A DNA stretch of 64,000 nucleotides from a virus. Its lineage: Duplodnaviria; Heunggongvirae; Uroviricota; Caudoviricetes. The position numbers were made by a program, and so were the translations under genes. Shown in pieces: positions 1 through 64,000 of this stretch (within the stretch, counting starts at the first letter, position 1; each line of letters starts with the position of its first letter). The DNA is taken from IMG/VR virus record IMGVR_UViG_3300023184_000031, positions 106,256 through 170,255 of that record. One strand, written 5' to 3'. The notes under the pieces were generated by a model. It was not told where the DNA came from and made no database searches. It saw only the letters and a program-made list of their open reading frames with translations.

Positions 1-2718
1 TCATATGTTTCTGGATCTGTACATACTAGTTTTAATCCTGCATTAAGTGCATCATATGCTTCCGGCTCTACAAGTGCATCATATGCCCTTACAGCATCAT
101 ATGCATTAAATGTGTCAACAGCTCCTACACCCTCATTCATAGCAACAGGTAGTGTTACTGCTAGTGTAGATATAACTACATCATCATTATTTACTGTAAC
201 ATCAGGTAGTGTAACTACATTAAAATTAGAAAGAAATAATATAGCATATGGATATAGACTAACATTATCAAATCCTGCTAGTTCAAATGCTTTCTTAGAT
301 GCAGGATCAAATGTAGATAGCGATAGTACAATCAATGCGGCAACATTAGGATTAGGATATGCTGGAGCATACACAACCATTGATGCTTATGGAAATATGA
401 AAGCCAAAGCAAATCAGGGTTGGTTATTATATGGTGCTGTAACAGGTGGAGATAATGTAGTTTTCTTAAAAGGAGCATCAACTGGAACAGGATCCCTATT
501 CAGTGCAAGAATAAGTGGAAGTACAAATGTTTTTGATTATAGCTATGTAGGAGGAGGTGTATATCAATTAACAGTAACCGGATCTGTAGTAACACTTGGA
601 ACAGCAAGTATTGATAATACATTATATGTAAGCGGAGGATATGTCTCAGTTGGAACTACCAATATAGGAGCTGGTGTAACACCAACATCTAACTTTGGTA
701 CTAATAAAGAAATATATGCTAATGGTGGGTTTAATGTAGGAAACCCAAATGCTCTTAGCTATGTTAAAACAGGAATGTATGCCGGATCTAGCAATTTAGC
801 ATTTTGGTCAGGTAATGGTCAGATAGTTACTATGACTTATGTTGGGGGTACAGGTACATCAGCAGATTCACTTAAAATAGCTGAATCATATAACGCATCA
901 TCAGGAACAGGTACAGTATCTACTTTAAGAATAATAGGAAGTACACAACCAGCAGGCGCTAATAGTGTTAATTATAACCAAATATATATTACCCCTGCAT
1001 ATTCACAATCAATAGGAACAGGAGCAATAAGGGGTATATATTATAATCCAACAATAACTACATTAGGTAGCTCTACACATACCGCTATTGAAACAACAAG
1101 TGGCAATATAATATTTGGAGGTATCCCAACATCATCAATATCAGGAATAGGGGTATTATTAATAAGTAGTAGCGGACAACTATACTATACAGCCTCTTCA
1201 GCATTTATCGGATTAACATCAGCCGGCGGTTCAACAAACCAAATACAATACAATGTAAGTAATGTACTTACAGCAGAATCTAGCTTTACGTATGAACAAA
1301 ATTATCATAATTTCCAACAAGGATATCAAGTAACAGCAAGTGGAGGATCTTATTCTCATGCACAAGGTTTCCAAACCATAGCAAGTGGAGGATATTCACA
1401 CACTGAAGGTCGTGTTAATACAGCATATGCTGTATATTCACACGCAGAAGGACAAGAAACATCAACATTATTTGGAGCAGAAGCATCACATACTGAAGGT
1501 TTCCGTACAATAACAATAGGACAAGCATCACATGCTGAAGGTAATGCATCAACAGCATATGGAAATAATTCTCATGCTGAAGGTTTTCAAACTGTAGCAA
1601 GTGGATCATCATCCCACGCTGAAGGTATTTCCACAATAGCATCTGGAGGAACTTCACATGCAGAAGGTTCTGGAACATTAGCAAGTGGATCATCATCCCA
1701 TGCAGAAGGTCAGAACACAGTAGCATGGGGAGATTATTCACACGCTGCTGGTACAGGAACAATAGCCTCAGGTAGTGGGCAAAATGTAGTAGGTTCATAT
1801 AACAAACAAGGTGACTCAACATCTCTATTCATAATAGGTAATGGAACCTCAGCCGGAGCAAGAAGCGATGTATTTAAAGCCACGACAACCGGTATACAAG
1901 TAACAGGATCAGTAATAATAACAGGTTCACTTAGTAATGGTACAGGAGGAACAGTATCTTCAACGGGCCATGTAGAAGGTACAGGATCACAAGCTCTTGG
2001 TTCTTATTCTCATGCTGAAGGAACTTTTACTATTGTATCAGCAGGTGGAACAAATGCCCATGCTGAGGGAGATAGAACATTAGCCAATGCAGATTCATGT
2101 CACGTAGAAGGATATCTAACAACAGGGTCAGGCCAATATGCACATGCTGAAGGTAGATTCACACAAGCATATTATGCAGCGCACTCAGAAGGAACTCAAA
2201 CAGTAGCATCTGGTACATATTCACACGCAGAAGGTATAAATACCATTGCTTATGGATTAGCATCTCATGCTGAAGGTAATTCAAACTTTGCTTATGGTGA
2301 TTATTGTCATGCTGAAGGACAAAGTACAAGAGCATATGGTACTGGTTCTCATGCAGAAGGATACCAAACAGAAACATGGGTTGGTACTACAGGAGCTCAT
2401 ACTGAAGGATATAAAACAGTAGCATCTGGTTCATATCAAACAGTAATGGGAACTTGGAATAAACAGGGAGATACATCATCATTATTTATAATAGGTAATG
2501 GTACAAGTGAAGGAGCAAGAAGCGATGTATTTAGAGCTACAACAACCGGTATACAAGTAACAGGATCAGCTACAATAACAGATGTACTTGTTCTACCATA
2601 CCAAAATCCACTCCCATCAAGTAAACCAACAGGATCAATAGCTACATCAGGTAGTGGAGCTACATTTATTGGATTATTTCTGTATAATGGTACATCATGG
2701 GTTAAATTATCAGTATAA
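1..2718 (+). CDS. Tail-fibre-like repeat protein, 5'-partial. The reading frame is open from nt 1; the listed start at 112 is GTG.
   Basis: No in-frame stop from 1 to 112. Gly/Ser/Thr-rich beta-type composition. About 20 tandem 14-aa repeats with core [YS][SA]H[AT]EG. Two copies of an NKQGD(S/T)SLFIIGNGTS.GARSDVF.ATTTGIQVTGS module. ORF ends LYNGTSWVKLSV. Confidence 0.7.
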   Translation, partial: SYVSGSVHTSFNPALSASYASGSTSASYALTASYALNVSTAPTPSFIATGSVTASVDITTSSLFTVTSGSVTTLKLERNNIAYGYRLTLSNPASSNAFLDAGSNVDSDSTINAATLGLGYAGAYTTIDAYGNMKAKANQGWLLYGAVTGGDNVVFLKGASTGTGSLFSARISGSTNVFDYSYVGGGVYQLTVTGSVVTLGTASIDNTLYVSGGYVSVGTTNIGAGVTPTSNFGTNKEIYANGGFNVGNPNALSYVKTGMYAGSSNLAFWSGNGQIVTMTYVGGTGTSADSLKIAESYNASSGTGTVSTLRIIGSTQPAGANSVNYNQIYITPAYSQSIGTGAIRGIYYNPTITTLGSSTHTAIETTSGNIIFGGIPTSSISGIGVLLISSSGQLYYTASSAFIGLTSAGGSTNQIQYNVSNVLTAESSFTYEQNYHNFQQGYQVTASGGSYSHAQGFQTIASGGYSHTEGRVNTAYAVYSHAEGQETSTLFGAEASHTEGFRTITIGQASHAEGNASTAYGNNSHAEGFQTVASGSSSHAEGISTIASGGTSHAEGSGTLASGSSSHAEGQNTVAWGDYSHAAGTGTIASGSGQNVVGSYNKQGDSTSLFIIGNGTSAGARSDVFKATTTGIQVTGSVIITGSLSNGTGGTVSSTGHVEGTGSQALGSYSHAEGTFTIVSAGGTNAHAEGDRTLANADSCHVEGYLTTGSGQYAHAEGRFTQAYYAAHSEGTQTVASGTYSHAEGINTIAYGLASHAEGNSNFAYGDYCHAEGQSTRAYGTGSHAEGYQTETWVGTTGAHTEGYKTVASGSYQTVMGTWNKQGDTSSLFIIGNGTSEGARSDVFRATTTGIQVTGSATITDVLVLPYQNPLPSSKPTGSIATSGSGATFIGLFLYNGTSWVKLSV
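1345..2440 (+). repeat. Intragenic tandem repeat region, ~42 bp period, encoding the xSHAEGxxTxAxGx units. Includes a ~130 bp near-identical direct duplication (about 1795-1925 and 2455-2585).
   Basis: Repeated 'tcacatgctgaaggt'-like nucleotide blocks. Near-identical segments 'gcaagaagcgatgtattta.agc' and 'acaaccggtatacaagtaacaggatcag' occur twice. Confidence 0.75.
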
Positions 2719-2788
2719 TATTTGGCAAGGCAAAATAAACTAGGTTATGTATTAAATCATATATTTATTATCGAATAAACTCGATAAT

Positions 2789-3475
2789 ATGACTAGTATA
2801 TACGCTTTATCAAAAGAAAATTATATATTCTATATAGGAAAAACAATTAATGTACATAGTAGATTATATGAACATAAACAAAAGTATGGATCTAATATAG
2901 AAATAATAATATTAGATGAAGTAGAAGATAATAAATGGATGTTTTGGGAAAAATATTATATTTCATTGTTTAAAAGTTGGGGTTACATCTTAAAAAATAA
3001 AAATGATGGTGGTGGTGGAACAACACGAGGTACACTCCAAAAATCTCAAAAACTAAAAAAATCAAAACATAAACCTATTTTGCAATATGATTTACAAGGT
3101 AACTTTATTAGAGAATGGGAAAGTAGTAAACAAGTAGCGGACGAATTACAATTAACTAATTCTAGTGGAATAACTTCAGTTTTAAAAAACCATAGTCCTA
3201 CTGCTTATAAAAGCATATGGAAATATAAAACAGAAAATTATCCGTTTAAAATAAATCCTCCTCAATATTGGGAAAATAATTTAATACCTGTACTTCAATA
3301 TGATTTGCAAGGTAATCTAATAAAAGAATGGAGGAGCGGCAAAGAAGCTTCCTTATATTTAAATATAAATAAACAAAGCATATGCAATACTCTAAAAAAC
3401 AGAGCAAAGTCAGCATGTGGATATGTTTGGAAATATAAAAAAAGGAGGCATTATCTACCAGTCAATTTATTATGA
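2789..3475 (+). mobile_element. Free-standing GIY-YIG homing endonuclease with two NUMOD/IENR-like DNA-binding repeats.
   Basis: N-terminal 'IYALSKENYIFYIGKTINVHSRLYEHK' is a GIY-x10-YIG motif. Two C-terminal repeats 'ILQYDLQGNxIxEWxSxK' follow. The 3' end overlaps the DNA polymerase ORF start by ~59 nt. Confidence 0.8.
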
Positions 3476-6032
3476 TCGATCTACCTACACCTATCATCTA
3501 CGCGATGATGAAAAAGGCTGGTTAGATTTCAAATACACCCCCGAACTATACCAAATAGTACCTAATGGCCCATTAGAGACATTAGATGGTAAACGCGCTA
3601 AACCAGTCAACAAATACGAATGGCGCGACACTTCCCTATACGAACAAGACGTTGATAAATGTACACGCGTACTGATTGACCTATACAAGGATAGTGATGA
3701 AGGTCCTAAACAACACAACATAGTTTATTTTGATATTGAGTGTGAAATTGGTGGAACACTAACAGCTGATTATATCAAATCAGCACCCATGAAGATGACA
3801 TCAGTAGCACTGTATGATAATACAATGCAAAAATGGTATTGTCTAATATTGGATGAAAAGAACCAAATAACACCAGTAACAACCGATTCACAAGAGATAA
3901 GACGCTTCAATACAGAAGCTGATATGTTACTTGATTTCCTCAATCTATGGGAATATATAGACCCAACCATCATCTCAGGATGGAATAGTGGATTCTTCGA
4001 TGTACCATACACTTACTATAGAATGTGTAATGTATTAGGTAAAGACCAAGCAATTAGACTATCACCACTACGTAAATTAAATTTCACTGATTGGGATCAA
4101 TCACAACCAATAGAGCTAGGTGGTATTAATCATTTGGATTATATGTTACTATTTAAAAAGTACATTGTAAAACAAGAACCATCATACAAATTAAATGACA
4201 TAGGTGAGAAATATGTTAAATTAGGTAAGATAGAATATGAAGGCTCATTAGATAAACTATTCCAAACCGACATAAATAAATTCATTCAGTATAATCTACG
4301 TGACGTTGAGATTATTATTGAATTAGAGAAGAAATTAAAATTCATTGATCTAACAGTCGCTATCTGTCATTTATGTCACGTACCATACGAGCAAATCTAC
4401 CTATCAACAGTATTAAATGATGGAGCTATATTAACATATCTCAAACGCCAAGATATAGTATCACCAAACAAACCAACAACAATAAATCCATCACTAAAAG
4501 AATCTACTAGTGATGATTATGCTGGTGGCTACCTTAAAGACCCAATACCAGGACTATATCAATGGGTTATTGATTTGGACTTTACATCACTATATCCCTC
4601 AATCATTCGCTCGCTCAATATTGGTATTGAAACATTAGTAGGTCGTATTGTTAATACAGGTAAATATGATAACCAATGGTCATATGAAGAGCTACTTGAC
4701 ATGGATCCTAATAAAATGGTTACTATTGAGAAGCTAAATGAGAACTTCACTACATCCAGAACACAGGTTACTGTAAGTAAGATAGTAAAGATGATAGAGA
4801 ACAATAAATGGATTACAGCAGCGTCAGGAGCTATATTCAGAACAGATAAATCATCAGTAGTGTGTGAAGTATTAACTGATTGGTTCAATAAACGTAAGCA
4901 ATACAAGAAACTAATGTCTGAAGCATATAAGAAAGGAGATACTACATTAGGTGAGTATTATAACAGACTACAACACGCTTATAAGATCAAATTAAATGAC
5001 GTTTATGGCTGCTACGCTATCAATAGTTGGCGCTATACAGATGGACATAAAATGATATCATCTGCCATTACATTAACTGGACAACGCCTACTACAAGAGA
5101 GTATAATCAATATGAATAGGCATATAAACAGCCTATTAAAAACGGATAAAGACTATATTATAACATCCGACACAGATTCGCTATTCATACAAGTAAAAGA
5201 TATATTAGTTTCTAAAGGCGTTGATTTAACCGATAAAGAAGCATGTATTAAAGCAACACTAGAGATAGCATCTGAACTACAGGAAATAGCAAATATCTTC
5301 ATAGGTGAATTTGCAAAGAAATCATTTAATATACCAGGTGATCGTGAGCATTATTTCGAATTAAAGCAAGAAGTAGTAATTGAACGTAGTTATCATTCAG
5401 GTAAACGTCGCTATGCTATGCTTATTGTAAATAAGGAAGGTGTAGCTACTGAAGAGATGATTATGATGGGTCTAGATTTGATGAAATCAAATATGCCTCC
5501 GCTATACAAAAAATTCGGACAGAATCTACTAAAAGAGATAATGTCAGGTAAACCCAAAGCGGAAGTAGATAAACTAATAGTAGATTTCAAATCACAGCTA
5601 GAGAAAATGTCATGGGTTGATCTAGCTAAACCAACAGGCGTTAAGCAAATCAATTCATACATTGCTAAGCGTCCTGCACCAGGTGAGATATTTAGTGAAT
5701 TTAAGCTAAAAGCACCTATCAATACTAAAGCAGCAGTATACTATAATGATCTACTAAAATTCAAGAAATTGGATAAGAAGTACACAAGATTCACAGAAGG
5801 CGATAAGATGAAATATGTATCGTTGCGGCCAAATCCATTTAATATTGACGTAATAGGCTTTAAAGGTATTGATGATCCTGAATTTATCACTGAATTTATT
5901 GACAAATATGTAGATAGAGAAGATGCATTTAACTCGGTATTATTGAATAAATTAACAGGCGTTTACGAAGACATTAAGTGGGATTTCCCGGTTTTGAACG
6001 CAAAGATTAATAAATTCTTTAAATTCCATTAA
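3417..6032 (+). CDS. Family-B DNA polymerase.
   Basis: Exo I 'YFDIECE'. YAGGY. Motif A 'DLDFTSLYPSII'. Motif C 'ITSDTDSLF'. KKRY-like 'GKRRYA'. The true start may be 3417 or 3423. Confidence 0.9.
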   Translation: MDMFGNIKKGGIIYQSIYYDRSTYTYHLRDDEKGWLDFKYTPELYQIVPNGPLETLDGKRAKPVNKYEWRDTSLYEQDVDKCTRVLIDLYKDSDEGPKQHNIVYFDIECEIGGTLTADYIKSAPMKMTSVALYDNTMQKWYCLILDEKNQITPVTTDSQEIRRFNTEADMLLDFLNLWEYIDPTIISGWNSGFFDVPYTYYRMCNVLGKDQAIRLSPLRKLNFTDWDQSQPIELGGINHLDYMLLFKKYIVKQEPSYKLNDIGEKYVKLGKIEYEGSLDKLFQTDINKFIQYNLRDVEIIIELEKKLKFIDLTVAICHLCHVPYEQIYLSTVLNDGAILTYLKRQDIVSPNKPTTINPSLKESTSDDYAGGYLKDPIPGLYQWVIDLDFTSLYPSIIRSLNIGIETLVGRIVNTGKYDNQWSYEELLDMDPNKMVTIEKLNENFTTSRTQVTVSKIVKMIENNKWITAASGAIFRTDKSSVVCEVLTDWFNKRKQYKKLMSEAYKKGDTTLGEYYNRLQHAYKIKLNDVYGCYAINSWRYTDGHKMISSAITLTGQRLLQESIINMNRHINSLLKTDKDYIITSDTDSLFIQVKDILVSKGVDLTDKEACIKATLEIASELQEIANIFIGEFAKKSFNIPGDREHYFELKQEVVIERSYHSGKRRYAMLIVNKEGVATEEMIMMGLDLMKSNMPPLYKKFGQNLLKEIMSGKPKAEVDKLIVDFKSQLEKMSWVDLAKPTGVKQINSYIAKRPAPGEIFSEFKLKAPINTKAAVYYNDLLKFKKLDKKYTRFTEGDKMKYVSLRPNPFNIDVIGFKGIDDPEFITEFIDKYVDREDAFNSVLLNKLTGVYEDIKWDFPVLNAKINKFFKFH

Positions 6033-6034
6033 CC

Positions 6035-6274
6035 ATGATCCGTCTAATACACAACCCAGACCAATTAAAAGTTACCAATCAAATTAAGATTATTGACAAA
6101 GATGGTACTGAATTAATAATACCTATAGTTGTGATAGTAGGAATAGAAAAAGTAAAGGACAAACAACAATATAACATCTACAGATTAGTAGATTATATGT
6201 TTAACAGAGATTTCGTTATAGACAAACGTATCAAAGCAACTGCCCCTAAAAAACCATGGTGGAAGTTTTGGTAA
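6035..6274 (+). CDS. Hypothetical protein.
   Basis: ORF directly downstream of the polymerase in the same orientation. Confidence 0.4.
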   Translation: MIRLIHNPDQLKVTNQIKIIDKDGTELIIPIVVIVGIEKVKDKQQYNIYRLVDYMFNRDFVIDKRIKATAPKKPWWKFW

Positions 6275-6289
6275 ATTATATTTATATAC

Positions 6290-6694
6290 ATGAAACAATA
6301 TATCAACGAAGTAAAACGATTACAGAAATTAGCAGGCATTGATGAAGCAATGCAAGTAAATCCTCAAGGAAGATTACAAGACCTAGACATACCAAGCGGA
6401 TGGAAAAGACAAAAAATAGACTCAGATCAAGATCCTGAAGAAGATATAGAAATTGAATCTTATGGGGCACCAATGGAAGGATGGGATAAAGATCATTTAG
6501 ACGTAGTTACTATAATGAAAACTCCCAAAATAGATCCACTTACTGATGAACCTCAAGAAGTTAAATATTATGTAACAACATACATATCTTTTGGAGACTT
6601 TACAGAATCTGAACAGTTTGATAATCTTGATGATGCTAAGGCAGAAGCAATAAGTATAATGAATAATTTGAAGTCTGATTGGAGAGGTAGATAA
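6290..6694 (+). CDS. Hypothetical acidic protein.
   Basis: ORF with an AT-rich promoter-like upstream sequence 'tatatttatatacatg'. Confidence 0.5.
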   Translation: MKQYINEVKRLQKLAGIDEAMQVNPQGRLQDLDIPSGWKRQKIDSDQDPEEDIEIESYGAPMEGWDKDHLDVVTIMKTPKIDPLTDEPQEVKYYVTTYISFGDFTESEQFDNLDDAKAEAISIMNNLKSDWRGR

Positions 6695-6734
6695 GAGGAG
6701 TGGTAGGTCAAAATAAAAGTTATATATTTAAGTT

Positions 6735-7460
6735 ATGAAGAAACCATATTTAGAAGACGTTATTGAAAAGTATTACTTAGGTGGTCTAGTTGAACGTGTC
6801 AAAATACAAATAGTAGATAAGACACTAACTACTAAATTTATATCTCAACAGAAAAATCTAGTAGGAGTATTAGAAGCACCAAACATTACATTACCCGATT
6901 GCGAATTCGGCGTATATGACACCTCCCAACTCCTAAAGCTAATTGGTATTACTGATCACTTCCTCACATTAGATGTTGAAGCAAATAAAGGTATAGCTAG
7001 TAAGCTATTGATTGCTGATAACGAATACAACCTAGAATATGCATTAGCAGACACAATGCTAACGCCATCAGTACCATCAATTGATGAACCAACATATCAA
7101 ATGGTAGCTGATGTTAATGCTGAGTTTATTGCTAAATTCCTTAAAGCTAAGAAAGCGCTAGGTACAGATGTATTCATTATAGAGCAAGGTAAGGACCATG
7201 AAGATAAAAACGCAATGAAGTTTACATTAGGCGGTGTAGATAAACACACTAACAAAGTTAATTTTACACTACAAACAACACAATCCTCAGTACCAGGAGC
7301 ACAGTTGAAATTCCCCATTGCCGAATTCGGCGAAATATTAGCAGCAAATAAAGAACCACTAACAGGTGTATTAAGTGTATCCGAAGATGGATTACTAAAG
7401 ATTGACTTTACTAATGAAGAAGGCGTTAAAGCAACTTACCTGCTTGTTGGTAGGGAGTAG
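6735..7460 (+). CDS. Putative sliding clamp (gp45-like), tentative.
   Basis: 241 aa with two internally similar halves ('LPDCEFGVYDTSQLLKLIG' / 'FPIAEFGEILAANKE'). It sits between the polymerase and the clamp loader. There is no diagnostic motif; the call rests on size, position and architecture. Confidence 0.35.
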   Translation: MKKPYLEDVIEKYYLGGLVERVKIQIVDKTLTTKFISQQKNLVGVLEAPNITLPDCEFGVYDTSQLLKLIGITDHFLTLDVEANKGIASKLLIADNEYNLEYALADTMLTPSVPSIDEPTYQMVADVNAEFIAKFLKAKKALGTDVFIIEQGKDHEDKNAMKFTLGGVDKHTNKVNFTLQTTQSSVPGAQLKFPIAEFGEILAANKEPLTGVLSVSEDGLLKIDFTNEEGVKATYLLVGRE

Positions 7461-7549
7461 AATCCTCATATACGTATATACGAGCAATACACATTATGCA
7501 TTCGAAATTTTATAAATTAAAATACATAGAACATTTAAAAAACAAATAC

Positions 7550-7840
7550 ATGAACATTAAACCGTTACACAATCACGTAGTGATTAAGCAACAAGATGAA
7601 ACAGAAACAATGTATGGAAACATCATTGTACCAGATGCAGGTAAAGAGAAACCACTAATGGGTGAAGTAATTGCATCAGGACCAGGACTAATCAACATGA
7701 ATGGAGTATTAATTCCAAACACAGTTGAACTTGGATCAACAGTAATATTCCCCGCATTTGGTGGACAACGTATTACCGTTGAGGGTGAAGAATTAATCGT
7801 ATGTAAAGAACAAGATTTAATCGCAATTTTAAAAAAATAA
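7550..7840 (+). CDS. groES: Co-chaperonin GroES (Cpn10).
   Basis: 'NIKPLHNHVVIK..ETMYGNIIVPDAGKEKPLMGEVIASGPG...GSTVIFPAFGG..I..EGEELIVCKEQDLIAI'. Start trimmed to ATG 7550 within ORF 7496..7840. Confidence 0.85.
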   Translation: MNIKPLHNHVVIKQQDETETMYGNIIVPDAGKEKPLMGEVIASGPGLINMNGVLIPNTVELGSTVIFPAFGGQRITVEGEELIVCKEQDLIAILKK

Positions 7841-7853
7841 AAACAAATGAATT

Positions 7854-8024
7854 ATGGAAAACATTATTGTAGAAATTAAAGTAACAAATGAAAAAGGAAA
7901 AAGCGACACAGTTTCATTTCCTTATGATGTTTATGTTGGTATGAAAGAAAATAATAACATAAATATGGTAGATGATTTATTAAGTGGTTTAATTGAAAAA
8001 CTAAAACAAAAAGATAAAAAATGA
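7854..8024 (+). CDS. Small hypothetical protein, 56 aa.
   Basis: ORF MENIIVEIKVTNEKGKSDTV... Its TGA stop overlaps the groEL ATG (ATGA), suggesting translational coupling. Below the ORF-track size cut-off. Confidence 0.35.
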   Translation: MENIIVEIKVTNEKGKSDTVSFPYDVYVGMKENNNINMVDDLLSGLIEKLKQKDKK

Positions 8025-9655
8025 GTAAAATAATCAGTTTTAACAGAGATGCTAAAGAAAAATTGAAAGTCGGTATTGACAAGGTCAATAACGCAGTATC
8101 AGTAACAATGGGACCATTTGGTCGTAACGTATTGATTGAAAAAGAACACGGACAAGTAATATCAACTAAAGATGGTGTTACAGTAGCTAAAACAGTAGTA
8201 TTGGAAGATCCAATCGAAAACATGGCCGCTACCGTAATTAAACAAGCAGCAGAAAAAACAGTAGATGCAGCCGGTGATGGTACAACAACATCAACAGTAT
8301 TAGCACATTCAATTGCAACACAAGCATTAGAGGCAACATCGTATGCATCAACAAATGCAACGCAAGTAAAGAAAGGCATTGAATCAGCTGTAAAAACAGT
8401 AGTAGCAGAATTAAAAAGAATGTCTGTTCCGGTATCTGATGAAACACAAATCAGACAGATTGCTACATTATCCGCTAACGGCGATGCTGAAATTGGTGAA
8501 TTAGTAGCCACAGCTATTGATAAAGTAGGAAGAGATGGAGTAGTAACAGTAGAAGAGTCGCGTACTGGGGAAACTAGTTTAGAAGTAGTAGAGGGTATGC
8601 AGTTTGAAAGAGGATATAAGTCACCATACATGGTTACAGACAACAATACCATGACAGCAGTATTGGATAATCCATTATTATTGCTTGTAGATGGTAGAGT
8701 ATCTTCTATTAAGGAATTATTGCCTTTACTTGAAGCAGTATCACAAGAAAATAAATCATTATTGATTGTAGCTGAAGATATTGAAGGGGAAGCATTAGCA
8801 GCATTGATTGTAAATAAAATGAGAGGTATTTTGAAGGTAGCTGCTGTTAAAGCACCTGACTTTGGAGAACGTAGAACATTAATTTTGGAAGATATTGCAA
8901 CGCTAACAGGTGGAACAGTAGTATCACACCAAAAAGGTATGAAGCTAGATAAATTCAATAAAGATTGGTTCGGTGAAGCTCGTACTGTAACAGTAGGTAA
9001 AGATACAACTACTATTGTTGATGGTAAAGGTGAAACTACAGCTATTGAATCTCGTATTATGGAATTAAAATCACAAATCGACAATTCAAATTCACCATAC
9101 GAAATTGAAAAGCTACAAGAGCGCTTATCTAAAATGATTGGTGGAGTAGCTATTATCAATGTAGGTGGTGGAACAGAGATCGAAATGAAAGAGAAGAAAG
9201 ACAGATTGGATGATGCTTTACAAGCAACTAAAGCTGCTCTTGATGAAGGTATCTTACCAGGTGCTGGTGTAGCATTATTACATGCTAGAGAAGCTATTAG
9301 CTATATTAAAACAGATGGTGAAGACTTTAATAAAGGTAAACGTATCGTACAAAATGCATGTATGTCTCCATTTGCACAAATTCTAACTAACGCTGGTGAA
9401 AATCACTATGAGTGGTTAATGCAATTGAAAGACCATAATGAAGATTCATCTTTAGTACCTAATATTGAAGAAGAAATATTAACAGACGCTTATACCTCAG
9501 GTATCATCGATCCAACTAAAGTAGTACGTTCAGCACTTGAAAATGCAGCTGCAGCCGCAGTAACATTACTAATGACTGAATGCGTAATATATGAAAAACC
9601 ATCTGATAAGAAAGCAGACGCTGGAATGGATATGATGGGTGGAATGGGAATGTAA
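8021..9655 (+). CDS. groEL: Chaperonin GroEL (Cpn60).
   Basis: 'AAGDGTTTSTVLA'. 'GGGTEIEMKEKKDRLDDAL'. C-terminal 'GMDMMGGMGM' tail. 544 aa. Confidence 0.92.
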   Translation: MSKIISFNRDAKEKLKVGIDKVNNAVSVTMGPFGRNVLIEKEHGQVISTKDGVTVAKTVVLEDPIENMAATVIKQAAEKTVDAAGDGTTTSTVLAHSIATQALEATSYASTNATQVKKGIESAVKTVVAELKRMSVPVSDETQIRQIATLSANGDAEIGELVATAIDKVGRDGVVTVEESRTGETSLEVVEGMQFERGYKSPYMVTDNNTMTAVLDNPLLLLVDGRVSSIKELLPLLEAVSQENKSLLIVAEDIEGEALAALIVNKMRGILKVAAVKAPDFGERRTLILEDIATLTGGTVVSHQKGMKLDKFNKDWFGEARTVTVGKDTTTIVDGKGETTAIESRIMELKSQIDNSNSPYEIEKLQERLSKMIGGVAIINVGGGTEIEMKEKKDRLDDALQATKAALDEGILPGAGVALLHAREAISYIKTDGEDFNKGKRIVQNACMSPFAQILTNAGENHYEWLMQLKDHNEDSSLVPNIEEEILTDAYTSGIIDPTKVVRSALENAAAAAVTLLMTECVIYEKPSDKKADAGMDMMGGMGM

Positions 9656-9681
9656 TAAATATTTATATTAAATAACACACA

Positions 9682-10017
9682 ATGGCAGTATATAACGCAC
9701 CCTCACTATATGGAACAGGATCTGTTGGTGAAGATCTATCAGGATTAAAAACATTTACCTTTAGTAATCCATATGTCTCATCATATTTTACCTTAGAAAC
9801 AGTAAGAAATCCAAGTGGATTCTATGTTGGCCAACCAACAAACTTTACAGGGACTTGGAATGTTTCCGCTTCTATGGGATTAGTTCAATCACCTTATATT
9901 GCTTCTGTTGTTGTAATTCCTGGAGCTTCTTCATTTACATTTACCCCAGCATCTGCTGTTACAGGAACAACATATCGTATAATGGGAACAGGAGCTTATA
10001 CTTTAACAATTACTTAA
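9682..10017 (+). CDS. Hypothetical beta-rich protein.
   Basis: ORF with Ser/Thr/Gly-rich composition. Confidence 0.45.
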   Translation: MAVYNAPSLYGTGSVGEDLSGLKTFTFSNPYVSSYFTLETVRNPSGFYVGQPTNFTGTWNVSASMGLVQSPYIASVVVIPGASSFTFTPASAVTGTTYRIMGTGAYTLTIT

Positions 10018-10059
10018 AATAGTAGTTGAAAGGCAAAATAAAAATCATAGATTCCGGTT

Positions 10060-10983
10060 ATGAAAAAACAACATACACTCTGGATTGAAAAATATAGATC
10101 ACAAACCCTAGAACAATACATTGGAAACGATGCTGTTAAAAGTCGTATTGCTGATTGTATTGAATCTAATGACATACCGCATTTTATCTTTTCTGGTACT
10201 GCTGGTACCGGCAAAACAACCTTAGCCAAATTAATAGTATCCAACATCAAATGTGATTATCTCTACCTAAACGCTTCGGACGAAAACGGTATTGATATGA
10301 TCAGAGATAAAGTAAAGGGATTTGCTTCATCTGCTACATTTAACCCCCTTAAAGTAGTAATATTGGATGAAGCAGATTTCCTTACCCAACCAGCACAAGC
10401 AGCACTTCGTAACATTATTGAAGAGTATTCTATTAATACACGTTTCATATTAACATGTAATTATATTGAACGTTTGATTGAACCACTAACATCACGTTGT
10501 GAGATTAATATACTGAAGCCACCATCAATGCCTGATGTAGCTAGACATATCTGTACTAATATATTAGATGTTGAAGGTGTTACTTATAATATTAAGGAAG
10601 TAGCTATGGTGGTTAAGGAATATTATCCTGACATTAGATCAGTTATCAAGTATTTACAAGCCGGTAGTAAAGATAATAAATTTACATACACAGTATCGAA
10701 TATAGATTGGTTATCTAGCGTTATAGAAACGTTAAAAGCGCGTGATAAGAAAGCCTGGTATACTATTCGTCAAATAGTAGCCGACGCTCAAGTCGATGAT
10801 TTTCAAGTTGCTTATCGCTATATGTTTGAACACCTAGATAAATATAGCCACGGACATGATGCTGAAATATCAGTTATATTAGATGATTTCATTTGGAGAT
10901 CAGGTGTAGTACCAGATAAAGAAATTAACTTTGCAGCGTGTATAGCTAAAATATTAGAAATAAATAAAAAACAAATATTATAA
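10060..10983 (+). CDS. Clamp loader ATPase (RFC small subunit / gp44-like AAA+).
   Basis: Walker A 'SGTAGTGKTT'. Walker B 'ILDEAD'. SRC motif 'LTSRCEI'. N-terminal 'LWIEKYRSQTLEQYIGND'. Confidence 0.85.
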   Translation: MKKQHTLWIEKYRSQTLEQYIGNDAVKSRIADCIESNDIPHFIFSGTAGTGKTTLAKLIVSNIKCDYLYLNASDENGIDMIRDKVKGFASSATFNPLKVVILDEADFLTQPAQAALRNIIEEYSINTRFILTCNYIERLIEPLTSRCEINILKPPSMPDVARHICTNILDVEGVTYNIKEVAMVVKEYYPDIRSVIKYLQAGSKDNKFTYTVSNIDWLSSVIETLKARDKKAWYTIRQIVADAQVDDFQVAYRYMFEHLDKYSHGHDAEISVILDDFIWRSGVVPDKEINFAACIAKILEINKKQIL

Positions 10984-11231
10984 TGGAACAACAACAACAA
11001 GAAGTCAGACTTGATTTAAGTCAAACAACTCCAATAACATGTGAATGTGGAAATTCATTCTTTCAAGAAGTAGTAATGCTTCGTAAATGGTCTCGCTTTG
11101 CCTCAGGACTACCTACAGATCAAAATGTTCCTATTCCTGTAGTAATCTGTACTGAATGTAAAAAAATTAATAATGAAACTCTTCCACCAGCAGTTAAAGC
11201 TTTAATGGATAAAGAAAAAGAAAATGCTTAA
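10983..11231 (+). CDS. Zinc-ribbon protein.
   Basis: 'CECGNSFF...VICTECKK' two CxxC-like pairs. ATGA overlap with the clamp loader. Confidence 0.45.
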   Translation: MEQQQQEVRLDLSQTTPITCECGNSFFQEVVMLRKWSRFASGLPTDQNVPIPVVICTECKKINNETLPPAVKALMDKEKENA

Positions 11232-11508
11232 TATATTTAAACAAATAAAAACAATAATAATGAAAAAAGAAGAAACTGAAACTATGAAGCAACAGATTGC
11301 TGAGGCAATATCTGTAGCACAAAGATTAGGAGCTGAAAATGTTCAATTAAGACAGACCAATAGTGACTTGACTGCTGCTAATGCCAAATTAACAGAAGAA
11401 TTTAATTCCGCTATTGAACGTGTACGATATCTAGCAGAACAAGTTAGAATGAAAGAAGCACAACAAACAGCATCAGAAAGATTTAACGATAACGATAGAA
11501 GTTATTAA
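11224..11508 (+). CDS. Coiled-coil hypothetical protein.
   Basis: ORF with heptad-like Ala/Gln/Glu-rich sequence. Confidence 0.45.
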   Translation: MLNIFKQIKTIIMKKEETETMKQQIAEAISVAQRLGAENVQLRQTNSDLTAANAKLTEEFNSAIERVRYLAEQVRMKEAQQTASERFNDNDRSY

Positions 11509-11885
11509 TGAATATATTTGATCATATAAAGAATATTACAACTACAAAGGGTCCATACCTAGGTGACGAGGGATGGAATAACTGGATGGTCAATCGCTAT
11601 CTAAGTATGGATCAAGAGTATTGTGAAGTAGTAAATTATGTCCAAAAGAACACTTGGCAGATGAAGGGTGAATATCTATACAACCTATATAAGGATCTCA
11701 TTCCACAGCAATACAAGTATCTTAAGTATATTAAATCTACTAAGAAAAAAGACTATAAATTAGAAGATATAGAAGCAGTACAAGCATACTTTGAAATTAG
11801 TAAGAAAGAAGCTAAGGAATATATTGATATGATCGATAAAACTGAACTAGAAACTATTAAACAACAAATTAATGGGGTATATTAG
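11508..11885 (+). CDS. Hypothetical protein.
   Basis: ORF overlapping its neighbours at both ends. Confidence 0.45.
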   Translation: MNIFDHIKNITTTKGPYLGDEGWNNWMVNRYLSMDQEYCEVVNYVQKNTWQMKGEYLYNLYKDLIPQQYKYLKYIKSTKKKDYKLEDIEAVQAYFEISKKEAKEYIDMIDKTELETIKQQINGVY

Positions 11886-12198
11886 TGATGCAAAATCATT
11901 TCAAGAATTTACAAAATATATAGAGAAAAAGAATATGATAACAAAAGACATAATTACAGATCTAGTAATAGAAGATTTAACATCTAGAGCAGAGCGTGGG
12001 TATAAAAAATATAACACTACTCTAGGTGAAAATAACCATCAAAATATGCTTCAACATGCCTATGAGGAAGCACTAGATCTAGCTCAATATCTTAAAAAAG
12101 AGATTGTAACAATGAATACAATTCAAGACTTATTAGAAAATCATCCAAACGATTCTGAATTAGGGTACGCAATAAGAAGAGTGTATGGCAAAAAGTAA
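11872..12198 (+). CDS. Hypothetical protein.
   Basis: ORF. Confidence 0.45.
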   Translation: MGYISDAKSFQEFTKYIEKKNMITKDIITDLVIEDLTSRAERGYKKYNTTLGENNHQNMLQHAYEEALDLAQYLKKEIVTMNTIQDLLENHPNDSELGYAIRRVYGKK

Positions 12199-13129
12199 AC
12201 TATCAGAAATTGAAATACGAATTAAGAATCATACTCCCCCAGAAATAAATTATTCATTTCAACGGAATGTATCTTATTCACAATATTCAATTTATGCTAC
12301 CTGTCCTCACCAATGGTATCTCTCATATGTAGAGAATAAAAACCCATACCAGGCATCAATACATACTGTGTTTGGAACTGCATTTCATGAAACATTACAA
12401 AAATATATTGAGGTAATGTATAATGAGAGTGGAGCAGCCGCTGATAGATTAGATTTAGAAACATTATTCCAGGAGCGCTTTAAAGAAACATATTCTCAGG
12501 AATATGAGAAAACAAAAGAACACTTCAGCAACCCAGGTGAAATGAGAGATTTCTACGATGATGGAATAGCAATAATAAAATGGATTAAAGCTAGACGAAA
12601 CAAACTATTTACTATTCGTAAAGTAAAATTGCTGGGAATAGAAATGCCTTTATTAGTAGGCCTAACAAAAAACGTATACTTAAAAGGTTACATTGACTTT
12701 ATATTATATGATGAAGATTTAAAAAAAGTTTATATATATGACATCAAAACCTCGACGCGCGGGTGGGGCGACAGAGAAAAGAAAGACGATAATAAAATCG
12801 CTCAAATCCTCCTTTATAAAGAATATTTCGGAAGGCAATTTGGATTCGACGTTGATAGAATCGAAGTTGAATACTTTATTGTCAAAAGAAAAATTTGGGA
12901 AGAATCTGAATTTCCAATCCCCCGGGTTCAATCCTTTAAGCCCGCTAGCGGTAAAACCAAAAGAAAACAAGCAGTAGAAAGTCTTAATAGCTTTATTAAA
13001 GACTGTTTCGATGAAAGTGGAAAGCCACAAATAAAATCATACCTTAAAAATACAGGTGAGAAAAGTTGCAAATGGTGTCCTTACGCAGATAAACCAGAAC
13101 TCTGCGATAAAACTGCGGTTTCTGTATAG
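12185..13129 (+). CDS. Cas4/RecB-like PD-(D/E)XK nuclease with Fe-S cysteine cluster.
   Basis: N-terminal 'ATCPHQWYLSY' (Cys + QhxxY). 'GYIDFILYDED...YIYDIKTS' (D...E/D-x-K). C-terminal 'CKWCPYADKPELC' (CxxC...C). Confidence 0.75.
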   Translation: MAKSKLSEIEIRIKNHTPPEINYSFQRNVSYSQYSIYATCPHQWYLSYVENKNPYQASIHTVFGTAFHETLQKYIEVMYNESGAAADRLDLETLFQERFKETYSQEYEKTKEHFSNPGEMRDFYDDGIAIIKWIKARRNKLFTIRKVKLLGIEMPLLVGLTKNVYLKGYIDFILYDEDLKKVYIYDIKTSTRGWGDREKKDDNKIAQILLYKEYFGRQFGFDVDRIEVEYFIVKRKIWEESEFPIPRVQSFKPASGKTKRKQAVESLNSFIKDCFDESGKPQIKSYLKNTGEKSCKWCPYADKPELCDKTAVSV

Positions 13130-13158
13130 TCGTATATATTTATATAAAATAATATATT

Positions 13159-13350
13159 ATGGCAAAAATGCAATTAACATCCGTAAAGATTCCTGAGGGT
13201 TTATTTGAACAATTTAAAATTGCGTGTGTTAGGTATAAATTTAGCGTACAGAAATTAACAGAACGTTCAATGTTCTTATACTTAACAGACGAAGAATACA
13301 GAAAAAATATTCATAACACTTTAGACACACAATTTACAGGAAGTATTTAA
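13159..13350 (+). CDS. Small ribbon-helix-helix-like putative regulator.
   Basis: 63 aa 'VKIPEGLFEQFKIACVRYKFSVQKLTERSMFLYL' fits a beta-strand + two-helix CopG/Arc pattern. Preceded by the motif 'tatatatttatataaaataatatattatgg'. Confidence 0.35.
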   Translation: MAKMQLTSVKIPEGLFEQFKIACVRYKFSVQKLTERSMFLYLTDEEYRKNIHNTLDTQFTGSI

Positions 13351-13360
13351 AAACAGTTAC

Positions 13361-14821
13361 ATGAAAGAAGGTTACATTCCCCAAGCACAACGAAAAAAAA
13401 TCCTATTACTTTGCGATGACATTAGAATGACATCAGGTATCTCTACAATGGCTAGAGAAATTGTATTAGGTACAGCCCATCATTACAATTGGGTAAATTT
13501 AGGTGGAGCCATCAACCACCCAGATCAAGGTAAACGATTTGATCTTAACGCAGATACAAATCAACATGCTGAAATAGACGATGCTAATGTTATCTTATAT
13601 CCTACTAATGGATATGGTGATCCAATGCTCCTAAAACAAATGATTCAAATGGAAAAACCAGATGCAATCATGATGTTTACTGATCCAAGATATTGGGTTT
13701 GGTTATTTCAAATGGAACATGAGATTAGAAAAGAAATGCCTATTATTTATCTTAATATTTGGGATGATTTACCTTACCCAATGTATAATAAGTCATTCTA
13801 TGAATCATGCGACGCATTATTAGCAATTAGCAAACAAACAGAAAATATCAATCATTGCGTTTTAGGAGCAGAAATATCAGCTGAAAAAACAATTAAGTAT
13901 GTTCCACACGGTATTAATGAAAAATTCTTCTTTCCTATTACTAAAGAACATCCAGAATACTTATCATTACAAGAATTTAAAAAACAATTATATGGAGATA
14001 AATCGTACGATTTTACTTTACTATATAATGCGCGTAACATCCGCCGTAAATGTGTTCCTGATCTAATGCTTGCCTGGAAGATATTCGTTGATGAATTACC
14101 AGAAGATAAAGCAAAGAAAACAGCATTAGTACTTCACACACAACCTATAGATGAAAATGGTACTGACCTATACGCAGTAAAAGATATGTTATTCGGTAAC
14201 GAAGAAAAATACAATATTATCTTTGATCAAGGTAGATATCCATCAAACGTAATGAATCTAATGTATAACGCTACTGACGGATGTGCTTTAATCAGCTCAA
14301 ATGAAGGATGGGGATTATCATTAACTGAAGCAATGATTTGTGGAAAACCAATTATAGCAACAGTAACAGGTGGTATGCAAGATCAAATGCGCTTTGAAGA
14401 TGAAGATGGTAATTGGATTAAATTTACTGAAGAATTTGGCTCAAACCATAGAGGAAAATATAAAAAACATGGCAAGTGGGCATACCCAGTATTCCCAAGC
14501 AATTTATCAATTGTAGGTTCAATTCCAACACCTTATATCTTCGATGATAGAGCAGAACCATTTGATATAGCAGCTCAAATATCAGCCTTATATGAAACTA
14601 AAATGACAATGCCTGAACAATATGCTGAAGAATGTAAAGCGGCTCACGAATGGGTTCATTCGGATGAATCAATGATGACAGCAAAACATATGGCGGATAA
14701 TATAATTGAAGGCATTGATGCAACCTTTGCTAAATGGCAACCACGTCATAGATTCGAATTAATTCAAGTAGAAACACCAAAACAACCTAAACATTACGTA
14801 AAACACGCAATCGCAAAATAA
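13361..14821 (+). CDS. Glycosyltransferase, GT-B fold (GT4-like).
   Basis: C-terminal 'ISSNEGWGLSLTEAMICGKPIIATVTGG' matches the GT4 E-x7-E region. Confidence 0.75.
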   Translation: MKEGYIPQAQRKKILLLCDDIRMTSGISTMAREIVLGTAHHYNWVNLGGAINHPDQGKRFDLNADTNQHAEIDDANVILYPTNGYGDPMLLKQMIQMEKPDAIMMFTDPRYWVWLFQMEHEIRKEMPIIYLNIWDDLPYPMYNKSFYESCDALLAISKQTENINHCVLGAEISAEKTIKYVPHGINEKFFFPITKEHPEYLSLQEFKKQLYGDKSYDFTLLYNARNIRRKCVPDLMLAWKIFVDELPEDKAKKTALVLHTQPIDENGTDLYAVKDMLFGNEEKYNIIFDQGRYPSNVMNLMYNATDGCALISSNEGWGLSLTEAMICGKPIIATVTGGMQDQMRFEDEDGNWIKFTEEFGSNHRGKYKKHGKWAYPVFPSNLSIVGSIPTPYIFDDRAEPFDIAAQISALYETKMTMPEQYAEECKAAHEWVHSDESMMTAKHMADNIIEGIDATFAKWQPRHRFELIQVETPKQPKHYVKHAIAK

Positions 14822-14826
14822 GTTAT

Positions 14827-16137
14827 ATGAAACCACTATTTTTTATTAGCTGTCCGATCGACACGTACAGCGGCTACGGAGCACGTAGTAGAGATATTGT
14901 AAAAGCGCTTTTAAAATCGGATAAATACGACATTAAAATTATACCACAGAGATGGGGATCTACCCCATTTGGGTTTTTACAAGCAAATAACCCTGAACAT
15001 AAGCAAATTTTAGATTGTTGCTGGAATCAACCCCAACTACCTAAACAACCAGATGTTTGGATGCAAATTACAGTACCAAATGAATTTCAAGCAGTTGGTA
15101 AATTCAATATTGGTATGACAGCAGGTATTGAAACAACAGTATGTGATCCTAGCTGGATAGAAGGATTAAATAGAATGAACCTAAATCTAGTATCATCAGA
15201 ACATGCTAAAAAAGTATTTGAACAATCAATATTTGAACAACGTGATAAAAATCAAGGCGACAAGGTAGTTGCTACTATTAAATTAGAAAAACCAGTTGAA
15301 GTATTATTTGAAGGAGCAGATACAAATATATATCAAAAATTAGATGCTGTTGCTGGTAATAGTGAAGTAGGAGATGTATTAGATACAATTAATGAAGAAT
15401 TTAATTATCTATTTGTAGGCCATTGGTTGCAAGGCGATTTAGGACAAGATAGAAAAGATACAGGTATGTTAATTAAGATATTCCTTGAAACATTTAAAGG
15501 AAAAACTAAAAAGCCAGGCCTTGTTCTTAAAACATCATCTGCTACATATTCAATTATGGACAGAGAAGAAATATTAGAAAAAATAAATAAAATACGTGCT
15601 CATGTAGGTGATGATGGTACATTACCTAATGTCTACTTACTACATGGTGAATTAGAAGATAGCGAAGTAAATGAATTATATAATCACCCTAAAATAAAAG
15701 CACACGTATCATTTACTAAAGGAGAAGGATATGGTAGACCATTACTTGAAGCATCAATTAGCCAAAAACCAGTAATTGCTTCTAATTATAGCGGCCATAT
15801 TGATTTTCTAGAGGCTGAAATGTCGGTATTATTACCCGGACAAGTAACACAAATTCATCCTTCAGCAGTAGTACAGAATATGCTATTACCTGAATCAGGT
15901 TGGTTTACAGTTGATTATAAGAAAGCATCTGAAACATTAGAAGATGTTTATAAGAACTATAAAAACTATCTTGATGGGGCAAAAAGACAAGCGTATCGTT
16001 CACGTACTGAGTTTAGTTTAGATAAAATGGGTGAAAAATTAATTTCAATAATTGATGAAAAAGTACCTAAACCGGTTCAATTAAAACTCCCACAACTGAA
16101 GAAAATCGAATTACCTAAACTAAAAAAAGTAGATTAA
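14827..16137 (+). CDS. Glycosyltransferase, GT-B fold (GT4-like).
   Basis: 'FTKGEGYGRPLLEASISQKPVIASNYSGHIDFL' motif. Confidence 0.7.
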   Translation: MKPLFFISCPIDTYSGYGARSRDIVKALLKSDKYDIKIIPQRWGSTPFGFLQANNPEHKQILDCCWNQPQLPKQPDVWMQITVPNEFQAVGKFNIGMTAGIETTVCDPSWIEGLNRMNLNLVSSEHAKKVFEQSIFEQRDKNQGDKVVATIKLEKPVEVLFEGADTNIYQKLDAVAGNSEVGDVLDTINEEFNYLFVGHWLQGDLGQDRKDTGMLIKIFLETFKGKTKKPGLVLKTSSATYSIMDREEILEKINKIRAHVGDDGTLPNVYLLHGELEDSEVNELYNHPKIKAHVSFTKGEGYGRPLLEASISQKPVIASNYSGHIDFLEAEMSVLLPGQVTQIHPSAVVQNMLLPESGWFTVDYKKASETLEDVYKNYKNYLDGAKRQAYRSRTEFSLDKMGEKLISIIDEKVPKPVQLKLPQLKKIELPKLKKVD

Positions 16138-16138
16138 T

Positions 16139-16378
16139 ATGACACCAAACGAATTTATAACATGGTTTAAAGGATTTGCTCAAGCAGCAAGTAATTATAC
16201 CCTTACACCATCCCAATGGGATATTGTTAAAGACCAATTAGATAAAGTAAATACAGAGGAAAAAACAAAAGGAACTAGATATACATTAGATGCTAGTAAT
16301 TGGAATACTACTTCCACAGGAAAAATAACAGATACTACTTATAAACAAGATGAATTAACAACAAATACAGTATTTTAA
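16139..16378 (+). CDS. Hypothetical protein.
   Basis: ORF. Confidence 0.4.
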   Translation: MTPNEFITWFKGFAQAASNYTLTPSQWDIVKDQLDKVNTEEKTKGTRYTLDASNWNTTSTGKITDTTYKQDELTTNTVF

Positions 16379-16771
16379 ATGACAGAAAAACTAATAGACT
16401 GCCCTAGATGCGGATCAAACGCTTGTAGCGAAATGTCAGATGGTAAAGTATCTATCTGGATTTGTATGGGATGTGGATTTACCTCAAATACCACCATTAC
16501 CGATCTTAATAAAGAACAAATGGAAACTACGCTACCAGAGTTATATAAAGCACTTAGATATAAAGATCAAAATGGAAAATATTGGTATCCTAATAGCGTA
16601 ATGCTAGAAGATAAATCAATGGTGTTTGCTGAGGGTGTATCAATAGAAAATTGGAAATGGTCAGCTGTACAATCGAAAGATGGTAAAGCAGATATGACAA
16701 CAAAACAAGAATTTCCTGAACGCGAATTTATGGACGCGTTAGAATATATTGGTTACTTTAACGGAAAATAA
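16379..16771 (+). CDS. Zinc-ribbon protein.
   Basis: 'CPRCGSNAC...WICMGCGF'. Confidence 0.45.
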   Translation: MTEKLIDCPRCGSNACSEMSDGKVSIWICMGCGFTSNTTITDLNKEQMETTLPELYKALRYKDQNGKYWYPNSVMLEDKSMVFAEGVSIENWKWSAVQSKDGKADMTTKQEFPEREFMDALEYIGYFNGK

Positions 16772-16777
16772 TAATTT

Positions 16778-17434
16778 ATGAAAATTAGTTATGGATTGAC
16801 AGCTTGGATTGAACACCAAGAGTTAGATAGGTTACTAACCTTCTTAAAACCTAGAATAGAGGATGAAGATGAGATTATAATTGTTTATGATCAAAATAGA
16901 GCTACTCCCGAAGTAATGGCCATTATGGAAAATTTTAAAAGAGATAATTATAGATATTATCCATTTAATTTCCAACAAGATTGGTTAGCCAACAAAAATT
17001 ATTTAGGAAGCATGTGTACAGGAGATTATATATTCCAAATAGATGCAGATGAATTACCAAATGAATTTTTGCTACAAAATATAAAAATTCTATTAGAAAA
17101 CAATCCCGCAGATGTGTTTATTATTCCTAGAATTAATCTTGTTGAAGATCTCACCCCAGAACATATCCAACAGTGGGGATGGAGAGTAAATGAAAAAGGA
17201 TGGGTTAATTTTCCCGATCCTCAAAAACGCTTATATCGTAATGATCCTTCCATTCAATGGCGTGATCCTGAAGGTCAACCTCAAGTACATGGAATGGTGA
17301 CAGGATATAAAACATATGCTGAATTACCTTATGAAGAAGAATGGTCACTATATCATATGAAACATATTACTAAACAAGAATATCAAAATAGAGTATATGA
17401 TATTGTATTAAAAGGAGGAAAAAGAAATGACTAA
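16778..17434 (+). CDS. Putative GT-A fold glycosyltransferase.
   Basis: 'IIIVYDQN' and DxD-like 'QIDADE'. Assignment is weak. Confidence 0.35.
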   Translation: MKISYGLTAWIEHQELDRLLTFLKPRIEDEDEIIIVYDQNRATPEVMAIMENFKRDNYRYYPFNFQQDWLANKNYLGSMCTGDYIFQIDADELPNEFLLQNIKILLENNPADVFIIPRINLVEDLTPEHIQQWGWRVNEKGWVNFPDPQKRLYRNDPSIQWRDPEGQPQVHGMVTGYKTYAELPYEEEWSLYHMKHITKQEYQNRVYDIVLKGGKRND

Positions 17435-18377
17435 AACAGCTTTTATAACAGGAATATCTGGACAAGATGGATCTTTATTGGCTGAGTTTCTTTTAGGTAA
17501 AGGATATAAAGTTTATGGGTTGATGAGAGAAAATTCATCAAAGGATAATTTAGAAGATATTATTAATAATAAAAATCTTTATATTATATATGGTGATTCT
17601 TTAAATAATGAATTAATACGTTATTTACTAGAAACATATCAATTTGATGAAATATATAATTTAGCTTCTCAAAGTAATATTAGATTAAGTTATGATAATC
17701 CTTTAATTACATTTAATGTAACATTAATAGGAACACTTATACTATTAGAAAATATCAAAAAATATTCTCTTAAATCAAAAATATTTCAAGCCGGTTCATC
17801 AGCTATGTTTGGAAATTCAATTGATAAAGATGGATTTCAAAGAGAAACATCCCCATTCAAACCAATCAGTCCATATGCTTCCTCTAAATTATTTGCTTTT
17901 AATGTTAGCAATAATTATAGAGAAAATAATGGATTATACGTGGTTAATGGGATATTATACAATCATGAATCTTTTAAATCAAAAACATTACTTGGTGTTA
18001 CGAATAATATAATTAAACATATTACTAATATTAAAAAAGGTATTATATCTGAATATTATGTACCTAATTTTAAAGTTTATTTAGATATAGGCAATGCTGA
18101 AGATTATATAGAAGCAATGTGGCTAACTCTACAACAAGCAAAACCGGATGATTATATTATATCTACCGGTATATTAAATAGCATAGAACATATATGTCAA
18201 TATACTTGTTCTAAACTTAATTTAGATTATAAGCAATGTATCAAAACTGAAAGTAATTCAATAGAGTTACCTAAATTAAAAGGAGATTCATCCAAATTAA
18301 AATCAATAGGATGGAATCCAAAATATACATTTGAAAATACAATGGATGAAATTATTAACTTTTATATTACCTTATGA
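17427..18377 (+). CDS. gmd: GDP-mannose 4,6-dehydratase.
   Basis: 'AFITGISGQDGSLLAEFLLGKGYKVYGLMR'. 'SPYASSKLFAFNVSNNYRENNGLYVVNGILYNHES'. Confidence 0.85.
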   Translation: MTKTAFITGISGQDGSLLAEFLLGKGYKVYGLMRENSSKDNLEDIINNKNLYIIYGDSLNNELIRYLLETYQFDEIYNLASQSNIRLSYDNPLITFNVTLIGTLILLENIKKYSLKSKIFQAGSSAMFGNSIDKDGFQRETSPFKPISPYASSKLFAFNVSNNYRENNGLYVVNGILYNHESFKSKTLLGVTNNIIKHITNIKKGIISEYYVPNFKVYLDIGNAEDYIEAMWLTLQQAKPDDYIISTGILNSIEHICQYTCSKLNLDYKQCIKTESNSIELPKLKGDSSKLKSIGWNPKYTFENTMDEIINFYITL

Positions 18378-19273
18378 AAATATTAGTTACAGGAGGAAAG
18401 GGTTTAGTTGGTTCTGCCATAAATGCAGATATTAAAATAGGAAGAGAGTTTGACTTAACTTCTCAGATAGAAACTAATATGGCGTTTGAATTACACAAAC
18501 CAACACATGTTATTCATTGTGCTGGGAAAGTAGGTGGAGTTGGTAGTAATATGAAATATAAGGGAGAATTTTTTTATGATAACATAATGATTAATACTAA
18601 TGTTATCGAATCTTGTAGAAAACATAACATTGAGAAATTATTGGCCTTCTTATCTACATGTATTTTTCCAGATAATGTTGAATATCCATTAAATGAAAAA
18701 AAAATTCATATAGGCCCTCCTCATACTTCTAATGACGCTTATGCATATGCAAAACGTATGTCAGACATACAAATAAGAGCATATAAAGAACAATACGGAC
18801 TAAATTACACCTCAGTAATACCAACTAATATATATGGAATTAATGATAATTTTTCATTAGAAAATGGGCATGTCATTCCAATGTTAATGCATAAATTATA
18901 TTTAGCCCAAAAAAATAACACAGATTTTATTGTATGGGGTAGCGGAAAACCATTAAGGGAATTTATATATTCTAAAGATATTGCAAAATTATCTGAATGG
19001 GCAATTGAGAACTATAATGAGATAGAACCTATTATCTTTACTAACTCACAAGAAATTAGTATAATGAATTTAGTTGATTTATTAGTTAAAGAGTTTAACT
19101 TTAAGGGTAAAGTCGTATTTGACTCAACAAAACCTGATGGTCAATTTAGAAAACCTTCGGATAATAGTAAACTAAAATCATATTTACCTGATTTTCAATT
19201 TACATCGATTGAAATAGGTATTAAAGAAACTGTAAAATGGTTTATTGAAAATTATGAAAATATAAGAAAATAA
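18374..19273 (+). CDS. GDP-4-keto-6-deoxymannose 3,5-epimerase/4-reductase (Fcl/ColC-like SDR).
   Basis: 'KILVTGGKGLVGSAI'. 'YAYAKRM'. 'PTNIYGINDNFSLENGHVIPMLMHK' resembles Fcl 'NLYGPHDNF..SHVIPAL'. Confidence 0.75.
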   Translation: MKILVTGGKGLVGSAINADIKIGREFDLTSQIETNMAFELHKPTHVIHCAGKVGGVGSNMKYKGEFFYDNIMINTNVIESCRKHNIEKLLAFLSTCIFPDNVEYPLNEKKIHIGPPHTSNDAYAYAKRMSDIQIRAYKEQYGLNYTSVIPTNIYGINDNFSLENGHVIPMLMHKLYLAQKNNTDFIVWGSGKPLREFIYSKDIAKLSEWAIENYNEIEPIIFTNSQEISIMNLVDLLVKEFNFKGKVVFDSTKPDGQFRKPSDNSKLKSYLPDFQFTSIEIGIKETVKWFIENYENIRK

Positions 19274-19275
19274 AT

Positions 19276-20088
19276 ATGAAATTATTTATAAGCCATATTA
19301 ACAAAGATCTTTTAGAAAAAAAATTAAAATTTATAAAACATATAGATTTTTCTTTATTTGTAGATGCAACCCCTCAATCTTTAGATGATTTATCTTCTAT
19401 TAATATATTAATACTTCAAGAACCAAATGAATATTTTGGTTTACATGATTGGGCTATAAAAAATAAAGATTTATTTTCTTTTATATTAACATGGAATGAT
19501 AAAGTAATTAATAATTGTGAAAATGCTATCTTTTTACCTTTTGGCCATACCTGGTTTAAACCAGAACAATATAAAAAAAACCATCAAAAACAGTTTCAGT
19601 TATCTCATTTATGTGGTAAATTATTAAAAACCTATGGTCATTCCTTAAGACATGAATTGTTAGCTAGACAAAATGAAATAAAAATACCCCTTAAATTTTT
19701 TGATGTTTATGGTGATAGATATAATATTGAAGAGGCTAGATTAGGAAAAGAATTTATTTTTAGCGATTCAATGTTTGGAGTAGCTATTGAAAATACTTCC
19801 CATAATGGTTATTTCACAGAAAAAATACTAGATTGTTTTTTATTGAAAACAATTCCCGTATATTGGGGATGTTCATCTATATCAAATTTCTTTAGGCAAG
19901 ATGGAATTATTACATTTAATAATATTGATGATTTTATTGTTAAAGTTAACCAATTAGATGAAATCTATTATAATGATCGTCTAAAGATTATTGAAGAAAA
20001 CTATCAATTAGCTCTCCAATATGTTGATTATGAACAAAACATAATAAATAAAATAACAGAAATATTTAAATTAAATAATTTAATATAA
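19276..20088 (+). CDS. GT10-like alpha-1,3-fucosyltransferase family protein.
   Basis: 'FGVAIENTSHNGYFTEKILDCFLLKTIPVYWG' matches the GT10 motif (F..AFENS...Y.TEK...A...G.VPVV). Confidence 0.6.
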   Translation: MKLFISHINKDLLEKKLKFIKHIDFSLFVDATPQSLDDLSSINILILQEPNEYFGLHDWAIKNKDLFSFILTWNDKVINNCENAIFLPFGHTWFKPEQYKKNHQKQFQLSHLCGKLLKTYGHSLRHELLARQNEIKIPLKFFDVYGDRYNIEEARLGKEFIFSDSMFGVAIENTSHNGYFTEKILDCFLLKTIPVYWGCSSISNFFRQDGIITFNNIDDFIVKVNQLDEIYYNDRLKIIEENYQLALQYVDYEQNIINKITEIFKLNNLI

Positions 20089-20091
20089 TAC

Positions 20092-21405
20092 ATGCAAGAA
20101 ATATTAAAATTAGTGGATGAATACATCCAGAAAAAGCACTCAGAAAAAACATGGGAAGCTGGTAAAGATTGGGTTCAATACGCTGGTCCCTATTTTGATT
20201 CTCAAGAATACATAGCCGCTGTTAAAACCTTATTAGGTGAATGGTTAGTATTAGGAGCTGAAGCAATTAAGTTTGAAAATAAATTTCCTAAGTTATTTGG
20301 TAAAAAATATGGACTATTAACTAATAGTGGTTCAAGTGCTAATTTATTGATGATGTTAGCAATGACATCAAAACGAGGATATAATTTTCCTAAAGGTACT
20401 AAGGTAATAACACCAATAGCCGGATTTCCAACCACAATTAATCCAATACTTCAATTAGGATTCACACCAGTATTTGTTGATATTGAGCTAGAAACACTTA
20501 ATCTAGATTTAGATCAAGTAGAACAAGCATGTATTGATAATCCTGATGCTAAAATTATTACATTTGCTCATGTGTTAGGTAATCCACCTAATATGAATCG
20601 ACTAATGGAAATGGTTGAAAAATATAAATTAATTCTATTAGAAGATTGTTGTGATGCCTTAGGATCTTCATTTGAAGGTAAACCATTAGGATCATTTGGG
20701 GAAATGGCTAGCTGCTCATTTTACCCAGCACATCATATTACAATGGGAGAAGGTGGATTTGTAGCTATGAATAATGTAGATACAGAACGTATTGTTCGTA
20801 GTTTTAGAGAATGGGGCCGTGGTTGTTATTGCGTTGGTAAACAAAATCTACTAGAAAATGGTAGCTGTGGATGTCGTTTCAATAACTGGCTACCAGCATT
20901 ACCAAACGATATATTTGATCACAAATATGTTTATGAAGAAATTGGTTATAATTTAAAACCAATTGAATTACAAGCATCAATGGGTTTAGTTCAAATGACT
21001 AAATTAGAAGAAATAGGAATTAAACGTAGAGAGAATTATAAAAATTTATTTGCTGCATTTAGTAAATACAAACAATATTTTCATTTACATGAATCACAAC
21101 CAGGGGCAGATGTTGATTGGTTTGCTTTTCCTATAACAGTAAAAGATGGAGCACCATTTAAACGCTCTGATATCTGTCAATTTTTAGAAGCAAACAAAAT
21201 ACAAACTCGCCCTTATTTTGCAGGTAATATTATGCTCCAACCAGCATATACACATTTGATGGATTCTAAAGAAGTAATTGAAAAATATCCTGTAGCTAGA
21301 AAAGTAACTACTGATACCTTCTTTTTAGGAACATCACCTGTAATCAATAAAGAAAAAACAGATTATATAGAAACAATATTAGATAAATTTATTAATACTT
21401 TATGA
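20092..21405 (+). CDS. DegT/DnrJ/EryC1-family PLP/PMP enzyme, 3-dehydratase type (ColD/E1-like) with Cys-rich insert.
   Basis: 'LLTNSGSSANLLMM'. The active-site region 'CSFYPAHHITMGEGGF' has His-His where aminotransferases have Lys. Insert 'GCYCVGK..GSCGCRF'. Confidence 0.75.
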   Translation: MQEILKLVDEYIQKKHSEKTWEAGKDWVQYAGPYFDSQEYIAAVKTLLGEWLVLGAEAIKFENKFPKLFGKKYGLLTNSGSSANLLMMLAMTSKRGYNFPKGTKVITPIAGFPTTINPILQLGFTPVFVDIELETLNLDLDQVEQACIDNPDAKIITFAHVLGNPPNMNRLMEMVEKYKLILLEDCCDALGSSFEGKPLGSFGEMASCSFYPAHHITMGEGGFVAMNNVDTERIVRSFREWGRGCYCVGKQNLLENGSCGCRFNNWLPALPNDIFDHKYVYEEIGYNLKPIELQASMGLVQMTKLEEIGIKRRENYKNLFAAFSKYKQYFHLHESQPGADVDWFAFPITVKDGAPFKRSDICQFLEANKIQTRPYFAGNIMLQPAYTHLMDSKEVIEKYPVARKVTTDTFFLGTSPVINKEKTDYIETILDKFINTL

Positions 21406-22349
21406 AAGTAGTATATATAACGGGATGTTTAGGTTTTATAGGTTCTTACATCACTAGAAGATGTTTAGAAAAAGGATGGTATGTTAAAGGGGTAGATAAA
21501 ATGACATATGTCGCTAATAAAACATTATTAGAAGAATTTAATCAATACGAAAATTTTTCATTTGTTCATTGTGATATAAATGAGTTAGAATTTTTACATG
21601 AATGCGATTATATTATTAATACAGCTGCTGAGACCCATGTTGGTAATTCAATAGCAGGTAGTGGGGAATTTGTAGACTCAAATATTACTGGTGTTCATTC
21701 CTTATTAGAATTAATAAGAAATTATAGGCAAGAAACCTCTAAAACACCAATATTATTACACTTTAGTACAGATGAAGTATATGGAGATATTGAAGAAGGA
21801 GCACACACCGAAACAGATTTACTAAAACCCAGCAATCCCTATTCAGCAACAAAAGCAGCAGCAGATATGTTAGTTTTAGCGTGGGGAAGAACTTACAACT
21901 TACCTTATGTTATAGTTAGACCAACAAATAACTATGGTATAGGTCAATATGTTGAAAAACTAATTCCTAAAACATGTAAATATCTTAAATTAGGAAGAAA
22001 AATACCCTTACATAATGGTGGAACTCCTATTAGAAATTGGTTACATGCTGCTGATACTGCTGAGGCCGTAATAACAATTATTGAAAAGGGAATTAAAAAT
22101 GAAATTTACAATATTGCTGGGGGATTTGAACAGTCAAATCATGATACTGTAAAGAAAATAATTAAAGAATATTGTGGAGATGATAATATAGAGTCGTATA
22201 TTGATTTAACATATTCTAGAGTAGGACAAGATGTTCGTTATGCTTTAGATGATTCTAAATTAAGATCATTAGGATGGGAACCAAAGAAAAACTTTGACGT
22301 TGAATTATTAAACATAGTAAAATATTATAAAAATAAATTTATATGGTAA
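21402..22349 (+). CDS. NDP-hexose 4,6-dehydratase (RmlB-like extended SDR).
   Basis: 'VYITGCLGFIGSYI'. 'HFSTDEVYGD'. 'YSATKAAADMLVLAWGRTYNLPYVIVRPTNNYG'. Confidence 0.8.
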   Translation: MKVVYITGCLGFIGSYITRRCLEKGWYVKGVDKMTYVANKTLLEEFNQYENFSFVHCDINELEFLHECDYIINTAAETHVGNSIAGSGEFVDSNITGVHSLLELIRNYRQETSKTPILLHFSTDEVYGDIEEGAHTETDLLKPSNPYSATKAAADMLVLAWGRTYNLPYVIVRPTNNYGIGQYVEKLIPKTCKYLKLGRKIPLHNGGTPIRNWLHAADTAEAVITIIEKGIKNEIYNIAGGFEQSNHDTVKKIIKEYCGDDNIESYIDLTYSRVGQDVRYALDDSKLRSLGWEPKKNFDVELLNIVKYYKNKFIW

Positions 22350-22891
22350 AAAAAGCACTTATTATTACTTGGGAAAAATTTCAAGATCACGAATTAATTT
22401 ATCCTTATTATAGTTTAAAAGAAGCAGGGTATGAAGTAACATTAATGGCCAATAAAATAGGAAAAATATGGGGTAGTTTAGGTACTCATATGTCTTGTGA
22501 TATTGAAACATCATTATTTGAAGATGAAAATAAAAGAAAATCATATTTGAATAATTTTGAAATACTATTAATTCCAGGGGGTGTTAAAGCACTTGAAAAA
22601 TTAAGACAAGAAAAAGGTGTACTTAAGTTTGTTCAAGAATGGAATGCCGCTAACAAAACAATATTTTCAGTATGTAATGGAGCTCAATTACTTATATCCG
22701 CTAAAATATTAAAAGGAAGAACACTTTCAGGATATTATAGCATTGATGTAGATATTGAAAACGCAGGTGCTACTTATAGTCGTGGTCCTGTAGTAGTGGA
22801 TGATAATATTATTTCTTGTCCACACTACGACTTTATGGGTGATTGGATGAGAATAGCATATCAAGTACATAATGAAAGAAATAAAAAATAA
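22343..22891 (+). CDS. DJ-1/PfpI family protein.
   Basis: 'LLIPGG'. 'IFSVCNGAQLL' (nucleophile-elbow Cys). 'IISCPHYD'. Confidence 0.7.
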   Translation: MVKKALIITWEKFQDHELIYPYYSLKEAGYEVTLMANKIGKIWGSLGTHMSCDIETSLFEDENKRKSYLNNFEILLIPGGVKALEKLRQEKGVLKFVQEWNAANKTIFSVCNGAQLLISAKILKGRTLSGYYSIDVDIENAGATYSRGPVVVDDNIISCPHYDFMGDWMRIAYQVHNERNKK

Positions 22892-23559
22892 TGAGTTACG
22901 AAACTAACATTGTAAAAAAACCATGGGGTTATGAGTATCTAGCTTACAAGAATGAAGATGTAGGTCTATGGTTTCTTTACATCGCTCCTGGTCAAAGTAC
23001 ATCAATGCATTGTCACCCTAAAAAAACAACTGGGTTAGTATTATTAGATGGGGAAGCAGAAATATCATTTTTAGCTGATAAAAGAACAATAAAGTCTTTA
23101 GATAAAGTAATGATTAGAAGAGGGTTATTTCACTCTACAAAGGCTATATCAGGTAAAGGAGCTTTTATATTTGAAATTGAAACACCTGTAGATAAACAGG
23201 ATTTAGTTAGATTAAATGATCAATATGGCCGTGCTTCCAAACCTTACGAAGATAATACATTTGAAGAAACAAAAAGTCAAAATTGTTTATGGATTACAGA
23301 CGAAAACAAAATATATGATTTTGCAAATTGTACTCTTCAAGTAGAAACTATAGACGATATTAATGTGATCAATAATAAAAAAGATAATGATTTGATAATG
23401 TTTCTTAAAGGAGGTATGGTACGTAATATAGATAATATTTCTCATTGCGTTACCGTCCCCGGAGATGTTGGGTTTGCATATATTATAAAACAAGTATCTA
23501 AACAATTAGATGGAGTACTTCCAGAAACATTAATAATGACAATAATTAAAAATGGCTAA
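22891..23559 (+). CDS. Cupin-fold protein; possible sugar ketoisomerase/epimerase.
   Basis: 'APGQSTSMHCHPKKTTGLVLLDGEAEI' cupin motif 1 with H-x-H. Confidence 0.45.
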   Translation: MSYETNIVKKPWGYEYLAYKNEDVGLWFLYIAPGQSTSMHCHPKKTTGLVLLDGEAEISFLADKRTIKSLDKVMIRRGLFHSTKAISGKGAFIFEIETPVDKQDLVRLNDQYGRASKPYEDNTFEETKSQNCLWITDENKIYDFANCTLQVETIDDINVINNKKDNDLIMFLKGGMVRNIDNISHCVTVPGDVGFAYIIKQVSKQLDGVLPETLIMTIIKNG

Positions 23560-23938
23560 TTTTTACCCTCCAGGATTTGAAAATCAATTAACAGTAGTTG
23601 CTATTGATTTTGATGGTGTGTTACATAATGCTAATAAAGGTTGGGGTGATGGTACATGTTACGGAGATCCATTACCTGGATCAATAGATGCTATTAAAGA
23701 GTTATCTAAAAAATATAAAATTATTATATTCACCGCTAAAGCAAAGTCTGATCGTCCGTTAGTAAATGGTAAAACAGGAACAAAATTAGTACAAGAGTGG
23801 TTTGAAAGGCATAATATTTTAGAGTATATTGATGATATTACAAGTGAAAAACCAAGAGCTGAATTATATATTGATGATAATGGTTATCGTTTTGAAAATT
23901 GGAAAGATACATTATCATTTATAGAAAAAAACATATGA
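23552..23938 (+). CDS. Small HAD-superfamily phosphatase.
   Basis: Motif I 'VVAIDFDGVLH'. 'IIIFTAKAKSD'. C-terminal 'YIDDNG'. Confidence 0.6.
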   Translation: MANFYPPGFENQLTVVAIDFDGVLHNANKGWGDGTCYGDPLPGSIDAIKELSKKYKIIIFTAKAKSDRPLVNGKTGTKLVQEWFERHNILEYIDDITSEKPRAELYIDDNGYRFENWKDTLSFIEKNI

Positions 23939-25701
23939 TAAAAGTTTCAGATTATATATTTGATTTTTTAAAATCTAAAGAAATTGACACTATATTTTCA
24001 GTATCAGGTGGAGCAGCTGCTCATTTACTTAATTCTGTAGTTGAGAAGAAATTTAAATATATTTGCAATTATCACGAACAAGCTTGTGCTATGGCCGCTG
24101 AAGGATATGCTCGTATAGCTAATAAACCTGCTTGTGTTTTAGTTACTAATGGACCTGGGTCTACTAATACTATTACAGGTATAGTAGGGGCTTATCAAGA
24201 TTCAATTCCCATGATTATTATATCAGGTCAAGTACCTGTAAATCAATCATTGGGTAGTTTAAAAGATATTAAGTTAAGACAACTAGGGGTACAAGAATGT
24301 AATATTATTGATATGGTTAAAAATATTACTAAATACGCTGTTCAAGTAACAGATCCTAAAACTATACCTTATCATATTGCTATGGCTTATAATGAAGCTA
24401 CAACAAATAGAATGGGTCCTGTTTGGTTAGATATTCCTCTCGATGTACAAAACGCAATGATAGAGCCAAATGAATTTATAATAGATAAAAGTTTTAATAC
24501 CACTGGTTATAATATTAATGAAATAATTAATCTTATATTCCATTCCAAAAAACCACTTATCATAACAGGAAATGGCATTCATTTATCACAGACTGAAAAT
24601 TTATTTACCCAGTTAAAAAATAAATTAAAAATACCAGTAATATCAACTTGGACTTCTAAAGACTTAATGGCACAAAATGATCCATTATTTGTAGGTAATT
24701 TTGGATTATTAGGAGAGAGAGCAGGTAATTTTGCTGTACAAAATGCTGATTTATTATTAATATTAGGTAGTAGGTTATCTATTCCAAATGTTGGATATCA
24801 ATCACATTTATTTTCACCTAAATCAATTAAAATAATGGTTGATATAGATAAAAATGAATTAAAAAAACCAACAATTAACATTGATTATCCTATAAACGAA
24901 GATTTAAATAATTTTCTTACAGATATTATATCAACACTAAGTAATAAAAAGATTCCTAATTGGAAAGAATGGATAGAAAAAACTCAATTATGGAAAATAA
25001 AATATCCTGTATTTCAACCTAAATATAAAGTAAATACTGATAAGATAAATTCATTTTATTTTATGGAGATATTATCTAGTAAATTAACAGATAATAATAT
25101 TGTAATAACAGATATGGGTACAAGCTATACTTGTACAATGCAGTCTTTACAAATGAATGGAAAAAATAGATTATTTACATCTAGTGCTTGTTGTTCAATG
25201 GGGTTTGGTTTACCTGGGGCTATTGGAGCTTATTTTGGAAAACCTAATAAAGATATTATATTGATTGCTGGAGATGGAGGCTTACAAATGAATATCCAGG
25301 AATTACAAACAATAATTCATAATAAAATACCTCTTAAAATATTTGTACTTAATAATAATGGTTATTTAGCTATTTCATTAATGCAAGATAATTTATTTAA
25401 AAGTAATTATATAGGTTCAAATAATGAAAGTGGAGTTAGTTCACCTAATTTTACTAAATTAGCAGAAGTATATGGATTTAAGACATTTAAATTTAATAAT
25501 AATAGTGAATTAGAAAGTAAAATAGATACTGTTTTAAATGAAAAAGGACCTGTTTTATGTGAAATAATGATGACTGAAAACCAATTATTAATTCCTCGTG
25601 TTCAATCTTCTAAAGATGAAAATGGGAAAATTATATCTAATTCACTAGAAAATATGTTTCCTTACCTTAGTGAAGAAGAAATGAAAGAAATAATGATATG
25701 A
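23935..25701 (+). CDS. Thiamine-diphosphate enzyme, acetolactate-synthase-like (YerE-like sugar-branching candidate).
   Basis: 'GPGSTNTITGIVGAYQDSIPMIIISGQV'. ThDP-binding 'IAGDGGLQMNIQELQT...VLNNNGY'. Start set at ATG 23935 (ATGA overlap with the upstream stop) within ORF 23899..25701. Confidence 0.8.
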   Translation: MIKVSDYIFDFLKSKEIDTIFSVSGGAAAHLLNSVVEKKFKYICNYHEQACAMAAEGYARIANKPACVLVTNGPGSTNTITGIVGAYQDSIPMIIISGQVPVNQSLGSLKDIKLRQLGVQECNIIDMVKNITKYAVQVTDPKTIPYHIAMAYNEATTNRMGPVWLDIPLDVQNAMIEPNEFIIDKSFNTTGYNINEIINLIFHSKKPLIITGNGIHLSQTENLFTQLKNKLKIPVISTWTSKDLMAQNDPLFVGNFGLLGERAGNFAVQNADLLLILGSRLSIPNVGYQSHLFSPKSIKIMVDIDKNELKKPTINIDYPINEDLNNFLTDIISTLSNKKIPNWKEWIEKTQLWKIKYPVFQPKYKVNTDKINSFYFMEILSSKLTDNNIVITDMGTSYTCTMQSLQMNGKNRLFTSSACCSMGFGLPGAIGAYFGKPNKDIILIAGDGGLQMNIQELQTIIHNKIPLKIFVLNNNGYLAISLMQDNLFKSNYIGSNNESGVSSPNFTKLAEVYGFKTFKFNNNSELESKIDTVLNEKGPVLCEIMMTENQLLIPRVQSSKDENGKIISNSLENMFPYLSEEEMKEIMI

Positions 25702-26483
25702 ACAAAATATTAATTACTGGGGCTAATGGATATGTAGGTAAAGCACTACATAATGCTTTAAAAGATAAATATAATGCAATTGCTATTACCAGAAAAGAGG
25801 TAGATTTAACTAATTCTGAAGAGGTTAATTCTTTTTTCTCAAAAATGGGAGGTTTTGATGTTATAATAAATTGTGCTGTTAAAGGAGGAAGTAGATTACA
25901 ACAAGACGAATGGAATATATTAGATGATAATCTAAAAATATATTACAATTTATTAGCAAATAAATGCTATTTTCAAAAATTTATACATTTTGGCTCAGGG
26001 GCTGAATTATTCACAAAAGATAAACCATATGGATTCAGTAAAGATGTAATTAGAAAATCAATACTTAATAAAAATTATTTCTATAACCTCAGAATATTTG
26101 GGGTATTTGATGAAAATGAACTAGATACTAGATTTATTAAAGCTAATATAAAACGTTATTTAAATAACGAACCAATAATCATTCATCAAAATAAACAGAT
26201 GAATTTTATTTATATGAAAGATTTAGTTACTTTAGTAGAATATTATATAATAAATAATAATTCACCTAAAGAAATAAATTGTAATTATAATAAAACTATT
26301 ACTTTAGAAGAAATAGCAAATATGATAAATAACCTAGACACATATAAAGTTAATATAGAAATAATAAATAAAAAATCCGCGACTTCCTACTCAGCAGATA
26401 ATTTTACTGATTTAGGAATCAAATTTATAGGTTTAGAGCAAGGTATTAAAGAAGTATATAATAAATTAAAAAATGAATATTAA
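25698..26483 (+). CDS. NAD(P)-dependent SDR sugar reductase/epimerase (RmlD-like).
   Basis: 'ILITGANGYVGKAL' Rossmann motif. 261 aa. Confidence 0.6.
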   Translation: MNKILITGANGYVGKALHNALKDKYNAIAITRKEVDLTNSEEVNSFFSKMGGFDVIINCAVKGGSRLQQDEWNILDDNLKIYYNLLANKCYFQKFIHFGSGAELFTKDKPYGFSKDVIRKSILNKNYFYNLRIFGVFDENELDTRFIKANIKRYLNNEPIIIHQNKQMNFIYMKDLVTLVEYYIINNNSPKEINCNYNKTITLEEIANMINNLDTYKVNIEIINKKSATSYSADNFTDLGIKFIGLEQGIKEVYNKLKNEY

Positions 26484-27411
26484 AATTTTAACTCACTTAA
26501 TGCCTTGGGAAATAGATTATGCATTATTGTCTTTTTCTCAACTTAAAAAAGTTCAAAAACACATTCCGGAAGAAGTAAATATTGAGTTTGATAATGTTTT
26601 AAATTTATCTAGTAATATTATAGATTGGGATAAAAGTAAATTTCCTAAAGAATATTTTATAGATAAGTATAAAGATATTTGTAAAGGATTTAGTACAATT
26701 AAAATCAATTCTAAAATAATAGATTCTAATATATTTTATGGACATTTAGACCTTCAAAGAGAGTGTAAATCTCCTCACATAGATTATTACATTCCTTTTT
26801 GCCCAGATATGTATTTTGGAGAATATTTAATTCCATATATAATTGAATCTATTAAAAATATCTCTAATAAACATTTCATCATAACTCCTCAAGTAACAAA
26901 AAGATGGGATCCTAGTTGGGATATTTTAGTTAATGAAAACTTTTTAAATATTTCATATAGTCATTGTTTTGATTTAAATCACTATGAGGTAGATATTATA
27001 AATAATCCCTCAACCCCAGAATTAATTCCACTTAATGGATTTAAATATGCTGGTTGGTTTGATTGTTATAGTAAAGAAATTTGGGAAACTTTCTGTCCCG
27101 TATGGGATGAATGGAGTGGCTATGGATCCTGGGATACTTATTCTATGTATACTTTATCTTTATTAAAACAAAAAGGATATGATATTCAACAATATATTTT
27201 AAAAAATCAAGTAATATCAGAATACTGGAATGGTAATGAATCTCAACAAAATTGGGATATAGATACTTATAAAGAAAAAAATAGTGAAGGATTATGTGGA
27301 TACTATAAAAAACAATTGTATATTAATAAAAATAAAGAAGGAAAATTAGATTATACTAGACTTCAAGAATATGCAATTACTCAATTTAATAAAATAATAA
27401 ATAATGGATAA
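26473..27411 (+). CDS. Hypothetical protein, Trp/Tyr-rich, inside the sugar island.
   Basis: ORF with ATGA-type overlaps to both neighbours. Confidence 0.45.
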   Translation: MNIKILTHLMPWEIDYALLSFSQLKKVQKHIPEEVNIEFDNVLNLSSNIIDWDKSKFPKEYFIDKYKDICKGFSTIKINSKIIDSNIFYGHLDLQRECKSPHIDYYIPFCPDMYFGEYLIPYIIESIKNISNKHFIITPQVTKRWDPSWDILVNENFLNISYSHCFDLNHYEVDIINNPSTPELIPLNGFKYAGWFDCYSKEIWETFCPVWDEWSGYGSWDTYSMYTLSLLKQKGYDIQQYILKNQVISEYWNGNESQQNWDIDTYKEKNSEGLCGYYKKQLYINKNKEGKLDYTRLQEYAITQFNKIINNG

Positions 27412-28255
27412 AATAAATGTATTCGGAGGAACAGGGTTTATAGGAAGTAAATTTTGCCAATTACACCCAGAACATATTATATTAAATGATAGAAATGATT
27501 ATATACCTAAAACAAATAATATATTATACTTTATAAGTACTATTGATAACTATAATGTTCATAAAGATTTACATATTGATGTAGATACTAATTTAACAGT
27601 ATTATTAAATGTATTAGAAAATATTAAAAATAATCCAACTAAAGATATCACATTTAATTTTATTAGTTCTTGGTTTGTTTATGGACAAAACGATAAAATT
27701 CCTTTTAAAGAAAATGATCTAGGATGTAACCCAACAGGATTTTATTCTATAACAAAAAGATGTGCTGAGCAATTAATTATTAGTTTTTGTGAAACATATG
27801 ATATAAAATATAGGATATTTAGATTGGCAAATGTATTAGGGGAAGGAGATAAAAAAATATCAAAAAAGAAAAATGCACTTCAATTTTTAATTCAAGAAAT
27901 AGCTAATAATAGGAATGTTGAACTATATTATGGAGGAAATGTTTTAAGAGATTATATATATGTTGATGATGTGTGTAATGCCGTGTTTCATTGTATAAAT
28001 AAAGCCCCAATAAACGAAATAATAAACATTGGAAGTGGCAAACCATATCTATTTTTGAATATTATAAAAGATGCTATAGTTAAAGCTAATTCTAAATCTA
28101 AAATTATAGAAATTCATCCAACCCATTTCCACAATATTGTTCAAGTAAAAAATTCATATTTAGATACTACTAAGTTAACTAATTATGGATATAAATGTGA
28201 ATATGATATTGATGAAATAGTTCAAAAACTTGTAGATCATTATAAAAATCAATGA
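27404..28255 (+). CDS. NAD-dependent epimerase/dehydratase family SDR.
   Basis: 'INVFGGTGFIGSKF'. 'YSITKRCAEQL' (YxxxK). Confidence 0.65.
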   Translation: MDKINVFGGTGFIGSKFCQLHPEHIILNDRNDYIPKTNNILYFISTIDNYNVHKDLHIDVDTNLTVLLNVLENIKNNPTKDITFNFISSWFVYGQNDKIPFKENDLGCNPTGFYSITKRCAEQLIISFCETYDIKYRIFRLANVLGEGDKKISKKKNALQFLIQEIANNRNVELYYGGNVLRDYIYVDDVCNAVFHCINKAPINEIINIGSGKPYLFLNIIKDAIVKANSKSKIIEIHPTHFHNIVQVKNSYLDTTKLTNYGYKCEYDIDEIVQKLVDHYKNQ

Positions 28256-28950
28256 ATAAATATCTAATAATATCACCAGTAGGAGATGAATCTCTTCACC
28301 CAGAATGGGTTAAAGAAAAAACTAATTTTGATTTAGTTTTAATTTATTATGGAGATAATGAATCTATTGCTGAGTCAAATATAAAATATACCCCTTATGT
28401 ATATGCTGCTAAAGGAGAAAAATATCATTTAATCAAATCATTTATAGAATCTAATATTGAGTTTATTTCTAATTATACCTACATTTGGATCCCAGATAAT
28501 GATGTTCTAATATCAACCAAAAATATTAACAGATTATTTGAGATAGCAACTCAATATCAACTCTCCATTTGCCAACCATCAATGGATGGGTATGTTTCTC
28601 ATGAAATAACAAAACCAGTCCCTAACAATATATTACGTTATACTAATTTTGTTGAAGTATTAGCACCTTTATTTGATTTAAAATCACTATTAAAAGTGTA
28701 TAAAACATTTGATTTAAATTATTCAAGTTGGGGATATGATTACTTGTGGCCTCATCTTTTAGATTATCCTAAAGATAAAATAGCAATTATAGATGGTATA
28801 ATAATGACCCACACAAAACCAGTAGGACAAAGTTATTCTCGCTTTCCTGTAGCTCCTTGGGAAGAAATGAATTGGTTATTATATTCATATAATATTAAAA
28901 AAGAAGAAATAAATTATTCACAAATAATAAAAAATGAATATATATTTTAA
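28252..28950 (+). CDS. Hypothetical protein; possible glycosyltransferase-like.
   Basis: ORF within the island. No diagnostic motif recognised. Confidence 0.4.
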   Translation: MNKYLIISPVGDESLHPEWVKEKTNFDLVLIYYGDNESIAESNIKYTPYVYAAKGEKYHLIKSFIESNIEFISNYTYIWIPDNDVLISTKNINRLFEIATQYQLSICQPSMDGYVSHEITKPVPNNILRYTNFVEVLAPLFDLKSLLKVYKTFDLNYSSWGYDYLWPHLLDYPKDKIAIIDGIIMTHTKPVGQSYSRFPVAPWEEMNWLLYSYNIKKEEINYSQIIKNEYIF

Positions 28951-29692
28951 AGAAACACAATTCGGTCATTTTTGTCTTATTGAGAAAGATTTAATTAGTA
29001 ATTGTATTAGTAATTATGGATATTGGGAGCAGCATCTACATTATTTTTATTCTCAATTTATTAAACCAAATGATGTTGTTATAGATGGAGGAGCAAATTT
29101 AGGATTTCATAGCATTCAGTTTGCTAAATTAGCTAATCAAGGAAAAGTATATTGTTTTGAACCTCAACCATTAATATTCAATGTATTATCTACTAATATA
29201 TTAATTAATGGAGCTACAGACATAATAAAACAATTTAGATTAGGATTAAGTGATAAAGAAGAGCAATTGAAAATGTCCCCACTTAAAGATCAAATATTCT
29301 CAGAAGATTGCATTAATTATGGAGGAAGAGCTTTAACAAATTCAGAAGAGGGTGAAGAAGAAGTTCAATTAACTAATATAGATAGTTTAAATTTATCTAA
29401 ATTAGATTTAATAAAATTAGATGTACAGGGATTTGAATTAGAAACTATTAAAGGTGGAGAAAAAACAATAAAAAATAACTATCCTATATTCTTTTTAGAA
29501 AATTATATTGATCAAGAAAAAGATCAAGAAGTAATTAAACTACTACAAGAATGGGGATATATTAATTATAGACTAGATATAGGAAATAAAGAAGATTGCA
29601 TACTAGTATACCCAGATAAACATAAATCAGAAATAAAATTTATAGAGACACAAACTAAAATAAAATATAATAAATTAAAGGATGAATATTAA
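28934..29692 (+). CDS. FkbM-family methyltransferase.
   Basis: 'VVIDGGANLGFHSIQFAKLANQGKVYCFEPQPLIFNVL'. Confidence 0.75.
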   Translation: MNIYFKETQFGHFCLIEKDLISNCISNYGYWEQHLHYFYSQFIKPNDVVIDGGANLGFHSIQFAKLANQGKVYCFEPQPLIFNVLSTNILINGATDIIKQFRLGLSDKEEQLKMSPLKDQIFSEDCINYGGRALTNSEEGEEEVQLTNIDSLNLSKLDLIKLDVQGFELETIKGGEKTIKNNYPIFFLENYIDQEKDQEVIKLLQEWGYINYRLDIGNKEDCILVYPDKHKSEIKFIETQTKIKYNKLKDEY

Positions 29693-31037
29693 ATTAATTA
29701 TATTTGATTTAGATGGAGTTTTAGTTGAAGCTAAACGTATTCATTATGATGCTTTAAATAAAGCATTGGGAGAAAAGTATGCTATAGAATGGAATGAGCA
29801 TTTATCAATCTATGATGGTTTAAAAACAAACCAGAAACTTGAAATATTAACAGAGAGAAAAGGATTATCTATTAATCTGTATAAAGAGGTATGGGATAAT
29901 AAACAAATGTATACTTTACAAGAACTAAGAAATCTTAAAGTTAATTCTGAATTAGTAACAACTATGACTATGTTAGTTAATGAAGGATATAAATTAGCTG
30001 TATGTTCCAATAGTATTAGAAAAACTGTGTTAACAGTACTATCTAAATTAGGTATTATTGAATTCTTTGATTTAATATTATCAAATGAAGATGTTAAAAA
30101 TAGTAAACCACATCCTGAAATGTATTGGAAGACAATGTCAACAATGGGATGCCTACCAGAAGAAGTATTAATTGTTGAGGATTCACCATATGGTTTATTA
30201 GCAGCAAGTAGAAGTAAAGCTCATGTAATGAGAGTTGGTTCTCCTAAAGAGGTTACATATATTAATATCCATAAACATTTAAATAAAGAAAGAATGAATG
30301 TTACTCCTAAATGGAAAGATGAAAAATTAAATGTATTAATTCCAATGGCTGGAGCTGGTTCTAGATTCGAACAAGCAGGTTATACATTTCCAAAACCACT
30401 TATTGATGTTAGAAATAAACCAATGATTCAGGTTGTTATTGAGAATCTTAATATTGATGCCAATTATATATATCTTGTTCAGAAAAAACATAGAGAAAAA
30501 TATAATTTAGATACTTTACTTAATCTACTTACTCCTGGTTGTAAAATAGTAGAAGTAGACGGTATAACTGAAGGAGCGGCTTGTACTGCATTGTTAGCTA
30601 AAGAATTTATTGGTAATGACAGTCCATTATTCTTTGCTAATTCTGATCAATTTGTAGAGTGGGATTCAAATGACTTTATGTACAAGATGCAAGAAACAAA
30701 TGCTGATGGAGGTATAGTTACATTTAAAGCAACTCATCCTAAATGGTCATTTGCTAAAATTGATGAAAATGGATTAGTAACAGAGGTAGCAGAAAAAAAT
30801 CCAATATCTGATAATGCAACAGTAGGATATTATTTTTGGAAACATGGGTCTGATTTTATTAAATATGCAGAACAGATGATTGAAAAGAACATTCGTGTTA
30901 ATAATGAATTCTATGTTTGCCCTGTATTTAATCAAGCAATTACCGATAATAAAGAAATTAGAACATTTAATGTTGAAGGAATGTGGGGATTAGGCACACC
31001 AGAAGACTTACACTATTATTTAGAAAATTACAAATGA
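29682..31037 (+). CDS. Bifunctional HAD-family hydrolase/phosphomutase fused to an NDP-sugar/phospho-alcohol nucleotidyltransferase.
   Basis: N-terminal 'IIFDLDGVLVEA', 'KPHPEMY' and 'VEDSPYGLLAA' (HAD-IA). C-terminal 'LIPMAGAGSRFEQAGYTFPKPLIDVRNKPMIQ' (G-x-G-[ST]-R nucleotidyltransferase signature). Confidence 0.7.
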   Translation: MNIKLIIFDLDGVLVEAKRIHYDALNKALGEKYAIEWNEHLSIYDGLKTNQKLEILTERKGLSINLYKEVWDNKQMYTLQELRNLKVNSELVTTMTMLVNEGYKLAVCSNSIRKTVLTVLSKLGIIEFFDLILSNEDVKNSKPHPEMYWKTMSTMGCLPEEVLIVEDSPYGLLAASRSKAHVMRVGSPKEVTYINIHKHLNKERMNVTPKWKDEKLNVLIPMAGAGSRFEQAGYTFPKPLIDVRNKPMIQVVIENLNIDANYIYLVQKKHREKYNLDTLLNLLTPGCKIVEVDGITEGAACTALLAKEFIGNDSPLFFANSDQFVEWDSNDFMYKMQETNADGGIVTFKATHPKWSFAKIDENGLVTEVAEKNPISDNATVGYYFWKHGSDFIKYAEQMIEKNIRVNNEFYVCPVFNQAITDNKEIRTFNVEGMWGLGTPEDLHYYLENYK

Positions 31038-31480
31038 TACTAATATCACATAGAGGAAATATTAATGGTAGAATTATTGAAGCTGAAAATAAACCTGAAT
31101 ATATCGATGATACTATTCGCTTAGGATATGATGTTGAAATTGATATGTGGTGGGTTGATGGTCAAATATATCTGGGGCATGATAAACCACAATATGAAGT
31201 GAGCGATGAATGGTTAGGAGACAGAGTTGATAAGTTGTGGATTCACTGTAAAAATGTTGAGTTATTAAATTGGATCAAAAGTACATCATTACATTACTTT
31301 TGGCATGAAAATGATACAGTGACATTAACATCAAAAAATTATCTTTGGGTTTACCCAGGGAAACAACCTATAATAGGAAGTATAGCAGTAATACCAGAGC
31401 TATATAAAGATAATACATCGAAATGTATAGGAGTTTGTTCAGATTATATACAAAATTATAAGAATGGTATTATTATTTAA
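31034..31480 (+). CDS. Short glycerophosphodiester-phosphodiesterase-like protein.
   Basis: 'MILISHRGN'. 'DVEIDMWWVDGQIYLGHD'. ATGA overlap with the upstream gene. 148 aa, shorter than typical GDPD. Confidence 0.6.
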   Translation: MILISHRGNINGRIIEAENKPEYIDDTIRLGYDVEIDMWWVDGQIYLGHDKPQYEVSDEWLGDRVDKLWIHCKNVELLNWIKSTSLHYFWHENDTVTLTSKNYLWVYPGKQPIIGSIAVIPELYKDNTSKCIGVCSDYIQNYKNGIII

Positions 31481-32669
31481 TGTTTTTATTACTAACAAAT
31501 CCTCTACTGGAGGACAGTGGGAGAGACTAGGAGTAACGTATGATAGAGGAAATTTATCTACTCCTAATAAACTAGATATATTAAAATATAGTTTAGCTAG
31601 CTATGCAGTAGCATACCCTTGGAAAAGAATAATATTAAATTTAGAGTTAGATCCTGATTATATCCCACCCAGTAGACAATCAGAATTAAAAGAATTTGCT
31701 TTTAAAATATTTAAAAATATTGAAATATTCTATTCAGAACGAAGAAATGTAACACAAGAAGATTGGATTAAAACTTACGACTTAATTAATGATGATGTTA
31801 TTTTTTATCAAGGTAATCATGATCATATTTTTATAGACAGTTCAACATCTTATCTAGAAGAATTAGTTAAATTAAGAGAAACATATGGAGAAAATTTAAC
31901 TATTTCAACATCTCATTTTCCTGAATGTGTTAGAACATCTAAAGGATGTTATATAGATTTATTTAAAGGAGAAACTCAACCCTCTTTATTCAACTCAGAT
32001 TATGAATTAAAAAATAATCATTTTTCTAGAACAACTCCTGTTTTTGATAGTTTAATTATTATAACTAAAGAAATTTATAAAAATTGGTTTTTAGAAGGAG
32101 ATTGGTCTCAAATTCAATTCCCCCCTGAGTTATTTACTTCAGGCAAATTAGAATTAGCTCGAACTGAAGGAACCGGAATAATAGGATTATCAGAAATAAA
32201 AAAGTTAATTAAAAGTCCAATAATTAAACAGATATTAATTTCTCCATATAAAGAAATATTTAGACATTTTGATGGATATTATCATCAATATATAACAAAT
32301 AATCAATGCCCTGCTCTTGATATACCTCCTGGCTTTTTTGAAAATAATATTAAAATCAGATATGGATATGAAAATTATATAGAGGGTTGGGTAAATATTA
32401 ACCCAAAAAATGAACATTACTATGCTTATGATAAATCAGGAACGGATTATAAATTTACTTTAAATGAAATTCCTTTATTTTGGAAAAGCAGAATATCTAA
32501 AATAGATTCAAATCCTAATATTGATGAAGAAGAAATGGTTCAATATAGACTAAAATCAATATTAGAAATGATATATACTCATCCTTATTACGAACCCTAT
32601 ATAGATAAAGAATTAGAAAATAAAATATTAAACAAATATTTAGAAAATTATCCTGGATATGAATATTAA
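31464..32669 (+). CDS. Hypothetical protein within the island.
   Basis: 401 aa ORF. Confidence 0.45.
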   Translation: MVLLFNVFITNKSSTGGQWERLGVTYDRGNLSTPNKLDILKYSLASYAVAYPWKRIILNLELDPDYIPPSRQSELKEFAFKIFKNIEIFYSERRNVTQEDWIKTYDLINDDVIFYQGNHDHIFIDSSTSYLEELVKLRETYGENLTISTSHFPECVRTSKGCYIDLFKGETQPSLFNSDYELKNNHFSRTTPVFDSLIIITKEIYKNWFLEGDWSQIQFPPELFTSGKLELARTEGTGIIGLSEIKKLIKSPIIKQILISPYKEIFRHFDGYYHQYITNNQCPALDIPPGFFENNIKIRYGYENYIEGWVNINPKNEHYYAYDKSGTDYKFTLNEIPLFWKSRISKIDSNPNIDEEEMVQYRLKSILEMIYTHPYYEPYIDKELENKILNKYLENYPGYEY

Positions 32670-33870
32670 AAATATGGAAAAAATAACATTTTGCATCCCA
32701 AGTAAATCAAATTTACGTTATCTTAAAACATGTATCCCTTCAATTAGAGAAAATGCATATAGAAAAGATCATGATATTATTATATTTGTTGATCAAGATA
32801 ATGATGGTACAGTTGAATGGTTAGAGCAAGTTAAAGATGAATATAATATAACGTATTATGTTAATCCATATTTAGGAGAAAAATTATTTGGTATTGGTAA
32901 AGGTTATGATTATTGTATTGAAAAATCAACAACAGATGTTTTTATGATATTCCATGCTGACATGATGCTTGGAAAAGATGCTGATTTATATGCTTATAGT
33001 TGTTTAAAAAGTAAAACTGCTGTTTGTTCAACTAGAATTGAACCACCCTTACATCCAAATGGTGGAGAAAAAATACTAATTGATTATGGAATATGGCCGG
33101 AAGAATTTAAAAAAGATGAATTTAATAAGTATGTTGAATCTCAAACAAAAGAAACTAAAATAACAAATGGAATATTTGCTCCTTGGATGTTATTTAAAGA
33201 TGAATTTCTAGCAATAGGAGGACATGACCCTATATTAAAATCAGCACGAGAAGATTCAGATGTATTTAATAGATTAAAATTAGCAGGATTTACATTTATT
33301 CAACCCTGGAATAGCTTAGTGTACCATTTAACTGGTAGAGGAGGACAGTTCCAGCATGGTAAAATAACTCAAGAACATTCTCAAAAAAGTGAAGAATGGC
33401 AAAAATTAATGCATAATTCAACTAAAGAATTTATACGTAAATGGGGTTCAAGTGTTAAACATACTCCCTTAATGGACCCTATCATATCTCCTAAATATAA
33501 TATTGCCTTTGTAGTTAATAATTGTAACTTACAATTACTAGAGGTATTAGAACCATGGTGTGATAGAATATACACCAGTGAAATATATAATATAGGTAGA
33601 ATGTGGGATTATGTAGAAATAGAACAATCAAACACAGAATTTGATTTAAGTAAACGTGTATTAACAATTGAAAATAATAACCCTATAGCAGAAAATAATA
33701 TTATAATTGAATTTGATGCGACTAAATTAAATCAAAATAATTTTCAATTACTACAACAATTACCCGAAATTATACAGGACTCAGGTGAACTTGGACAGTT
33801 TGAATTAGATATATTTAAAATAACAATTAATAGCTTAGAAACATATGAGCATACTTTAATAAAAATTTAG
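32659..33870 (+). CDS. GT2-like glycosyltransferase.
   Basis: 'ITFCIPSKSNLRYLKTCIPSI'. 'DIIIFVDQDNDGT' DxD motif. Confidence 0.55.
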   Translation: MNIKNMEKITFCIPSKSNLRYLKTCIPSIRENAYRKDHDIIIFVDQDNDGTVEWLEQVKDEYNITYYVNPYLGEKLFGIGKGYDYCIEKSTTDVFMIFHADMMLGKDADLYAYSCLKSKTAVCSTRIEPPLHPNGGEKILIDYGIWPEEFKKDEFNKYVESQTKETKITNGIFAPWMLFKDEFLAIGGHDPILKSAREDSDVFNRLKLAGFTFIQPWNSLVYHLTGRGGQFQHGKITQEHSQKSEEWQKLMHNSTKEFIRKWGSSVKHTPLMDPIISPKYNIAFVVNNCNLQLLEVLEPWCDRIYTSEIYNIGRMWDYVEIEQSNTEFDLSKRVLTIENNNPIAENNIIIEFDATKLNQNNFQLLQQLPEIIQDSGELGQFELDIFKITINSLETYEHTLIKI

Positions 33871-33895
33871 TATTTATTGGAGAAAATATAACCAT

Positions 33896-34435
33896 ATGTC
33901 TTCTCCAAAAAAATCAACAAAACCAACGGGTCGAATCATGTCATTAGGTGATATAGAAATAGACAACGTTAATGAAATAATAGAAGTTATATACGAAATC
34001 AACGAAGAAGATGCGAAAAAAACGCAAAAAGAACCAATAAAGCTAATAGTCAACTCACCTGGTGGAGATGTTTATCATGGATTTGCCTTAGTTGATGTCA
34101 TTTCAAACTCGCAGACTCCAATCCATACAATATGTCATGGCCACGCCATGTCAGCAGCACTAATAGTGTACGCCGCTGGTCATAAACGATTTGCAAGTCA
34201 ACGTGCCACATTTATGTACCATGAAATGTCATGGCTAACACAACAAGAAAAACTACAATATCATCTACAAGAAGCAAAAGAGGGAGAACGAATGTGGAAA
34301 ATATATGATGATTACTTACTTTCCCGTACGAAATTCACAGCAAAACAATTGAATGAGGTTAAAGATAGACGTGGAGAGTGGTATATGGATGTAAAAGTAG
34401 CACATAAATATGGGCTAGTAGACGAAATTTTATAA
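33896..34435 (+). CDS. ClpP-family serine protease.
   Basis: 'IKLIVNSPGGDV'. 'GHAMSAALIV' (Ser). 'FMYHE' (His). Confidence 0.7.
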   Translation: MSSPKKSTKPTGRIMSLGDIEIDNVNEIIEVIYEINEEDAKKTQKEPIKLIVNSPGGDVYHGFALVDVISNSQTPIHTICHGHAMSAALIVYAAGHKRFASQRATFMYHEMSWLTQQEKLQYHLQEAKEGERMWKIYDDYLLSRTKFTAKQLNEVKDRRGEWYMDVKVAHKYGLVDEIL

Positions 34436-34457
34436 TATTTATACGTAAACGATATCA

Positions 34458-34835
34458 ATGGCAATCAAACCAAAACTAATAGTAGATGTGAATCATAACC
34501 CAACTAAAAAGGGTATTAAGGTTCAATTTGCATTACCTCAAACGCTTGAGGGGGATGCTAAAGCATCTGCTGCACAGAAACTACAAGCTAAATTAAATCA
34601 AGGCTTAGAACAATTTAACTTGACTGTATCTCAGGATACAGATGTACCATATAGCAACGTAATTGGATTTTTAATTCCAATCGCTGATGTTAAATTATTG
34701 ATTAAGAAGGCATTAGGAATGGGTGAAGAAGGACAAGGCGAACAAGCGCCTGAAGAAATGCCTGCACCTGAAGCTGCACCTGAAGAACCAATGGCTGAAA
34801 TGAAGAGAATGCAGAAATTAGCTAATGTAAAATAA
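34458..34835 (+). CDS. Hypothetical protein with Pro/Glu/Ala-rich C-terminal tail.
   Basis: ORF. Confidence 0.45.
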   Translation: MAIKPKLIVDVNHNPTKKGIKVQFALPQTLEGDAKASAAQKLQAKLNQGLEQFNLTVSQDTDVPYSNVIGFLIPIADVKLLIKKALGMGEEGQGEQAPEEMPAPEAAPEEPMAEMKRMQKLANVK

Positions 34836-34847
34836 TTACATAAATCA

Positions 34848-35174
34848 ATGGTTATGGTTAAAACTAGAAAGATAATGAGAAGAAAAATCCCTGTGTTCAG
34901 AGTGCATGTTGGACCAGGGGCAGATTATGATCAATTAAAAGAAATACCAGAAGTACAACAAGCAGTAAGAAACGAAGCCGTTTATGCTATAAAAGACGGT
35001 ATCGAAAAACATAAATCCACAATCACTTTATTTGAAATAGCTAATTCAGACTATTATATTGAGTTGAGTAAAGATAAGTGGAAATCAACCCTTGAAAACA
35101 TAATTCAATATTATGCCGAAAAAGAGGAATACAACAAGTGCGCTGAAGCACGAGATCTCATAAGCAAATTATAA
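34848..35174 (+). CDS. Hypothetical protein.
   Basis: ORF. Confidence 0.45.
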   Translation: MVMVKTRKIMRRKIPVFRVHVGPGADYDQLKEIPEVQQAVRNEAVYAIKDGIEKHKSTITLFEIANSDYYIELSKDKWKSTLENIIQYYAEKEEYNKCAEARDLISKL

Positions 35175-35178
35175 TTTT

Positions 35179-35610
35179 ATGGATAATGAAAAACATGCTG
35201 ATGGGATTAAAAAATCCATCGACGGTATTATTGGTGTAGATACGTTTTTAAAACGTAAAAAGAAAAATGAAGATGATGCTCAAAGGGAAAGATTTGAGAA
35301 AATTATCCAAACATTAGAGGAAGTAGAAGTACGTGGAATGATATTAGGTAATGATTTGAATTTAGACTTTACATCATACGATGAAAAATTCTATTTCGTG
35401 ATTGATTCATTATTTAGTTTGCATTTTGGTAAAGAAGCGTGTGAACTAATATTCTTCTATCTATACGAACGCCTAGGTCCCGATGGGAGTATGAATGAAA
35501 TAATGGATGAAGAGGGAAATGTAATAGAATTATCATCTTCAACAGATCTTTGGTATTTATTGAAAGCTACCCAAGATCAAGAAAAAAGCGGGAAGGCAAA
35601 GAAAAAATAG
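35179..35610 (+). CDS. Hypothetical protein.
   Basis: ORF. Confidence 0.45.
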   Translation: MDNEKHADGIKKSIDGIIGVDTFLKRKKKNEDDAQRERFEKIIQTLEEVEVRGMILGNDLNLDFTSYDEKFYFVIDSLFSLHFGKEACELIFFYLYERLGPDGSMNEIMDEEGNVIELSSSTDLWYLLKATQDQEKSGKAKKK

Positions 35611-35641
35611 TATATTTAATCAAATAATAAAAACAAACAAC

Positions 35642-35803
35642 ATGAAAAAAACAATTGCAATCGTTGCATTAGCAGCAACCCTAGCATCTTGTGGTGGAAG
35701 TACTACTACTGAAGCTCCAAAAACTGATTCTACAGTAGTAAAATGTGATTCTACTAAATGCGACAGCACTAAAGTAGTAGATACTACTAAAGCAGTAAAG
35801 TAA
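35642..35803 (+). CDS. Small lipoprotein, 53 aa.
   Basis: 'MKKTIAIVALAATLASCGG' signal peptide with lipobox. Unlisted + strand ORF, followed by a terminator. Confidence 0.5.
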   Translation: MKKTIAIVALAATLASCGGSTTTEAPKTDSTVVKCDSTKCDSTKVVDTTKAVK

Positions 35804-35818
35804 TTAGGATTTAATATC

Positions 35819-35854
35819 CGACTGGGGTGCCTGTATGGCATCCCGGTTATTTTT
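35819..35854 (+). terminator. Rho-independent terminator.
   Basis: 'gggtgcc-tgtat-ggcatcc' hairpin followed by 'ttattttt'. Confidence 0.5.
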
Positions 35855-35864
35855 AATTTAAGTT

Positions 35865-36467
35865 ATGCCAGCAGCCAAACATCTTACCAAAACACAGATT
35901 GAAACGGCAATGCGCTATACGAAATCAGTTCGTGCCGCTGCCCGATATTTAGGTTGCTCATATCAACATCTTAAGCCGTTTATGAAAGCGCTTAGAGTGG
36001 ATGATAATGATCCAAATTCCCCAACATTATTTGATGCTCACAAGAATCAAAGTGGCAAGGCCATCCCTAAGTTCCTACCCAATAGACGTAAAGAACCTCA
36101 TGTAACACGAATATTCACAGAGGGTACTGGGTATGAATCATTTACAACAGAAAAAATACGAATTAGAGGCATCGCTGAAGGATTCTTGAGAGATGAATGC
36201 TATATGTGTGGCTTTAGTGAACGTAGAGTAACTGATTATAAGGTTCCATTATTAATGAACTTTAAAGATGGTAGTAAATGTAATTATCTATTAGATAACC
36301 TTGAACTATTATGTTATAATTGCTACTTCCTATACGTTGGTGAAGTATTAACACCAGACCAAATTCGCGACGTTGAAACAAATCAAACCACTAAAACTAA
36401 ATCGTTTGAGTGGGATTTAGATGATGATCAATTAGATAACATGCGCGCATTGGGCTTAATAGATTGA
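35865..36467 (+). CDS. HTH-like N-terminus with Cys-rich C-terminal domain protein.
   Basis: 'SVRAAARYLGCSYQHL'. 'CYMCGF...C...CYNCY'. Confidence 0.45.
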   Translation: MPAAKHLTKTQIETAMRYTKSVRAAARYLGCSYQHLKPFMKALRVDDNDPNSPTLFDAHKNQSGKAIPKFLPNRRKEPHVTRIFTEGTGYESFTTEKIRIRGIAEGFLRDECYMCGFSERRVTDYKVPLLMNFKDGSKCNYLLDNLELLCYNCYFLYVGEVLTPDQIRDVETNQTTKTKSFEWDLDDDQLDNMRALGLID

Positions 36468-36790
36468 TTTGGCTTAGGCAAAATAAGTTTATATATTTAC
36501 TCAAACAAAAAATACAAGTTATGTACGAATTAGCACAAAAGTATGCAGATTTTAAAATCCCAACCGAATTTAAAAGAGGTTATGGTTCTACTAGTTTAAT
36601 TAAAATGATGTTGTTTGCCAACAGCGTTGAATTAACAAACGACCATATTGACTACTATATGGGTATTCCTCCACAAAGACAGGAAGACGAATCATATGAG
36701 GATATGAAATCAAGAAATAAACTAGCAAACGCTATGTTAAAATACAGATCAAAATTATACGATTATTCATCTTACGAAAAAATAAATTAA
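36464..36790 (+). CDS. Hypothetical protein.
   Basis: ORF preceded by the 'tttggcttaggcaaaataag' motif. Confidence 0.45.
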   Translation: MIWLRQNKFIYLLKQKIQVMYELAQKYADFKIPTEFKRGYGSTSLIKMMLFANSVELTNDHIDYYMGIPPQRQEDESYEDMKSRNKLANAMLKYRSKLYDYSSYEKIN

Positions 36791-36791
36791 T

Positions 36792-37004
36792 ATGGCACAG
36801 TTTTTCCAAGTTAAGGTTCAATTCACTGTTGAAGACAGTAAAGGTAAAGTAAAAAAACAAAACGTATTATATCTAGTAGACGCAATGTCAGTGACTGAAG
36901 CTGAAGCTAGAATGGTACAGCATCTAACAGAGCAAGGTGAAAATGAGTTTGAGGTTAAAGCGGCTTCCGAATCGCCAATTGCGTCTGTAGTTGTAGGTAA
37001 GTAA
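36792..37004 (+). CDS. Hypothetical protein.
   Basis: ORF. Confidence 0.4.
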   Translation: MAQFFQVKVQFTVEDSKGKVKKQNVLYLVDAMSVTEAEARMVQHLTEQGENEFEVKAASESPIASVVVGK

Positions 37005-37008
37005 TTAC

Positions 37009-37079
37009 TGTGATATGATGTAACGGTAACATTACAGATTTTGATTCTGTCCTTCCTGGTTCGAATCCAGGTGTCACAT
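37009..37079 (+). tRNA. tRNA-Gln(TTG).
   Basis: Acceptor tgtgata/tgtcaca. D-arm atgt-aacggta-acat. Anticodon stem acaga/tctgt with loop ttTTGat. T-arm cctgg-ttcgaat-ccagg. No CCA encoded. Confidence 0.75.
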
Positions 37080-37084
37080 CTAAT

Positions 37085-37187
37085 AGTCAGGTGGCAGAGT
37101 GGACGAATGCTAACTAGGAAGAGTCTGAGGGGTGATAACCTGGTATCGATACCCTGATGACCGCAGGTTCGAATCCTGTCCTGACTA
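37085..37187 (+). tRNA. Atypical ~103 nt class-II (Ser-type) tRNA-like gene with an enlarged central region.
   Basis: Perfect 7-bp acceptor agtcagg/cctgact. Ser-like D-arm 'tggcagagtggacgaatgc'. T-arm gcagg-ttcgaat-cctgt. The only central stem I can draw (ctagg/cctgg) encloses ~20 nt rather than a 7-nt anticodon loop. Confidence 0.45.
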
Positions 37188-37311
37188 CTTGATCAACAAG
37201 GCACTCATGTTAACCCGGACTTGTGGGGTGCTTTAAAAAACAAACAAGAAAGGGAGTACCGTTATTTTGCTGGTTTTGAAGATTCGGTACGCTCAACAAA
37301 TCAGCAGCGCT

Positions 37312-37384
37312 GCAGCCTTAGACGAGCGGTTAAGTCGTCTCCCTTTCACGGAGAAGATCATGGGTTCGAATCCCATAGGTTGTA
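37312..37384 (+). tRNA. tRNA-Glu(TTC).
   Basis: Acceptor gcagcct/aggttgt (with G-U pairs). Anticodon stem tctcc/ggaga with loop ctTTCac. T-arm atggg-ttcgaat-cccat. Confidence 0.65.
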
Positions 37385-37411
37385 CTTGTTTTCGAACCCT
37401 TTATATATTTA

Positions 37412-37816
37412 TTGCAAATGAATAATATGAAAATTTGTAGTAAATGTAAACAGGAAAAAGAATTAATTGAATTCAATAAACATCGCTATGGAGTTACATC
37501 ATGGTGCAAAGAATGTGTTAGAAGTAGAAGTAAACAACACTATGAAGAAAATGGTATATCTTTAAAAGAGAAGAAAAAACTATACATTCAGCAACGAAGA
37601 GAGTGGTTTAATGAATTTAAAAAAACATTAAAATGTATTAAATGTGGTGAAAACCATATAGCGTGTTTAGACTTTCATCACCGTGATCCTAAACAAAAAG
37701 AATTTAGTATTGCTGGGGCTGTAAGCCATTCAAACAAAGAAAAAGTGATTAAGGAATTAGAAAAATGTGATGTTTTATGTGCTAATTGCCATAGGAAGCA
37801 TCATTACGAAGAATAA
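37412..37816 (+). mobile_element. HNH homing endonuclease.
   Basis: N-terminal 'CSKCKQ...WCKECV' zinc finger. 'LDFHHRDPKQK...NKEKVIKELEKCDVLCANCHRKHH' HNH motif. Lies between tRNA and tmRNA genes. Confidence 0.8.
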
Positions 37817-37823
37817 AATATTT

Positions 37824-38144
37824 ATGGTTATGGCATGTCATTGTTTATACTTAAAAGATCAACGCGAATTCTTCGAATTAATGAAGAAGCGAGATTCTGA
37901 CTTAGTATTGAAAATGGTTAAGTGCGTATTAAGTGCTACTAAGCGAAATAAAACGAAAATAGATATATTCGATATTTCATTCAAGGATATGAGTTCAATG
38001 TTATTTACGATTGAAAAATCACAATATAACGACATGTTAAGTAATTGTATGGATGATCTTATCAAAATAGAAGAATATGAGTTATGTGCTGAAATAAAGA
38101 AGTTAATAGATAAAAAAACTAGAAAGAAAAAAGAAGTTCTTTAA
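37824..38144 (+). CDS. Hypothetical protein.
   Basis: ORF (listed as 37767..38144). Start trimmed to MVMACH so it does not overlap the HNH gene. Confidence 0.4.
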   Translation: MVMACHCLYLKDQREFFELMKKRDSDLVLKMVKCVLSATKRNKTKIDIFDISFKDMSSMLFTIEKSQYNDMLSNCMDDLIKIEEYELCAEIKKLIDKKTRKKKEVL

Positions 38145-38150
38145 AATATG

Positions 38151-38588
38151 GGGGTGCCTTGGAATTGCTCCGAATCAAAGGGTAGTATTACATGTAGTGA
38201 GATGGTTCTAACTCACTTAAATCAATGGGCAAACAATTAAACGACAACTCTGAATTATCAGATTGGACCTTCGATGATGCTATGGCATTCATTGGAGCTG
38301 ACGAGTACGCTTTAGCGGCCTAGTCACCGGGGCAGCTGATAGCCTTGCAACAGAACAGCAGCGAGTCGTACGCTACAGAGACGGCATCCGGACGCATATT
38401 GTGAGCCGTGGCAAACCGTTTTTCCTGTTTTCTCAAAACATGATGGTGGAGCCGGTGATTATCACTGGTTAGTTCCCTACGGTGCAGAATGTGTTTGGGA
38501 TCTTTCCAGCACAAACAGTACTAAACATGTGAGACGTTAGTATTATTGCTTTTTTACGGAAACACGGGTTCGACTCCCGTCACCTCCA
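38151..38588 (+). ncRNA. ssrA: tmRNA (ssrA), complete, with tag reading frame ...GADEYALAA*.
   Basis: 5' GGGGGTG pairs with 3' CACCTCC+A as a 7-bp acceptor stem. T-arm acggg-ttcgact-cccgt. Internal ORF 'gga gct gac gag tac gct tta gcg gcc tag' translates to GADEYALAA-stop (38294-38323). Followed by a terminator. Confidence 0.8.
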
Positions 38589-38597
38589 CACTCAAGG

Positions 38598-38622
38598 CAA
38601 CCAGAAATGGTTGTCTTTTTTT
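38598..38622 (+). terminator. Rho-independent terminator.
   Basis: 'caacca-gaaa-tggttg' hairpin followed by 'tcttttttt'. Confidence 0.7.
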
Positions 38623-38645
38623 ATATATTTATATAAAATAATATT

Positions 38646-39062
38646 ATGGTAACAAGTCAACAAGCATTAAAGAAATACGGAGACCCAACACTAGAAAAAA
38701 GTATGATAGTTTGGGACGTTCCAACTAATTTAGAAATAGGAGTTATTCCTAAAAAATTATACTGCAACAAAGATATAGTTGCTCCATTAACTCAAGCATT
38801 TACTAATTTAATTAGTACAGGTAAAGTAAGTGAACTTAAAACATTCGATGGTTGCTTCAACATCAGAAAAAAGCGTGGACTTAGCTCAATGTCATTACAT
38901 AGCTGGGGTATAGCAATTGATGTTAATGCCGCTTGGAACCAATTAAATATGGTTCCTACACTAACACCAGGATTTGTAAAATGTTTTACAGACGCTGGAT
39001 TCGAATGGGGTGGTACCTGGACTAGAAAAGATGGTATGCATTTCCAGTTAGCAAAAATATAA
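38646..39062 (+). CDS. Endolysin, peptidase M15 family (L-Ala-D-Glu / D-Ala-D-Ala peptidase type).
   Basis: 'MSLHSWGIAIDVN' (H...D zinc ligands). 'GFEWGGTWTRKDGMHFQL'. 138 aa. Confidence 0.7.
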   Translation: MVTSQQALKKYGDPTLEKSMIVWDVPTNLEIGVIPKKLYCNKDIVAPLTQAFTNLISTGKVSELKTFDGCFNIRKKRGLSSMSLHSWGIAIDVNAAWNQLNMVPTLTPGFVKCFTDAGFEWGGTWTRKDGMHFQLAKI

Positions 39063-39111
39063 TTTGGCTTAGGCAAAGTAGAGTCTTACCTTTAACGGGT
39101 AAGACTCCTCT

Positions 39112-39609
39112 ATGTACAAGATAAAACAATTCTTTAGACGCATTCGTAATCTATATCGTTGGTTTCCTATTATATGGAAAGACCAAGATTGGGATGATCA
39201 CTATATATTTGAAATACTCAAATTTAAATTAACAAACCAAGCTGACTATATTGGTAGATATGACAGACACACTTGTGCCAAGCGTGATGCTGAAAGAATG
39301 ATGTTATGTGTTCGCTTAATTGAAAAAGTACAAGATGAATATTATGGAACTGAGTATTTGGATTATGTAGAAACAGAATATAACTTTATCCCTAGTGACC
39401 ATTGTGAAGACTGCAGTGAATTAAAAATAGTTGACATCAGCGATACTTTAGATGAATATTTCAAGAAATATCCTCGCATCTATAAACAAATAGAAGATAA
39501 ATCAAATAGAAGAAAAGTAGCATTTAGAATGAGTAGTATCAATCACAACAGAGCTAGAAAATTATTATTTAAAATATTAGAAGAAAATATTGAAAGATGG
39601 TGGGATTAA
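39112..39609 (+). CDS. Hypothetical protein.
   Basis: ORF. Confidence 0.45.
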   Translation: MYKIKQFFRRIRNLYRWFPIIWKDQDWDDHYIFEILKFKLTNQADYIGRYDRHTCAKRDAERMMLCVRLIEKVQDEYYGTEYLDYVETEYNFIPSDHCEDCSELKIVDISDTLDEYFKKYPRIYKQIEDKSNRRKVAFRMSSINHNRARKLLFKILEENIERWWD

Positions 39610-39674
39610 TTATAGCGGCTATAGTATCAGTTATAGCTGGGATTTTACTTTTTTCATGGGCTGATAAAAAATAA
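39597..39674 (+). CDS. Tiny single-TM peptide, 25 aa.
   Basis: 'MVGLIIAAIVSVIAGILLFSWADKK'. Sits inside the lysis region. Not in the ORF track. Confidence 0.3.
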   Translation: MVGLIIAAIVSVIAGILLFSWADKK

Positions 39675-39677
39675 GTT

Positions 39678-39800
39678 ATGGATACAATATTACATATGTT
39701 AGGTATTTGTGGTGATCATAATGCACACACCAACCTAATTTCATTATTAACAAGTGAGATGCAATATGCATTATCATACATTAAAAATTATTTCAGATGA
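39678..39800 (+). CDS. Small hypothetical protein, 40 aa.
   Basis: ORF MDTILHMLGICGDHNAHTN... with ATGA overlap to the next gene. Confidence 0.25.
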   Translation: MDTILHMLGICGDHNAHTNLISLLTSEMQYALSYIKNYFR

Positions 39801-40135
39801 ATATAATATGGGGAATACTGTGGGGATTAGCAGCGCAAATAACTACTTTTATACAATTACAAGGCCAATTAAAATATGATTTTCTAAAACAAAATACCTG
39901 GTTTACAGTGTTAATGGGTATTCCTATTTCATTTATGTTTATGCAATCAGTAAAGAATTTCGTTGCTGGATTTCATGGTCAAATATGGCCTTCACGATTA
40001 ATAGGTTTTGGTATTGGTGTAATTGTATTTACAGTAATGTCTGAATTATTATTTAAAGAACCATTCACAACTAAAACAGGACTCTGTCTATTTTTAGGAA
40101 TTTGTATAATAGCGATTCAGGTATTCTGGAAATAA
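39797..40135 (+). CDS. Multi-pass small membrane protein (holin candidate, or EamA/ArnE-like).
   Basis: 112 aa with 3-4 hydrophobic segments, next to the endolysin. Confidence 0.45.
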   Translation: MNIIWGILWGLAAQITTFIQLQGQLKYDFLKQNTWFTVLMGIPISFMFMQSVKNFVAGFHGQIWPSRLIGFGIGVIVFTVMSELLFKEPFTTKTGLCLFLGICIIAIQVFWK

Positions 40136-40167
40136 GTGATATTTATTGTCACAAAACCATTATTACC

Positions 40168-41526
40168 ATGAAAAAGTTGATCACCCTCTTGCTGACTCTC
40201 TCTGTCCTTGTTGGAGCAGAAGCTCAAATCAAAAACATAGGACCAAAAGTAAACAGTACATACCACGAAATTCGCCCACTCGCTTCCGCAGACGGAACGA
40301 CTCTGTACTTCACAGTTCAAGGCAATCCAATTAACAAAGCTAAAGACGGACAAGACATTTGGATGTCTAAACGTGACTCTTTAGGTGAATGGGGTAAAGC
40401 ACAACGCTTACCAAATTACATTAACAGTGAAAAATATAATGGTGTATTTTCCATCTCAGCTGATGGTAATACATTAGTAATTAGAGGCAGGCGAAGCTCT
40501 TCAGGTTCGACTACACGCGGCTTTTCCAAGATTACAAAAATGGAAAATGGTGATTGGAGTATTCCTGAACCTTTAAAAATCCATGATTATGACAGATTAT
40601 CAAGAGGTATATATACAGGTGCTACTTTATCACCTGATGAAAAAGTATTGATAATGTATTTTTCTAATGAAATGAATAGTGATATGAATGACTTATGGAT
40701 AAGTCGTTTAAATGAAACTACAGGTGAATACTCAACACCATCTAAATTAAGTTTAAGCGAAGAAGATAATGATGAAATGAGTCCTTATATTGCCCCAGAC
40801 AATAAAACACTTTACTATGCATCAGACAGAAAAGGTGGTTTGGGTGGAATGGATATTTGGATGACAAGAAGAGTAGATGATACTTGGGAAAATTGGACAA
40901 TACCTGTTAATATGGGTAAACCAATTAACTCTAAAGGCTGGGATGCTTATTTTTCAGTAGATGTATTTGATAAAGCAGCTTACATCACTACAAACACTAA
41001 ATATAGCTTACCAGGTGATATGGGTGGTGCAGATATTGCTTATGTTAAATTACCAGACTCATTATTACCACTACCTATACCTCCAGCTCCTCCAGTATAT
41101 GATACTATTTATATTACTATAACTGATACTGTATATCAAAAGCAATTATGTGATCCACTTGATACTTTAAGTGGTGAAGAATTAGCGAAAGAATATAACA
41201 AAGGTAGAATATTATTTGATTTTGGTAGCTCAGTATTAAGACCCGATTCATATCATCAATTAGATATTATTGTTAAAATGATGAAAAATGACCCTAATAT
41301 GAAGATTGAATTAAGCGGTCACACAGATGCTGTTGGTATGGATAAAAGAAATATAGCTCAATCAGAAGAAAGAGCAATATCAACTAAACTATATTTAATA
41401 TCTAAAGGAATTGACCCTAATAGAATAAATACAGTGGGAATGGGAAATAAAGCACCTGTAGCACCAAATAGTACAGATGGTGGTCGTCAGTTGAATAGAA
41501 GAGTAGATATGAAGATAATAAATTAA
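40168..41526 (+). CDS. Secreted TolB-like repeat protein with C-terminal OmpA peptidoglycan-binding domain.
   Basis: Signal peptide 'MKKLITLLLTLSVLVGAEAQ'. C-terminal 'ELSGHTDAVGMDKRNIAQSEERA...NRRVDM' OmpA_C motif. Start trimmed to 40168. Confidence 0.75.
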   Translation: MKKLITLLLTLSVLVGAEAQIKNIGPKVNSTYHEIRPLASADGTTLYFTVQGNPINKAKDGQDIWMSKRDSLGEWGKAQRLPNYINSEKYNGVFSISADGNTLVIRGRRSSSGSTTRGFSKITKMENGDWSIPEPLKIHDYDRLSRGIYTGATLSPDEKVLIMYFSNEMNSDMNDLWISRLNETTGEYSTPSKLSLSEEDNDEMSPYIAPDNKTLYYASDRKGGLGGMDIWMTRRVDDTWENWTIPVNMGKPINSKGWDAYFSVDVFDKAAYITTNTKYSLPGDMGGADIAYVKLPDSLLPLPIPPAPPVYDTIYITITDTVYQKQLCDPLDTLSGEELAKEYNKGRILFDFGSSVLRPDSYHQLDIIVKMMKNDPNMKIELSGHTDAVGMDKRNIAQSEERAISTKLYLISKGIDPNRINTVGMGNKAPVAPNSTDGGRQLNRRVDMKIIN

Positions 41527-41548
41527 TACCTCACCATAAGAAAAATTA

Positions 41549-41574
41549 GGGCTTGGTTTTCCAAGCCCTTTTTT
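41549..41574 (+). terminator. Rho-independent terminator (copy 1 of a repeated hairpin).
   Basis: 'gggcttgg-tttt-ccaagccc' + 'tttttt'. The identical sequence recurs at 42241. Confidence 0.8.
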
Positions 41575-41680
41575 ATTGGGCAAGATAATATTCATATATT
41601 TAAGAACACGAATACTCCTTCGTAGAATATTAATCCGTTAAATTTCGATTTAACAATTTTTTTAACAAAACAAAACAAAC

Positions 41681-42217
41681 ATGAAAAAAGTAGTATTATT
41701 AGTAGTTGCTCTTATTGCAGCAATTACATTCACAAACGCACAAAACAACTTCAAAAAATCTAATAAATTTGTAGAAGGTACAGTATCTTACACAAAAGCT
41801 ACAGGTACTGATGCAGAATATGGATTTCAACCAACAGTTGGATATTTCTTAACTGATAGATTCGCAATTGGTGCTTCAGGCGCATTCGGTAAAGATGCAG
41901 CTGGTGTTAAAACAAACGGCATTGGCGCATTTGGGCGTTGCTATGTATTAAATATTGGTCAGAATTTGAAAACATTCTCACAATTAAACATAGGAACTGC
42001 ATCTGTTAATGATGCTGGTATTAAAACCTCTACATTTGGAGTTAATCTTGGTTTAGGTATAAACTATTTTGTTAGTCCTAAATTAGCTCTTACATTAAAT
42101 GTAGCAAATCTTGTAGATTATACAAGTATTAAATCTAACTCAACTTTTAATATTGGTTGGGAAGGTGTAACAAATCCATTAAGTACTTCTAAATTCGGAG
42201 TTTTATATAAATTCTAA
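41681..42217 (+). CDS. Outer-membrane beta-barrel protein.
   Basis: Signal peptide 'MKKVVLLVVALIAAITFTNAQ'. Alternating amphipathic strands. C-terminal '...FGVLYKF' aromatic terminus. Confidence 0.7.
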   Translation: MKKVVLLVVALIAAITFTNAQNNFKKSNKFVEGTVSYTKATGTDAEYGFQPTVGYFLTDRFAIGASGAFGKDAAGVKTNGIGAFGRCYVLNIGQNLKTFSQLNIGTASVNDAGIKTSTFGVNLGLGINYFVSPKLALTLNVANLVDYTSIKSNSTFNIGWEGVTNPLSTSKFGVLYKF

Positions 42218-42240
42218 TTTACACTATACGAAGGAGTTAA

Positions 42241-42266
42241 GGGCTTGGTTTTCCAAGCCCTTTTTT
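42241..42266 (+). terminator. Rho-independent terminator (copy 2, identical to 41549).
   Basis: 'gggcttggttttccaagccctttttt'. Confidence 0.8.
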
Positions 42267-42279
42267 GTATATTCATTGT

Positions 42280-43047
42280 ATGAAAACAATAGTATTAGGC
42301 GATACACACGGTCGCTCACAATGGAAATTAATAACACATCAAGAAAACGCTGATAGAGTAATTTTTATAGGTGATTACTTTGACAGTTATGATCTATCCG
42401 CGGTTGAGCAAATGCATAATTTCAAGGAAATTATTGAGTATAAGGAAACATCATTCACAAATGAAGGTACTTTAGACCAACATAAAACAGAAGTAATATT
42501 ACTAATTGGTAATCACGATCATCACTACTACCCAGAAATTGGTAATACAGGCACATCAGGTTATCAATATGGAGCAGCAGCCGCTATTAGCCAAGTAATA
42601 GATGAAAATAGAAAACATCTACAAATGGCTTACAGTTTTGATAAATTCCTATTTACCCACGCTGGTGTTAGTCCCGTGTTTATGGATCAAGTGTTTGGTG
42701 AAGATGGATGGGATAAGAATGATATAGTTAAGTTATTAAATGATAAAATGACATATCAACCTAAAACATTTAAGTTTAATGGATTGGAAGGTAGTGGTGA
42801 TAATACAACACAAACACCAATATGGATTAGACCAAGAAGTTTAATGTCTGTTAATAAGAAACATAAAAACGGATTAAAAAACGATTATATTCAAATAGTA
42901 GGGCATACACAAATGAAACATCTAGATCTAGTAGGATCAGATAAATTCACAGGAGGTAAATATTACTTTGTAGATACGTTGGATACTAGTGGTGAATATT
43001 TAATTATTGATGATGGAGAATTAAGAACAAATAGCTGGAAATCGTAA
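42280..43047 (+). CDS. Calcineurin-like metallophosphoesterase.
   Basis: 'IVLGDTHGR'. 'FIGDYFDSYD'. 'LIGNHDHHYY'. Start trimmed to 42280. Confidence 0.75.
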   Translation: MKTIVLGDTHGRSQWKLITHQENADRVIFIGDYFDSYDLSAVEQMHNFKEIIEYKETSFTNEGTLDQHKTEVILLIGNHDHHYYPEIGNTGTSGYQYGAAAAISQVIDENRKHLQMAYSFDKFLFTHAGVSPVFMDQVFGEDGWDKNDIVKLLNDKMTYQPKTFKFNGLEGSGDNTTQTPIWIRPRSLMSVNKKHKNGLKNDYIQIVGHTQMKHLDLVGSDKFTGGKYYFVDTLDTSGEYLIIDDGELRTNSWKS

Positions 43048-43108
43048 TATTTTGTAGGTTTCTGATATGTATTGCCGTAATATATTCATTAACCCAAAAT
43101 TACAAATT

Positions 43109-43282
43109 ATGAGATCTAATTTAAAAACCACCCTTGGTGGTATTTTAGCAGCAGTTGGTACTTTCTTAGTAAACTCACAAACTGGGACTTTAAATCTAGT
43201 AGGACAAATATGTCAAGTGATTGGTATATTCCTTATTGGTGCTATGGCTCAAGATGCAACTTCAGCTAAAAAAGAAGACTAA
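43109..43282 (+). CDS. Small membrane protein.
   Basis: 'MRSNLKTTLGGILAAVGTFLV...IGIFLIGAMA' two hydrophobic helices. Confidence 0.45.
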   Translation: MRSNLKTTLGGILAAVGTFLVNSQTGTLNLVGQICQVIGIFLIGAMAQDATSAKKED

Positions 43283-43308
43283 TAACTTCTGAAACCAAAA
43301 CTAATCAA

Positions 43309-43333
43309 CCCAGCTGAAAGGCTGGGTTTTTTT
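43309..43333 (+). terminator. Rho-independent terminator.
   Basis: 'cccagc-tgaaag-gctggg' + 'ttttttt'. Confidence 0.75.
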
Positions 43334-43336
43334 AAC

Positions 43337-43576
43337 TTGGCACAACTCTTTTCATATATTTACGGTATGAAAAATGTAAAGCAAAAAGATGATAAACGTG
43401 AGTGGTTCATAGTTATGAACTCTAGATTAGAATACTTTGCAGGGATGATGTATGGTGGTGAATTGGTTTGGTGTAGTGACTATAAAGAAGCAAAATTACT
43501 AGATGATGAAGCTAAGTTTCGAACATTAAGATCACTATCATATGGTGAGGAACTTATCTTAGATTATGTAGAATGA
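43337..43576 (+). CDS. Hypothetical protein.
   Basis: ORF. Confidence 0.45.
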   Translation: MAQLFSYIYGMKNVKQKDDKREWFIVMNSRLEYFAGMMYGGELVWCSDYKEAKLLDDEAKFRTLRSLSYGEELILDYVE

Positions 43577-43707
43577 AAAAAATAAAATGTAAAATTGGTA
43601 AATGGTTAAAATGTATTGTAGGACATGAGTGGGAAACCATTTATACATACAATGGCGTTACTTATTTTAGATGTAGAAGATGTGGTTCTCGAGGAAGTAA
43701 ATCGTAA
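43573..43707 (+). CDS. Small zinc-ribbon protein, 44 aa.
   Basis: 'CKIGKWLKC...H...CRRCG'. ATGA overlap with the upstream gene. Not in the ORF track. Confidence 0.3.
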   Translation: MKKIKCKIGKWLKCIVGHEWETIYTYNGVTYFRCRRCGSRGSKS

Positions 43708-43716
43708 ATTAAAGTT

Positions 43717-43938
43717 ATGACAAAAATAGCACCAGTTTATCCAAAACAAGATCCTGAATATAGGAAACGAGTAATGGAGCAGTTTTATAAGAAAGTAAGA
43801 GAAACAAATTGGAATGATACTTGTGGTGAGTATCAAGGTAAAGCTAGAGGCCGCAAAGCAAAAACAACAGAACGTCCCAAAGCACAACCTAGAACAGAAA
43901 AAGAACACAAAGCAAAATATGATTGGTTTAATAAATAA
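43717..43938 (+). CDS. Basic hypothetical protein.
   Basis: ORF with 'aagttatg' start context. Confidence 0.45.
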   Translation: MTKIAPVYPKQDPEYRKRVMEQFYKKVRETNWNDTCGEYQGKARGRKAKTTERPKAQPRTEKEHKAKYDWFNK

Positions 43939-43947
43939 ATATAAATT

Positions 43948-44181
43948 ATGAGTTACAGCGTTAGCGTTGATGTAGATATTGATGATGTACTATGGAATAT
44001 GAATAAGAGAGAAAAACAACAATTAGTAGATGATCTCTATGATGATGGTTATATTCCAAAACCATTAATAAATAATCACACAGATGATTTTAGTAAGGCC
44101 TGTAGGAAACTAATAGGTCAAGCATGGAGACTAACACGCGAAGAAGAAGAATATATTATTAACATATCAAAACGATTCTAA
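43948..44181 (+). CDS. Hypothetical protein.
   Basis: ORF. Confidence 0.45.
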   Translation: MSYSVSVDVDIDDVLWNMNKREKQQLVDDLYDDGYIPKPLINNHTDDFSKACRKLIGQAWRLTREEEEYIINISKRF

Positions 44182-44388
44182 ATGGAAGACAAATACAAAG
44201 CATTAAAAGATAAATACTTTGACTTTGAAGTATTCGAAGACATACTTCGAGCAATTGACAAACAACGCCACCCAGAACATGATATGTTCAATGCTGGGTT
44301 AGCTAGTGCTGATGGTGCTATTAGGCGCTTAAGAGAAGAATATTATGCCCTTATAAAAGAAATGCATGATTTGGAAGATAATAAATAA
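44182..44388 (+). CDS. Hypothetical protein.
   Basis: ORF. Confidence 0.45.
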   Translation: MEDKYKALKDKYFDFEVFEDILRAIDKQRHPEHDMFNAGLASADGAIRRLREEYYALIKEMHDLEDNK

Positions 44389-44456
44389 CATTGAACAGAG
44401 GTTCAATAAGGAATTTGGATGGTTTTTTATAAACGGGAATAAATTAAAATAAAGTT

Positions 44457-44654
44457 ATGAAATTAGCACTTAAATTTTTACTACTGTTAATACATTATGT
44501 TGTAGTGGCAGTAATTGTGTATTACATTGGTGACCTTATGACTAAGGATGTTAGTGGTGTAGGAGTAGCACCCAATGCTTTAGTATTGCTACTCTTAATA
44601 ATCAGTATAATATCACACACAAAACAGTTTATTTTATCATTTAAAAACAAATAA
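44457..44654 (+). CDS. Small two-TM membrane protein.
   Basis: Hydrophobic segments 'FLLLLIHYVVVAVIVYYIG' and 'ALVLLLLIISIISH'. Immediately upstream of the SPFH gene. Confidence 0.45.
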   Translation: MKLALKFLLLLIHYVVVAVIVYYIGDLMTKDVSGVGVAPNALVLLLLIISIISHTKQFILSFKNK

Positions 44655-44664
44655 AAACACAGTT

Positions 44665-45609
44665 ATGATTGGAACTTTAATTTTTATCTTATCTGCCCTT
44701 ATAATAGGGGGATCATTAGGAATCTTTAATGCAAAAACTTACGAAACAGCTCCAGATAAATATGGAGAGACAAATTTTAATCCAAAAGGTATGCTCAAAC
44801 TTGGATTAGTAGTAGCAATATCTTTAGTATTAGCATTAATTAACCCAGTAACAGTAGAACGTATTGATGTTGGTAATGTAGGACTAAAAGTAAATAATAC
44901 AGGTGATGAAAGAGGTGTTAGTAAGACAGCCTATGTAACAGGCTGGGTGTTTTATAACAGTTGGCTATCACGAATTAAAGAATTTCCTGTAACACAGCAA
45001 CATATTGATTACGAAGAGACATCTATCATTACCAAAGGAGGTTTCCAAGCCATTATCAAACCAAGCTTCAACTGGTCAGTCAACCCAGGTAATGCTGCTG
45101 ATATGTATCAAAACTTACGTCAGGATGTAGATCAAATTAAAGAAACATGGTTAAAAAATGCCATTATAGGTGCAGTTAATGATGTAGCTAACTTATATAG
45201 TGTAGATAGTATATTCAATCATAGAGCTGAATTTGAAGCTGATATAGTTAAAGAATGTAATAAACGTGTAAGTAAGTGGTTTAATGTTAGTCAGTTAAGA
45301 ACTAATATAGTACCACCTAAAGAAATTACTCAAGCAATTAATGCTAAGACAGCTGCTGTACAAGAAGCACAAGCCGCTATTCAACAGAAGATTGTAGCAG
45401 AAGCTCAAGCCTTAACTCAAATAGCTAAAGCTAAAGGTGATAGTGCTCAAGCAGTAATTGCAGCTGCTGGTAGAGCAGAAGCAGTAAAGAAAGAACAGCA
45501 ATTCTTAACACCACTATACATTGACTATTTAAAAGTACAAAAATGGAAAGGTGATGTACCAAATACAGTATTAGGATCTAACAGTAATACATTAATAAGT
45601 TTACCATAA
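44665..45609 (+). CDS. SPFH/band-7 (stomatin/prohibitin/HflC-like) membrane protein.
   Basis: N-terminal TM. Central SPFH-like domain. Ala/Gln-rich coiled coil 'AQAAIQQKIVAEAQALTQIAKAKGDSAQAVIAAAGRAEA'. Confidence 0.7.
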   Translation: MIGTLIFILSALIIGGSLGIFNAKTYETAPDKYGETNFNPKGMLKLGLVVAISLVLALINPVTVERIDVGNVGLKVNNTGDERGVSKTAYVTGWVFYNSWLSRIKEFPVTQQHIDYEETSIITKGGFQAIIKPSFNWSVNPGNAADMYQNLRQDVDQIKETWLKNAIIGAVNDVANLYSVDSIFNHRAEFEADIVKECNKRVSKWFNVSQLRTNIVPPKEITQAINAKTAAVQEAQAAIQQKIVAEAQALTQIAKAKGDSAQAVIAAAGRAEAVKKEQQFLTPLYIDYLKVQKWKGDVPNTVLGSNSNTLISLP

Positions 45610-45615
45610 GGAGAA

Positions 45616-45639
45616 GGGGGTCGTCAAGACCCCCTTTTT
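45616..45639 (+). terminator. Rho-independent terminator.
   Basis: 'gggggtc-gtcaa-gaccccc' + 'ttttt'. Confidence 0.75.
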
Positions 45640-45662
45640 ATATTTATACAAAACAATTAAGT

Positions 45663-45857
45663 ATGACAACTAAAGAAGAAATGTACATGAAATGCCTAAT
45701 GATTGAAGCATTCGTGAAATCCGTAGTAATTAACGGTATGACTGATAATGCAACACTAGTATCAATGGTTGATGAAACATTCCATCCTGAAACAAATGAA
45801 GAGATGGAAGCGTATTCCGAAGCGATTATTTATGCCAAATATTCAATACTAAATTAA
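45663..45857 (+). CDS. Hypothetical protein.
   Basis: ORF. Confidence 0.4.
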   Translation: MTTKEEMYMKCLMIEAFVKSVVINGMTDNATLVSMVDETFHPETNEEMEAYSEAIIYAKYSILN

Positions 45858-45880
45858 ATATAACTACTACTTAAGTAGCC

Positions 45881-45908
45881 ATGTTCCTCCATGAGGAACA
45901 TTTTTTTT
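45881..45908 (+). terminator. Rho-independent terminator.
   Basis: 'atgttcctc-catg-aggaacat' + 'tttttttt'. Confidence 0.75.
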
Positions 45909-45939
45909 CAATATTTATTGTAAACCAAAACCACAAACC

Positions 45940-47484
45940 ATGAAAAACTTAAAAAACCTTAAACTGCTTATATTAGCAGTGGTTTTATTATTCGGGTGTA
46001 GAAAAGATTCACTTTTCATTACAGATAATCCTGAAATTCCTAGTGTTGAATCTTTAGGCACAGGAGTAGTTCCTGATGACCCCGCTGCTGTTGAAAAAGT
46101 ACAGTTAAGAATTACACAAGATCTACTTGATGCTAAAATAGATTCTCTATTAGGTATTCCATCTTCTGAAAGAATAATAGCTAAAGGACCAAAAGAAAGA
46201 ATCCCACCTACTATTTCAATTACATCACCCTCTAACAACGACTCATTATCAGGTACTGTTACTATTAAATCAATTGCTACTGATAATATAGGTGTTGTAT
46301 CAGTTGCTTGTTATATTGATAATAACATATTAGCAACTGATGTAGCCGCTCCTTGGGATTTTACATTAAATACTCTAAACAGAGCAGGTGGTACGCATAT
46401 TATTAAAGTGACAGCTAAAGATGCTGCTGGTAATAGTGCATCTGCTTCTATTCAGGTAATAGTATATAACGGCTCAGGTGGTGGTGGAACTATTACTGAT
46501 ATAACTCCTCCATCAATTACAATTTTAACTCCTATAAATGGAACAACATTTAATATGGGAGATAACGTTAATATAACAACATCAGCAACAGATAATGTTG
46601 GTATAAGTAGTGTAAGTTTTAGTATTGATGGTACATTATGGGCTATAAAAACAATATCACCATATTCATATAACTGGTCTGCAATAAATGTACTTTCAGG
46701 TACACATACTATAACTGCAACAGCTAAAGATGCTGCTGGTAATAGTACATCAACAACTAATTTAATAACAATCAATACAATAATAACTCCACCAGTAAGC
46801 GGAGTACCTTCATCATTTGTATTAGTTACACCAACACCTAGAAGTCAAGGCGGAGAAGGCTCTTGTATGGCATGGGCAGTTGGCTACTCAGCATTCTCAA
46901 TAGATTGGGTATATAGAAATAATCAATCATCTTATAGTACAGCAACAAATATATTTAGCCCAGAATATCTTTATGATTATTATAGAATTAGATATGAAAT
47001 CCCAAACGGACAAGATCCCGCGAATTGTAATTTAGGTAGCTCACTTCAAGGTTGTGTTCAAATTATTCAAGACTCTGGGATTTGTACTTGGGATATGATG
47101 CCATATCAAAGTGGTATTTGTAATACAATGCCAAGTTCATCTCAATTTGCTAATGCTAGCCAACACAAATCAATTGGAACAACCAGAATTTATTCTACTG
47201 ATAGCGCTGGTATAAAAAATGCTATATATAATTTAAAGCATCCGATAATGATAGGAATGGATATTGATAATAATTTCTATAATGCTAGAGCTGGATACAT
47301 TTGGAATACATTTGGTACCAGCGTTGGTGGACACGGTTTAGCAGTAATTGGATGGGATGATAGTAAACATGCATTTAAAATAATGAACTCATGGGGTACA
47401 GGTTGGGGAGATGGAGGATTTTTATGGGTTGATTATAATATATTCTTTGCTCATACTTCATATTTTGTATATTATTTTAATTAA
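45940..47484 (+). CDS. Lipoprotein with two Ig-like domains and a C-terminal papain-family (C1) cysteine peptidase domain.
   Basis: 'LLFGCRKD' lipobox. Two ~80-aa repeats ending 'TAKDAAGNS'. 'QGGEGSCMAWAVGYS' (catalytic Cys). 'GGHGLAVIGWDD' (His). 'NSWGTGWGDGGFLWV' (Asn/Trp). Confidence 0.75.
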   Translation: MKNLKNLKLLILAVVLLFGCRKDSLFITDNPEIPSVESLGTGVVPDDPAAVEKVQLRITQDLLDAKIDSLLGIPSSERIIAKGPKERIPPTISITSPSNNDSLSGTVTIKSIATDNIGVVSVACYIDNNILATDVAAPWDFTLNTLNRAGGTHIIKVTAKDAAGNSASASIQVIVYNGSGGGGTITDITPPSITILTPINGTTFNMGDNVNITTSATDNVGISSVSFSIDGTLWAIKTISPYSYNWSAINVLSGTHTITATAKDAAGNSTSTTNLITINTIITPPVSGVPSSFVLVTPTPRSQGGEGSCMAWAVGYSAFSIDWVYRNNQSSYSTATNIFSPEYLYDYYRIRYEIPNGQDPANCNLGSSLQGCVQIIQDSGICTWDMMPYQSGICNTMPSSSQFANASQHKSIGTTRIYSTDSAGIKNAIYNLKHPIMIGMDIDNNFYNARAGYIWNTFGTSVGGHGLAVIGWDDSKHAFKIMNSWGTGWGDGGFLWVDYNIFFAHTSYFVYYFN

Positions 47485-47507
47485 TAATAACTTACCATAA
47501 TTAATTA

Positions 47508-47532
47508 AGCCCTCATTTTGAGGGCTTTTTTT
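47508..47532 (+). terminator. Rho-independent terminator.
   Basis: 'aagccctca-tttt-gagggctt' + 'ttttt'. Confidence 0.75.
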
Positions 47533-47561
47533 ATCATATTTATTGGAAACCAATTAAAAGT

Positions 47562-48137
47562 ATGAAACAGTCCCTCATTGTGCTGTTACTGCTGACCTTC
47601 TCTTTTATACTTAAAGCACAACCACTCGCCCAACAAGAAGTAGAACTATGTCCTGGTATTAGAACTAATTTTACTTACTTTTCCACTGCAATTACCACAA
47701 CAGGAAACTGGACGTGGACACTAAATGGAATCCCTATCTCCACAATTAGTAATACTAATATAAACTGGACTGATACAGGATATTTCACTATTAAAGTACA
47801 ATATATTGATAGCTGCGGTGTTGATACTAAATCATATATAGTACATGTATCTAAATGTAGACCAGCAGTTATATATTTTCCAAACGCATTTACACCCAAT
47901 AGAGATGGAATTAATGATGGTTGGAGACCTATAGGCGTTAATATAGTAAGTATAAAATATAACATCTGGAATAGATGGGGTGAAAGAGTATTTGAGGGTC
48001 ATAGCATGAATGATAAATGGAATGGGATGTATAAAGGAATGCCTCAAGATATAGCTACTTTTGTTGTACAAGCATTTTGGAAAGATATTACAGGAAAAGA
48101 GGGATATTACAAAGGTTTTATTATATTGATAAGATGA
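47562..48137 (+). CDS. Secreted protein with type-B T9SS (gliding-motility-associated) C-terminal domain.
   Basis: Signal peptide. 'VIYFPNAFTPNRDGINDGWRPIG...KWNGMYKGMPQDIATFVVQAF' matches the PNAFSPNGDGIND-type CTD. Confidence 0.7.
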   Translation: MKQSLIVLLLLTFSFILKAQPLAQQEVELCPGIRTNFTYFSTAITTTGNWTWTLNGIPISTISNTNINWTDTGYFTIKVQYIDSCGVDTKSYIVHVSKCRPAVIYFPNAFTPNRDGINDGWRPIGVNIVSIKYNIWNRWGERVFEGHSMNDKWNGMYKGMPQDIATFVVQAFWKDITGKEGYYKGFIILIR

Positions 48138-49258
48138 GAATATTATTAGTTATATTACTATTACCCTTTTTGGGTTATTCACAATGCGGTAATTTAGATT
48201 TTGAAACAGGTAATTTTACTGGTTGGAATGCTAGATTAGGTACTTGTTGTCCTATTGCTTTACCAACAGCTGGATTTGCTAATACCAGACAAACAATAAT
48301 GACCCAAGGCATTGATCCTCACACTTGTGGAGGATTAAGAACAGTATATCAAGGAACATACTCAGCAAGATTGGGCAATGATAGAGTAGGTGCTCAAGCA
48401 GAAGGATTATCATATTCATTTGTTGTGACACCTCAAACAAATATTATTAAATATGCTTATGCTGTTGTATTTCAAGACCCAGGACACTCTCCAGCTGATC
48501 AACCTCGATTTCAATCACGTGTTAGATTAGCAAATGGTACAGTAATACCTTGTACTGATTATACAGTAACAGCAGCATCTAATTTACCTGGGTTTCAGTA
48601 TTGTCCACCTCCACCTCCTGATACAGCAAATGTTGCTTGGAAAGATTGGACTGAAGTTGCTTTAGATTTATCTGCTTATACTGGTCAAACAGTATCACTT
48701 GAATTTGAAACAGGCGATTGCAAATTAAGAGGTCACTATGGATATGCTTATATAGATGCTGTTCAATGTGGAATGTTAGATACTCATGTACCCTATTGTA
48801 GTGGAGACAATTTATTAACTATAAACGCAATGGGTGGTTTTGTTAGTTATCTTTGGGAGAACGGAGATACAACTCAAACAACGACTATCAATCCTAATTT
48901 ATACGATACTGTATCTTGTGTTGTAACAACATATAGCGGCTGTCAAATAACATTACATTATATATTAGACGCAACACCAATTATTCCCTCATTTACAGCA
49001 CCTAATGTTTGTTTAGGTAACCCAACTCAATTCAATAACACAACACAACCACTTCCCGGTTATACACTGCTATATAGTTGGAATTTTGGTGATAATAATA
49101 CCTCTACTGTTGTTTCTCCATCTCATACCTATTTATCTGTAGGAACATATAATATTACACTTACTGCTAATGCATTAGGTAGTTCGTGTAATGCATCTGT
49201 TCAGGGACAAGTAATAGTAAAACCATTACCAACAATAACCCCAATTATACATAATTAA
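48134..49258 (+). CDS. Secreted protein with C-terminal PKD domain.
   Basis: Signal peptide 'MRILLVILLLPFLGYSQC'. 'YSWNFGDNNTSTVVSPSHTYLSVGTYNITLTA' PKD signature. ATGA overlap with the upstream gene. Confidence 0.7.
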   Translation: MRILLVILLLPFLGYSQCGNLDFETGNFTGWNARLGTCCPIALPTAGFANTRQTIMTQGIDPHTCGGLRTVYQGTYSARLGNDRVGAQAEGLSYSFVVTPQTNIIKYAYAVVFQDPGHSPADQPRFQSRVRLANGTVIPCTDYTVTAASNLPGFQYCPPPPPDTANVAWKDWTEVALDLSAYTGQTVSLEFETGDCKLRGHYGYAYIDAVQCGMLDTHVPYCSGDNLLTINAMGGFVSYLWENGDTTQTTTINPNLYDTVSCVVTTYSGCQITLHYILDATPIIPSFTAPNVCLGNPTQFNNTTQPLPGYTLLYSWNFGDNNTSTVVSPSHTYLSVGTYNITLTANALGSSCNASVQGQVIVKPLPTITPIIHN

Positions 49259-49267
49259 AAAGAAAAC

Positions 49268-51565
49268 ATGAAAAAAATCGTTTTATTATTAACACTATTA
49301 TTTACAATAGCATTCGCTAATGCTAGGAAATTTTATTTTAGTTCTTCAACCGGTAACGACAGTTACACTACAACACAAGCACAAAACCAAGCTACACCTT
49401 GGGCAACATTAAGGAAATTAACACAGATGACTACCAATACAAATGGTACAACTGTATTTAGAGCAGGTGATAGTATTTGCTTTAAACGTGGAGATGTATT
49501 TGCTAATGGAATGGCTAATGGGTATTGTTCAGCTTATTGGTGGAATGTACAAGGTGATGCTTATTTTACAGCACCAAGTGGCACACCAGGTAATCCAATA
49601 GTAATTACTAATTATGGTGATCCAACTTTACCATTACCAAACTGGTTATATCCAACTGCAACATACCCTGTATCGACTTGGAATAGTAGAGAAGGTAGAG
49701 CAGTAATTGAATTTTCAGGCGTTCACGATATTGTTGTAGACGGTATCCAATCAAATGATTTTAGAGTACCAGAATGGGATAAATCGAATCCTGGTTATAC
49801 AGCAGGTTGGATATTAGGAGAACCTACACGTTCACCTGCTTATGGACAAGCAGGTTGTGTTTCAGATACTAATTTAAGAAAACAATTTGTAAGAAGATTT
49901 ACACTTAAAAACTGTGTATTCAATAATTGTATCTATGGTATTCAAGATTGTGCAATGTGGGATAGTAAAATAACTAATTGTACATTTACAAACTTTAAAT
50001 CATCAGCTGATACAGCTGGTACACATGATATAATGGCAGGTTCATTAGATGGATTGTGTGGATTTAATCTTGAAATTAGTCATAACCTTATTAAAGGAGC
50101 TTGGGGTAAATCAGGTAGGATTGGTTCGTGTGGTGGATTAGGTGGTGTAGCATTAGATATCTTTTGTCTACAAGATTCAAGAGTATGTTACAACACTGTT
50201 ATAGATTGTGATGGATTTATTGAGGTGGGTAATTTAGATCATAACGACACATTGAGTGGTGCTCAAAGAGATACATTTGCCTTTAATAAAATTATTAACT
50301 GTGGTCAGTTTGCTTATATTCATGGCTCAGTAGGAGATCCATTCGCAGGTAACAACCACCATTTAGCTTTTTGGAATAATATATGCATATCAAATAATAA
50401 AGATAGGTTTATAGGTTGGGGATTTGGTAAAGATGTTTATGGAGACGGACAAGGATTTGGAGTTGGTACACGTCAACCTTGGTGGTTTCTAAGAGACCCA
50501 TTTAATACACTAAATGTTGATCAAATGAGACCAACAGTAAATACTGTTCGAGGTTCTAATGTTATAACAGTAAGTACAAATGCAGGAATTTCTATTGGGT
50601 CAGTTTGGTTTACGGATGATGATAATTTAGCTAGTAATAATTATAAAACTGTTACTGTAACGGCTATTAATGGTAATACGCTTACATTAAGTGACACAGC
50701 AACAAGAACTGTTAATGGCTTTGTTTGTTCTGGTGAATCAGGATTTTATCTCCCAGTATCTAATCAAACCTGGAGCAATCCAGCTAATGGAGCTTGGAGT
50801 AATTATGGTGGTGGTAGATTTACAATACAATACGCTGGCGACTTATATGTTCATGGTAATCAATATGATACTTTATTTGATATGAGAAATAATATATTCT
50901 ATTGGACTACAGGTATGCAGGGATTATATAATAGAACTAGATTTAAAAGAAATAATAATATATATATGCCAATTGGTGGCTGTCGATATCCATCAGCATT
51001 AGGAGGTACTTTAAATTCAAATGAAAGAATAATAACATCAAAAATATTTACTGATACTTTAGCTTTATATCCTGAAAATTGGGACTTACACCCAGTAGAT
51101 ACGAGTTATGCTTATAGAGGTGGAACTCCAATTCCAGGATTTAATGTTGATTTTGAAGGATATCCAATCACAGCTCCATTTATAGGATTATATACAAAAT
51201 TAGGTGCTGTTAGTATTGATACTTGTAGATTTACTTATGGACAATGGTCAGTATGCAATAGTAGTTATCAAACAAGACCATACACTACCTCACCTGTTAA
51301 CTGTATAGGAACACCTCCATTAGATAGTATTCAAAGAACTTGCAGTAATACAATTACAGTAACTCGTTTTTATTATAATTCAAGTCGCACTAGTATTCGT
51401 GTTGAATCTAACATAGCAGGGACGATAACAATTCAGAACACATTAGGACAAGTAGTTCGTGTGTTAAGTTATCCTGCAGGTAATAACTTGATTAATGTGA
51501 GTATGTTAGCAAGAGGATTTTATTTAGCATCAACTTACAATCAAACAATTCGATTCTTTAGATAG
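49268..51565 (+). CDS. Secreted right-handed beta-helix (pectate-lyase/depolymerase-like) protein with type-A T9SS C-terminal sorting domain.
   Basis: Signal peptide 'MKKIVLLLTLLFTIAFANA'. Repeated 'NC.F.N' beta-helix rungs. C-terminal ~80 aa 'TITIQNTLGQVVRVLSYPAGNNLINVSMLARGFYLASTYNQTIRFFR'. Confidence 0.7.
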   Translation: MKKIVLLLTLLFTIAFANARKFYFSSSTGNDSYTTTQAQNQATPWATLRKLTQMTTNTNGTTVFRAGDSICFKRGDVFANGMANGYCSAYWWNVQGDAYFTAPSGTPGNPIVITNYGDPTLPLPNWLYPTATYPVSTWNSREGRAVIEFSGVHDIVVDGIQSNDFRVPEWDKSNPGYTAGWILGEPTRSPAYGQAGCVSDTNLRKQFVRRFTLKNCVFNNCIYGIQDCAMWDSKITNCTFTNFKSSADTAGTHDIMAGSLDGLCGFNLEISHNLIKGAWGKSGRIGSCGGLGGVALDIFCLQDSRVCYNTVIDCDGFIEVGNLDHNDTLSGAQRDTFAFNKIINCGQFAYIHGSVGDPFAGNNHHLAFWNNICISNNKDRFIGWGFGKDVYGDGQGFGVGTRQPWWFLRDPFNTLNVDQMRPTVNTVRGSNVITVSTNAGISIGSVWFTDDDNLASNNYKTVTVTAINGNTLTLSDTATRTVNGFVCSGESGFYLPVSNQTWSNPANGAWSNYGGGRFTIQYAGDLYVHGNQYDTLFDMRNNIFYWTTGMQGLYNRTRFKRNNNIYMPIGGCRYPSALGGTLNSNERIITSKIFTDTLALYPENWDLHPVDTSYAYRGGTPIPGFNVDFEGYPITAPFIGLYTKLGAVSIDTCRFTYGQWSVCNSSYQTRPYTTSPVNCIGTPPLDSIQRTCSNTITVTRFYYNSSRTSIRVESNIAGTITIQNTLGQVVRVLSYPAGNNLINVSMLARGFYLASTYNQTIRFFR

Positions 51566-51634
51566 ATTTTAGCAGGTTTGTTGTTATAGATAGTAGTGGT
51601 CAATATTTATACCCGTAAATAACCATTAACTACC

Positions 51635-52642
51635 ATGAAAAAATTACTAGTGTGTCTTGTGACATTGTGGATATTGTCTACAAATGTCAACGCCCAATGT
51701 ACAGACGTATTTGGGAATATAGTCGAGTGTCCTACTGAGAACGACTCGCTAGCAGTTTACAACAACGCTTTAAAAGTATATGATTTTTACGAAAAGAGTC
51801 CTAATTATAGAAAATTATCTTCTAGAAAGTTAAGAACAAGACAAGACGTATTAAATTGTTTCTATAGTTTACAAGATGCAGTTGATAGTTTTAGAACATT
51901 ATGGCAAAGAAGAGAACAAGTATTAAAAGGAGCTGATTTACCTGGAGTATTATTACCTAGAGGGGGTAGAAATATACCTATAAATGAATATTATCAATAT
52001 ATTGATGCTTATAGATTCTATCAACGCGAATTAGAAAATGGAATATTAAATACTAATTCACCATTTCCTATTTATGATACTAGAATCAATCCTTTAGTTG
52101 TTAACTCATATAACAATGAAATAGGATATGATGATTTCAATGGTGACTTTGTTAACGTAGCATTATATATTCCAGTAACAATTAAGCCATTTAGATTATT
52201 AACTGATTCAGAAAAAGTAATAAGACAAAAGATACTTAGTGGTATAATTCCAAATAAGGTTATTCCAAAAACTACTAAAAAGGATAAACCAAAACCACAA
52301 ATACCACCTCCAGGTAAAAGAATAACATCTGATACTACATTATTACCTAGTGCTAATATTGATTTTGATACAATAAGATTAGTTAAAAAAGATGAAATGA
52401 TATTTGGTAAAGTACCATCTGATGGTATTCCTATATACTTATGGGAACCAAATGGTGGTGGATGGATAATTGGTTGGATGGTAAAAAGACAATTTAGAAA
52501 ATTCTTACCAACAGATGAACATTATTGGTCAGTACCTAAACGTATTAAAGCATTTTTAAATGATGATGCTGCTGTTGAGAAATACTTAAGATTAAAATAT
52601 GGTGACTACTATGATGGTTACTATTTTGGAGGGCAAGATTAA
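51635..52642 (+). CDS. Secreted hypothetical protein.
   Basis: Signal peptide 'MKKLLVCLVTLWILSTNVNA'. Confidence 0.5.
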   Translation: MKKLLVCLVTLWILSTNVNAQCTDVFGNIVECPTENDSLAVYNNALKVYDFYEKSPNYRKLSSRKLRTRQDVLNCFYSLQDAVDSFRTLWQRREQVLKGADLPGVLLPRGGRNIPINEYYQYIDAYRFYQRELENGILNTNSPFPIYDTRINPLVVNSYNNEIGYDDFNGDFVNVALYIPVTIKPFRLLTDSEKVIRQKILSGIIPNKVIPKTTKKDKPKPQIPPPGKRITSDTTLLPSANIDFDTIRLVKKDEMIFGKVPSDGIPIYLWEPNGGGWIIGWMVKRQFRKFLPTDEHYWSVPKRIKAFLNDDAAVEKYLRLKYGDYYDGYYFGGQD

Positions 52643-52691
52643 CTTCGTACATTCATAGTGTTAAATAATTAAAAACCAAAAACAATAAGTT

Positions 52692-53492
52692 ATGAATCAA
52701 GAATTGAACACAAGTAGCATGATGAGTAGCAACAGTTACTCACTTGATGAAATTAAAATTATGGCTCCATCAGTATTTACTACTGAGAAAGCAGCTCACC
52801 TAACAGACAAATATATCCAAACACCAACATCACGTGTGGTTGAGGATTTAATGGCATTGGGTTGGCAGGTAACTAAAGCACAAGAAGTTAGATCTAAGAA
52901 ATTTAAAGGATTCCAAAAACACATTGTCGTATTTAGACACCCAGACATTCAAATTAAGGGTAAGAACGGTGATGATTCGTTTCCACAGATCCTATTGACA
53001 AATAGTCATGATGGTAAAGCAGCATTTAATTTCAGAGTAGGTATATTCCGTCTTGTGTGTAGTAATGGATTGGTTATTAGTGATGCTGATTTTAGTAATG
53101 TGAGCATCCGCCATACCAATTACACATTTGAGTCATTACAGGCGAAAGTAAACGAGGTAATTGAGAAGTTACCAGGTCTGGTACAGAAGATTAATCTGTT
53201 TAAAAACACAAACCTAACTGAAGCTCAAATGACTGATTTCGCTTATAAAGCAGTATCATTGCGTAGCAAAGCAACAGTTAATATTATGGAAGTGCTTGAA
53301 GCGACTCGTAGTGAAGATCAAGGTAATGATTTATGGGCTGTGTTTAATAGAGTACAAGAGAAAGTGTTGGGTGGTAGTTATAGCTACGGACGTAAACAAC
53401 GTAAGGCACGTTCAGTAACATCATTCCAAAAGGATATTGAGTTGAATGAGAAATTGTTTGAATTAGCAGGTTCGTATTTAGTAGAAGCTTAA
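52692..53492 (+). CDS. Phage/plasmid-associated protein (DUF932-like), tentative.
   Basis: 'FRLVCSNGLVI' and overall size recall the DUF932 family. Preceded by the conserved promoter motif and followed by a terminator. Confidence 0.4.
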   Translation: MNQELNTSSMMSSNSYSLDEIKIMAPSVFTTEKAAHLTDKYIQTPTSRVVEDLMALGWQVTKAQEVRSKKFKGFQKHIVVFRHPDIQIKGKNGDDSFPQILLTNSHDGKAAFNFRVGIFRLVCSNGLVISDADFSNVSIRHTNYTFESLQAKVNEVIEKLPGLVQKINLFKNTNLTEAQMTDFAYKAVSLRSKATVNIMEVLEATRSEDQGNDLWAVFNRVQEKVLGGSYSYGRKQRKARSVTSFQKDIELNEKLFELAGSYLVEA

Positions 53493-53498
53493 GAAATT

Positions 53499-53520
53499 GG
53501 AGGGGCGAAAGCCCCTCCTT
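53499..53520 (+). terminator. Rho-independent terminator.
   Basis: 'ggaggggc-gaaa-gcccctcc' + 'tt'. Confidence 0.65.
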
Positions 53521-53531
53521 ATATTTACGTT

Positions 53532-53867
53532 ATGGAAAAGATATACAAGTGTCCTAAATGCGACGAACAAGAAAATTTACATTTCAATTATGATTACAAT
53601 CAACAACACAGACCTATTAAAGATGTGTTATGCAATGAATGTGGTACAACATTTGATGGTAATATGTCTGTAGATGCTCTTCTAACTAAACCCGGTTTTG
53701 TTGAACGCAGAATGGCGCTTGGTAAACACAACAACGACAAACAATGGGATGACATATATGAAGAATATTCTATGGAACAATATCCCCCCTTTGGTGGGCC
53801 ATTTACTGACGCATTATCATTTATTGATTGGTTAAAACAATATTATATAGTACCAGAAAGAATATAG
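53532..53867 (+). CDS. Zinc-ribbon protein.
   Basis: 'CPKCDEQ...CNECG'. Confidence 0.45.
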   Translation: MEKIYKCPKCDEQENLHFNYDYNQQHRPIKDVLCNECGTTFDGNMSVDALLTKPGFVERRMALGKHNNDKQWDDIYEEYSMEQYPPFGGPFTDALSFIDWLKQYYIVPERI

Positions 53868-53869
53868 CT

Positions 53870-54193
53870 ATGGGTAAATACACAGAAGAAGAATGGATTG
53901 CATTAAATAATGCTGTACCCTCAAAGCAAGAATATCCTGAATTAGAAGGGACATTAGCCCTTTGTAACGAAATTATTAATAATAGAGAAATGAATAAAGG
54001 AAAATTATTTAAAACAGGATGGGATAATTGGTTATTAAAAGTAAATGGTATATCATATCCAATTCATCAACAACATTCTTTTTGGTTAAAGATATTTGGT
54101 GAAGAAGGAATGGAACTTGCTTTTGAAAGGCAAGGTAGTGAAGTTATATTAAAAGCAAACGGGCCAGATACACACTCCTACACACAAGATTAA
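53870..54193 (+). CDS. Hypothetical protein.
   Basis: ORF; start trimmed to MGKYTEEEW. Confidence 0.4.
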   Translation: MGKYTEEEWIALNNAVPSKQEYPELEGTLALCNEIINNREMNKGKLFKTGWDNWLLKVNGISYPIHQQHSFWLKIFGEEGMELAFERQGSEVILKANGPDTHSYTQD

Positions 54194-54196
54194 GTT

Positions 54197-54481
54197 ATGA
54201 AAAAAAATAAAGATGAAATCATTGTTGAAGAAATGATCAACAAAATGTTTGAGATAGCAGGTCATCAAGTTACCTTTGAAGATATTAAAGGTAGAACTGA
54301 TAACTGGTATCAACAATGGACAATGACTGAAGCGCAAAACAAAGAATGGAGAGAATGGGGTGTAAAATACCTTAAAAAACAGAAAGGTTTGTATAAGCAC
54401 TACGCTGAAAGACAAATGGCTATGTTTGATCTGAATTACGGATTAAAATTCGAACAATTAGAAACAAATAAAACAATATAA
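54197..54481 (+). CDS. Hypothetical protein.
   Basis: ORF with 'taagttatg' start context. Confidence 0.45.
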   Translation: MKKNKDEIIVEEMINKMFEIAGHQVTFEDIKGRTDNWYQQWTMTEAQNKEWREWGVKYLKKQKGLYKHYAERQMAMFDLNYGLKFEQLETNKTI

Positions 54482-54483
54482 CA

Positions 54484-54789
54484 ATGGCAAGAGCTAAAAA
54501 AACAACAGTACAAGAATTAAAGGAATTGATTGAAGCAACTCCTAAAGCAAAAACATTAACTAAAGCTCAATTCAAAACACTTGAAGAAGTATCTGAGAAA
54601 CTATCAGCTATAAGACGTGGTTTGTATGAGTTAGAAGGCGAAGAAAACATTAGTACAATTATGTTTAAAGTAGGATCAGTACATACTAATGCTGATTGGT
54701 GTGAAGATGCAGTAAGTGATATCATTAATTCATTTGATGAGGATAATTATGAAGATTGTGATGATGAGGATGATGATAATAGATGGTAA
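54484..54789 (+). CDS. Acidic hypothetical protein.
   Basis: ORF with Asp/Glu-rich C-terminus. Confidence 0.45.
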   Translation: MARAKKTTVQELKELIEATPKAKTLTKAQFKTLEEVSEKLSAIRRGLYELEGEENISTIMFKVGSVHTNADWCEDAVSDIINSFDEDNYEDCDDEDDDNRW

Positions 54790-54817
54790 GGCAAAACAAT
54801 AATCGTACATTCACGTT

Positions 54818-55372
54818 ATGATAATATTTAAAGGTAAAAAACGTAAATACATTCACACTAGAGATATTCATTTAAAGGATATTCGCGCTGTGTTTTTTCC
54901 AAAGAACTTCCATGAAAAATATCAATACTTAGGTTCAATACCTTGGAATGAAGAGGGAGCTATGTTCAAAGCAATGGAGCCGCTAGTAATCTTTATGGAT
55001 TATAAAGCAAAACCTAAATGGTGTCCTAGATGGGTATTACGTTTTTTACATTTATTTGGTAGTGATAACTCAATTGTTAGAGTAAGGAATAAACGTTTAT
55101 ATGAATTAGAGAGACGTTTGACTAAAGGTATTCAACTCACTGACTATAAGACTAAATGGGAGTGGTACGATTTAAGAATATCTGTTTATGGTACTGATCA
55201 AATGCAGAATCTAGCTGATGCTATTGAACATAAGTTTTATAGTGATGGACTTAGAGAAGATCTTGCAGATCAAATTAAAGAATTAGATCCAGATACTAAT
55301 TTCGATAAAGGATATTGTACTGAGAATTTAAAAAAAGAATTAGATAGATTAGAAACCATAAACGATAAATAA
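54818..55372 (+). CDS. Hypothetical protein.
   Basis: Preceded by the 'cgtacattcacgttatg' motif. Confidence 0.5.
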   Translation: MIIFKGKKRKYIHTRDIHLKDIRAVFFPKNFHEKYQYLGSIPWNEEGAMFKAMEPLVIFMDYKAKPKWCPRWVLRFLHLFGSDNSIVRVRNKRLYELERRLTKGIQLTDYKTKWEWYDLRISVYGTDQMQNLADAIEHKFYSDGLREDLADQIKELDPDTNFDKGYCTENLKKELDRLETINDK

Positions 55373-55373
55373 T

Positions 55374-55622
55374 ATGAGCGGAGGAGCATTTGACTACCAA
55401 CAATATAGTATTAAAACGATTGCTGAAGAAATTGAGCAAATAATAGAGCATAATTCTTACAAATTCCCAGACGATATAATTGAGGAATTTAAGACGGGTG
55501 TAGATATACTTAGAAAAGCTCATGTTTATGCTCAACGAATTGATTGGTTAATAAGTGGGGATGATGGCGAAGAATCATTCCGTGAACGATTAAAAGAAGA
55601 ATTAGATTGGTTGGCAAAATAA
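55374..55622 (+). CDS. Hypothetical protein.
   Basis: ORF. Confidence 0.45.
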   Translation: MSGGAFDYQQYSIKTIAEEIEQIIEHNSYKFPDDIIEEFKTGVDILRKAHVYAQRIDWLISGDDGEESFRERLKEELDWLAK

Positions 55623-55653
55623 CAATTGTATATTCAATTCAAATAAATAAGTT

Positions 55654-56214
55654 ATGAAAACATTAGTAATACATCCAGATGATAGATCAACAGATTTCCT
55701 GATTCCGATCTATATGAATCTCAAATCGTTTCCTGATTATGATGATGTAACAATCATTAGAGGTGGATATTCAAAAGATGAAGTTGATCAAATGATTAGA
55801 GAACATGATCGTATTATGATGATGGGTCATGGTTCACCTGGTGGTTTATTCTCAGTAGGTCAATTCGAATCACAAGGATTTATTATTAATCATACTACAG
55901 TTCCATTACTGCAAGATAAAGAATGTATATTTATTTGGTGTAACGCAGATCGATTCGTTGAAGCAAATAATCTAAAAGGATTATATAGTGGAATGTTTAT
56001 ATCAGAGATAAGCGAAGCAAATTACTGTGGACTACCAAATATACCACAAGAAGTGGTTAATGAATCAAATGATTTCTTCGCTGCTGAATTTGGATTAATA
56101 GCTGATAAACCACTGAATGAAATATATGATACAATTAAATACAACTACAATATATTAGCTGAAAATAATTCAATAGCAGAATATAATGCAGAGCGTCTAT
56201 ATTTAAACTCGTAA
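55654..56214 (+). CDS. Hypothetical protein.
   Basis: Preceded by the 'tgtatattcaattcaaataaataagttatg' motif. Confidence 0.5.
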   Translation: MKTLVIHPDDRSTDFLIPIYMNLKSFPDYDDVTIIRGGYSKDEVDQMIREHDRIMMMGHGSPGGLFSVGQFESQGFIINHTTVPLLQDKECIFIWCNADRFVEANNLKGLYSGMFISEISEANYCGLPNIPQEVVNESNDFFAAEFGLIADKPLNEIYDTIKYNYNILAENNSIAEYNAERLYLNS

Positions 56215-56233
56215 TTAAAAACCAAAAACATAA

Positions 56234-56428
56234 ATGGCAATCCAAACCAAGGACGACGCACAATCAAAAGCAGACAGACGCTTAGATAGAAATCTAAATC
56301 AACCGGCAAGACCAAAGAAGTACATTCCACTAATTGAAAGAAAATTTAGTGATTTAGTATCATTAGAAGATCAATTAAAATGGGTTGAATTAAAGAAAAA
56401 ACAAAAAGACAAAGATCAAACATGGTAG
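56234..56428 (+). CDS. Basic hypothetical protein.
   Basis: ORF. Confidence 0.4.
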   Translation: MAIQTKDDAQSKADRRLDRNLNQPARPKKYIPLIERKFSDLVSLEDQLKWVELKKKQKDKDQTW

Positions 56429-56700
56429 TAGTAATTATTATAATGGGTTTTACTATAGCAGCACTATTAGTATTTGTAATAATGTTGAATAGTATGATAG
56501 GAAGTTTAAATAAACAACTTATATTATTGGAGAAGGAACAACATACCCAAAATAAGGAAATAATGGAGTTGATGAAAGGCAATATAACGCATCAAGAAAT
56601 GTTGTTACAACACATTGAAATACTTAAATACTTGGTTGAGCAAGACCCTAAACTAAACTCAGGTAAACTATACTTCACAGGACCTATGGGAGAGGCATAA
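56422..56700 (+). CDS. TM + coiled-coil small protein.
   Basis: N-terminal hydrophobic helix 'VVVIIIMGFTIAALLVFVIML'. Confidence 0.45.
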   Translation: MVVVIIIMGFTIAALLVFVIMLNSMIGSLNKQLILLEKEQHTQNKEIMELMKGNITHQEMLLQHIEILKYLVEQDPKLNSGKLYFTGPMGEA

Positions 56701-56730
56701 CATATTATATTTATAATAAAATAATTTAAC

Positions 56731-56931
56731 ATGGATAATCATATATCATTTGAAAATATCCTTAGAGAATATGAAAGTAAATCTAAGGAGAGAAAAGAAA
56801 AACAACGAATAAAAAAACTAGCAAATATAAAAGAAAATCAAATTTCCCCTTTAGTTACAAATGGAGTCACAGAATTTAGAAAACTTATAAATCAAATTAA
56901 AGATGAAGTTAAGAGAAGAGGAAGTAAGTGA
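56731..56931 (+). CDS. Hypothetical protein.
   Basis: ORF. Confidence 0.4.
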   Translation: MDNHISFENILREYESKSKERKEKQRIKKLANIKENQISPLVTNGVTEFRKLINQIKDEVKRRGSK

Positions 56932-57157
56932 TTTAGTTTATTTAGGTAAAAGATTAGATAAAGTATTAAAATATTTAATAGAATCTAAATCCGAATTTAA
57001 AGATAATTTCTTAGAATATATTAATAACTATTTTCTACCAATAATAAATGGTGATATTACTCAAGAAGAAGAAGATTATTTCTTTGAAGAAATGGATAAT
57101 ATTATAGATGAATTAGAAGAAATATTTTCCCAAACATTTGAGAATAAAATATCATAA
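56903..57157 (+). CDS. Acidic hypothetical protein.
   Basis: ORF. Confidence 0.4.
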   Translation: MKLREEEVSDLVYLGKRLDKVLKYLIESKSEFKDNFLEYINNYFLPIINGDITQEEEDYFFEEMDNIIDELEEIFSQTFENKIS

Positions 57158-57182
57158 TATTTATGATTAAAAATTAAAAAAC

Positions 57183-57350
57183 ATGTCAGCACAAACAGAA
57201 ATGAAAGTAATCAGCGTCTTGTTAGACGAGGCAATGAATGAAGGTCTAGAAGTAGAAGTCATTTATTCTGCTCTGAAAGTAATGAGAGAGGAAGAAACAA
57301 TGACGCCATCTCAAGCATTTCAAGAGGCAATGAACGAATGGGTAAAATAA
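57183..57350 (+). CDS. Small hypothetical protein, 55 aa.
   Basis: ORF MSAQTEMKVISVLLDEAMNEGLEV...; not in the ORF track. Confidence 0.3.
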   Translation: MSAQTEMKVISVLLDEAMNEGLEVEVIYSALKVMREEETMTPSQAFQEAMNEWVK

Positions 57351-57616
57351 AGATTTTGATTTTTGGTTATAATAGATGGGTAGGGCAAAATGCTCTACCT
57401 ATCTTTATTTCAAATAAAAAAGTTATGAGTATAAAATTAATACAAACAGAAACAACATTTGATGTTGAATATAATGAACAAACATATAGTGTTACAATGT
57501 TAGAAGATAGTGTTAGTTTAGGTTATACACAATATGATGTGTATAATGAAGAGGGTGAATTAGTTGAAGGTGATTTAGAAGAAGAAATAATCAACTACTT
57601 AGAAGAAAATATCTAA
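57338..57616 (+). CDS. Hypothetical protein.
   Basis: ORF. Confidence 0.4.
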   Translation: MGKIKILIFGYNRWVGQNALPIFISNKKVMSIKLIQTETTFDVEYNEQTYSVTMLEDSVSLGYTQYDVYNEEGELVEGDLEEEIINYLEENI

Positions 57617-57663
57617 GGCACAATTTCAGTCGTATATTCACGTTAACCAAAAATAAATAAGTT

Positions 57664-58473
57664 ATGAAAAAAAGAGGTAGACCATCTAAAGTGCAAAATG
57701 TAGTTCATGTTCCGTCACTAATTGACTTCGGACAAATTACAATGCTTAACCAACTAAACATTGACAGGCGAATGCTTGAATCAATGGAAACAGAAAGTGA
57801 AGTAATTAATCAGTTATTCAGTGATGAAGGAGGTATTCCGTGTGCATCAAATTACATGATGATTGGAGATCCTGGTGTAGGTAAAACTACAGTATTATTG
57901 GATGTACTTGCTATGGTTCAAAACTATGACCGACAACGTAAGTGTTTGTTCATTAGTGGTGAAATGGGACGTAAGCAAATGTTCAAATATACAGAGCGTT
58001 TCCCGCAGTTCGGATTTGTTAAAACGCTATTCATGGCTGATTATCTTGAGTACAACACTAAAGATGTATTTGAGCAAATATTATCACAAGGATGGGATTT
58101 GATTCTAATTGATAGTGCCGCTGAAATTATTGATGGTGTTAGGGATGATAATGGATGGGATAGAAAAACTGCTGAAGCATGGTTCGTTGATATATGCATC
58201 AAGCATAATAAAGGCGAGAATACAGGAAGAAAATATACATCGTTTCTAGCTATTCAGCAAGTGACTAAACAAGGCGAATTCGTAGGTAGCAACAAATTAA
58301 AACACCTTTTTGATGCAATGGGAGAGATGCGTCGTGAGTCTGAACGTAACGGAGGAGGTACATATATTGCATTTACTAAGAATAGAAACGGAAATGTAGG
58401 TATTAAATTCAGTTACCAATTAGAAAACGGAAATATATCCTATGGTATATTAAATGAAGAAGTAGATGCTTAG
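57664..58473 (+). CDS. RecA-superfamily P-loop ATPase (DnaB C-terminal/RadA/Sak4-like).
   Basis: Walker A 'GDPGVGKTT'. Walker B 'LILIDSAAEI'. 269 aa. Preceded by the conserved promoter motif. Confidence 0.65.
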   Translation: MKKRGRPSKVQNVVHVPSLIDFGQITMLNQLNIDRRMLESMETESEVINQLFSDEGGIPCASNYMMIGDPGVGKTTVLLDVLAMVQNYDRQRKCLFISGEMGRKQMFKYTERFPQFGFVKTLFMADYLEYNTKDVFEQILSQGWDLILIDSAAEIIDGVRDDNGWDRKTAEAWFVDICIKHNKGENTGRKYTSFLAIQQVTKQGEFVGSNKLKHLFDAMGEMRRESERNGGGTYIAFTKNRNGNVGIKFSYQLENGNISYGILNEEVDA

Positions 58474-58516
58474 GCACTACTTCTTTCTTACATTCACATC
58501 ACACAAATAATTAATT

Positions 58517-58711
58517 ATGCAAACAGCAGTAGAATGGTTAGCAGAAATAGTATGTAAAATGGGTTACGTTTCTTCTAACATAGTAGAACAAGCCAAACAA
58601 ATGGAAAAGCAACAGATAATGGATGCTGCAAATACGTTATTGTATCACTCAACAGGACCAGGTAATACAGCAGCAGAACAATACTACAATGAAACATTTA
58701 AAAAAGATTAG
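58517..58711 (+). CDS. Hypothetical protein.
   Basis: ORF. Confidence 0.4.
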   Translation: MQTAVEWLAEIVCKMGYVSSNIVEQAKQMEKQQIMDAANTLLYHSTGPGNTAAEQYYNETFKKD

Positions 58712-58713
58712 TT

Positions 58714-58929
58714 ATGGAATTTAAAAACGAAGACGAACTAAAACAATACATCAAACGCGTACTAGAAGAAGGTGATATATCGCCTGGTTATATTGATAAC
58801 TATATTGACTGTATAATGGCTTATAGCTCAGTAGAAGATTATGTTGGTGTAACAGACGAAGCGGTTTGGGGTGATTTTAGTGATTGGATGGATGATGATA
58901 TTGATTGGAAGGCAAAGCAACAATGGTAG
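58714..58929 (+). CDS. Acidic hypothetical protein.
   Basis: ORF. Confidence 0.4.
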   Translation: MEFKNEDELKQYIKRVLEEGDISPGYIDNYIDCIMAYSSVEDYVGVTDEAVWGDFSDWMDDDIDWKAKQQW

Positions 58930-59141
58930 ATTCACATTATAAAATAAAAGTTATGATAGTAAAAATTAATTTGACAATATTAATAGTTTTAGCGATTCTC
59001 GCATGTGGGAGTGGAATAATGCTGAATGTAGATGAAAAAAGAGAAGAATTTTGGCTTAAAACCGGTCAGACTCTTCTTGCATTAATGTTTATAGAATGCG
59101 CAGTGTGGTTACTAATATCAATATGGACAGATCAAATATAG
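58905..59141 (+). CDS. Small membrane protein.
   Basis: Two hydrophobic helices. Confidence 0.4.
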   Translation: MEGKATMVDSHYKIKVMIVKINLTILIVLAILACGSGIMLNVDEKREEFWLKTGQTLLALMFIECAVWLLISIWTDQI

Positions 59142-59254
59142 TTAGATGGCGAAATAGAGTAGACGCACCGTGCCGAAAGCCCCCGCAACAAAGAACGGCA
59201 ATACGGAGAGAGCATTGGGCGACTTTCATACAGGTTCAAGTCCTGTTCTAACTA
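59140..59254 (+). tRNA. Atypical ~115 nt class-II (Leu-type) tRNA-like gene with an enlarged central region.
   Basis: Acceptor agttaga/tctaact. Leu-like D-arm 'tggcgaaatagagtagacgc'. T-arm acagg-ttcaagt-cctgt. The central stem ccgtgccg/cggc..tacgg encloses ~20 nt; no canonical 7-nt anticodon loop found. Confidence 0.4.
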
Positions 59255-59269
59255 CTAAAAATAAATGTT

Positions 59270-59560
59270 ATGCAAAGTATTTACAAATCACCACTAGGAC
59301 TCTCAGTCGAAAAGTATGATTGGGATAAAAACTTCACCATTACAGGTAAGTTATTCAAATCAATGACAATGAAGGAATTTGATTCTGCTTATGATGTAGA
59401 AGATTTCATTCAAGCAAAAATTAACTGTAAAGGAATAGATTTTGATAGTGAATATTGTCAATTCTTTGCATACGCCAAAACTAAAAACCGAGCAATGACG
59501 TTTGTTAAGGAAATAGAAGATTATTTCGCTAAGGTAAGAGAGATGTTGTCGGCAAAATAA
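59270..59560 (+). CDS. Hypothetical protein.
   Basis: ORF. Confidence 0.45.
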   Translation: MQSIYKSPLGLSVEKYDWDKNFTITGKLFKSMTMKEFDSAYDVEDFIQAKINCKGIDFDSEYCQFFAYAKTKNRAMTFVKEIEDYFAKVREMLSAK

Positions 59561-59611
59561 AAATCGTACATTCACGTTATACAAATAATTAAAAACCAAA
59601 AACAAATAGTT

Positions 59612-59935
59612 ATGACAAAGCAATCAACAATCGAGTTATTAGAAAAACAATTACCTGGATTTTATTCAGTAGAACAAGTTATTAAGTTAATTAATGACAT
59701 TGAAGAATCAGAAACATTTGAGTTTCATAGTGATTCAATTGAAGAATTAACTAGTAATATTGTTGACGCATTAGACAGCGAAGGAACAGATCTTATTGAT
59801 GATTATGATTTGAGTATGAATTCTAGAGAAGTAGAACTTGATAGTATAGAATTTGATACAAGTAGAATTAGACGTGTAGTTGAAGATGCATTAGAAGAGT
59901 TTATGGAACAACTTAAACAAGCAGATGCCGAATAG
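59612..59935 (+). CDS. Acidic hypothetical protein.
   Basis: Preceded by the 'cgtacattcacgttat' motif. Confidence 0.45.
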   Translation: MTKQSTIELLEKQLPGFYSVEQVIKLINDIEESETFEFHSDSIEELTSNIVDALDSEGTDLIDDYDLSMNSREVELDSIEFDTSRIRRVVEDALEEFMEQLKQADAE

Positions 59936-59976
59936 GCACTGCTTTTTTTATACATTCACCCTATAAATAAACAGTT

Positions 59977-60147
59977 ATGAAACAAACGCTAACCGCACTC
60001 GCATGCATTCTAGTAATGGCAAGTTGTTATACAATTAAAGCCGACAATCAACACCACAAATATACCTACACATTTAAACGAAGTGGTGTAATATATCAAG
60101 TAACACAAGATTATACTAAAATAATCACGATTGATACATTAAGGTAG
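59977..60147 (+). CDS. Small lipoprotein, 56 aa.
   Basis: 'MKQTLTALACILVMASC' signal peptide with lipobox. Not in the ORF track. Confidence 0.35.
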   Translation: MKQTLTALACILVMASCYTIKADNQHHKYTYTFKRSGVIYQVTQDYTKIITIDTLR

Positions 60148-60160
60148 TATTTATGGTTGT

Positions 60161-60463
60161 ATGACCAAATTAATATTAACCATTATCTTAATGCTAATGT
60201 TATGTTCAGCTACTGCTCAACGCAGTAAAGATACAGTTATTGTTTGGTATAGTCCACCAGTGTATGATAATAATTTATTAGTTCAAAAGAAAGCAAGAGT
60301 ATTTACTAACTGCATACCAACACATCAAGATACAATTGACTTTGGTGAGCGATTAGATATAGAATGGTTTGAAAGTTTCAATAATGGTTTACAGCAAGCC
60401 TTAGATAGTTTTAGAAGAACAGTATTGAAAGGCAAAGCAAAAAGCGGACATTTACAGTATTAA
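60161..60463 (+). CDS. Secreted small protein.
   Basis: Signal peptide 'MTKLILTIILMLMLCSATAQ'. Confidence 0.45.
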   Translation: MTKLILTIILMLMLCSATAQRSKDTVIVWYSPPVYDNNLLVQKKARVFTNCIPTHQDTIDFGERLDIEWFESFNNGLQQALDSFRRTVLKGKAKSGHLQY

Positions 60464-60483
60464 ATAATTAAAACAAATCAGTT

Positions 60484-60741
60484 ATGGCAGAATTCAGTAA
60501 ACAATTTTGTGAAATAAAAGACATGGGTTTTGATGGTGATTTTGATGTATATGAAGAATGGTCTAAGTTAACACCCGGCTACGCAGTAGCTTATATATGC
60601 GAAGGATTTGGTTTCAGTATGATTGGTAAGAAAGAATCAAGTGATGAAGTGTTTGTGTATATGCATGATTGGGATAATCCTGAGAATGGTAAATGGGTTA
60701 ATTTTGATGATTTGGTTTTGAAGGCAAAATCCAATTCGTAG
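60484..60741 (+). CDS. Hypothetical protein.
   Basis: ORF. Confidence 0.4.
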   Translation: MAEFSKQFCEIKDMGFDGDFDVYEEWSKLTPGYAVAYICEGFGFSMIGKKESSDEVFVYMHDWDNPENGKWVNFDDLVLKAKSNS

Positions 60742-60768
60742 ATTCACGTTAACCAAAAATAAATAATT

Positions 60769-60969
60769 ATGAAAATTGAATTTTTTAAAGAAACAAAAGT
60801 AAACGGTAAAGAATTATATTTTACTAGAGTCAATAGTAGTTTCGTTGATGGTAGTTTAGAATTCGATCAGGATAAAGCAAAAACAATATACGATAATATT
60901 GTAGCGAATGGTGGTAAAATGACAATTGAAGAAGTACTCGAATCAGTAGAGATTGAAGTGGCAGAGTAA
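60769..60969 (+). CDS. Hypothetical protein.
   Basis: Preceded by the full promoter motif. Confidence 0.45.
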   Translation: MKIEFFKETKVNGKELYFTRVNSSFVDGSLEFDQDKAKTIYDNIVANGGKMTIEEVLESVEIEVAE

Positions 60970-61006
60970 TAGTCGTAGATTCACGTTAACCAAAAAATAA
61001 AACGTT

Positions 61007-61279
61007 ATGAAATTAAAAATGAGTGATTACGATGCAATGAGTACTGAAGATTTAAGAGCTATTAATAAAATGGTAGTTAAAATACTCAGAAGTAGACAAA
61101 ACGATAAGCTAGAAGAAATTAAAGACCAACTCAGGGTCGGTTCTAAAGTAACAATCAATCACTCCAGAACACACGGCGAAACATTTACCATTACAGAAAT
61201 TAGACGCAAACGAGCTACAGTTAAGGGTCAATATGGTAGTTCACTTAATGTTCCAATTGCATTAGTAACATTGTGTTAG
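61007..61279 (+). CDS. Hypothetical protein.
   Basis: Preceded by the full promoter motif. Confidence 0.45.
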   Translation: MKLKMSDYDAMSTEDLRAINKMVVKILRSRQNDKLEEIKDQLRVGSKVTINHSRTHGETFTITEIRRKRATVKGQYGSSLNVPIALVTLC

Positions 61280-61322
61280 GCACAATTCAAAGCGTAAATT
61301 CACATTAACCAAATAATTAGTT

Positions 61323-61628
61323 ATGAAAAAAACATTCAAGGAAATAGGTGGTACATCATTCCACGACACAACAGTAGGTACTACAGTTCACACATTAACT
61401 AAAATATTAGGCGAACCAGAATACTCAGGTAATGATGGTAAAGATAAAATAAATTTTCAATGGGAAATGGAAACGAGTAGTGGTGATGTGTTTACAGTAT
61501 ATGATTATAAAACATATAGACCATTAGACGAACACGAAATAATTGAGTTTCATATTGGTGGTCACAGTAAAGCAGTGACAGAACAAGCTAAAAATGAAAT
61601 GTACGATACAATGGCGAACCTAAAATAG
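61323..61628 (+). CDS. Hypothetical protein.
   Basis: Preceded by the promoter motif. Confidence 0.45.
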   Translation: MKKTFKEIGGTSFHDTTVGTTVHTLTKILGEPEYSGNDGKDKINFQWEMETSSGDVFTVYDYKTYRPLDEHEIIEFHIGGHSKAVTEQAKNEMYDTMANLK

Positions 61629-61676
61629 GCAAAATAGCAGTCGTATATTCACATCACACAACAATACGTATATACA

Positions 61677-61829
61677 ATGACAGTAGAAGAAGCAAAATCA
61701 GCACTAATTGACTTGTTAAAAGAACAAGTAGAACAACTATCAGTAATGTCCAAAATCGAATTGGGTGACGATGTGATAGAAGAATATAACAGATTAAGTG
61801 AAGTAATTGCGGCAAAGGAACAATCATAA
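61677..61829 (+). CDS. Small hypothetical protein, 50 aa.
   Basis: ORF MTVEEAKSALIDLLKEQ...; preceded by 'cgtatattcacatcacaca'. Confidence 0.3.
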   Translation: MTVEEAKSALIDLLKEQVEQLSVMSKIELGDDVIEEYNRLSEVIAAKEQS

Positions 61830-61855
61830 ATTTAATTAACCAAAAACAATTAATT

Positions 61856-62089
61856 ATGGCAATTTACGGAGATGGTAAACACAACGAAAATATGGAATAT
61901 ACATCTAATACAAACGAAAAAGATTTATTCCTTTGGAAAGACGGCGACTATGACGCCCAAGGCGGATTCTTCGTTAGAAACGACCTTAAAGTATTTATTA
62001 ATAAATTAATCGAAGCAGGACACAAACCAGTAGGTATTAAGGTCGATTTAGAATCATTTAATTTAGAAGTATTAGTGGCGGCAGAATAA
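61856..62089 (+). CDS. Hypothetical protein.
   Basis: ORF. Confidence 0.4.
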   Translation: MAIYGDGKHNENMEYTSNTNEKDLFLWKDGDYDAQGGFFVRNDLKVFINKLIEAGHKPVGIKVDLESFNLEVLVAAE

Positions 62090-62125
62090 ATGTATTAGAT
62101 TTAATTAACCAAAAAATAATTAGTT

Positions 62126-62323
62126 ATGAATAATTCTTACAGCGATTCTTATGGTGTATTTTGTATGGCAATGTTAATGGATAAACACAACACAAAGGAG
62201 TTAGATGTGTGGTGGGATGAAGCGATTGAGTTATATAAGGAATTTATTAAAAGTAAATTTAATAATTCTAATCAATCAGAATTAGATTGTATAAATCAAT
62301 TTATAACGAGTAAGGCAGAGTAA
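62126..62323 (+). CDS. Hypothetical protein.
   Basis: ORF. Confidence 0.4.
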   Translation: MNNSYSDSYGVFCMAMLMDKHNTKELDVWWDEAIELYKEFIKSKFNNSNQSELDCINQFITSKAE

Positions 62324-62359
62324 TGATCGTATATTCAATTAACCAAAAAATAATTAGTT

Positions 62360-62578
62360 ATGACACAATTCGAAGAAAATAATCCTCAACAACTTAAAGA
62401 ATTTATTCGTCAATTAATGATACTCACAGACGAATTTCACCCAAACATATATACAATAGAGGGTGTATGGGAAGGTGTAACTAAAATTCAACAATCAGTT
62501 ACTAATGTGTTAGCAGGTAATAATGATGCAGATATGGAGGTACAAGACTATAATGTGTTTGGTGAAGATAAGATATAG
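62360..62578 (+). CDS. Hypothetical protein.
   Basis: Preceded by the promoter motif. Confidence 0.4.
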   Translation: MTQFEENNPQQLKEFIRQLMILTDEFHPNIYTIEGVWEGVTKIQQSVTNVLAGNNDADMEVQDYNVFGEDKI

Positions 62579-62624
62579 TAGGCACAGTTTTTTTTGTACA
62601 TTCATTTTAACCAAAAAATCAGTT

Positions 62625-62750
62625 ATGAGCTTCAAACAAGAATTAATAAAATTATTATCAGAGGATTGTATAGAAATGGGATTTATAATTTATATAGCGG
62701 CAGTTGTAACTCTTATAGCTATAAGGCAACGAGATAAGGCACAACAATAG
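62625..62750 (+). CDS. Tiny TM protein, 41 aa.
   Basis: 'MSFKQELIKLLSEDCIEMGFIIYIAAVVTLIAI'. The promoter motif sits just upstream, so the listed start at 62523 is unlikely. Confidence 0.3.
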   Translation: MSFKQELIKLLSEDCIEMGFIIYIAAVVTLIAIRQRDKAQQ

Positions 62751-62783
62751 TCGTATATTCACATTAACCAAAAATAATTAGTT

Positions 62784-62963
62784 ATGCAATTAGAAGAATT
62801 AAAACAACAAGTCATTAATAAATTAGGTGAAATGTATAATGAACATTTTATAATCGACATTAATGAGTGTAATAGTGGATATGAGTTATTGTATACATTA
62901 GAGGAATATGGTTATGATACACAAGGCGGTTTACATATTTTATTCTCAATTCTAATTGATTAG
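62784..62963 (+). CDS. Small hypothetical protein, 59 aa.
   Basis: ORF after the promoter motif; not in the ORF track. Confidence 0.3.
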   Translation: MQLEELKQQVINKLGEMYNEHFIIDINECNSGYELLYTLEEYGYDTQGGLHILFSILID

Positions 62964-63009
62964 GCACAGTTTTTTTTGTACATTCATTTAAACCAAAAAA
63001 TAATTTTTT

Positions 63010-63270
63010 ATGCCAAACATGAGTTATTGCCAATTCGAAAACACATACAAAGATTTGTTACAATGCCTAAACGCAATGAACGATGATTTAAGCGAAGACG
63101 AAACAGCATATAAACGCCGTTTAGTTGATGTTTGTAAAGAAATCATTGACGAGTACGAACTGAATAAAATGAGTAATGAAGAAGACGGTGAATGGGGATT
63201 TGATATAGTAGAACTGGAACGTGGGGAGAATGATAATGACGATATACCGTGGGATACTCAGACAAGATAA
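63010..63270 (+). CDS. Acidic hypothetical protein.
   Basis: Preceded by the promoter motif. Confidence 0.45.
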   Translation: MPNMSYCQFENTYKDLLQCLNAMNDDLSEDETAYKRRLVDVCKEIIDEYELNKMSNEEDGEWGFDIVELERGENDNDDIPWDTQTR

Positions 63271-63325
63271 TATGGTTTTTTTGGCAAGGTTTTTTGTGTA
63301 AATCCAATTAATAAATAAAATAACA

Positions 63326-63529
63326 ATGAATATAATAGAAATACAAACAATACAAACGACGGCGAATATAGTAGGATGGTTTTTTTTAATCGCGTCGTGG
63401 GTAACACCGAGATTTTTTAAGCAAGAAAAGACGAAGGGATATGGGTTAGGTATAGCTTTTGCTGTAACAGCAATTGCGTTTTTTATGGTTGCTTTAGGTA
63501 TTAGTATTGCTGCTGTATTTAATAGATAA
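63326..63529 (+). CDS. Small membrane protein.
   Basis: Two hydrophobic helices. Confidence 0.45.
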   Translation: MNIIEIQTIQTTANIVGWFFLIASWVTPRFFKQEKTKGYGLGIAFAVTAIAFFMVALGISIAAVFNR

Positions 63530-63960
63530 TGTTTTTACTTCGCTTCTAATGCGCTAATACACATATGTTTTTGTGTTAAAATATCACGTTTTTGTGTAAT
63601 AAATGCGCCTTTTTTGTGCTAGGTATAGATGGGTTTATAAATTAAATGGGTGTCAAACATAAATGCGTCTATAATATAGTCCGGTCTATAAGATAGACCA
63701 TATATACGAGCCGTTATGTATGTGGAATAGATGTGGAGTATGTGGTATGCGGTGATGTGAAGAATCCATTTTTATGCCCCGCCCCGCCACGTTTCTTTGT
63801 TATAAAGCATTTTTTTGGCACAACTTTTTTTGTACATTCACGCTATGAAAACAATAATACGATATCTAAAGGCGTTAAATTTTTTGCTGGATATATTTTT
63901 GTTATGGTGGGTTTGGAGTTGGATTTTTGATGAAATAAAGAGGGAAAGGCAAGAAAAAAA
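63530..63960. promoter_or_regulatory. ~430 bp non-coding, repeat-rich region; candidate origin or regulatory/packaging region.
   Basis: Four copies of 'TTTTTGTG(T/C)'. Three copies of 'AATGCG(C/T)C'. Four copies of 'ATGTGG'. Inverted repeat 'ggtctata-ag-atagacc' (63683-63699). GC-rich 'ccccgccccgcc'. Confidence 0.4.
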
Positions 63961-64000
63961 GCGTAAATTCAATTAACCAAATAAATAAAAATGAGTAAAA

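What the first reader, a model, noticed from the sequence alone, without database searches (positions are those of the whole stretch)
37085..37187. Two over-long tRNA-like genes (~103 and ~115 nt) with canonical acceptor, D- and T-arms but an expanded anticodon region.
At 37085-37187 (Ser-type D-arm) and 59140-59254 (Leu-type D-arm 'tggcgaaatagagtagacgc') I find perfect 7-bp acceptor stems and canonical TTCGAAT/TTCAAGT T-arms. In both, the central part is 13-30 nt too long. The only stems I can draw there enclose ~20-nt loops instead of 7-nt anticodon loops. They could be tRNAs with short intervening sequences, degenerate or pseudo-tRNAs, or tRNA-like regulatory RNAs. Phage tRNAs with such insertions are not standard.
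Basis: seen in the sequence. Interest (0 to 1): 0.6.

Follow-up and report, generated by a model that had tools for sequence, protein, structure and literature searches.

The report
Phage tRNA-like RNAs with swappable cores
The two oversized tRNA look-alikes are real members of a large, apparently undescribed family of phage RNAs that keep a constant tRNA "handle" but replace the anticodon arm with diverse structured inserts that differ even between near-identical phages, so they cannot read codons and must do another job.

Summary
Both elements exist exactly as described: C1 at 37085-37187 and C2 at 59140-59254. Each has a perfect 7-bp acceptor stem, a class-II D-arm and a canonical T-arm, but no anticodon stem-loop. 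They are neither intron-containing tRNAs nor decayed pseudogenes.

They belong to a family of more than 160 distinct sequences in uncultivated phages, probably of freshwater Bacteroidota. The family shares a near-constant chassis: acceptor AGUCAGG/CCUGACU plus A73, T-arm ACAGG-UUCGAAU-CCUGU, and usually a tRNA-Leu-type D-arm. The centre varies from about 5 to 140 nt.

C1's centre is conserved in 21 distinct sequences. Covariation supports a hairpin with an invariant tandem G·A loop, whose apical loop pairs back to the segment after the D-arm, forming a pseudoknot.

The flanking bases (U at -1, C after the discriminator) match those of genuine tRNAs in the same phages. Near-identical phage genomes carry different centres between identical chassis ends.

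Best reading: these are non-decoding, tRNA-processed "chassis + cargo" RNAs. The cargo's function is unknown. The family is absent from 50,697 GenBank phages and from the searchable literature.

The parts
37085..37187 (+). C1: 103-nt non-decoding tRNA-like RNA gene (whole element). U at -1 (37084), C at +1 (37188).
   Evidence: Rfam tRNA 30.8 bits, anticodon arm skipped; 21 distinct homologues, covariation
37085..37091 (+). C1 acceptor 5' strand AGUCAGG. It pairs with 37180-37186 (CCUGACU). Discriminator A73 is at 37187.
   Evidence: helix 1 is 100% paired, with 4 of 7 pairs changed on both sides; variants ACAAGAG, GUUCCGG, AGUCCUG and AGCCGGU all remain paired.
37092..37110 (+). C1 U8, G9 and the Ser-like D-arm (stem 37094-96 / 37108-10, loop containing G18G19). 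G15 at 37099 can form a Levitt pair with C48 at 37162.
   Evidence: position 15/48 across the family: A-U 111, G-C 23
37114..37118 (+). C1 segment a (CUAGG), at the place of the anticodon-stem 5' strand. It pairs with the apical loop 37139-37143 (CCUGG), forming a pseudoknot.
   Evidence: five sequence variants, all 21 sequences paired 5/5; helix 3 is 100% paired, with 2 pairs changed on both sides.
37123..37161 (+). C1 cargo hairpin. The outer helix is GUC/GAC (37123-25 / 37159-61). It encloses an invariant UGA/GAU internal loop (37126-28 / 37156-58), read as tandem G.A plus U.U. Helix b is GGGGU/ACCCU (37129-33 / 37151-55). A 3-nt bulge follows (37148-50). Helix c is GAUA/UAUC (37134-37 / 37144-47). 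The apical loop is 6 nt (37138-43).
   Evidence: b: G-C<->A-U in 6 of 13 sequences; c: G-C<->A-U in the window's copy. The MFE fold also finds this hairpin.
37163..37179 (+). C1 T-arm GCAGG-UUCGAAU-CCUGU
59140..59254 (+). C2: 115-nt non-decoding tRNA-like RNA gene. Acceptor is 59140-46 / 59247-53, with A73 at 59254. The Leu-type D-arm is 59149-59166 and the T-arm is 59230-59246. U48 is at 59229.
   Evidence: Rfam tRNA 34.8 bits; homologues L179 and L342: centre invariant, acceptor changes compensated
59168..59228 (+). C2 cargo domain, 55.6% G+C. The fold is unresolved between two models. Model 1: helix CCGU-GCCG / CGGC-(AAU)-ACGG closing a 20-nt loop (59176-95), plus hairpin GAGAG / CUUUC (59208-12 / 59223-27). 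Model 2: GAAAG (59175-79) pairs with CUUUC (59223-27).
   Evidence: There is no informative covariation, because only near-identical homologues were found.
37009..37385 (+). tRNA islet that holds C1: tRNA-Gln(UUG) 37009-37080, a 4-nt spacer, C1, then tRNA-Glu(UUC) 37312-37385. All are on the + strand. No + strand terminator was found before 38594.
58910..59560 (+). Transcription-unit context of C2. A promoter-like repeat lies at 58910-58949. A small ORF ends with TAG at 59139-59141, overlapping C2 nt 1-2. C2 follows, and the next ORF starts at 59270.

Best explanation
C1 and C2 are genes for non-decoding tRNA-like RNAs of a phage-specific 'chassis + cargo' family.

The chassis is the acceptor/T-arm minihelix, nearly always AGUCAGG...ACAGG-UUCGAAU-CCUGU-CCUGACU-A, plus a class-II D-arm that keeps the tRNA elbow. 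Inferred: the chassis lets RNase P, the tRNA 3'-end enzymes and the CCA-adding enzyme cut the RNA out of tRNA or mRNA co-transcripts and stabilise it. Inferred: because it retains the elements that E. coli LeuRS needs and varies only what LeuRS does not need, many members may also be leucylated.

The anticodon and variable arms are replaced by a lineage-specific structured cargo domain. In C1 this is a pseudoknotted hairpin with an invariant tandem-G.A internal loop, most likely a protein- or RNA-binding module.

Cargo domains are exchanged between otherwise near-identical phages using the constant chassis ends. That suggests rapid turnover under diversifying selection, for example host takeover or counter-defence.

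Shown: family membership, chassis conservation, cargo covariation, tRNA-like flank signals, cargo replacement at fixed loci.
Inferred: processing, CCA addition or charging, and what the cargo does.
For: 1. Family. In protein-selected relatives, 7 of 7 over-long ARAGORN calls carry an xGUCAGG-type acceptor, against 0 of 90 normal tRNAs. A 3'-chassis pattern finds at least 120 viral stretches with 163 distinct sequences of 54-191 nt, up to about 9 copies in 3.3 kb of L182. The centres share no motif and form 136 clusters from 156 sequences.

2. RNA-level selection on the chassis.
- Acceptor and T stems covary.
- G.U outnumbers A.C by 89 to 10 in acceptor and T stems, so selection acts on the gene strand.
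- U8 is present in 162 of 169 sequences and A14 in 143 of 169. Position 15/48 is A-U in 111 and G-C in 23.

3. C1 cargo. In 13 gap-free sequences, 99.3% of cells pair. Nine pairs change on both sides, against 3.3 +/- 1.1 in shuffles (0 of 500 shuffles reach this). Slid controls pair at 27-48%. Across 21 sequences the pseudoknot a:a' pairs 5/5 in five sequence variants.

4. Centres generally. G+C is 41.5% against 36.7% in the flanks (p = 2e-9). The mean folding z-score is -0.66 (p = 2e-9). Compensatory changes were noted by eye in several further subfamilies among the sequences listed.

5. Same flank signals as true tRNAs of the same phages. Position -1 is U in 82% against 71%. The base after the discriminator is C in 98% against 97%. 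All 121 neighbouring tRNA or tRNA-like genes are on the same strand.

6. Cargo replacement. L240, L335 and L329 have about 99% identical flanks but three different centres (139 nt, C1-type 99 nt, and 94 nt) between identical ends. Two further loci show the same, and no empty site was seen.

7. LeuRS logic. A73 and the D/T-loop tertiary contacts are required, while the anticodon and variable arms are dispensable (review PMC9976931).
Against: - There is no expression, end-mapping or charging data.
- No partner protein was identified. No RNA ligase or CCA-adding enzyme was seen among the window proteins scanned.
- The cargo function is unknown. No antisense match beyond chance was found in the 64-kb window, and no Rfam family matches any centre.
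- C2's cargo has only near-identical homologues, so its fold and its selection are unproven.
- C1 has a Ser-like rather than Leu-like D-arm with A73, so the leucylation idea fits it less well.
- The near-invariant chassis sequence could also reflect DNA-level recombination or recent spread rather than a sequence-specific RNA partner.
- Part of the family set was collected with a pattern that fixes the 3' chassis, which is an ascertainment bias. It is only partly offset by the unbiased sets.
Confidence: 0.6

Rival explanations
1. Processing punctuation (t-element-like). The tRNA-shaped chassis exists only to direct RNase P and RNase Z cleavage of polycistronic phage transcripts. The centre is a tolerated filler that merely has to fold on itself.
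For: - C2 sits between two cistrons. The upstream stop codon overlaps its first two bases and the next ATG is 15 nt downstream.
- Of 125 evaluable family members, 38 have a same-strand ORF ending within 30 nt upstream, 42 have one starting within 50 nt downstream, and 42% are solitary.
- Exactly the parts recognised by RNase P and Z are constant, and the rest is hypervariable.
- There is a plant mitochondrial precedent (PMC1920247).
Against: - The C1 centre has invariant unpaired or non-canonical bases (AGUCUGA, GAUGACC) and a pseudoknot, conserved across five different acceptor stems.
- 44% of members lie in tRNA arrays, where genuine tRNAs already provide cleavage sites.
- A filler would be expected to shrink and become A+T-rich, yet centres reach 140 nt and are G+C-enriched.
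- Excision does cut the mRNA whatever else the RNA does, so this is partly compatible with the best explanation.
Confidence: 0.15
2. DNA-level element. The constant ends are recombination or homing sites (or terminal inverted repeats of a small mobile cassette), and the tRNA resemblance is ancestral baggage.
For: - Cargo is replaced between ~99% identical flanks with breakpoints inside the constant ends.
- The C1-type element is 88% identical between phages with no other detectable DNA similarity.
- HNH endonuclease genes flank the C1 islet.
- The 8-bp inverted repeat TAGTCAGG...CCTGACTA lies at the ends.
Against: - Strand-specific wobble: 89 G.U against 10 A.C in the stems.
- tRNA tertiary positions are conserved (U8, A14, G18G19, R15-Y48, T-loop).
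- The flank signals are identical to those of real tRNAs.
- The element is always in the gene orientation.
- No empty sites were found.
- Recombination through the constant ends can coexist with an RNA function.
Confidence: 0.1
3. tRNAs with short intervening sequences that are removed to give functional Ser- or Leu-type (or other) tRNAs.
For: - ARAGORN in intron mode calls both elements.
- A few family members with the same chassis do have canonical anticodon arms, for example Lys-UUU in L224 and Ile-UAU in L260.
Against: - The called intron positions (33/34 and 36/37) and identities (Tyr-AUA, Ala-GGC on class-II bodies) are implausible.
- No U33 or 7-nt loop is conserved.
- 'Intron' bases covary with 'variable-arm' bases.
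- The inserts are far too short for group I introns, and Rfam finds no intron family.
- From general knowledge, bacteria are not known to have the archaeal/eukaryotic tRNA-splicing (BHB) endonuclease.
Confidence: 0.03
4. Decaying pseudo-tRNAs. These would be duplicated tRNA genes whose anticodon regions are drifting, with the ends homogenised by gene conversion.
For: - The centres are hypervariable with no shared motif.
- The genes are multi-copy arrays that could support gene conversion.
- MFE z-scores of the whole C1 and C2 are unremarkable at -0.56 and -0.32.
Against: - The C1 centre is conserved with compensatory changes in 21 distinct sequences from many samples.
- The C2 centre is invariant while its acceptor changes.
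- Centres are G+C-rich in A+T-rich genomes.
- Loci are always occupied.
Confidence: 0.04
5. Chargeable decoys or regulators. The essential activity lies in the chassis itself, for example titrating or being aminoacylated by LeuRS, or soaking up a host factor or toxin that attacks tRNA acceptor ends. The cargo only modulates this.
For: - The chassis keeps A73, U8-A14, A15-U48, G18G19 and the T-loop. This is the E. coli LeuRS identity set, whereas the arms dispensable for leucylation are the variable ones.
- There are many copies per genome.
- No host genome among 185,579 species carries this acceptor/T-arm; the only matches are MAG contigs.
Against: - It does not explain conserved, structured cargos such as C1.
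- C1's D-arm is Ser-like.
- LeuRS rules for Bacteroidota are untested.
- Only about 60 of 169 members match a strict Leu D-arm pattern.
Confidence: 0.08

Closest known systems
Bacteriophage T4 RNA C and RNA D (small stable RNAs of the T4 tRNA gene cluster)
   Same: They are small non-tRNA stable RNAs encoded inside a phage tRNA cluster of a T4-like replication-module phage, co-oriented with the tRNAs. Their role is still unknown (PMC3014915).
   Different: No sequence similarity was detected to any GenBank phage. T4 has two fixed RNAs, not a multi-copy family with one chassis and exchangeable centres. Their detailed structure was not compared here.
tmRNA (tRNA-like domain plus large inserted domain)
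   Same: The acceptor/T-arm tRNA mimic is retained and the anticodon arm is replaced by a large structured insert with pseudoknots. It is processed by tRNA enzymes. A genuine phage tmRNA lies 1 kb downstream of C1.
   Different: There is no G3:U70 (the pair is U3:A70) and no tag reading frame. A complete D-arm is present, and the insert is much shorter. The Rfam tmRNA model does not match, giving 7.1 bits on the T-arm only.
Plant mitochondrial t-elements
   Same: They are tRNA-like structures without decoding capacity, placed next to coding regions, that serve as RNase P/Z cleavage signals (PMC1920247). C2's intercistronic position fits.
   Different: t-elements are degenerate relics with no conserved cargo. 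Here the centres are structured, conserved within subfamilies and exchanged. Many members sit in tRNA arrays.
Bacterial Y-RNA-like YrlA (tRNA-mimicking module)
   Same: It is a modular non-coding RNA in which a tRNA-like module is fused to a second functional module (PMC4201824, listed).
   Different: In YrlA the tRNA-like part is internal and the termini form the Ro/Rsr-binding helix. It is linked to rsr genes. No Rsr gene was seen among the window proteins scanned, and no Y-RNA Rfam hit was obtained.
Engineered 'tRNA scaffold' for recombinant RNA expression (own knowledge: Ponchon and Dardel 2007; reviewed in PMC10155629)
   Same: The architecture is identical. The anticodon stem-loop is replaced by an arbitrary structured RNA, while the acceptor, D and T arms secure processing and stability.
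   Different: That is a laboratory design. This would be a natural counterpart, with a long-variable-arm region also replaced.
Non-canonical tRNAs such as allo-tRNAs (PMC5389517)
   Same: They are class-II (Ser/Leu-like) bodies found in metagenomes and phages, with unusual architecture and anticodon-independent identity.
   Different: allo-tRNAs have 8/4 or 9/3 acceptor/T branches and a normal anticodon loop. C1 and C2 have a 7/5 branch and no anticodon loop.

Membership tests
Canonical decoding tRNA (Rfam RF00005) | 7-bp acceptor stem plus discriminator, D-arm with U8/A14/G18G19, T-arm GTTCRANYC | tested here: met
   Rfam tRNA scores are 30.8 and 34.8 bits (gathering score 29) when the elements are searched alone.
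Canonical decoding tRNA (Rfam RF00005) | 5-bp anticodon stem closing a 7-nt loop with U33 and an anticodon; total length about 70-95 nt | tested here: not met
   The elements are 103 and 115 nt long. The CM skips the anticodon arm. Default ARAGORN does not call them. In C1 the region forms a covariation-supported hairpin and pseudoknot instead.
Intron-containing tRNA (bacterial group I type) | Self-splicing group I intron (about 200 nt or more, P1-P9) in the anticodon loop | tested here: not met
   The excess length is only about 13-30 nt. There is no Rfam intron hit.
Intron-containing tRNA (archaeal/eukaryal type) | Short intron, typically at 37/38, flanked by a bulge-helix-bulge motif; removal leaves a canonical anticodon loop | tested here: not met
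   ARAGORN -i places the introns at 33/34 and 36/37. The residual loops lack U33 and differ between homologues. 'Intron' bases pair with bases 3' of the stem. A formal bulge-helix-bulge scan was not run.
tmRNA | tRNA-like domain with G3:U70, a tag-peptide reading frame with resume codon, and a match to the tmRNA model | tested here: not met
   The pair is U3:A70. ARAGORN -m finds none. The Rfam tmRNA model gives 7.1 bits against a gathering score of 47, on the T-arm only.
T4-type stable RNAs C/D | Sequence or structure homology to T4 rnaC/rnaD | tested here: not met
   blastn of a family consensus against 50,697 phage records found only generic T-arm matches. Location inside a phage tRNA cluster is shared by C1.
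t-element-like processing signal | Cleavage by RNase P and RNase Z defines the ends of adjacent mRNAs | not testable with these tools
   Only the position (C2 between two cistrons) and the tRNA-like -1 U / +1 C flanks could be checked.
Box C/D (K-turn) RNA | C (RUGAUGA) and D (CUGA) boxes forming a K-turn with a 3-nt bulge, plus guide regions | tested here: not met
   C1 has CUGA and UGAUGA facing each other but with no 3-nt bulge next to the G.A pairs. The best C/D model (sR5) scores 8.3 bits against a gathering score of 40.
allo-tRNA | 8/4 or 9/3 acceptor/T-stem configuration | tested here: not met
   The configuration is 7/5 in C1 and C2.
The AGUCAGG-chassis phage tRNA-like family defined here | Acceptor (A/G)GU(C/U)AG(G/A) paired to its complement, plus A73; T-arm (A/G)CAGG-UUCRARU-CCUGU; U at -1 and C at +1; non-canonical centre | tested here: met
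   C1 matches exactly. C2 matches with compensated variants U4-A69 and A7-U66, and its close homologues L179 and L342 carry intermediate forms.

The most novel reading that the evidence does not exclude
These phages run a natural 'tRNA-scaffold display' system. A universal, phage-specific and probably leucylatable tRNA chassis is used to express, process and stabilise a rapidly exchanged library of structured RNA effectors, such as aptamer-like binders or decoys for host takeover or counter-defence. Cargo cassettes would be shuffled between co-infecting phages through the conserved chassis ends, possibly helped by the homing endonucleases that flank the tRNA islets.
Probability: 0.3. Interest if true: 0.88.

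Novelty: new variant of a known kind. Interest (0 to 1): 0.72.

Why it matters
tRNA mimicry is known in single cases such as tmRNA, viral 3' tRNA-like structures, Y-RNA-like RNAs and t-elements. The role of the small non-tRNA RNAs in the T4 tRNA cluster has stayed unknown for decades.

Here a single chassis carries well over a hundred different structured centres, several per genome, and the centre turns over even between near-identical phages. If the RNAs are expressed, three things follow:
- It would be a natural version of the tRNA scaffold that RNA engineers invented.
- It would be a new class of phage effector RNAs in abundant freshwater Bacteroidota phages.
- It would be a ready test bed for anticodon-independent charging. 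LeuRS is the candidate enzyme.

It also matters for annotation. Default tRNA finders miss these genes, and intron mode mislabels them as intron-containing tRNAs with spurious anticodons.

Tried and rejected
- Intron reading. ARAGORN -i calls were examined and rejected.
- Antisense regulator of the phage's own genes. The longest complementary matches of the C1 and C2 centres in the window (10-11 nt) are within the shuffled expectation.
- Known RNA family in the centres. Rfam gives nothing except the tRNA model, in the window and in 15 rich loci.
- Shared motif across centres. 6-mer enrichment found none.
- Hammerhead, pistol, HDV-like and K-turn readings of C1's CUGA...CUGAUGA were checked by eye against my recalled consensus features and do not fit. 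This is my own knowledge, not a tool test.
- More distant C2 homologues. One pattern scan gave none and the other gave only two near-identical copies plus one unrelated sequence.
- The idea that the tRNA islet split a DUF4494 gene. The 70-aa protein has that length in all relatives.
- Structure of that 70-aa neighbour as a possible RNA-binding partner. There is no PDB relative, and the single-sequence AlphaFold model is too poor (pLDDT 56) to search with.
- Isolated-phage homologues. None in 50,697 GenBank records.
- Literature. Exact-sequence and keyword searches found no description of the family. A large IMG/VR screen mentions unspecified 'tRNA or tRNA-like' candidates (PMC10690425).
- Empty insertion sites that would show mobility. 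None found.
Full report
**1.

At 37085-37187 (C1) and 59140-59254 (C2) the sequence shows perfect 7-bp acceptor stems, AGTCAGG/CCTGACT and AGTTAGA/TCTAACT. Both have an A discriminator and canonical T-arms, GCAGG-TTCGAAT-CCTGT and ACAGG-TTCAAGT-CCTGT. The D-arms are of the Ser and Leu kind.

Default ARAGORN, and Rfam at gathering threshold on the whole window, report only tRNA-Gln(UUG) 37009-37080, tRNA-Glu(UUC) 37312-37385 and a tmRNA at 38150-38591. Rfam at E<=10 on 300-500-nt stretches also misses C1 and C2.

When only the elements are given, the filters are laxer. It does so by jumping over the anticodon arm. In C1, 47 nt stand where the model has 18 positions. In C2, 31 nt stand where it has 9.

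Both elements are G+C islands, at 51.5% and 49.6% in a 31.6% window. That puts them in the top 0.2-0.3% of 103-nt windows.

**2. Context**

- The window is phage DNA with nearly all genes on the + strand.
- It encodes a family-B DNA polymerase, a gp44-like clamp loader, a GroEL-like chaperonin, ClpP and a long sugar-biosynthesis cluster.
- The only DNA similarity to isolated phages is weak, to Flavobacterium myophages.
- C1 lies 4 nt after tRNA-Gln and 124 nt before tRNA-Glu. HNH endonuclease genes lie on both sides of this islet. No + strand terminator was found before the one that follows the tmRNA.
- C2 lies between two small ORFs. The upstream stop codon TAG (59139-59141) overlaps its first two bases, and the next ATG is 15 nt downstream. 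The unit is bracketed by copies of a promoter-like repeat.

**3. They are not intron-containing tRNAs**

With introns allowed, ARAGORN forces tRNA-Tyr(AUA) with a 15-nt intron at 33/34 and tRNA-Ala(GGC) with a 22-nt intron at 36/37. These calls fail on several counts:
- The positions are not the canonical 37/38.
- The identities clash with the class-II bodies.
- The residual loops lack U33.
- As shown in section 6, the 'intron' of C1 is base-paired to the 'variable arm'.

**4. A family with one chassis**

I fetched 80 loci from relatives using the neighbouring 165-aa protein, a selection that does not depend on any RNA feature. In these loci every over-long ARAGORN call (7 of 7) has an AGTCAGG, TGTCAGG or TGTCAAG acceptor. 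None of 90 ordinary tRNAs does.

The four AGTCAGG calls share with C1 the acceptor and the T-arm and acceptor 3' strand. In place of C1's Ser-like D-arm they carry a tRNA-Leu-type D-arm, and their centres are unrelated. The bona fide tRNA-Leu genes of the same phages have a different acceptor.

It yielded 163 distinct sequences of 54-191 nt, with several copies per contig. L182 has about nine copies interleaved with five true tRNAs in 3.3 kb.

The centres fall into 136 clusters out of 156 sequences and share no enriched motif.

A few members have canonical-looking anticodon arms on the same chassis. Examples are a 72-nt Lys-UUU in L224 and an Ile-UAU in L260. The family therefore grades from tRNA-like to grossly expanded.

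Where the family is and is not found:
- None of 50,697 GenBank phage records contains it.
- Among one genome for each of 185,579 species, the chassis occurs only on 24 stretches of MAG contigs, about half of them labelled as Bacteroidota lineages (Chitinophagia/Chitinophagaceae, Sediminibacterium, Flavobacterium, Saprospiraceae and others). It occurs in no isolate genome.
- The chassis is therefore not a copy of a host tRNA.

Exact-sequence and keyword searches of the paper library found no description. One large IMG/VR screen mentions unspecified tRNA-like candidates (PMC10690425).

**5. The chassis is under RNA-level selection and looks like a tRNA-processing substrate**

- Where the acceptor differs, it differs on both strands. 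The variants are ACAAGAG/CTCTTGT, GTTCCGG/TCGGAAC, AGTCCTG/CGGGACT and AGCCGGT/ACCGGCT.
- Across acceptor and T stems there are 89 G.U pairs and 10 A.C pairs. That asymmetry is expected for an RNA of the gene strand, not for a double-stranded DNA site.
- U8 (162 of 169), A14 (143 of 169), G18G19 and the T-loop are kept. Positions 15 and 48 covary: A-U in 111 sequences, and G-C in 23, mostly the C1 type.
- The base before the element is U in 82%, and the base after the discriminator is C in 98%. For 228 distinct ordinary tRNAs in the same loci the values are 71% and 97%.
- All 121 neighbouring tRNA or tRNA-like genes within 500 nt are on the same strand.

From established knowledge, the acceptor/T-arm helix with the elbow is what RNase P, RNase Z and the CCA-adding enzyme recognise. 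I infer that these RNAs are excised and matured like tRNAs. This is inference, not observation.

**6. C1's centre is a conserved structured domain**

A search that did not fix the acceptor (AGTCTGA...GTG...CTGATGAC...GGTTC) found C1-type elements in viral and metagenome contigs. There are 21 distinct sequences after trimming.

Structure-based parsing gives the following architecture:
- After the D-arm comes UAA, then segment a (CUAGG).
- A hairpin follows, made of an invariant outer part GUCUGA/GAUGAC. I read this as three Watson-Crick pairs plus tandem G.A and U.U.
- Helix b is GGGGU/ACCCU, where G-C changes to A-U.
- A 3-nt bulge follows.
- Helix c is GGUA/UACC. The window's copy has GAUA/UAUC.
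- A 6-nt apical loop closes the hairpin, and five of its bases pair with segment a.

Segment a occurs as CUAGG, CUUGG, CUAUG, UUAGG and GCAGG, and its partner always matches (5/5 in all 21 sequences).

On the 13 gap-free sequences the counting tool gives these results:
- 99.3% of cells paired.
- 9 pairs changed on both sides, against 3.3 +/- 1.1 in shuffles (0 of 500 shuffles reach this).
- 27-48% paired when partners are slid.

Caveats: the sequences are related, several helices have only one covarying pair, and the outer helix never varies.

The minimum-free-energy fold finds the same hairpin.

The CUGA/UGAUGA pair resembles box D/C. However, it lacks the 3-nt bulge of a K-turn, and the best C/D model scores 8.3 bits against 40.

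**7. C2**

Only two close homologues were found, L179 and L342. Their centres differ by one base, while the acceptor shows compensated changes: AGTTAGA/TCTAACT, AGTTAGG/CCTAACT and AGTTAGG/CCTGACT.

The centre is 55.6% G+C, in the top 0.05% of windows. Its fold cannot be decided between two models:
- An anticodon-stem-like helix CCGU-GCCG/CGGC-AAU-ACGG closing a 20-nt loop, plus a GAGAG/CUUUC hairpin.
- A GAAAG/CUUUC pairing.

**8. Centres in general**

- They are richer in G+C than their flanks, at 41.5% against 36.7% (Wilcoxon p = 2e-9).
- They fold somewhat better than shuffles, with a mean z-score of -0.66 (p = 2e-9).
- By eye, several further subfamilies among the sequences listed show compensatory changes. 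One example is GUUGAA/UUCAAC against GAGCAA/UUGCUC.

**9. Cargo replacement**

I compared the flanks of every member with all held loci. I found no empty site, but I found loci where relatives carry different centres.

- L240, L335 and L329 are about 99% identical from a tRNA upstream through a tRNA downstream. Between AGTCAGGTGG and ACAGGTTCGAATCC they hold three unrelated centres: one of 139 nt, the C1 type (99 nt), and one of 94 nt.
- Two more loci, with 83-90% identical flanks, behave the same way. One has a tandem pair.
- The C1-type element itself is 88% identical between the window and L182, which share no other detectable DNA similarity.

The constant ends therefore act, at least de facto, as exchange points. 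The HNH genes flanking the islet fit a homing-assisted exchange, but that is speculation.

**10. What it most likely is**

The data support a chassis-plus-cargo RNA. A tRNA-shaped handle secures excision and stability. A lineage-specific structured insert carries the specific activity.

The handle keeps exactly what E. coli LeuRS needs: A73, U8-A14, A15-U48, G18G19 and the D/T-loop contacts. It varies exactly what is dispensable for leucylation, the anticodon and variable arms (review PMC9976931). This makes charging with leucine a concrete, testable possibility for the Leu-type members such as C2. It fits C1, with its Ser-like D-arm, less well.

What the cargos do is unknown.
- They are not detectably antisense to the 64-kb window.
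- They match no Rfam family.

The turnover pattern points to a conflict-related or host-specific role.

The main rival is a pure processing signal, as in plant mitochondrial t-elements (PMC1920247). It explains C2's position but not C1's conserved core or the arrays inside tRNA clusters. A DNA-only recombination site is contradicted by the strand-specific wobble and the tRNA tertiary positions. Introns and pseudogenes are contradicted as set out above.

**11. Comparison and novelty**

In concept these elements work like tmRNA (a tRNA-like domain with the anticodon arm replaced), like the T4 RNA C/D genes in the tRNA cluster (role unknown, PMC3014915), like t-elements, and like the laboratory tRNA scaffold. 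They fail the defining tests of each of those families (see the membership table).

I rate the finding a new variant of a known kind, namely tRNA-like non-coding RNAs. Its unusual feature is that one chassis carries many exchangeable cargos. Confidence in the chassis-plus-cargo reading is about 0.6. The existence, conservation and non-decoding nature of C1 and C2 are much more secure than any statement about function.

Noticed in passing
window 38150-38591 (tag ORF 38243-38323; terminator 38594-38617); ClpP gene 33896-34435: The phage encodes a tmRNA (Rfam 52.8 bits; ARAGORN misses it). Its 26-aa tag is DNSELSDWTFDDAMAFIGADEYALAA. Relatives carry similar tmRNAs with 23-26-aa tags ending in ALAA, AVAA or, in one case, ATFA. 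The phage also encodes ClpP a few kb upstream, which suggests a phage-run tagging and proteolysis module.
   Followed up: partly
window 54789-63984, e.g. 57616-57655, 58910-58949, 59550-59589, 60722-60761, 62737-62776: At least 15 copies of a ~40-50-nt intergenic motif, (A/T)GGCA-N12-GUAnAUUCAC-N-UUAACCAAAAA. Many copies lie ~45 nt upstream of a small-ORF ATG. It is probably a phage-specific promoter or leader for an early small-gene region.
   Followed up: partly
window 13361-33870: A long run of sugar and glycan biosynthesis genes: glycosyltransferases, GDP-mannose dehydratase and epimerases, a DegT aminotransferase, a TPP enzyme, a nucleotidyltransferase and an FkbM methyltransferase. This is unusual in size for a phage.
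   Followed up: no
window 35865-36467 and 37412-37816; also 2789-3475: Two HNH endonuclease genes flank the tRNA-Gln/C1/tRNA-Glu islet. A GIY-YIG/NUMOD1 endonuclease gene abuts the DNA polymerase gene. These are possible drivers of islet and cassette exchange.
   Followed up: no
L097 1712-1872, L106 2487-2646, L124 4857-5013: Relatives carry a conserved 157-161-nt tRNA-like RNA with acceptor UGUCAGG/CCUGACA (UGUCAAG in L106) next to tRNA-Leu and the tmRNA. It is a further large subfamily that is not present in the window.
   Followed up: no
L224 (72-nt element), L260 (second element of a tandem pair): Canonical-looking tRNA-Lys(UUU) and tRNA-Ile(UAU) genes carry the same AGUCAGG chassis. The Ile body is otherwise the same as a normal phage tRNA-Ile (L182) that has a different acceptor, as if acceptor stems are grafted.
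   Followed up: partly
L041 7980-8070, L055 3073-3162, L029 1807-1887, L028 3398-3469, L021 5890-5962: Unrelated viral contigs hold other odd Ser-type tRNA-like genes, with apparently non-canonical anticodon loops (judged by eye) or very long central regions and different acceptors. Expanded tRNA-like genes may be more widespread in viruses.
   Followed up: no
window 36792-37004: A 70-aa protein matches only the N-terminal half of DUF4494 / phrog_19572. It is conserved at that length (65-80 aa) in relatives and, where checked (L106, L093), lies upstream of the tRNA/tmRNA islet. Function is unknown, and the single-sequence AlphaFold model was poor (pLDDT 56).
   Followed up: partly
window 8021-9655: A phage-encoded GroEL-like chaperonin (Cpn60_TCP1, E = 9e-65).
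   Followed up: no

Follow-up and report, generated by a model that had tools for sequence, protein, structure and literature searches.

Complete tmRNA genes carried by bacteriophages are already known as a kind. They have been described in mycobacteriophages of the Bxz1 group and in Bacillus phage G (Hudson et al. 2014, PMC4131195), two-piece tmRNAs in the OM43 phage Melnitz and in pelagimyophages (PMC9004378). A survey of 18,146 phage genomes has found tmRNA in 402 of them (2.3%; 133 unique) (Buchholz et al. 2022, PMC9004378), and huge phages have been shown to carry both tmRNAs and SmpB (Al-Shayeb et al. 2020, PMC7162821). With the latter two reports the statement that only a handful of phages encode full tmRNAs, made in a sequence-only reading of the locus presented here, is outdated. 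Two tmRNA tags from bacteria are of particular relevance for the present work. In Bacteroides the native tag, GETNYALAA, acts as a potent degron (bioRxiv 10.1101/2025.03.18.644028). The Mycoplasma tag, the one long tag that has been well studied, consists of 27 residues, is rich in hydrophobic and aromatic ones and has presumably been shaped by evolution to be recognised by Lon (PMC8403727, citing Gur and Sauer 2008). In the literature searched we found no paper analysing the tags of phage tmRNAs.

In this work we have analyzed a tmRNA gene found in a stretch of viral DNA of 64 kb, referred to as the window. Like the reported phage tmRNAs it is complete and lies beside tRNA genes in a lytic-type large phage; unlike them it belongs to another sequence family, as judged by blastn searches of INPHARED with three queries, and it encodes a long conserved tag. 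It is one-piece and colinear, unlike the tmRNAs of Melnitz and of Chryseobacterium phage MA9V-3, and it has no riboswitch and no SmpB nearby. The size of the family and its apparent restriction to phages, together with a conserved tag of 23-29 codons that has a host-type end, appear to be new.

Identification and limits of the tmRNA gene

38150..38588, + strand: one-piece tmRNA gene from G1 to the discriminator A, 439 nt (RF00023; homologues from nhmmer and ARAGORN)
38594..38624, + strand: intrinsic-terminator-like stem-loop with a 10-bp stem, followed by a T-run (from sequence; conserved in the relatives L089 and L291)

When the 64-kb window was searched with the covariance model RF00023, a match of 52.8 bits (E 6e-18) was obtained at 38150-38591, covering model positions 1-374. 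The gathering score of the model is 47 bits and the window copy lies 5.8 bits over it, so the Infernal scan proposed in the sequence-only reading recognised the RNA from end to end. The match is colinear with the model, which shows that the gene is neither two-piece nor permuted. The limits given previously, 38151-38588, were exact at the 3′ end (the discriminator A) and one base late at the 5′ end, which lies at 38150. That the phage carries a complete tmRNA and not a fragment, as had been claimed, is borne out by the covariance model, by covariation in about 100 homologues and by the coding constraint on the tag.

The window copy does not encode CCA: the acceptor stem is followed by ACAC, the gene reading ...CCUCC-A-CAC, and only 28 of 93 family members have CCA encoded. 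An encoded CCA is not a defining feature of a tmRNA gene, and the members that lack it must receive CCA after transcription. The strong terminator noted previously downstream of the gene is present as the 10-bp stem-loop and T-run at 38594-38624; upstream of the tmRNA no promoter convincingly better than chance was found. The gene has a G+C content of 47% in surroundings of 31-37%. A high value is expected of a structured RNA and is matched by the neighbouring tRNA-Glu gene (51%).

Genomic neighbourhood

37009..37385, + strand: tRNA-Gln(UUG) at 37009-37080 and tRNA-Glu(UUC) at 37312-37385 (ARAGORN, Rfam)
37914..38144, + strand: ORF of 76 amino acids ending 5 nt before the tmRNA, with an EEYELCAEIKK motif and a basic tail (no family match)

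The window is a phage region of low G+C content (~31%). Among its products are a T4-type family B DNA polymerase with at most 34% identity to that of any deposited phage, a GroEL whose closest relative is that of Flavobacterium phage vB_FspM_immuto (58% identity), glycosyltransferases, two HNH endonucleases, an M15 endolysin, OmpA/PD40 and outer-membrane beta-barrel proteins. The T4-type polymerase, the phage GroEL, the HNH genes and the M15 endolysin in the vicinity of the tmRNA gene place it in a phage genome, the host of which is likely a member of the Bacteroidota. The co-location with tRNAs and an HNH gene pointed out previously stands, the "tRNA island" being limited to two tRNAs (Gln-UUG and Glu-UUC).

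The 76-aa ORF was considered as a dedicated partner of the tmRNA and rejected, since among about 100 loci no more than about 17 have it in front of the tmRNA, and it has no family match. A tblastn search with E. coli SmpB as the query, checked against PDB entry 6q98, revealed no SmpB in either the window or the 3.27 Mb of related loci covered, hence the RNA presumably uses the SmpB of the host. Eighty IMG/VR loci that share the M15 endolysin were evaluated as relatives lacking the tmRNA and discarded, as they have no other gene in common with the window; this implies that the M15 endolysin is widely exchanged.

Secondary structure of the RNA

38150..38156, + strand: 5′ strand of the acceptor stem, GGGGGUG, paired with CACCUCC at 38581-38587 (7 bp including G3:U70) and followed by the discriminator A at 38588 (from sequence)
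38169..38195, + strand: 5′ strands of P2, namely 38169-38174/38555-38560, 38184-38189/38539-38544 and 38190-38195/38525-38530 (covariation)
38196..38230, + strand: pseudoknot PK1, formed by P3 (38196-38201/38212-38217) and P4 (38205-38208/38227-38230) (covariation)
38329..38359, + strand: pseudoknot PK2, formed by S1 (38329-38333/38342-38346) and S2 (38335-38338/38356-38359), with the conserved linker GCAACAGAA (permutation test)
38444..38515, + strand: conserved central block, UGGUGGAGCC..., a hairpin at 38451-38468, then ...UACGGUGCAG, in place of PK3/PK4 (conservation)
38564..38580, + strand: T-arm with a 5-bp stem (38564-38568/38576-38580) and the 7-nt loop UUCGACU (from sequence and covariation)

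The acceptor stem described in the sequence-only reading, GGGGGTG with CACCTCC, was found as a helix of 7 bp. It was analysed apart from the helix alignment because MAFFT misaligned the 5′ ends of the acceptors. Among 93 homologues the stem occurs in 17 different sequences and is fully paired in 92; G1:C, G2:C and G3:U are invariant in all 93 and the discriminator A is present in 92. Positions 4-7 covary, position 5 being represented for example by G:C, A:U, C:G and U:A.

The helices P2a, P2c, P2d, P3, P4 and the T-arm, 33 pairs in total, were derived from the window copy and tested on 46 non-redundant "mini" sequences composed of the 5′ 96 nt and the 3′ 73 nt. Paired cells amounted to 93.1%, as compared with 36-52% when the partners were slid by 1-3 columns, and changes on both sides were observed in 27 of the 33 pairs. 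The covariation score of 0.634 contrasts with 0.06-0.135 for slid partners and 0.20 for shuffled ones, and was reached in none of 500 shuffles. The P2 helices are paired in 93-100%, with both sides changed in 13 of 18 pairs; an A-A mismatch in P2a marks the lineage of the window. In PK1 both-side changes affect 5 of 6 pairs of P3 and all four pairs of P4, and a single-stranded spacer of 12 nt separates this pseudoknot from the resume codon GAC at 38243. The T-arm (ACGGG / TTCGACT / CCCGT), present as noted previously, is 99% paired and all its five pairs covary. There is no anticodon arm, and P2 links the tRNA-like domain to the remainder of the molecule, as is the case in tmRNA.

The assignment of PK2 relies on a permutation test. 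The helix between the loop and the downstream strand scored 4.4 when each member was paired with its own strand, versus 3.22 +/- 0.13 when strands were exchanged among members (the highest of 200 permutations being 3.52), and compensatory variants such as GCUG/CAGC, GUAAC/GUUAC, GCAAC/GUUGC and CCAAC/GUUGG were found. A test for fixed 5-mers did not discriminate (58 hits versus 47 in the control) and was replaced by the permutation test. PK3 and PK4 were sought in the region 38444-38515, where the hairpins are conserved, no pseudoknot could be assigned and the folding energy was not better than that of shuffled sequences. Thus, of the pseudoknots that the sequence-only reading had proposed to model, PK1 and PK2 are supported and PK3/PK4 are not assignable. 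The downstream pseudoknots are variable or replaceable among known tmRNAs. Minimum-free-energy folding of the whole RNA was uninformative (z = -1.31), as was that of the central segments; RNAalifold gave no consensus for the P5 region, and P5 is therefore rated as weak and variable.

Taken feature by feature, the RNA resembles the bacterial one-piece tmRNA exemplified by that of E. coli in having G3:U70, the discriminator A, the T-arm, a long P2, PK1 in front of a G-initial resume codon, a tag ending in YALAA and a stop codon, PK2 and a terminator. It departs from the E. coli type in that the tag has 26 codons instead of ~10, PK3/PK4 are not recognisable, CCA is not encoded and the gene is borne by a phage. 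The D-loop region reads GGAAUUGCU in the window copy and GGAUUCGAC in E. coli tmRNA, and the two differ.

The tag reading frame and its conservation

38243..38323, + strand: tag reading frame with the resume codon GAC at 38243-38245 in the context UAAAC|GAC, 26 codons encoding DNSELSDWTFDDAMAFIGADEYALAA, and the stop codon UAG at 38321-38323 (ARAGORN calls for homologues and for the repaired window copy; dN/dS)

The codons reported previously, gct gac gag tac gct tta gcg gcc TAG, are indeed there, with the stop codon at 38321-38323. The tag had been read as ...GADEYALAA, about nine residues; in fact it comprises 26 codons (38243-38320), of which the N-terminal part is a conserved extension of 17 residues. 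ARAGORN placed the resume point identically in the homologues and in a repaired window copy. A G-initial codon opens the tag in each of the 89 members having the context UAA[ACG][CUA]|G (GAC in 53, GCA in 14, GUA in nine, GCU in eight and GGC in five). The 89 tags that were read have 23-29 codons (median 24) and end mostly in ALAA (40) or AVAA (33) or similarly, the canonical A-[LVI]-A-A being present in 78. An internal frame without a start codon, resumed at a G-initial codon and closed by an A-x-A-A tail and a stop, is what is found in tmRNA.

The tags fall into a subfamily of the window, ...ELSxxTFxDxMxFVGAD(E)YA[LV]AA, a second one, ...RQEEGAxIINMAFANVxxALAA, and a third one, ...RVAEGEAILASIFGEVA[IV]AA, besides a few other variants, e.g. 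ending in ELELA. The 17-residue module conserved in the subfamily of the window is E-[LM]-S-x-[MFW]-T-F-[DE]-D-[LA]-M-[SA]-F-V-G-A-D, and the extension is rich in aromatic and hydrophobic residues. Tags of 16-29 residues occur in other IMG/VR phage tmRNAs as well.

In 51 unique cores from the subfamily of the window the entropies of the three codon positions are 0.45, 0.20 and 0.96, and the median dN/dS is 0.147, as compared with 3.2 and 2.0 out of frame. These cores had been chosen by a peptide motif, so the test was repeated on all pairs of tags of equal length with no motif filter: the median dN/dS was 0.233 and dN was lower than dS in 89% of 570 pairs, the corresponding values in the +2 frame being 1.19 and 32%. 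The tag of the window differs from that of its relative L178 by five synonymous codon changes and one non-synonymous, and from that of L082 by six and three, respectively. This substitution pattern indicates that the whole tag is under purifying selection at the protein level.

The terminal nine residues of the window tag, GADEYALAA, follow the pattern G-x-x-x-Y-A-L-A-A of the Bacteroides SsrA tag GETNYALAA, which lacks the 17 further conserved residues in front. In view of this parallel the phage tag can be read as a host-type degron preceded by a conserved extension of 17 residues.

Relatives and distribution of the family

In blastn and megablast searches of INPHARED (50,697 records) the tmRNA and the 16 kb around it had no match. 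With two other family members as queries only 45 nt of the tRNA-like domain matched, in Chryseobacterium phage MA9V-3, the tmRNA of which is two-piece and has an unrelated tag. An exact-match scan of IMG/VR for the 3′ terminal part of the tRNA-like domain identified the near-identical copies L082 and L089, and L107, L121 and L149 were added by a pattern from the flanks of the tag. A profile of six members then recovered 115 loci with 112 full-length matches, corresponding to 99 distinct sequences (98 homologues and the window copy). The family 18-mer CTAARCRTGTGANACGTT matched at least 119 stretches in IMG/VR viral contigs. All homologues were found in IMG/VR contigs, 4-250 kb in length.

When the same 18-mer was searched in one genome per species of 185,579 bacterial and archaeal species, 22 matches were obtained and no family tmRNA was among them. 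Because phage-only distribution was judged by this one 18-nt signature, the conclusion that the sequences represent a family maintained in phages, and not a recent capture from a host, is provisional. The RF00023 scores of the family are only 47-79 bits, which places it at a considerable distance from the bacterial sequences on which the model is built.

The gene has been lost or is missing in at least one relative of the window. In L291, with flanks of 80-87% nucleotide identity to the window, the tmRNA is absent and the edges of the gap fall within 1-2 nt of the ends of the mature RNA ("ttctttaaaat|aacagttactg" versus "...aaaatat[GGGGG...CCTCCAC]aacag..." in L082). It follows that the gene is accessory and that the phage can do without it at least under some conditions.

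Failure of ARAGORN and the hypervariable segment

38359..38443, + strand: hypervariable segment, 85 nt (alignments; chimera test)

ARAGORN, proposed previously as a check alongside the covariance model, did not call the tmRNA in the window and reported only tRNA-Gln(UUG) and tRNA-Glu(UUC), whereas RF00023 recognises the same copy. According to the alignments the segment 38359-38443 differs even among near-identical relatives and is unique in the window copy. In domain swaps with L082, replacement of this 85-nt segment by the 67-nt segment of L082 restored detection, with the tag DNSELSDWTFDDAMAFIGADEYALAA, so the segment alone accounts for the failure. Single-base repairs (A15U, a G-to-A change in P2, addition of CCA) were all without effect. 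About one third of the family members are missed by ARAGORN, and surveys based on it must therefore undercount such genes.

The ClpP-like protein encoded upstream

33896..34435, + strand: ClpP-like serine protease, 179 amino acids (Pfam CLP_protease, 89 bits; PDB matches; synteny)

In the PDB this protein is best matched by ClpP. Two of its residues align with the catalytic Ser and His, Glu takes the place of the catalytic Asp, and the N-terminal axial-loop region is lacking, the Pfam match beginning at profile position 19. The top PHROG label is "head maturation protease"; the gene, about 4 kb upstream of the tmRNA, sits between a GT2 glycosyltransferase gene and small ORFs of no assigned function, not in a head module. 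The ORFs upstream of it were inspected as candidates for ClpX and rejected, one being the GT2 glycosyltransferase and the other having no match.

Relatives of the ClpP-like gene (45-92% identity) with enough downstream sequence were available in 26 IMG/VR loci, and in 24 of them a tmRNA of the family lies 3.4-9.4 kb downstream on the same strand. Conversely, the ClpP-like gene is upstream in only 9 of 35 tmRNA loci having at least 5 kb of upstream sequence. The arrangement is a gene order conserved within one phage lineage, with which a functional link is compatible. Synteny of this kind does not show that the two genes act together, and the manipulation of trans-translation and tagging-dependent proteolysis that the sequence-only reading took from their joint presence stays a hint.

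Proposed function and alternative explanations

The comparative data make it very probable that the gene encodes a functional phage tmRNA, which would act in trans-translation with host factors and append a tag of 27 residues, i.e. the charged Ala and 26 encoded ones. Transcription of the tmRNA would accompany that of the two tRNAs and the small upstream ORF, or follow it directly, and would end at the terminator 38594-38624. RNase P would cleave at G1, the 3′ end would be trimmed to the discriminator and CCA added by a host enzyme, and host AlaRS would charge the RNA with alanine by virtue of G3:U70. SmpB and EF-Tu of the host are then expected to bring it to ribosomes stalled on broken mRNAs, where translation would resume at GAC 38243, as the comparative evidence suggests, and Ala plus DNSELSDWTFDDAMAFIGADEYALAA would be appended. 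Tagged proteins would end in ...AMAFIGADEYALAA, and DNSELSDWTFDDAMAFIGADEYALDD would be the C-terminal peptide with ...ALDD in place of ...ALAA. The most likely purpose, we infer, is that the phage keeps ribosome rescue going during infection, as it may do for translation with its own tRNAs.

Four other explanations have to be weighed against this one. ssrA is a frequent target of integrases, and 3′ fragments of it are common in phages (PMC9004378); the gene could accordingly be a host-derived remnant, either a piece of an attachment site or an ssrA taken from a host recently, which the phage carries along passively and does not use, and its G+C content above that of the surroundings would fit such an origin. 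This is the least probable of the four, as neither a half nor an end of the full-length gene is missing, about 100 distinct homologues on viral contigs keep the structure and the tag under selection, the 18-nt signature is absent from the tmRNAs of the 185,579 species, the RF00023 scores of the family are low, and a structured RNA is expected to be G+C-rich. It is extremely unlikely, too, that the window copy is a decaying pseudogene of a functional family. Every defining element is intact and the tag differs from those of relatives mostly by synonymous changes; the ARAGORN failure and the unique 85-nt segment, which together with the loss of the gene in the close relative L291 might point to decay, concern the very part in which family length varies most, and swapping it alone restores detection.

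Another possibility is that the tRNA-like domain serves as a decoy that soaks up host SmpB, EF-Tu or AlaRS, with the tag left untranslated. Such a role has been proposed for the molecule of mycobacteriophage DS6A that consists of the tRNA-like domain only, and a molecule of this kind strongly inhibits tmRNA (PMC4131195); in the window tmRNA as well the tRNA-like domain is the best-conserved part. The coding constraint extends over all 23-29 codons of the tag, the resume context and the stop are conserved, and PK1, which positions the resume codon, covaries, so that a decoy is very unlikely. An active tmRNA with a tag that is not degradative, i.e. one that stabilises, relocates or aggregates the fragments, or jams host proteases and thereby spares phage proteins, would agree with an extension conserved as protein and rich in aromatic and hydrophobic residues, and with the similarly long tags in other IMG/VR phage tmRNAs. 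We consider it improbable in view of the A-[LVI]-A-A end of 78 of the 89 tags and the similarity of GADEYALAA to the GETNYALAA degron, since retention of the canonical tail is hard to explain unless degradation has been retained.

Given a functional tmRNA, our preferred view of the extension, a tentative one, is that it may supply a further recognition determinant, directed at a protease or adaptor distinct from that reading YALAA. The suggestion is made by analogy to the 27-residue tag of Mycoplasma that directs proteins to Lon (PMC8403727). The two tags share an unusual length and the enrichment in hydrophobic and aromatic residues before an end of YA-x-A type, and Mycoplasma provides a precedent for protease specificity encoded in tag length. 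In contrast to Mycoplasma, which has no ClpXP and has changed the specificity, the phage keeps the YALAA end of ClpX type and adds a module to it; the likeness is one of analogy, not homology. If the extension acted in this way, the phage tmRNA would not just supplement ribosome rescue: all truncated proteins made during infection would be re-routed to Lon, to the phage ClpP-like protease or to another adaptor, or alternatively the pool of tagged proteins would be used to occupy host proteases; in either case this would represent viral reprogramming of the bacterial code for protein quality control.

A tag two to three times as long as the host type, with the extra residues conserved across about 100 phage contigs, makes the question of why phages encode tmRNA experimentally approachable. 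The vague notion that phages manipulate trans-translation is turned into a testable comparison, that of the full tag with its nine-residue end.

Insertions in the T-loop

For Clostridium botulinum, Williams 2002 reportedly described a tmRNA gene whose T-loop is split by a group I intron. A similar organization is seen in relatives of the present gene on phage contigs: the tmRNAs of L204, L218 and L260 contain group I introns (RF00028, 85-98 bits) in the T-loop, the window copy being uninterrupted. If the extension is a second address label, as considered above, the family would constitute a tmRNA lineage of its own, maintained by phages, in which group I introns reside and which is gained or lost as a precise cassette. 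The T-loop introns of these relatives appear to be new, as does a different insertion of 190 nt found in the T-loop of L060 and L223.

Presence and absence of the tmRNA gene

The region surrounding the tmRNA gene in the window (38140-38595) was compared with L082 (5077-5520), a viral locus with a near-identical homologue, and with L291, a close relative of the window locus. L291 is devoid of the tmRNA gene at 14270-14300, its flanks are 80-87% identical to those of the window, and the edges of the absence fall no more than 1-2 nt from the ends of the mature RNA. A separate ORF of ~100 aa is located 3' of the tmRNA gene in L082, occupies its place in L291 and is missing in the window. In this three-way sequence comparison the tmRNA gene and the ~100-aa ORF behave as independent cassettes.

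The T-loop has been observed as the interruption site in family tmRNA genes of related phage contigs. In three of these genes (L204, L218 and L260) the T-loop is split by a group I intron, matched by RF00028 at 85-98 bits; the genes of L060 and L223 contain a different insertion of ~190 nt, for which Rfam gave no call. With the 3' exon CGACTCCCGGCATCTCCA, L060 regains an acceptor stem that covaries, GGGGAUG/CAUCUCC.

Insertions in the T-loop of family tmRNA genes
L204 1158-1385, group I intron (RF00028)
L218 1555-1770, group I intron (RF00028)
L260 7071-7287, group I intron (RF00028)
L060 about 5017-5209, insertion of ~190 nt

Genes accompanying the tmRNA gene

Window genes referred to in the text
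3417-6032, T4-type PolB
8021-9655, GroEL
33896-34435, ClpP-like protease (relatives in loci L291-L321)
37914-38144, 76-aa ORF, stopping 5 nt 5' of the tmRNA gene
38646-39062, M15 peptidase (endolysin)

The HNH endonuclease gene (37412-37816) is an insertion relative to L291, in which the adjacent nucleotides 13942 and 13943 correspond to window positions 37386 and 37817; located between tRNA-Glu and the 76-aa ORF, it has the appearance of a homing endonuclease gene of the free-standing type. The 76-aa ORF has a UVR-like motif, EEYELCAEIKK, and a basic tail; it gave no match in Pfam or PHROG, and adjoins the tmRNA gene in the same arrangement in ~17 related loci. In ~25 other loci the ORF before the tmRNA gene belongs to a second family (YYMKVLCINGYE...).

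The ClpP-like gene lies ~4 kb upstream of the tmRNA gene, a position fixed in 24 of 26 related loci, and its setting is not a head module. Its product retains the Ser and His, has Glu for Asp, and lacks the N-terminal axial-loop region.

The M15 peptidase has 324 relatives in IMG/VR; the best 80 of these loci, 72-86% identical, have no other gene in common with the window, except L060. Exchange of this lysis gene thus seems to be widespread.

Phage lineage and other phage tmRNAs

GroEL shares 58% identity with its counterpart in Flavobacterium phage vB_FspM_immuto, and PolB shows at most 34% identity to any deposited phage. As judged from sequence, the lineage is without a cultured close relative. 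Genes for glycosyltransferases, HAD proteins and nucleotidyl-transferases follow one another over a long stretch (13361-33870), which has a G+C content of 22-30%, markedly below the remaining window, and may be a sugar-modification cluster. Host-like envelope proteins are encoded at 40102-42217: one of 474 aa combines an OmpA domain with PD40 repeats, and the other, of 178 aa, is an outer-membrane beta-barrel protein.

The cultured Flavobacteriales phage Chryseobacterium phage MA9V-3 (PV245944.1, 22766-27777; L290 / L322) differs in having a two-piece tmRNA, with a tag of 17 residues (GNVIDINKYVAKLEVAA); a 279-aa CDS, annotated in the deposited record as ClpX, lies 4 kb upstream. In further IMG/VR phage tmRNAs with an identical 23-nt 3' end (L081-L101) the tags are likewise long, GNTNFWSLVNAGVSTPVTEELLAA, EDIMSILTSLTRGGVFAESAELAMAA and GKNIFGRIADKVRGLRRAFAGDNFALAVA being examples, and such length may be a general feature of tmRNAs in phages.

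Follow-up and report, generated by a model that had tools for sequence, protein, structure and literature searches.

An outer-membrane beta-barrel gene in the phage DNA analyzed here lies between two exact copies of a 27-nt, terminator-like hairpin, and near-identical relatives with and without the gene differ exactly at this repeat. This supports gain or loss of the barrel cassette through recombination at the hairpin, in line with the original prediction that it was acquired or duplicated there. The gene upstream, which encodes a secreted protein with PD40 and OmpA_C domains (PD40-OmpA), is likewise an insertion at the locus, relative to the syntenic contig L016. We favor, with a probability of about 0.72, a reading in which a promoter-less PD40-OmpA gene and an autonomous barrel unit were acquired, the hairpin copies are recombination joints of the type known from promoter-early stem-loops (PeSLs), and the two proteins are accessory envelope factors. 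The locus is a plastic stretch of the genome in which composite elements of terminator hairpin and promoter-like box separate the genes.

The window (the whole 64-kb stretch analyzed, which is part of a phage genome) comes, as judged by its genes, from a large, divergent T4-like phage with a Bacteroidota host. The phage encodes a T4-type PolB, a clamp loader, and GroEL, and its PolB is only 33.6% identical to the best GenBank phage match. All long ORFs of the window are on the + strand. The assignment to a Bacteroidota host is based on a T9SS type B sorting domain that scores above threshold at 47562-48137, on signal peptides that end in A before a Q, and on the nearest cellular homologs of the barrel, which are from Flavobacterium and Kaistella. 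The relatives used for comparison (L-numbered) are all metagenome contigs, several of them short and some only 1.8-4 kb.

The presence of two identical hairpins around the barrel gene was confirmed: the 26-nt string at 41549-41574 and 42241-42266 occurs exactly twice in the 64 kb, to which all copy counts given here apply, and the exact repeat extends to 27 nt, with 692 nt from start to start. Nor is the repeat frequent in the window, as no third copy was found even at 3 mismatches, and matches were seen in 0 of 100 shuffles. In each copy a T-run follows a G+C-rich stem of 9-10 bp; the folding energies are -18.0 (z = -2.9) and -21.4 kcal/mol (z = -5.6), respectively, and we infer that both terminate transcription. 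A stable intergenic stem-loop with terminator features, as predicted here, is one of the marks of a PeSL. The similarity between the copies stops at 27 nt, with none beyond. The coordinates of all features are collected in Table 1.

Table 1. Features of the cassette locus and its surroundings in the window
Feature	Position	Strand	Description
M15_4 peptidase (endolysin-type)	38646..39062	+	Pfam Peptidase_M15_4 56.7 bits; PHROG endolysin families
112-aa membrane protein	39797..40135	+	Four hydrophobic segments; left border gene of insertion
Insertion segment absent from L016	40136..42279		PD40-OmpA, hairpin 1, barrel unit, hairpin 2 and box
PD40 + OmpA_C protein gene	40168..41526	+	452 aa, secreted; Pfam OmpA 74.5 bits, PD40 67.7 bits
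Hairpin copy 1	41548..41574	+	27-nt exact repeat AGGGCTTGGTTTTCCAAGCCCTTTTTT; predicted intrinsic terminator 3' of PD40-OmpA
Barrel-unit promoter-like box	41579..41602	+	GGCA-N11-ATATATTTA, read from sequence
A-rich 5' leader	41652..41680	+	AACAATTTTTTTAACAAAACAAAACAAAC; single occurrence in window
Outer-membrane beta-barrel gene	41681..42217	+	178 aa, predicted 8-stranded; Pfam OMP_b-brl 30.1 bits (cut-off 28.7)
Hairpin copy 2	42240..42266	+	27-nt exact repeat AGGGCTTGGTTTTCCAAGCCCTTTTTT; terminator-like, 3' of barrel gene
GTATATTCA box + 4 nt	42267..42279	+	Before phosphoesterase ATG, 3' of hairpin 2
Calcineurin-type metallophosphoesterase	42280..43047	+	255 aa, cytoplasmic; Pfam Metallophos (PF00149) 30.6 bits vs 21.5
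57-aa membrane protein	43109..43282	+	Adjoins phosphoesterase in relatives too; 75% identical to L016 homolog
Next terminator hairpin	43307..43328	+	After 57-aa gene, followed by GGCA-N11-ATATATTTA; hairpin sequence differs from repeat
335-aa secreted protein gene	51635..52642	+	Homolog directly 5' of PD40-OmpA in three relatives

In L016, a more distant, syntenic relative, the stop codon of the 112-aa gene overlaps the phosphoesterase ATG by 4 nt (ATGA); in the window the two genes are 2,144 nt apart, and because of the overlap in L016 we read these 2,144 nt as an insertion in the window. The flanking genes are 64-79% identical between the two sequences. These include the M15_4 peptidase (78%), which opens the block M15/165 aa/112 aa/phosphoesterase; the 112-aa protein (75% identical to L016 1064-1402), for which no family match was found in Pfam, PHROG, or NCBIfam; and the phosphoesterase (64%), which keeps the same relative position. 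The PD40-OmpA and barrel genes, but not the phosphoesterase gene, thus separate two genes that adjoin each other in a relative, as morons do. The 57-aa membrane protein gene was also found in L011 and L012.

The original prediction had counted the phosphoesterase as one of three envelope-type cassettes. Its calcineurin-type label was correct, with a Pfam score above the cut-off and the metal-binding motifs GDTHG, GDYFD, GNHD, and GHT, and a search for PDB sequence matches gave none. However, the protein has no signal peptide and is in the same place in the insertion-free relative, so that by position the gene is a resident one, outside the cassette. Similarly, the statement that each of the three genes is followed by a strong terminator held for PD40-OmpA and the barrel and failed for the phosphoesterase, where the 61 nt past the stop codon contain a weak A+T-rich fold with no T-run.

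Closer relatives differ in the presence of the barrel unit. L011-L013 have both hairpins and the barrel, at 93-95% nucleotide identity to the window. L019 and L020, recovered from two samples with two assemblers at 92% identity to the window, show a single hairpin and lack the barrel at the locus. In the 3' end of the OmpA gene, these two groups are 97.5-98.7% identical to each other. In L019 and L020, homology stops where the repeat has its last base and returns for only 45 nt. This common 45-nt element (42240-42284) is made up of hairpin 2, the box, and 5 nt from the start of the ORF, and in L019 and L020 it precedes a thymidylate synthase gene in place of the phosphoesterase. Because the downstream sequence also differs, more than one event separates L019 and L020 from the window. 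Indel breakpoints within the element between close relatives are another mark of PeSLs.

The barrel unit is, by its layout, self-contained, with a promoter-like box, a conserved leader, and the barrel gene between the hairpins. Its box has the same geometry as the window motif GGCA-N11-[GT]TAnATTCA, with one mismatch, and equivalent boxes are found 5' of the barrel gene in relatives. The A-rich leader is near-identical in L001, L006, and L008, although the barrel proteins there are only 74-79% identical. In these three contigs the barrel gene is upstream of GroEL, and a 320-kb contig provides a third context; at both the GroEL-type and the third sites leader and terminator are always present, and the terminator differs. 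Because the GroEL-adjacent barrel has a different terminator, the hairpin belongs to the site and not to the gene. PD40-OmpA, in contrast, does not qualify as an independent cassette, since it has a terminator only and the mere 32 nt upstream contain no promoter-like box. At the motif level, then, the barrel has a promoter and a terminator of its own, PD40-OmpA has only the latter, and the phosphoesterase has neither. PD40-OmpA is directly 3' of a 317-330-aa gene in L014, L016, and L017, and its ancestral position was likely behind this homolog of the 335-aa gene.

Boxes of this kind are part of a wider pattern. Between 35.8 and 47.5 kb there are eight + strand terminators, each of which has an ATATTTA-type or GTATATTCA box and then an ATG downstream, and the hairpin copies conform, with GGCA-N11-ATATATTTA and GTATATTCA, respectively, on their 3' sides. 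The GGCA-N11 motif occurs 21 times, versus 0.39 in shuffles. A sigma-70 scan was not enriched (73 found, 77 expected), and the boxes fit poorly both to sigma-70 and to the published Bacteroidota -33/-7 consensus. We regard them as putative promoters.

The hairpin is reused beyond the immediate relatives. The 24-nt hairpin with T-run, TAT-rich box, and ATG is present in T4-like relatives with PolB only 47-60% identical to that of the window, upstream of polB and in three other contexts. For the polB-upstream copies, the upstream flanks are 23-40% identical (often unrelated) in 13 of 15 pairs, while the core is 95-100% identical, and in most pairs homology starts at the hairpin; comparison of polB itself across five of the six contigs concerned gave 88-93% identity. 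No compensatory stem changes were seen at these polB-upstream sites.

Such constancy could mean that the hairpins are copies of a favored terminator, independent or homogenized, and not joints, with the barrel having arrived by illegitimate recombination. That the hairpin is unchanged at orthologous polB-upstream sites where the coding sequence has diverged argues for selection on the hairpin sequence itself. Seven unrelated bacterial genomes contain the 24-mer as well, so an identical hairpin of this kind can originate by chance, at a low rate, and the two copies share nothing past the 27 nt. We nevertheless consider this explanation unlikely, as the homology break between relatives that are 97-99% identical falls at the ends of the repeat with single-base precision, the single-copy form combines the left flank of copy 1 with the right flank of copy 2, as expected of an exchange product, and the GroEL-adjacent barrel has a different terminator. 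It is also improbable, to a similar degree, that the hairpin is a sequence-specific cassette-exchange site, recognized by a phage factor or spread by co-infection, which deals out envelope genes to T4-like phages of Bacteroidota in an integron-like manner. This idea draws on the 24-42 nt of AAATTA-GGGCTTGGTTTTCCAAGCCC-TTTTTTGTAY.TTCA that are unchanged at different gene borders in phages with PolB 47-60% identical; if it were true, the barrel, PD40-OmpA, and perhaps nearby T9SS-sorted proteins would form a shared pool of envelope genes. Assembly artifacts at a short repeat, as a source of the duplication or the variant junctions, are extremely unlikely. Metagenome contigs, some of them as short as noted above, do invite this concern, but the two-copy form is shared by the window and three independent contigs, which differ in sample and source and are mutually 100% identical, and the two contigs with the one-copy form differ in both sample and assembler. 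Moreover, misjoins are not expected because the 27-nt repeat is shorter than the usual assembly k-mers.

Inspection revealed N-terminal signal peptides in both envelope proteins, as had been anticipated. That of the barrel protein ends in ...TNA before a Q, and the C terminus reads ...VLYKF, with an aromatic last residue. The AlphaFold2 model (pLDDT 80.2, pTM 0.70) has eight long strands, the last of which is broken by a low-confidence loop, and the top Foldseek matches were OprF-N, OmpA-TM, Ail, NspA, and OmpX (probability 1.0). Model and matches bear out the assignment as a beta-barrel, and a signal peptide, a closed barrel in the predicted structure, and a C-terminal aromatic residue are the features of an 8-stranded outer-membrane barrel. 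The designation OmpW-like was too specific: OmpW ranked 14-15 and 18 in Foldseek, the OmpW-family HMM gave no match, and OMP_b-brl was the sole Pfam match. The protein resembles the N-terminal domain of OmpA/OprF, OmpX, NspA, and OmpW in fold (TM up to 0.72 on the target), signal peptide, and C-terminal aromatic residue, but it is only 11-17% identical to them and its chain lacks a periplasmic domain.

The label of a TolB-like/OmpA-domain protein for PD40-OmpA was borne out by its Pfam matches. The PD40 part consists of TolB-type beta-propeller repeats, and the OmpA_C part is of the peptidoglycan-binding type, covering the full PF00691 model at residues 349-444, with 74.5 bits against a gathering cut-off of 27.2. 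The protein contains the motifs TD..G and NRRV, which we take to contact peptidoglycan as in structures of OmpA-like domains. Its PDB sequence matches are confined to the OmpA_C part. The signal peptide is MKKLITLLLTLSVLVGAEA, followed by Q, with no lipobox there and no cysteine after it, and hence no lipid anchor.

The top NCBIfam matches of PD40-OmpA were CHU_0125_OmpA (NF053607; 169.5 bits, E = 1e-49) and T9SS_PorE (NF052230; 156.9 bits, E = 6e-46). Neither family can be assigned. The first has a cut-off of 620. The second is defined by at least 600 bits on NF052230 plus a lipoprotein signal and TPR, propeller, CRD, and OmpA_C domains; the phage protein has no lipoprotein cysteine and does not match the N-terminal portion of the model. 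The eight nearest longer homologs (513-632 aa) are likewise below both cut-offs, and the nearest cellular-type homologs reach 180-258 bits on the CHU_0125 model. By these scores, PD40-OmpA belongs to a third, uncurated branch beside CHU_0125 and PorE. With CHU_0125, a Pal-like outer-membrane integrity protein of Cytophaga hutchinsonii (PMC5891637), and with PorE/PG1058 of the type IX secretion system, it shares PD40-type propeller repeats followed by OmpA_C; it differs from both in being 60-190 aa shorter N-terminally and in lacking the lipoprotein cysteine.

A recent host origin, which the original prediction had raised for these genes, was not supported. Bacteroidota commonly carry all three domain types, bacteria have homologs of the porin and OmpA families, and the barrel unit comes with a promoter-like box and a terminator of its own, all of which would suit a recent capture of morons from a Flavobacteriia host, each ending in a separate terminator. 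However, the barrel is only 31-37% and PD40-OmpA 34-47% identical to the nearest cellular homologs, whereas both are conserved across the phage clade at 47-99%. For the barrel, identity falls sharply from the 47-99% of 57 relatives to the bacterial values, and every context examined was phage-like (GroEL, Gp23 fragment, RNA ligase, HNH). Phage-type PD40-OmpA proteins have 443-467 aa, with 49-93% identity among full-length members, while cellular-type ones have 510-640 aa. Deviant base composition, another mark of morons, was found for neither the PD40-OmpA nor the barrel gene: their G+C contents (0.345 and 0.318) compare with a window mean of 0.316, and their GC3 values (0.214 and 0.145) are inside the range of the neighboring phage genes. 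The phosphoesterase, being resident and without signal peptide or terminator, does not fit either. By their conservation, both envelope genes are long-standing members of the phage clade, and host capture is very unlikely. Because the gene is missing from close relatives, where a single hairpin stands at the site, we see here a new case of PeSL-type shuffling and not a recent pick-up from the host.

It is also conceivable, though quite improbable, that PD40-OmpA and the barrel form a lysis device spanning outer membrane and peptidoglycan, one that replaces spanins in phages of Bacteroidota. In the window, the genes for the M15 endolysin and a four-TM membrane protein come before them, in relatives PD40-OmpA is a few genes from Phage_holin_10, YkuD, and NlpC/P60, and no spanin-like genes were recognized. 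Yet the two genes are adjacent only in the lineage of the window; the barrel adjoins GroEL, far from lysis genes, in other relatives; and L019 and L020 have no barrel after PD40-OmpA, at least at this locus. In addition, the nearest characterized cellular relatives, CHU_0125 and PorE, act in envelope stability or in secretion, not in envelope disruption (PMC5891637).

Under the favored reading of acquisition with hairpins as joints, the ancestral order would have been endolysin, 165 aa, 112-aa membrane protein, and phosphoesterase. The promoter-less PD40-OmpA gene would have moved here from behind the 335-aa gene, being transcribed from upstream and terminated by the hairpin. The 692-nt autonomous unit gained would have comprised the promoter-like box, A-rich leader, barrel gene, and second hairpin copy. 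Homologous recombination between the 27-nt copies would delete this unit, possibly as a circle, and the reverse reaction could insert it at any resident hairpin copy. Both proteins would be exported by Sec, the barrel inserting in the host outer membrane and PD40-OmpA_C binding periplasmic peptidoglycan. Their function is probably envelope remodeling, in an accessory, non-essential role that may concern outer-membrane stability, surface change, or the exclusion of other phages.

In T4-type phages, PeSLs act as mobile regulatory cassettes, and their recombination mechanism has been described for coliphages and vibriophages of this type (Arbiol et al. 2010, PMC2839356; Comeau et al. 2014, PMC4122927). 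They join an early promoter of the host sigma-70 type to the stem-loop, and a genome has many of them, concentrated in hyperplastic regions. For RB49 ORFan192, one gene between two PeSLs is matched by a single copy in phi1, and PeSLs also border gene 43 (polB) (PMC2839356). The element described here is likewise an intergenic composite of stem-loop terminator and promoter-like box in a T4-like phage, with copies that flank genes thought to be non-essential, two copies plus gene versus a single copy in close relatives, homology breakpoints at the element, and a polB border. It differs in its Bacteroidota host, not Enterobacteria or Vibrio; in boxes that are not of sigma-70 consensus; and in copy number, with about 50 PeSLs in each of RB49 and phi1 versus only 2 hairpin copies in the 64 kb, where the other terminators of the region differ in sequence. 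The window hairpin is also identical across phages with PolB only 47-60% identical to that of the window, its cargo is a recognizable outer-membrane protein and not an ORFan, and it is known from sequence, where PeSLs have mini-circles and demonstrated activity. The comparison suggests that modular shuffling of the PeSL type extends from coliphages and vibriophages to T4-like Bacteroidota phages with a different promoter grammar, and it offers a clean population-level case of a single gene, flanked by copies of a 27-nt element, that some phages have and others lack. A whole clade of large freshwater Bacteroidota phages appears to keep genes for proteins directed to the host envelope, namely, an 8-stranded barrel, a Pal/PorE-like peptidoglycan binder, and type IX sorting-domain proteins. 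These genes travel as cassettes and may give the phage control over outer-membrane stability, surface properties, or superinfection, which could be tested in Flavobacterium model systems.

Lambdoid morons also encode outer-membrane proteins, such as lambda bor and lom, the latter an 8-stranded barrel of the Ail/Lom family. Like lom, the window barrel is a small phage-borne protein with a predicted 8-stranded barrel, encoded by an autonomous unit that separates neighboring genes of a relative, and Ail is among its top structural matches. It differs from lom in its Pfam family, OMP_b-brl and not Ail_Lom; in its phage, which is lytic and T4-like and not a prophage; in a base composition equal to that of the genome; and in its conservation throughout the clade.

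All three genes that the original prediction had placed at 40168-43047 were recovered by profile matches: a protein with PD40 repeats and an OmpA_C domain (PD40-OmpA), a small OMP_b-brl beta-barrel protein, and a Metallophos phosphoesterase. Identical hairpins had also been described on either side of the barrel gene, and these are borne out as an exact 27-nt repeat, the two copies lying 692 nt apart and each folding into a 9- to 10-bp G+C-rich stem followed by a T-run. A scan of the 64 kb found the hairpin string at these two places and nowhere else, even at up to 3 mismatches, and an Rfam-type RNA family search at the hairpins returned no family at gathering score. The phosphoesterase gene had been said to be followed by a strong terminator as well; the next terminator lies instead 3' of a 57-aa gene. 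Just inside the two hairpins, a 21-nt inverted repeat (81% complementary, with a perfect 11-nt core, ACTCCTTCGTA/TACGAAGGAGT) joins the 5' leader of the barrel transcript to its 3' end. This repeat could pair the mRNA ends or be a product of chance, and repeats of similar size are present elsewhere in the region.

Coordinates of features in the window and, where named, in related contigs
Feature	Position	Strand	Remark
868-aa repeat protein	112-2718		
GIY-YIG + NUMOD1 homing-endonuclease gene	2789-3475		overlaps polB start region
GroES and GroEL	7550-9655		
Sugar-nucleotide/glycan gene cluster	~13361-33870		20 kb
tRNA-Gln(UUG) and tRNA-Glu(UUC) genes	37009-37385		
PD40 repeats + OmpA_C domain, 452 aa	40168-41526	+	profile match
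Hairpin copy 1	41548-41574		
Inverted repeat, left arm	41614-41634		
OMP_b-brl protein, 178 aa	41681-42217	+	profile match
Inverted repeat, right arm	42217-42237		
Hairpin copy 2	42240-42266		
Metallophos protein, 255 aa	42280-43047	+	profile match
Terminator 3' of 57-aa gene	43307-43328		
Big_7 + papain-type peptidase	45940-47484		
T9SS type B sorting domain	47562-48137		above threshold
PKD domain	48077-49258		
765-aa protein, type A sorting domain	49268-51565		sub-threshold
335-aa secreted protein	51635-52642		
Homologs of 335-aa protein	L014 5973-6962; L016 6002-6994; L017 6001-6993		directly 5' of PD40-OmpA

By its gene content, the window is from a divergent T4-type phage. Every long ORF is on the plus strand, and the genes include a family-B DNA polymerase, a clamp loader, GroES/GroEL, and many glycosyltransferases. 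The best GenBank phage match to its PolB is only 33.6% identical, and a nucleotide search of the window against GenBank phages gave no match. No close relatives of the region or of the two envelope proteins were found among GenBank phages and IMG/VR, and relatives of both were drawn only from a large protein collection and its contigs.

The proposal that recombination had occurred at the terminator is supported by direct comparison of relatives with and without the barrel gene, which differ at the 27-nt repeat. Related contigs from three freshwater samples (L011-L013), which match one another at 100% identity and the window at 93-95%, have two hairpins and the barrel gene. Contigs from two other freshwater samples and two assemblers (L019 and L020) have one hairpin and no barrel gene at the locus, with 92% identity to the window over 39563-41574 and 97.5-98.7% identity to L011-L013 in the 3' end of the OmpA gene. 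Homology of L019 and L020 to the window runs up to the repeat's final base, 41574, and returns for only 45 nt (42240-42284), comprising the hairpin plus GTAYATTCATTGTATGAA, after which a thymidylate synthase gene follows. Their single hairpin has the left flank of copy 1 joined to the right flank of copy 2, which is what an exchange between the two copies is expected to produce, or what the reverse insertion would target. As the gene downstream differs too, more than one event separates these contigs from the window.

Exact scans with a 24-mer located the hairpin in 4 IMG/VR contigs and 14 metagenome contigs. T4-like relatives, with a PolB 47-60% identical to the window's or a shared queuosine-type gene set, account for all four viral contigs and 10 of the 14 metagenome contigs. 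In 596 Gb of genomes there were only seven exact hits, in unrelated non-Bacteroidota taxa and with different flanks, giving a chance rate for the 24-mer of about 1 per 85 Gb; seven unrelated hits are consistent with chance, and the idea of a common host repeat was rejected. In the T4-like relatives, the hairpin sits either directly 5' of polB or at one of three further gene borders; in every case a T-run and a TAT-rich box come after it, with an ATG within 15-30 nt. Six copies upstream of polB are 95-100% identical in the core, and of their 15 pairs, 13 have unrelated upstream flanks (23-40% identity), so that homology mostly begins at the hairpin; polB itself is 88-93% identical in five of these six contigs. 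At the corresponding position, the window has no hairpin and carries the GIY-YIG/NUMOD1 homing endonuclease gene instead, where several relatives have the conserved hairpin. L034, a contig with the canonical hairpin, also has, at position 4934 on the minus strand of the stored locus, the variant GAGCTTGGTTATCCAAGCTT, whose stem carries a compensatory change and which has the same T-run and TATATT box after it.

An alternative arrangement of the locus is seen in L016, a related-phage contig that shares 64-94% identity with the window in the flanking genes. The genes there run M15 endolysin, small protein, 112-aa membrane protein, phosphoesterase, and proteins of 55 and 68 aa, and the phosphoesterase start overlaps the 112-aa stop codon as ATGA. 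Between the same two genes, from the 112-aa stop to the phosphoesterase ATG, the window has 2,144 nt (40136-42279) that contain PD40-OmpA, hairpin 1, the barrel unit, and hairpin 2 with its GTATATTCA box. PD40-OmpA in L016 and in two other related contigs (L014 and L017) is directly 3' of a gene for a secreted protein of 317-330 aa, in a neighborhood with Phage_holin_10, YkuD, a 764-aa protein, and PKD/CHU_C proteins. The window homolog of this partner, of 335 aa, has DUF932 directly 3' of it, as it does in the closer relative L046; since PD40-OmpA is not behind it, that gene appears to have moved ~11 kb in the window's lineage. The 335-aa protein (VNA/QC) has 110 homologs and no family assignment.

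The barrel gene is likewise found in several contexts: 5' of GroEL in three contigs (L001, L006, and L008), one small (65-aa) gene 3' of a 331-aa homolog of the 335-aa protein on a 320-kb contig (L004), and between PD40-OmpA and the phosphoesterase in the window's lineage. In all of them it keeps a nearly identical A-rich leader, a promoter-like box 5', and a terminator. The terminator next to GroEL has a different sequence, which argues that the 27-nt hairpin belongs to the site and not to the barrel gene. Upstream of GroEL in the window, GroES and a small ORF are present and no remnant of the barrel unit was found; the leader sequence occurs in the window only at 41652-41680. GroES (Cpn10, 83 bits) and GroEL are both encoded by the phage; in relatives, the gene directly 5' of GroEL is the barrel gene, not GroES.

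A recent host origin of these genes as morons, as had been suggested, is unsupported because of an identity gap to bacteria, phage-like contexts, and matching base composition. The barrel protein has 57 relatives at 47-99% identity, beyond which identity falls sharply to Flavobacterium and Kaistella "porin family" proteins at 31-37%. Its close relatives were in a phage-like context in every case examined, one being annotated as an uncultured Caudovirales phage and another lying on the 320-kb contig. PD40-OmpA falls in a phage-type group of 443-467 aa, in which full-length members are 49-93% identical to one another; proteins of the cellular type have 510-640 aa and are 34-47% identical. Both genes have G+C and GC3 like those of neighboring phage genes. 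They are old phage genes found clade-wide. The barrel unit is a moron by position, not by composition, and we take lambda lom to be its nearest functional analogy.

Between 35.8 and 47.5 kb, each of the eight plus-strand terminators has an ATATTTA-type or GTATATTCA box after it and then an ATG. The motif GGCA-N11-[GT]TAnAT[AT][CT]A was observed 21 times in the window versus 0.39 in shuffles. Eighteen copies are 5' of small ORFs at 52.6-64 kb (52632-63971), with the other three at 3338, 19895, and 35595, and nearly all lie 5-38 nt 5' of a small-ORF ATG, with a leader such as TTAACCAAAAAATAATTAGTT. The box of the barrel gene has this geometry with one mismatch, and the 3' arm of hairpin copy 2 takes up the upstream half of the motif. 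The motif is a poor fit both to sigma-70 and to the published Bacteroidota -33/-7 consensus, and a sigma-70 promoter scan of the window showed no enrichment. We regard the boxes as putative promoters.

Promoter-early stem-loops (PeSLs) are composite promoter and stem-loop cassettes of T4-type phages that flank non-essential genes and coincide with the breakpoints of indels that distinguish close relatives; two PeSLs enclose ORFan192 of RB49 where phi1 has one, gene 43 (polB) is bordered by PeSLs, and PeSLs can excise as mini-circles (PMC2839356, PMC4122927). The anatomy of the window locus and its comparative pattern agree with PeSLs on testable features. The host phylum and the promoter type are different, and this hairpin is low in copy number and strictly identical across divergent phages. 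The locus appears to be a further case of PeSL-type modular shuffling, a kind of mechanism that is already known, and its cargo is of moderate biological interest.

The barrel protein has a signal peptide ending in TNA/Q and a C-terminal YKF. Its AlphaFold2 model (49 sequences; pLDDT 80.2, pTM 0.70) best matches the eight-stranded barrels OprF-N, OmpA-TM, Ail, NspA, and OmpX in the PDB; OmpW ranks below these, and the earlier label "OmpW-like" is not retained. PD40-OmpA has a type I signal peptide (AEA/Q) without a lipobox cysteine, followed by a propeller region, a proline-rich linker, and an OmpA_C domain with TD..G and NRRV motifs, to which its PDB sequence matches are confined. It scores best against the curated families CHU_0125, a Pal-like outer-membrane integrity protein (PMC5891637), and PorE of the T9SS (type IX secretion system). 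Membership in either was rejected, with scores far below the curated cut-offs (169.5 versus 620 for CHU_0125 and 156.9 versus 600 for PorE), and the eight nearest longer homologs tested also all scored under both, which places it in an uncurated third branch beside these families. PADLOC gave only generic MotB/OmpA_C similarity as a link to defense or anti-defense. In the phosphoesterase, all the metal-binding motifs are present and a signal peptide is absent; it is predicted to be cytoplasmic, not an envelope protein, and its place among the three envelope genes originally proposed is unsupported.

Signal peptides in both proteins, the barrel fold, and the peptidoglycan-binding domain point to export of PD40-OmpA and the barrel to the host envelope. 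The absence of the barrel unit at the locus in near-identical variants and the cassette mobility of both genes fit non-essential functions, and an accessory role is suggested. Most likely, the two proteins remodel the host envelope during infection. PD40-OmpA would act as a scaffold of the Pal/CHU_0125/PorE type, bound to peptidoglycan in the periplasm, and the barrel as an extra surface or outer-membrane component, with possible effects on outer-membrane stability, surface properties, or superinfection. Alternatively, these could be lysis genes, as genes for an endolysin, a holin, YkuD, and NlpC/P60 are nearby, but this is a weaker explanation than envelope remodeling. A direct role as a T9SS adaptor was considered because of the type B sorting domain in the window and the resemblance to PorE. 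It finds no support, as PD40-OmpA falls outside PorE and the 335-aa partner is not PorP-like: tried as a PorP/SprF-type barrel that would complete a phage T9SS adaptor pair, the partner had no Pfam or NCBIfam match even at E = 0.1, and its AlphaFold2 model (pLDDT 80) is alpha/beta with no barrel and no Foldseek match in the PDB.

The stretch at 45940-51565 encodes a block of exported proteins, which are taken to be phage-encoded T9SS cargo. The only earlier report that we found of phage T9SS sorting domains concerns type A, in "Cryophage" (PMC7468147).

Other features of the window include an 868-aa protein with ~16 copies of a 42-nt (14-aa) repeat and a recurring H-x-E-G motif. It is weakly YadA-head-like and is probably a fiber or adhesin, and the related contig L024 has a homolog upstream of its hairpin and polB. 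The glycan cluster, the later part of which is low in G+C (0.22-0.30), includes two glycosyltransferases, a GDP-mannose-dehydratase-like enzyme, a DegT aminotransferase, a TPP enzyme, a HAD and nucleotidyl-transferase fusion, and a GT2; in relatives, the barrel gene adjoins a cluster of this kind that has APS kinase and Mom. The two tRNA genes lie between an HNH endonuclease gene and the endolysin block.
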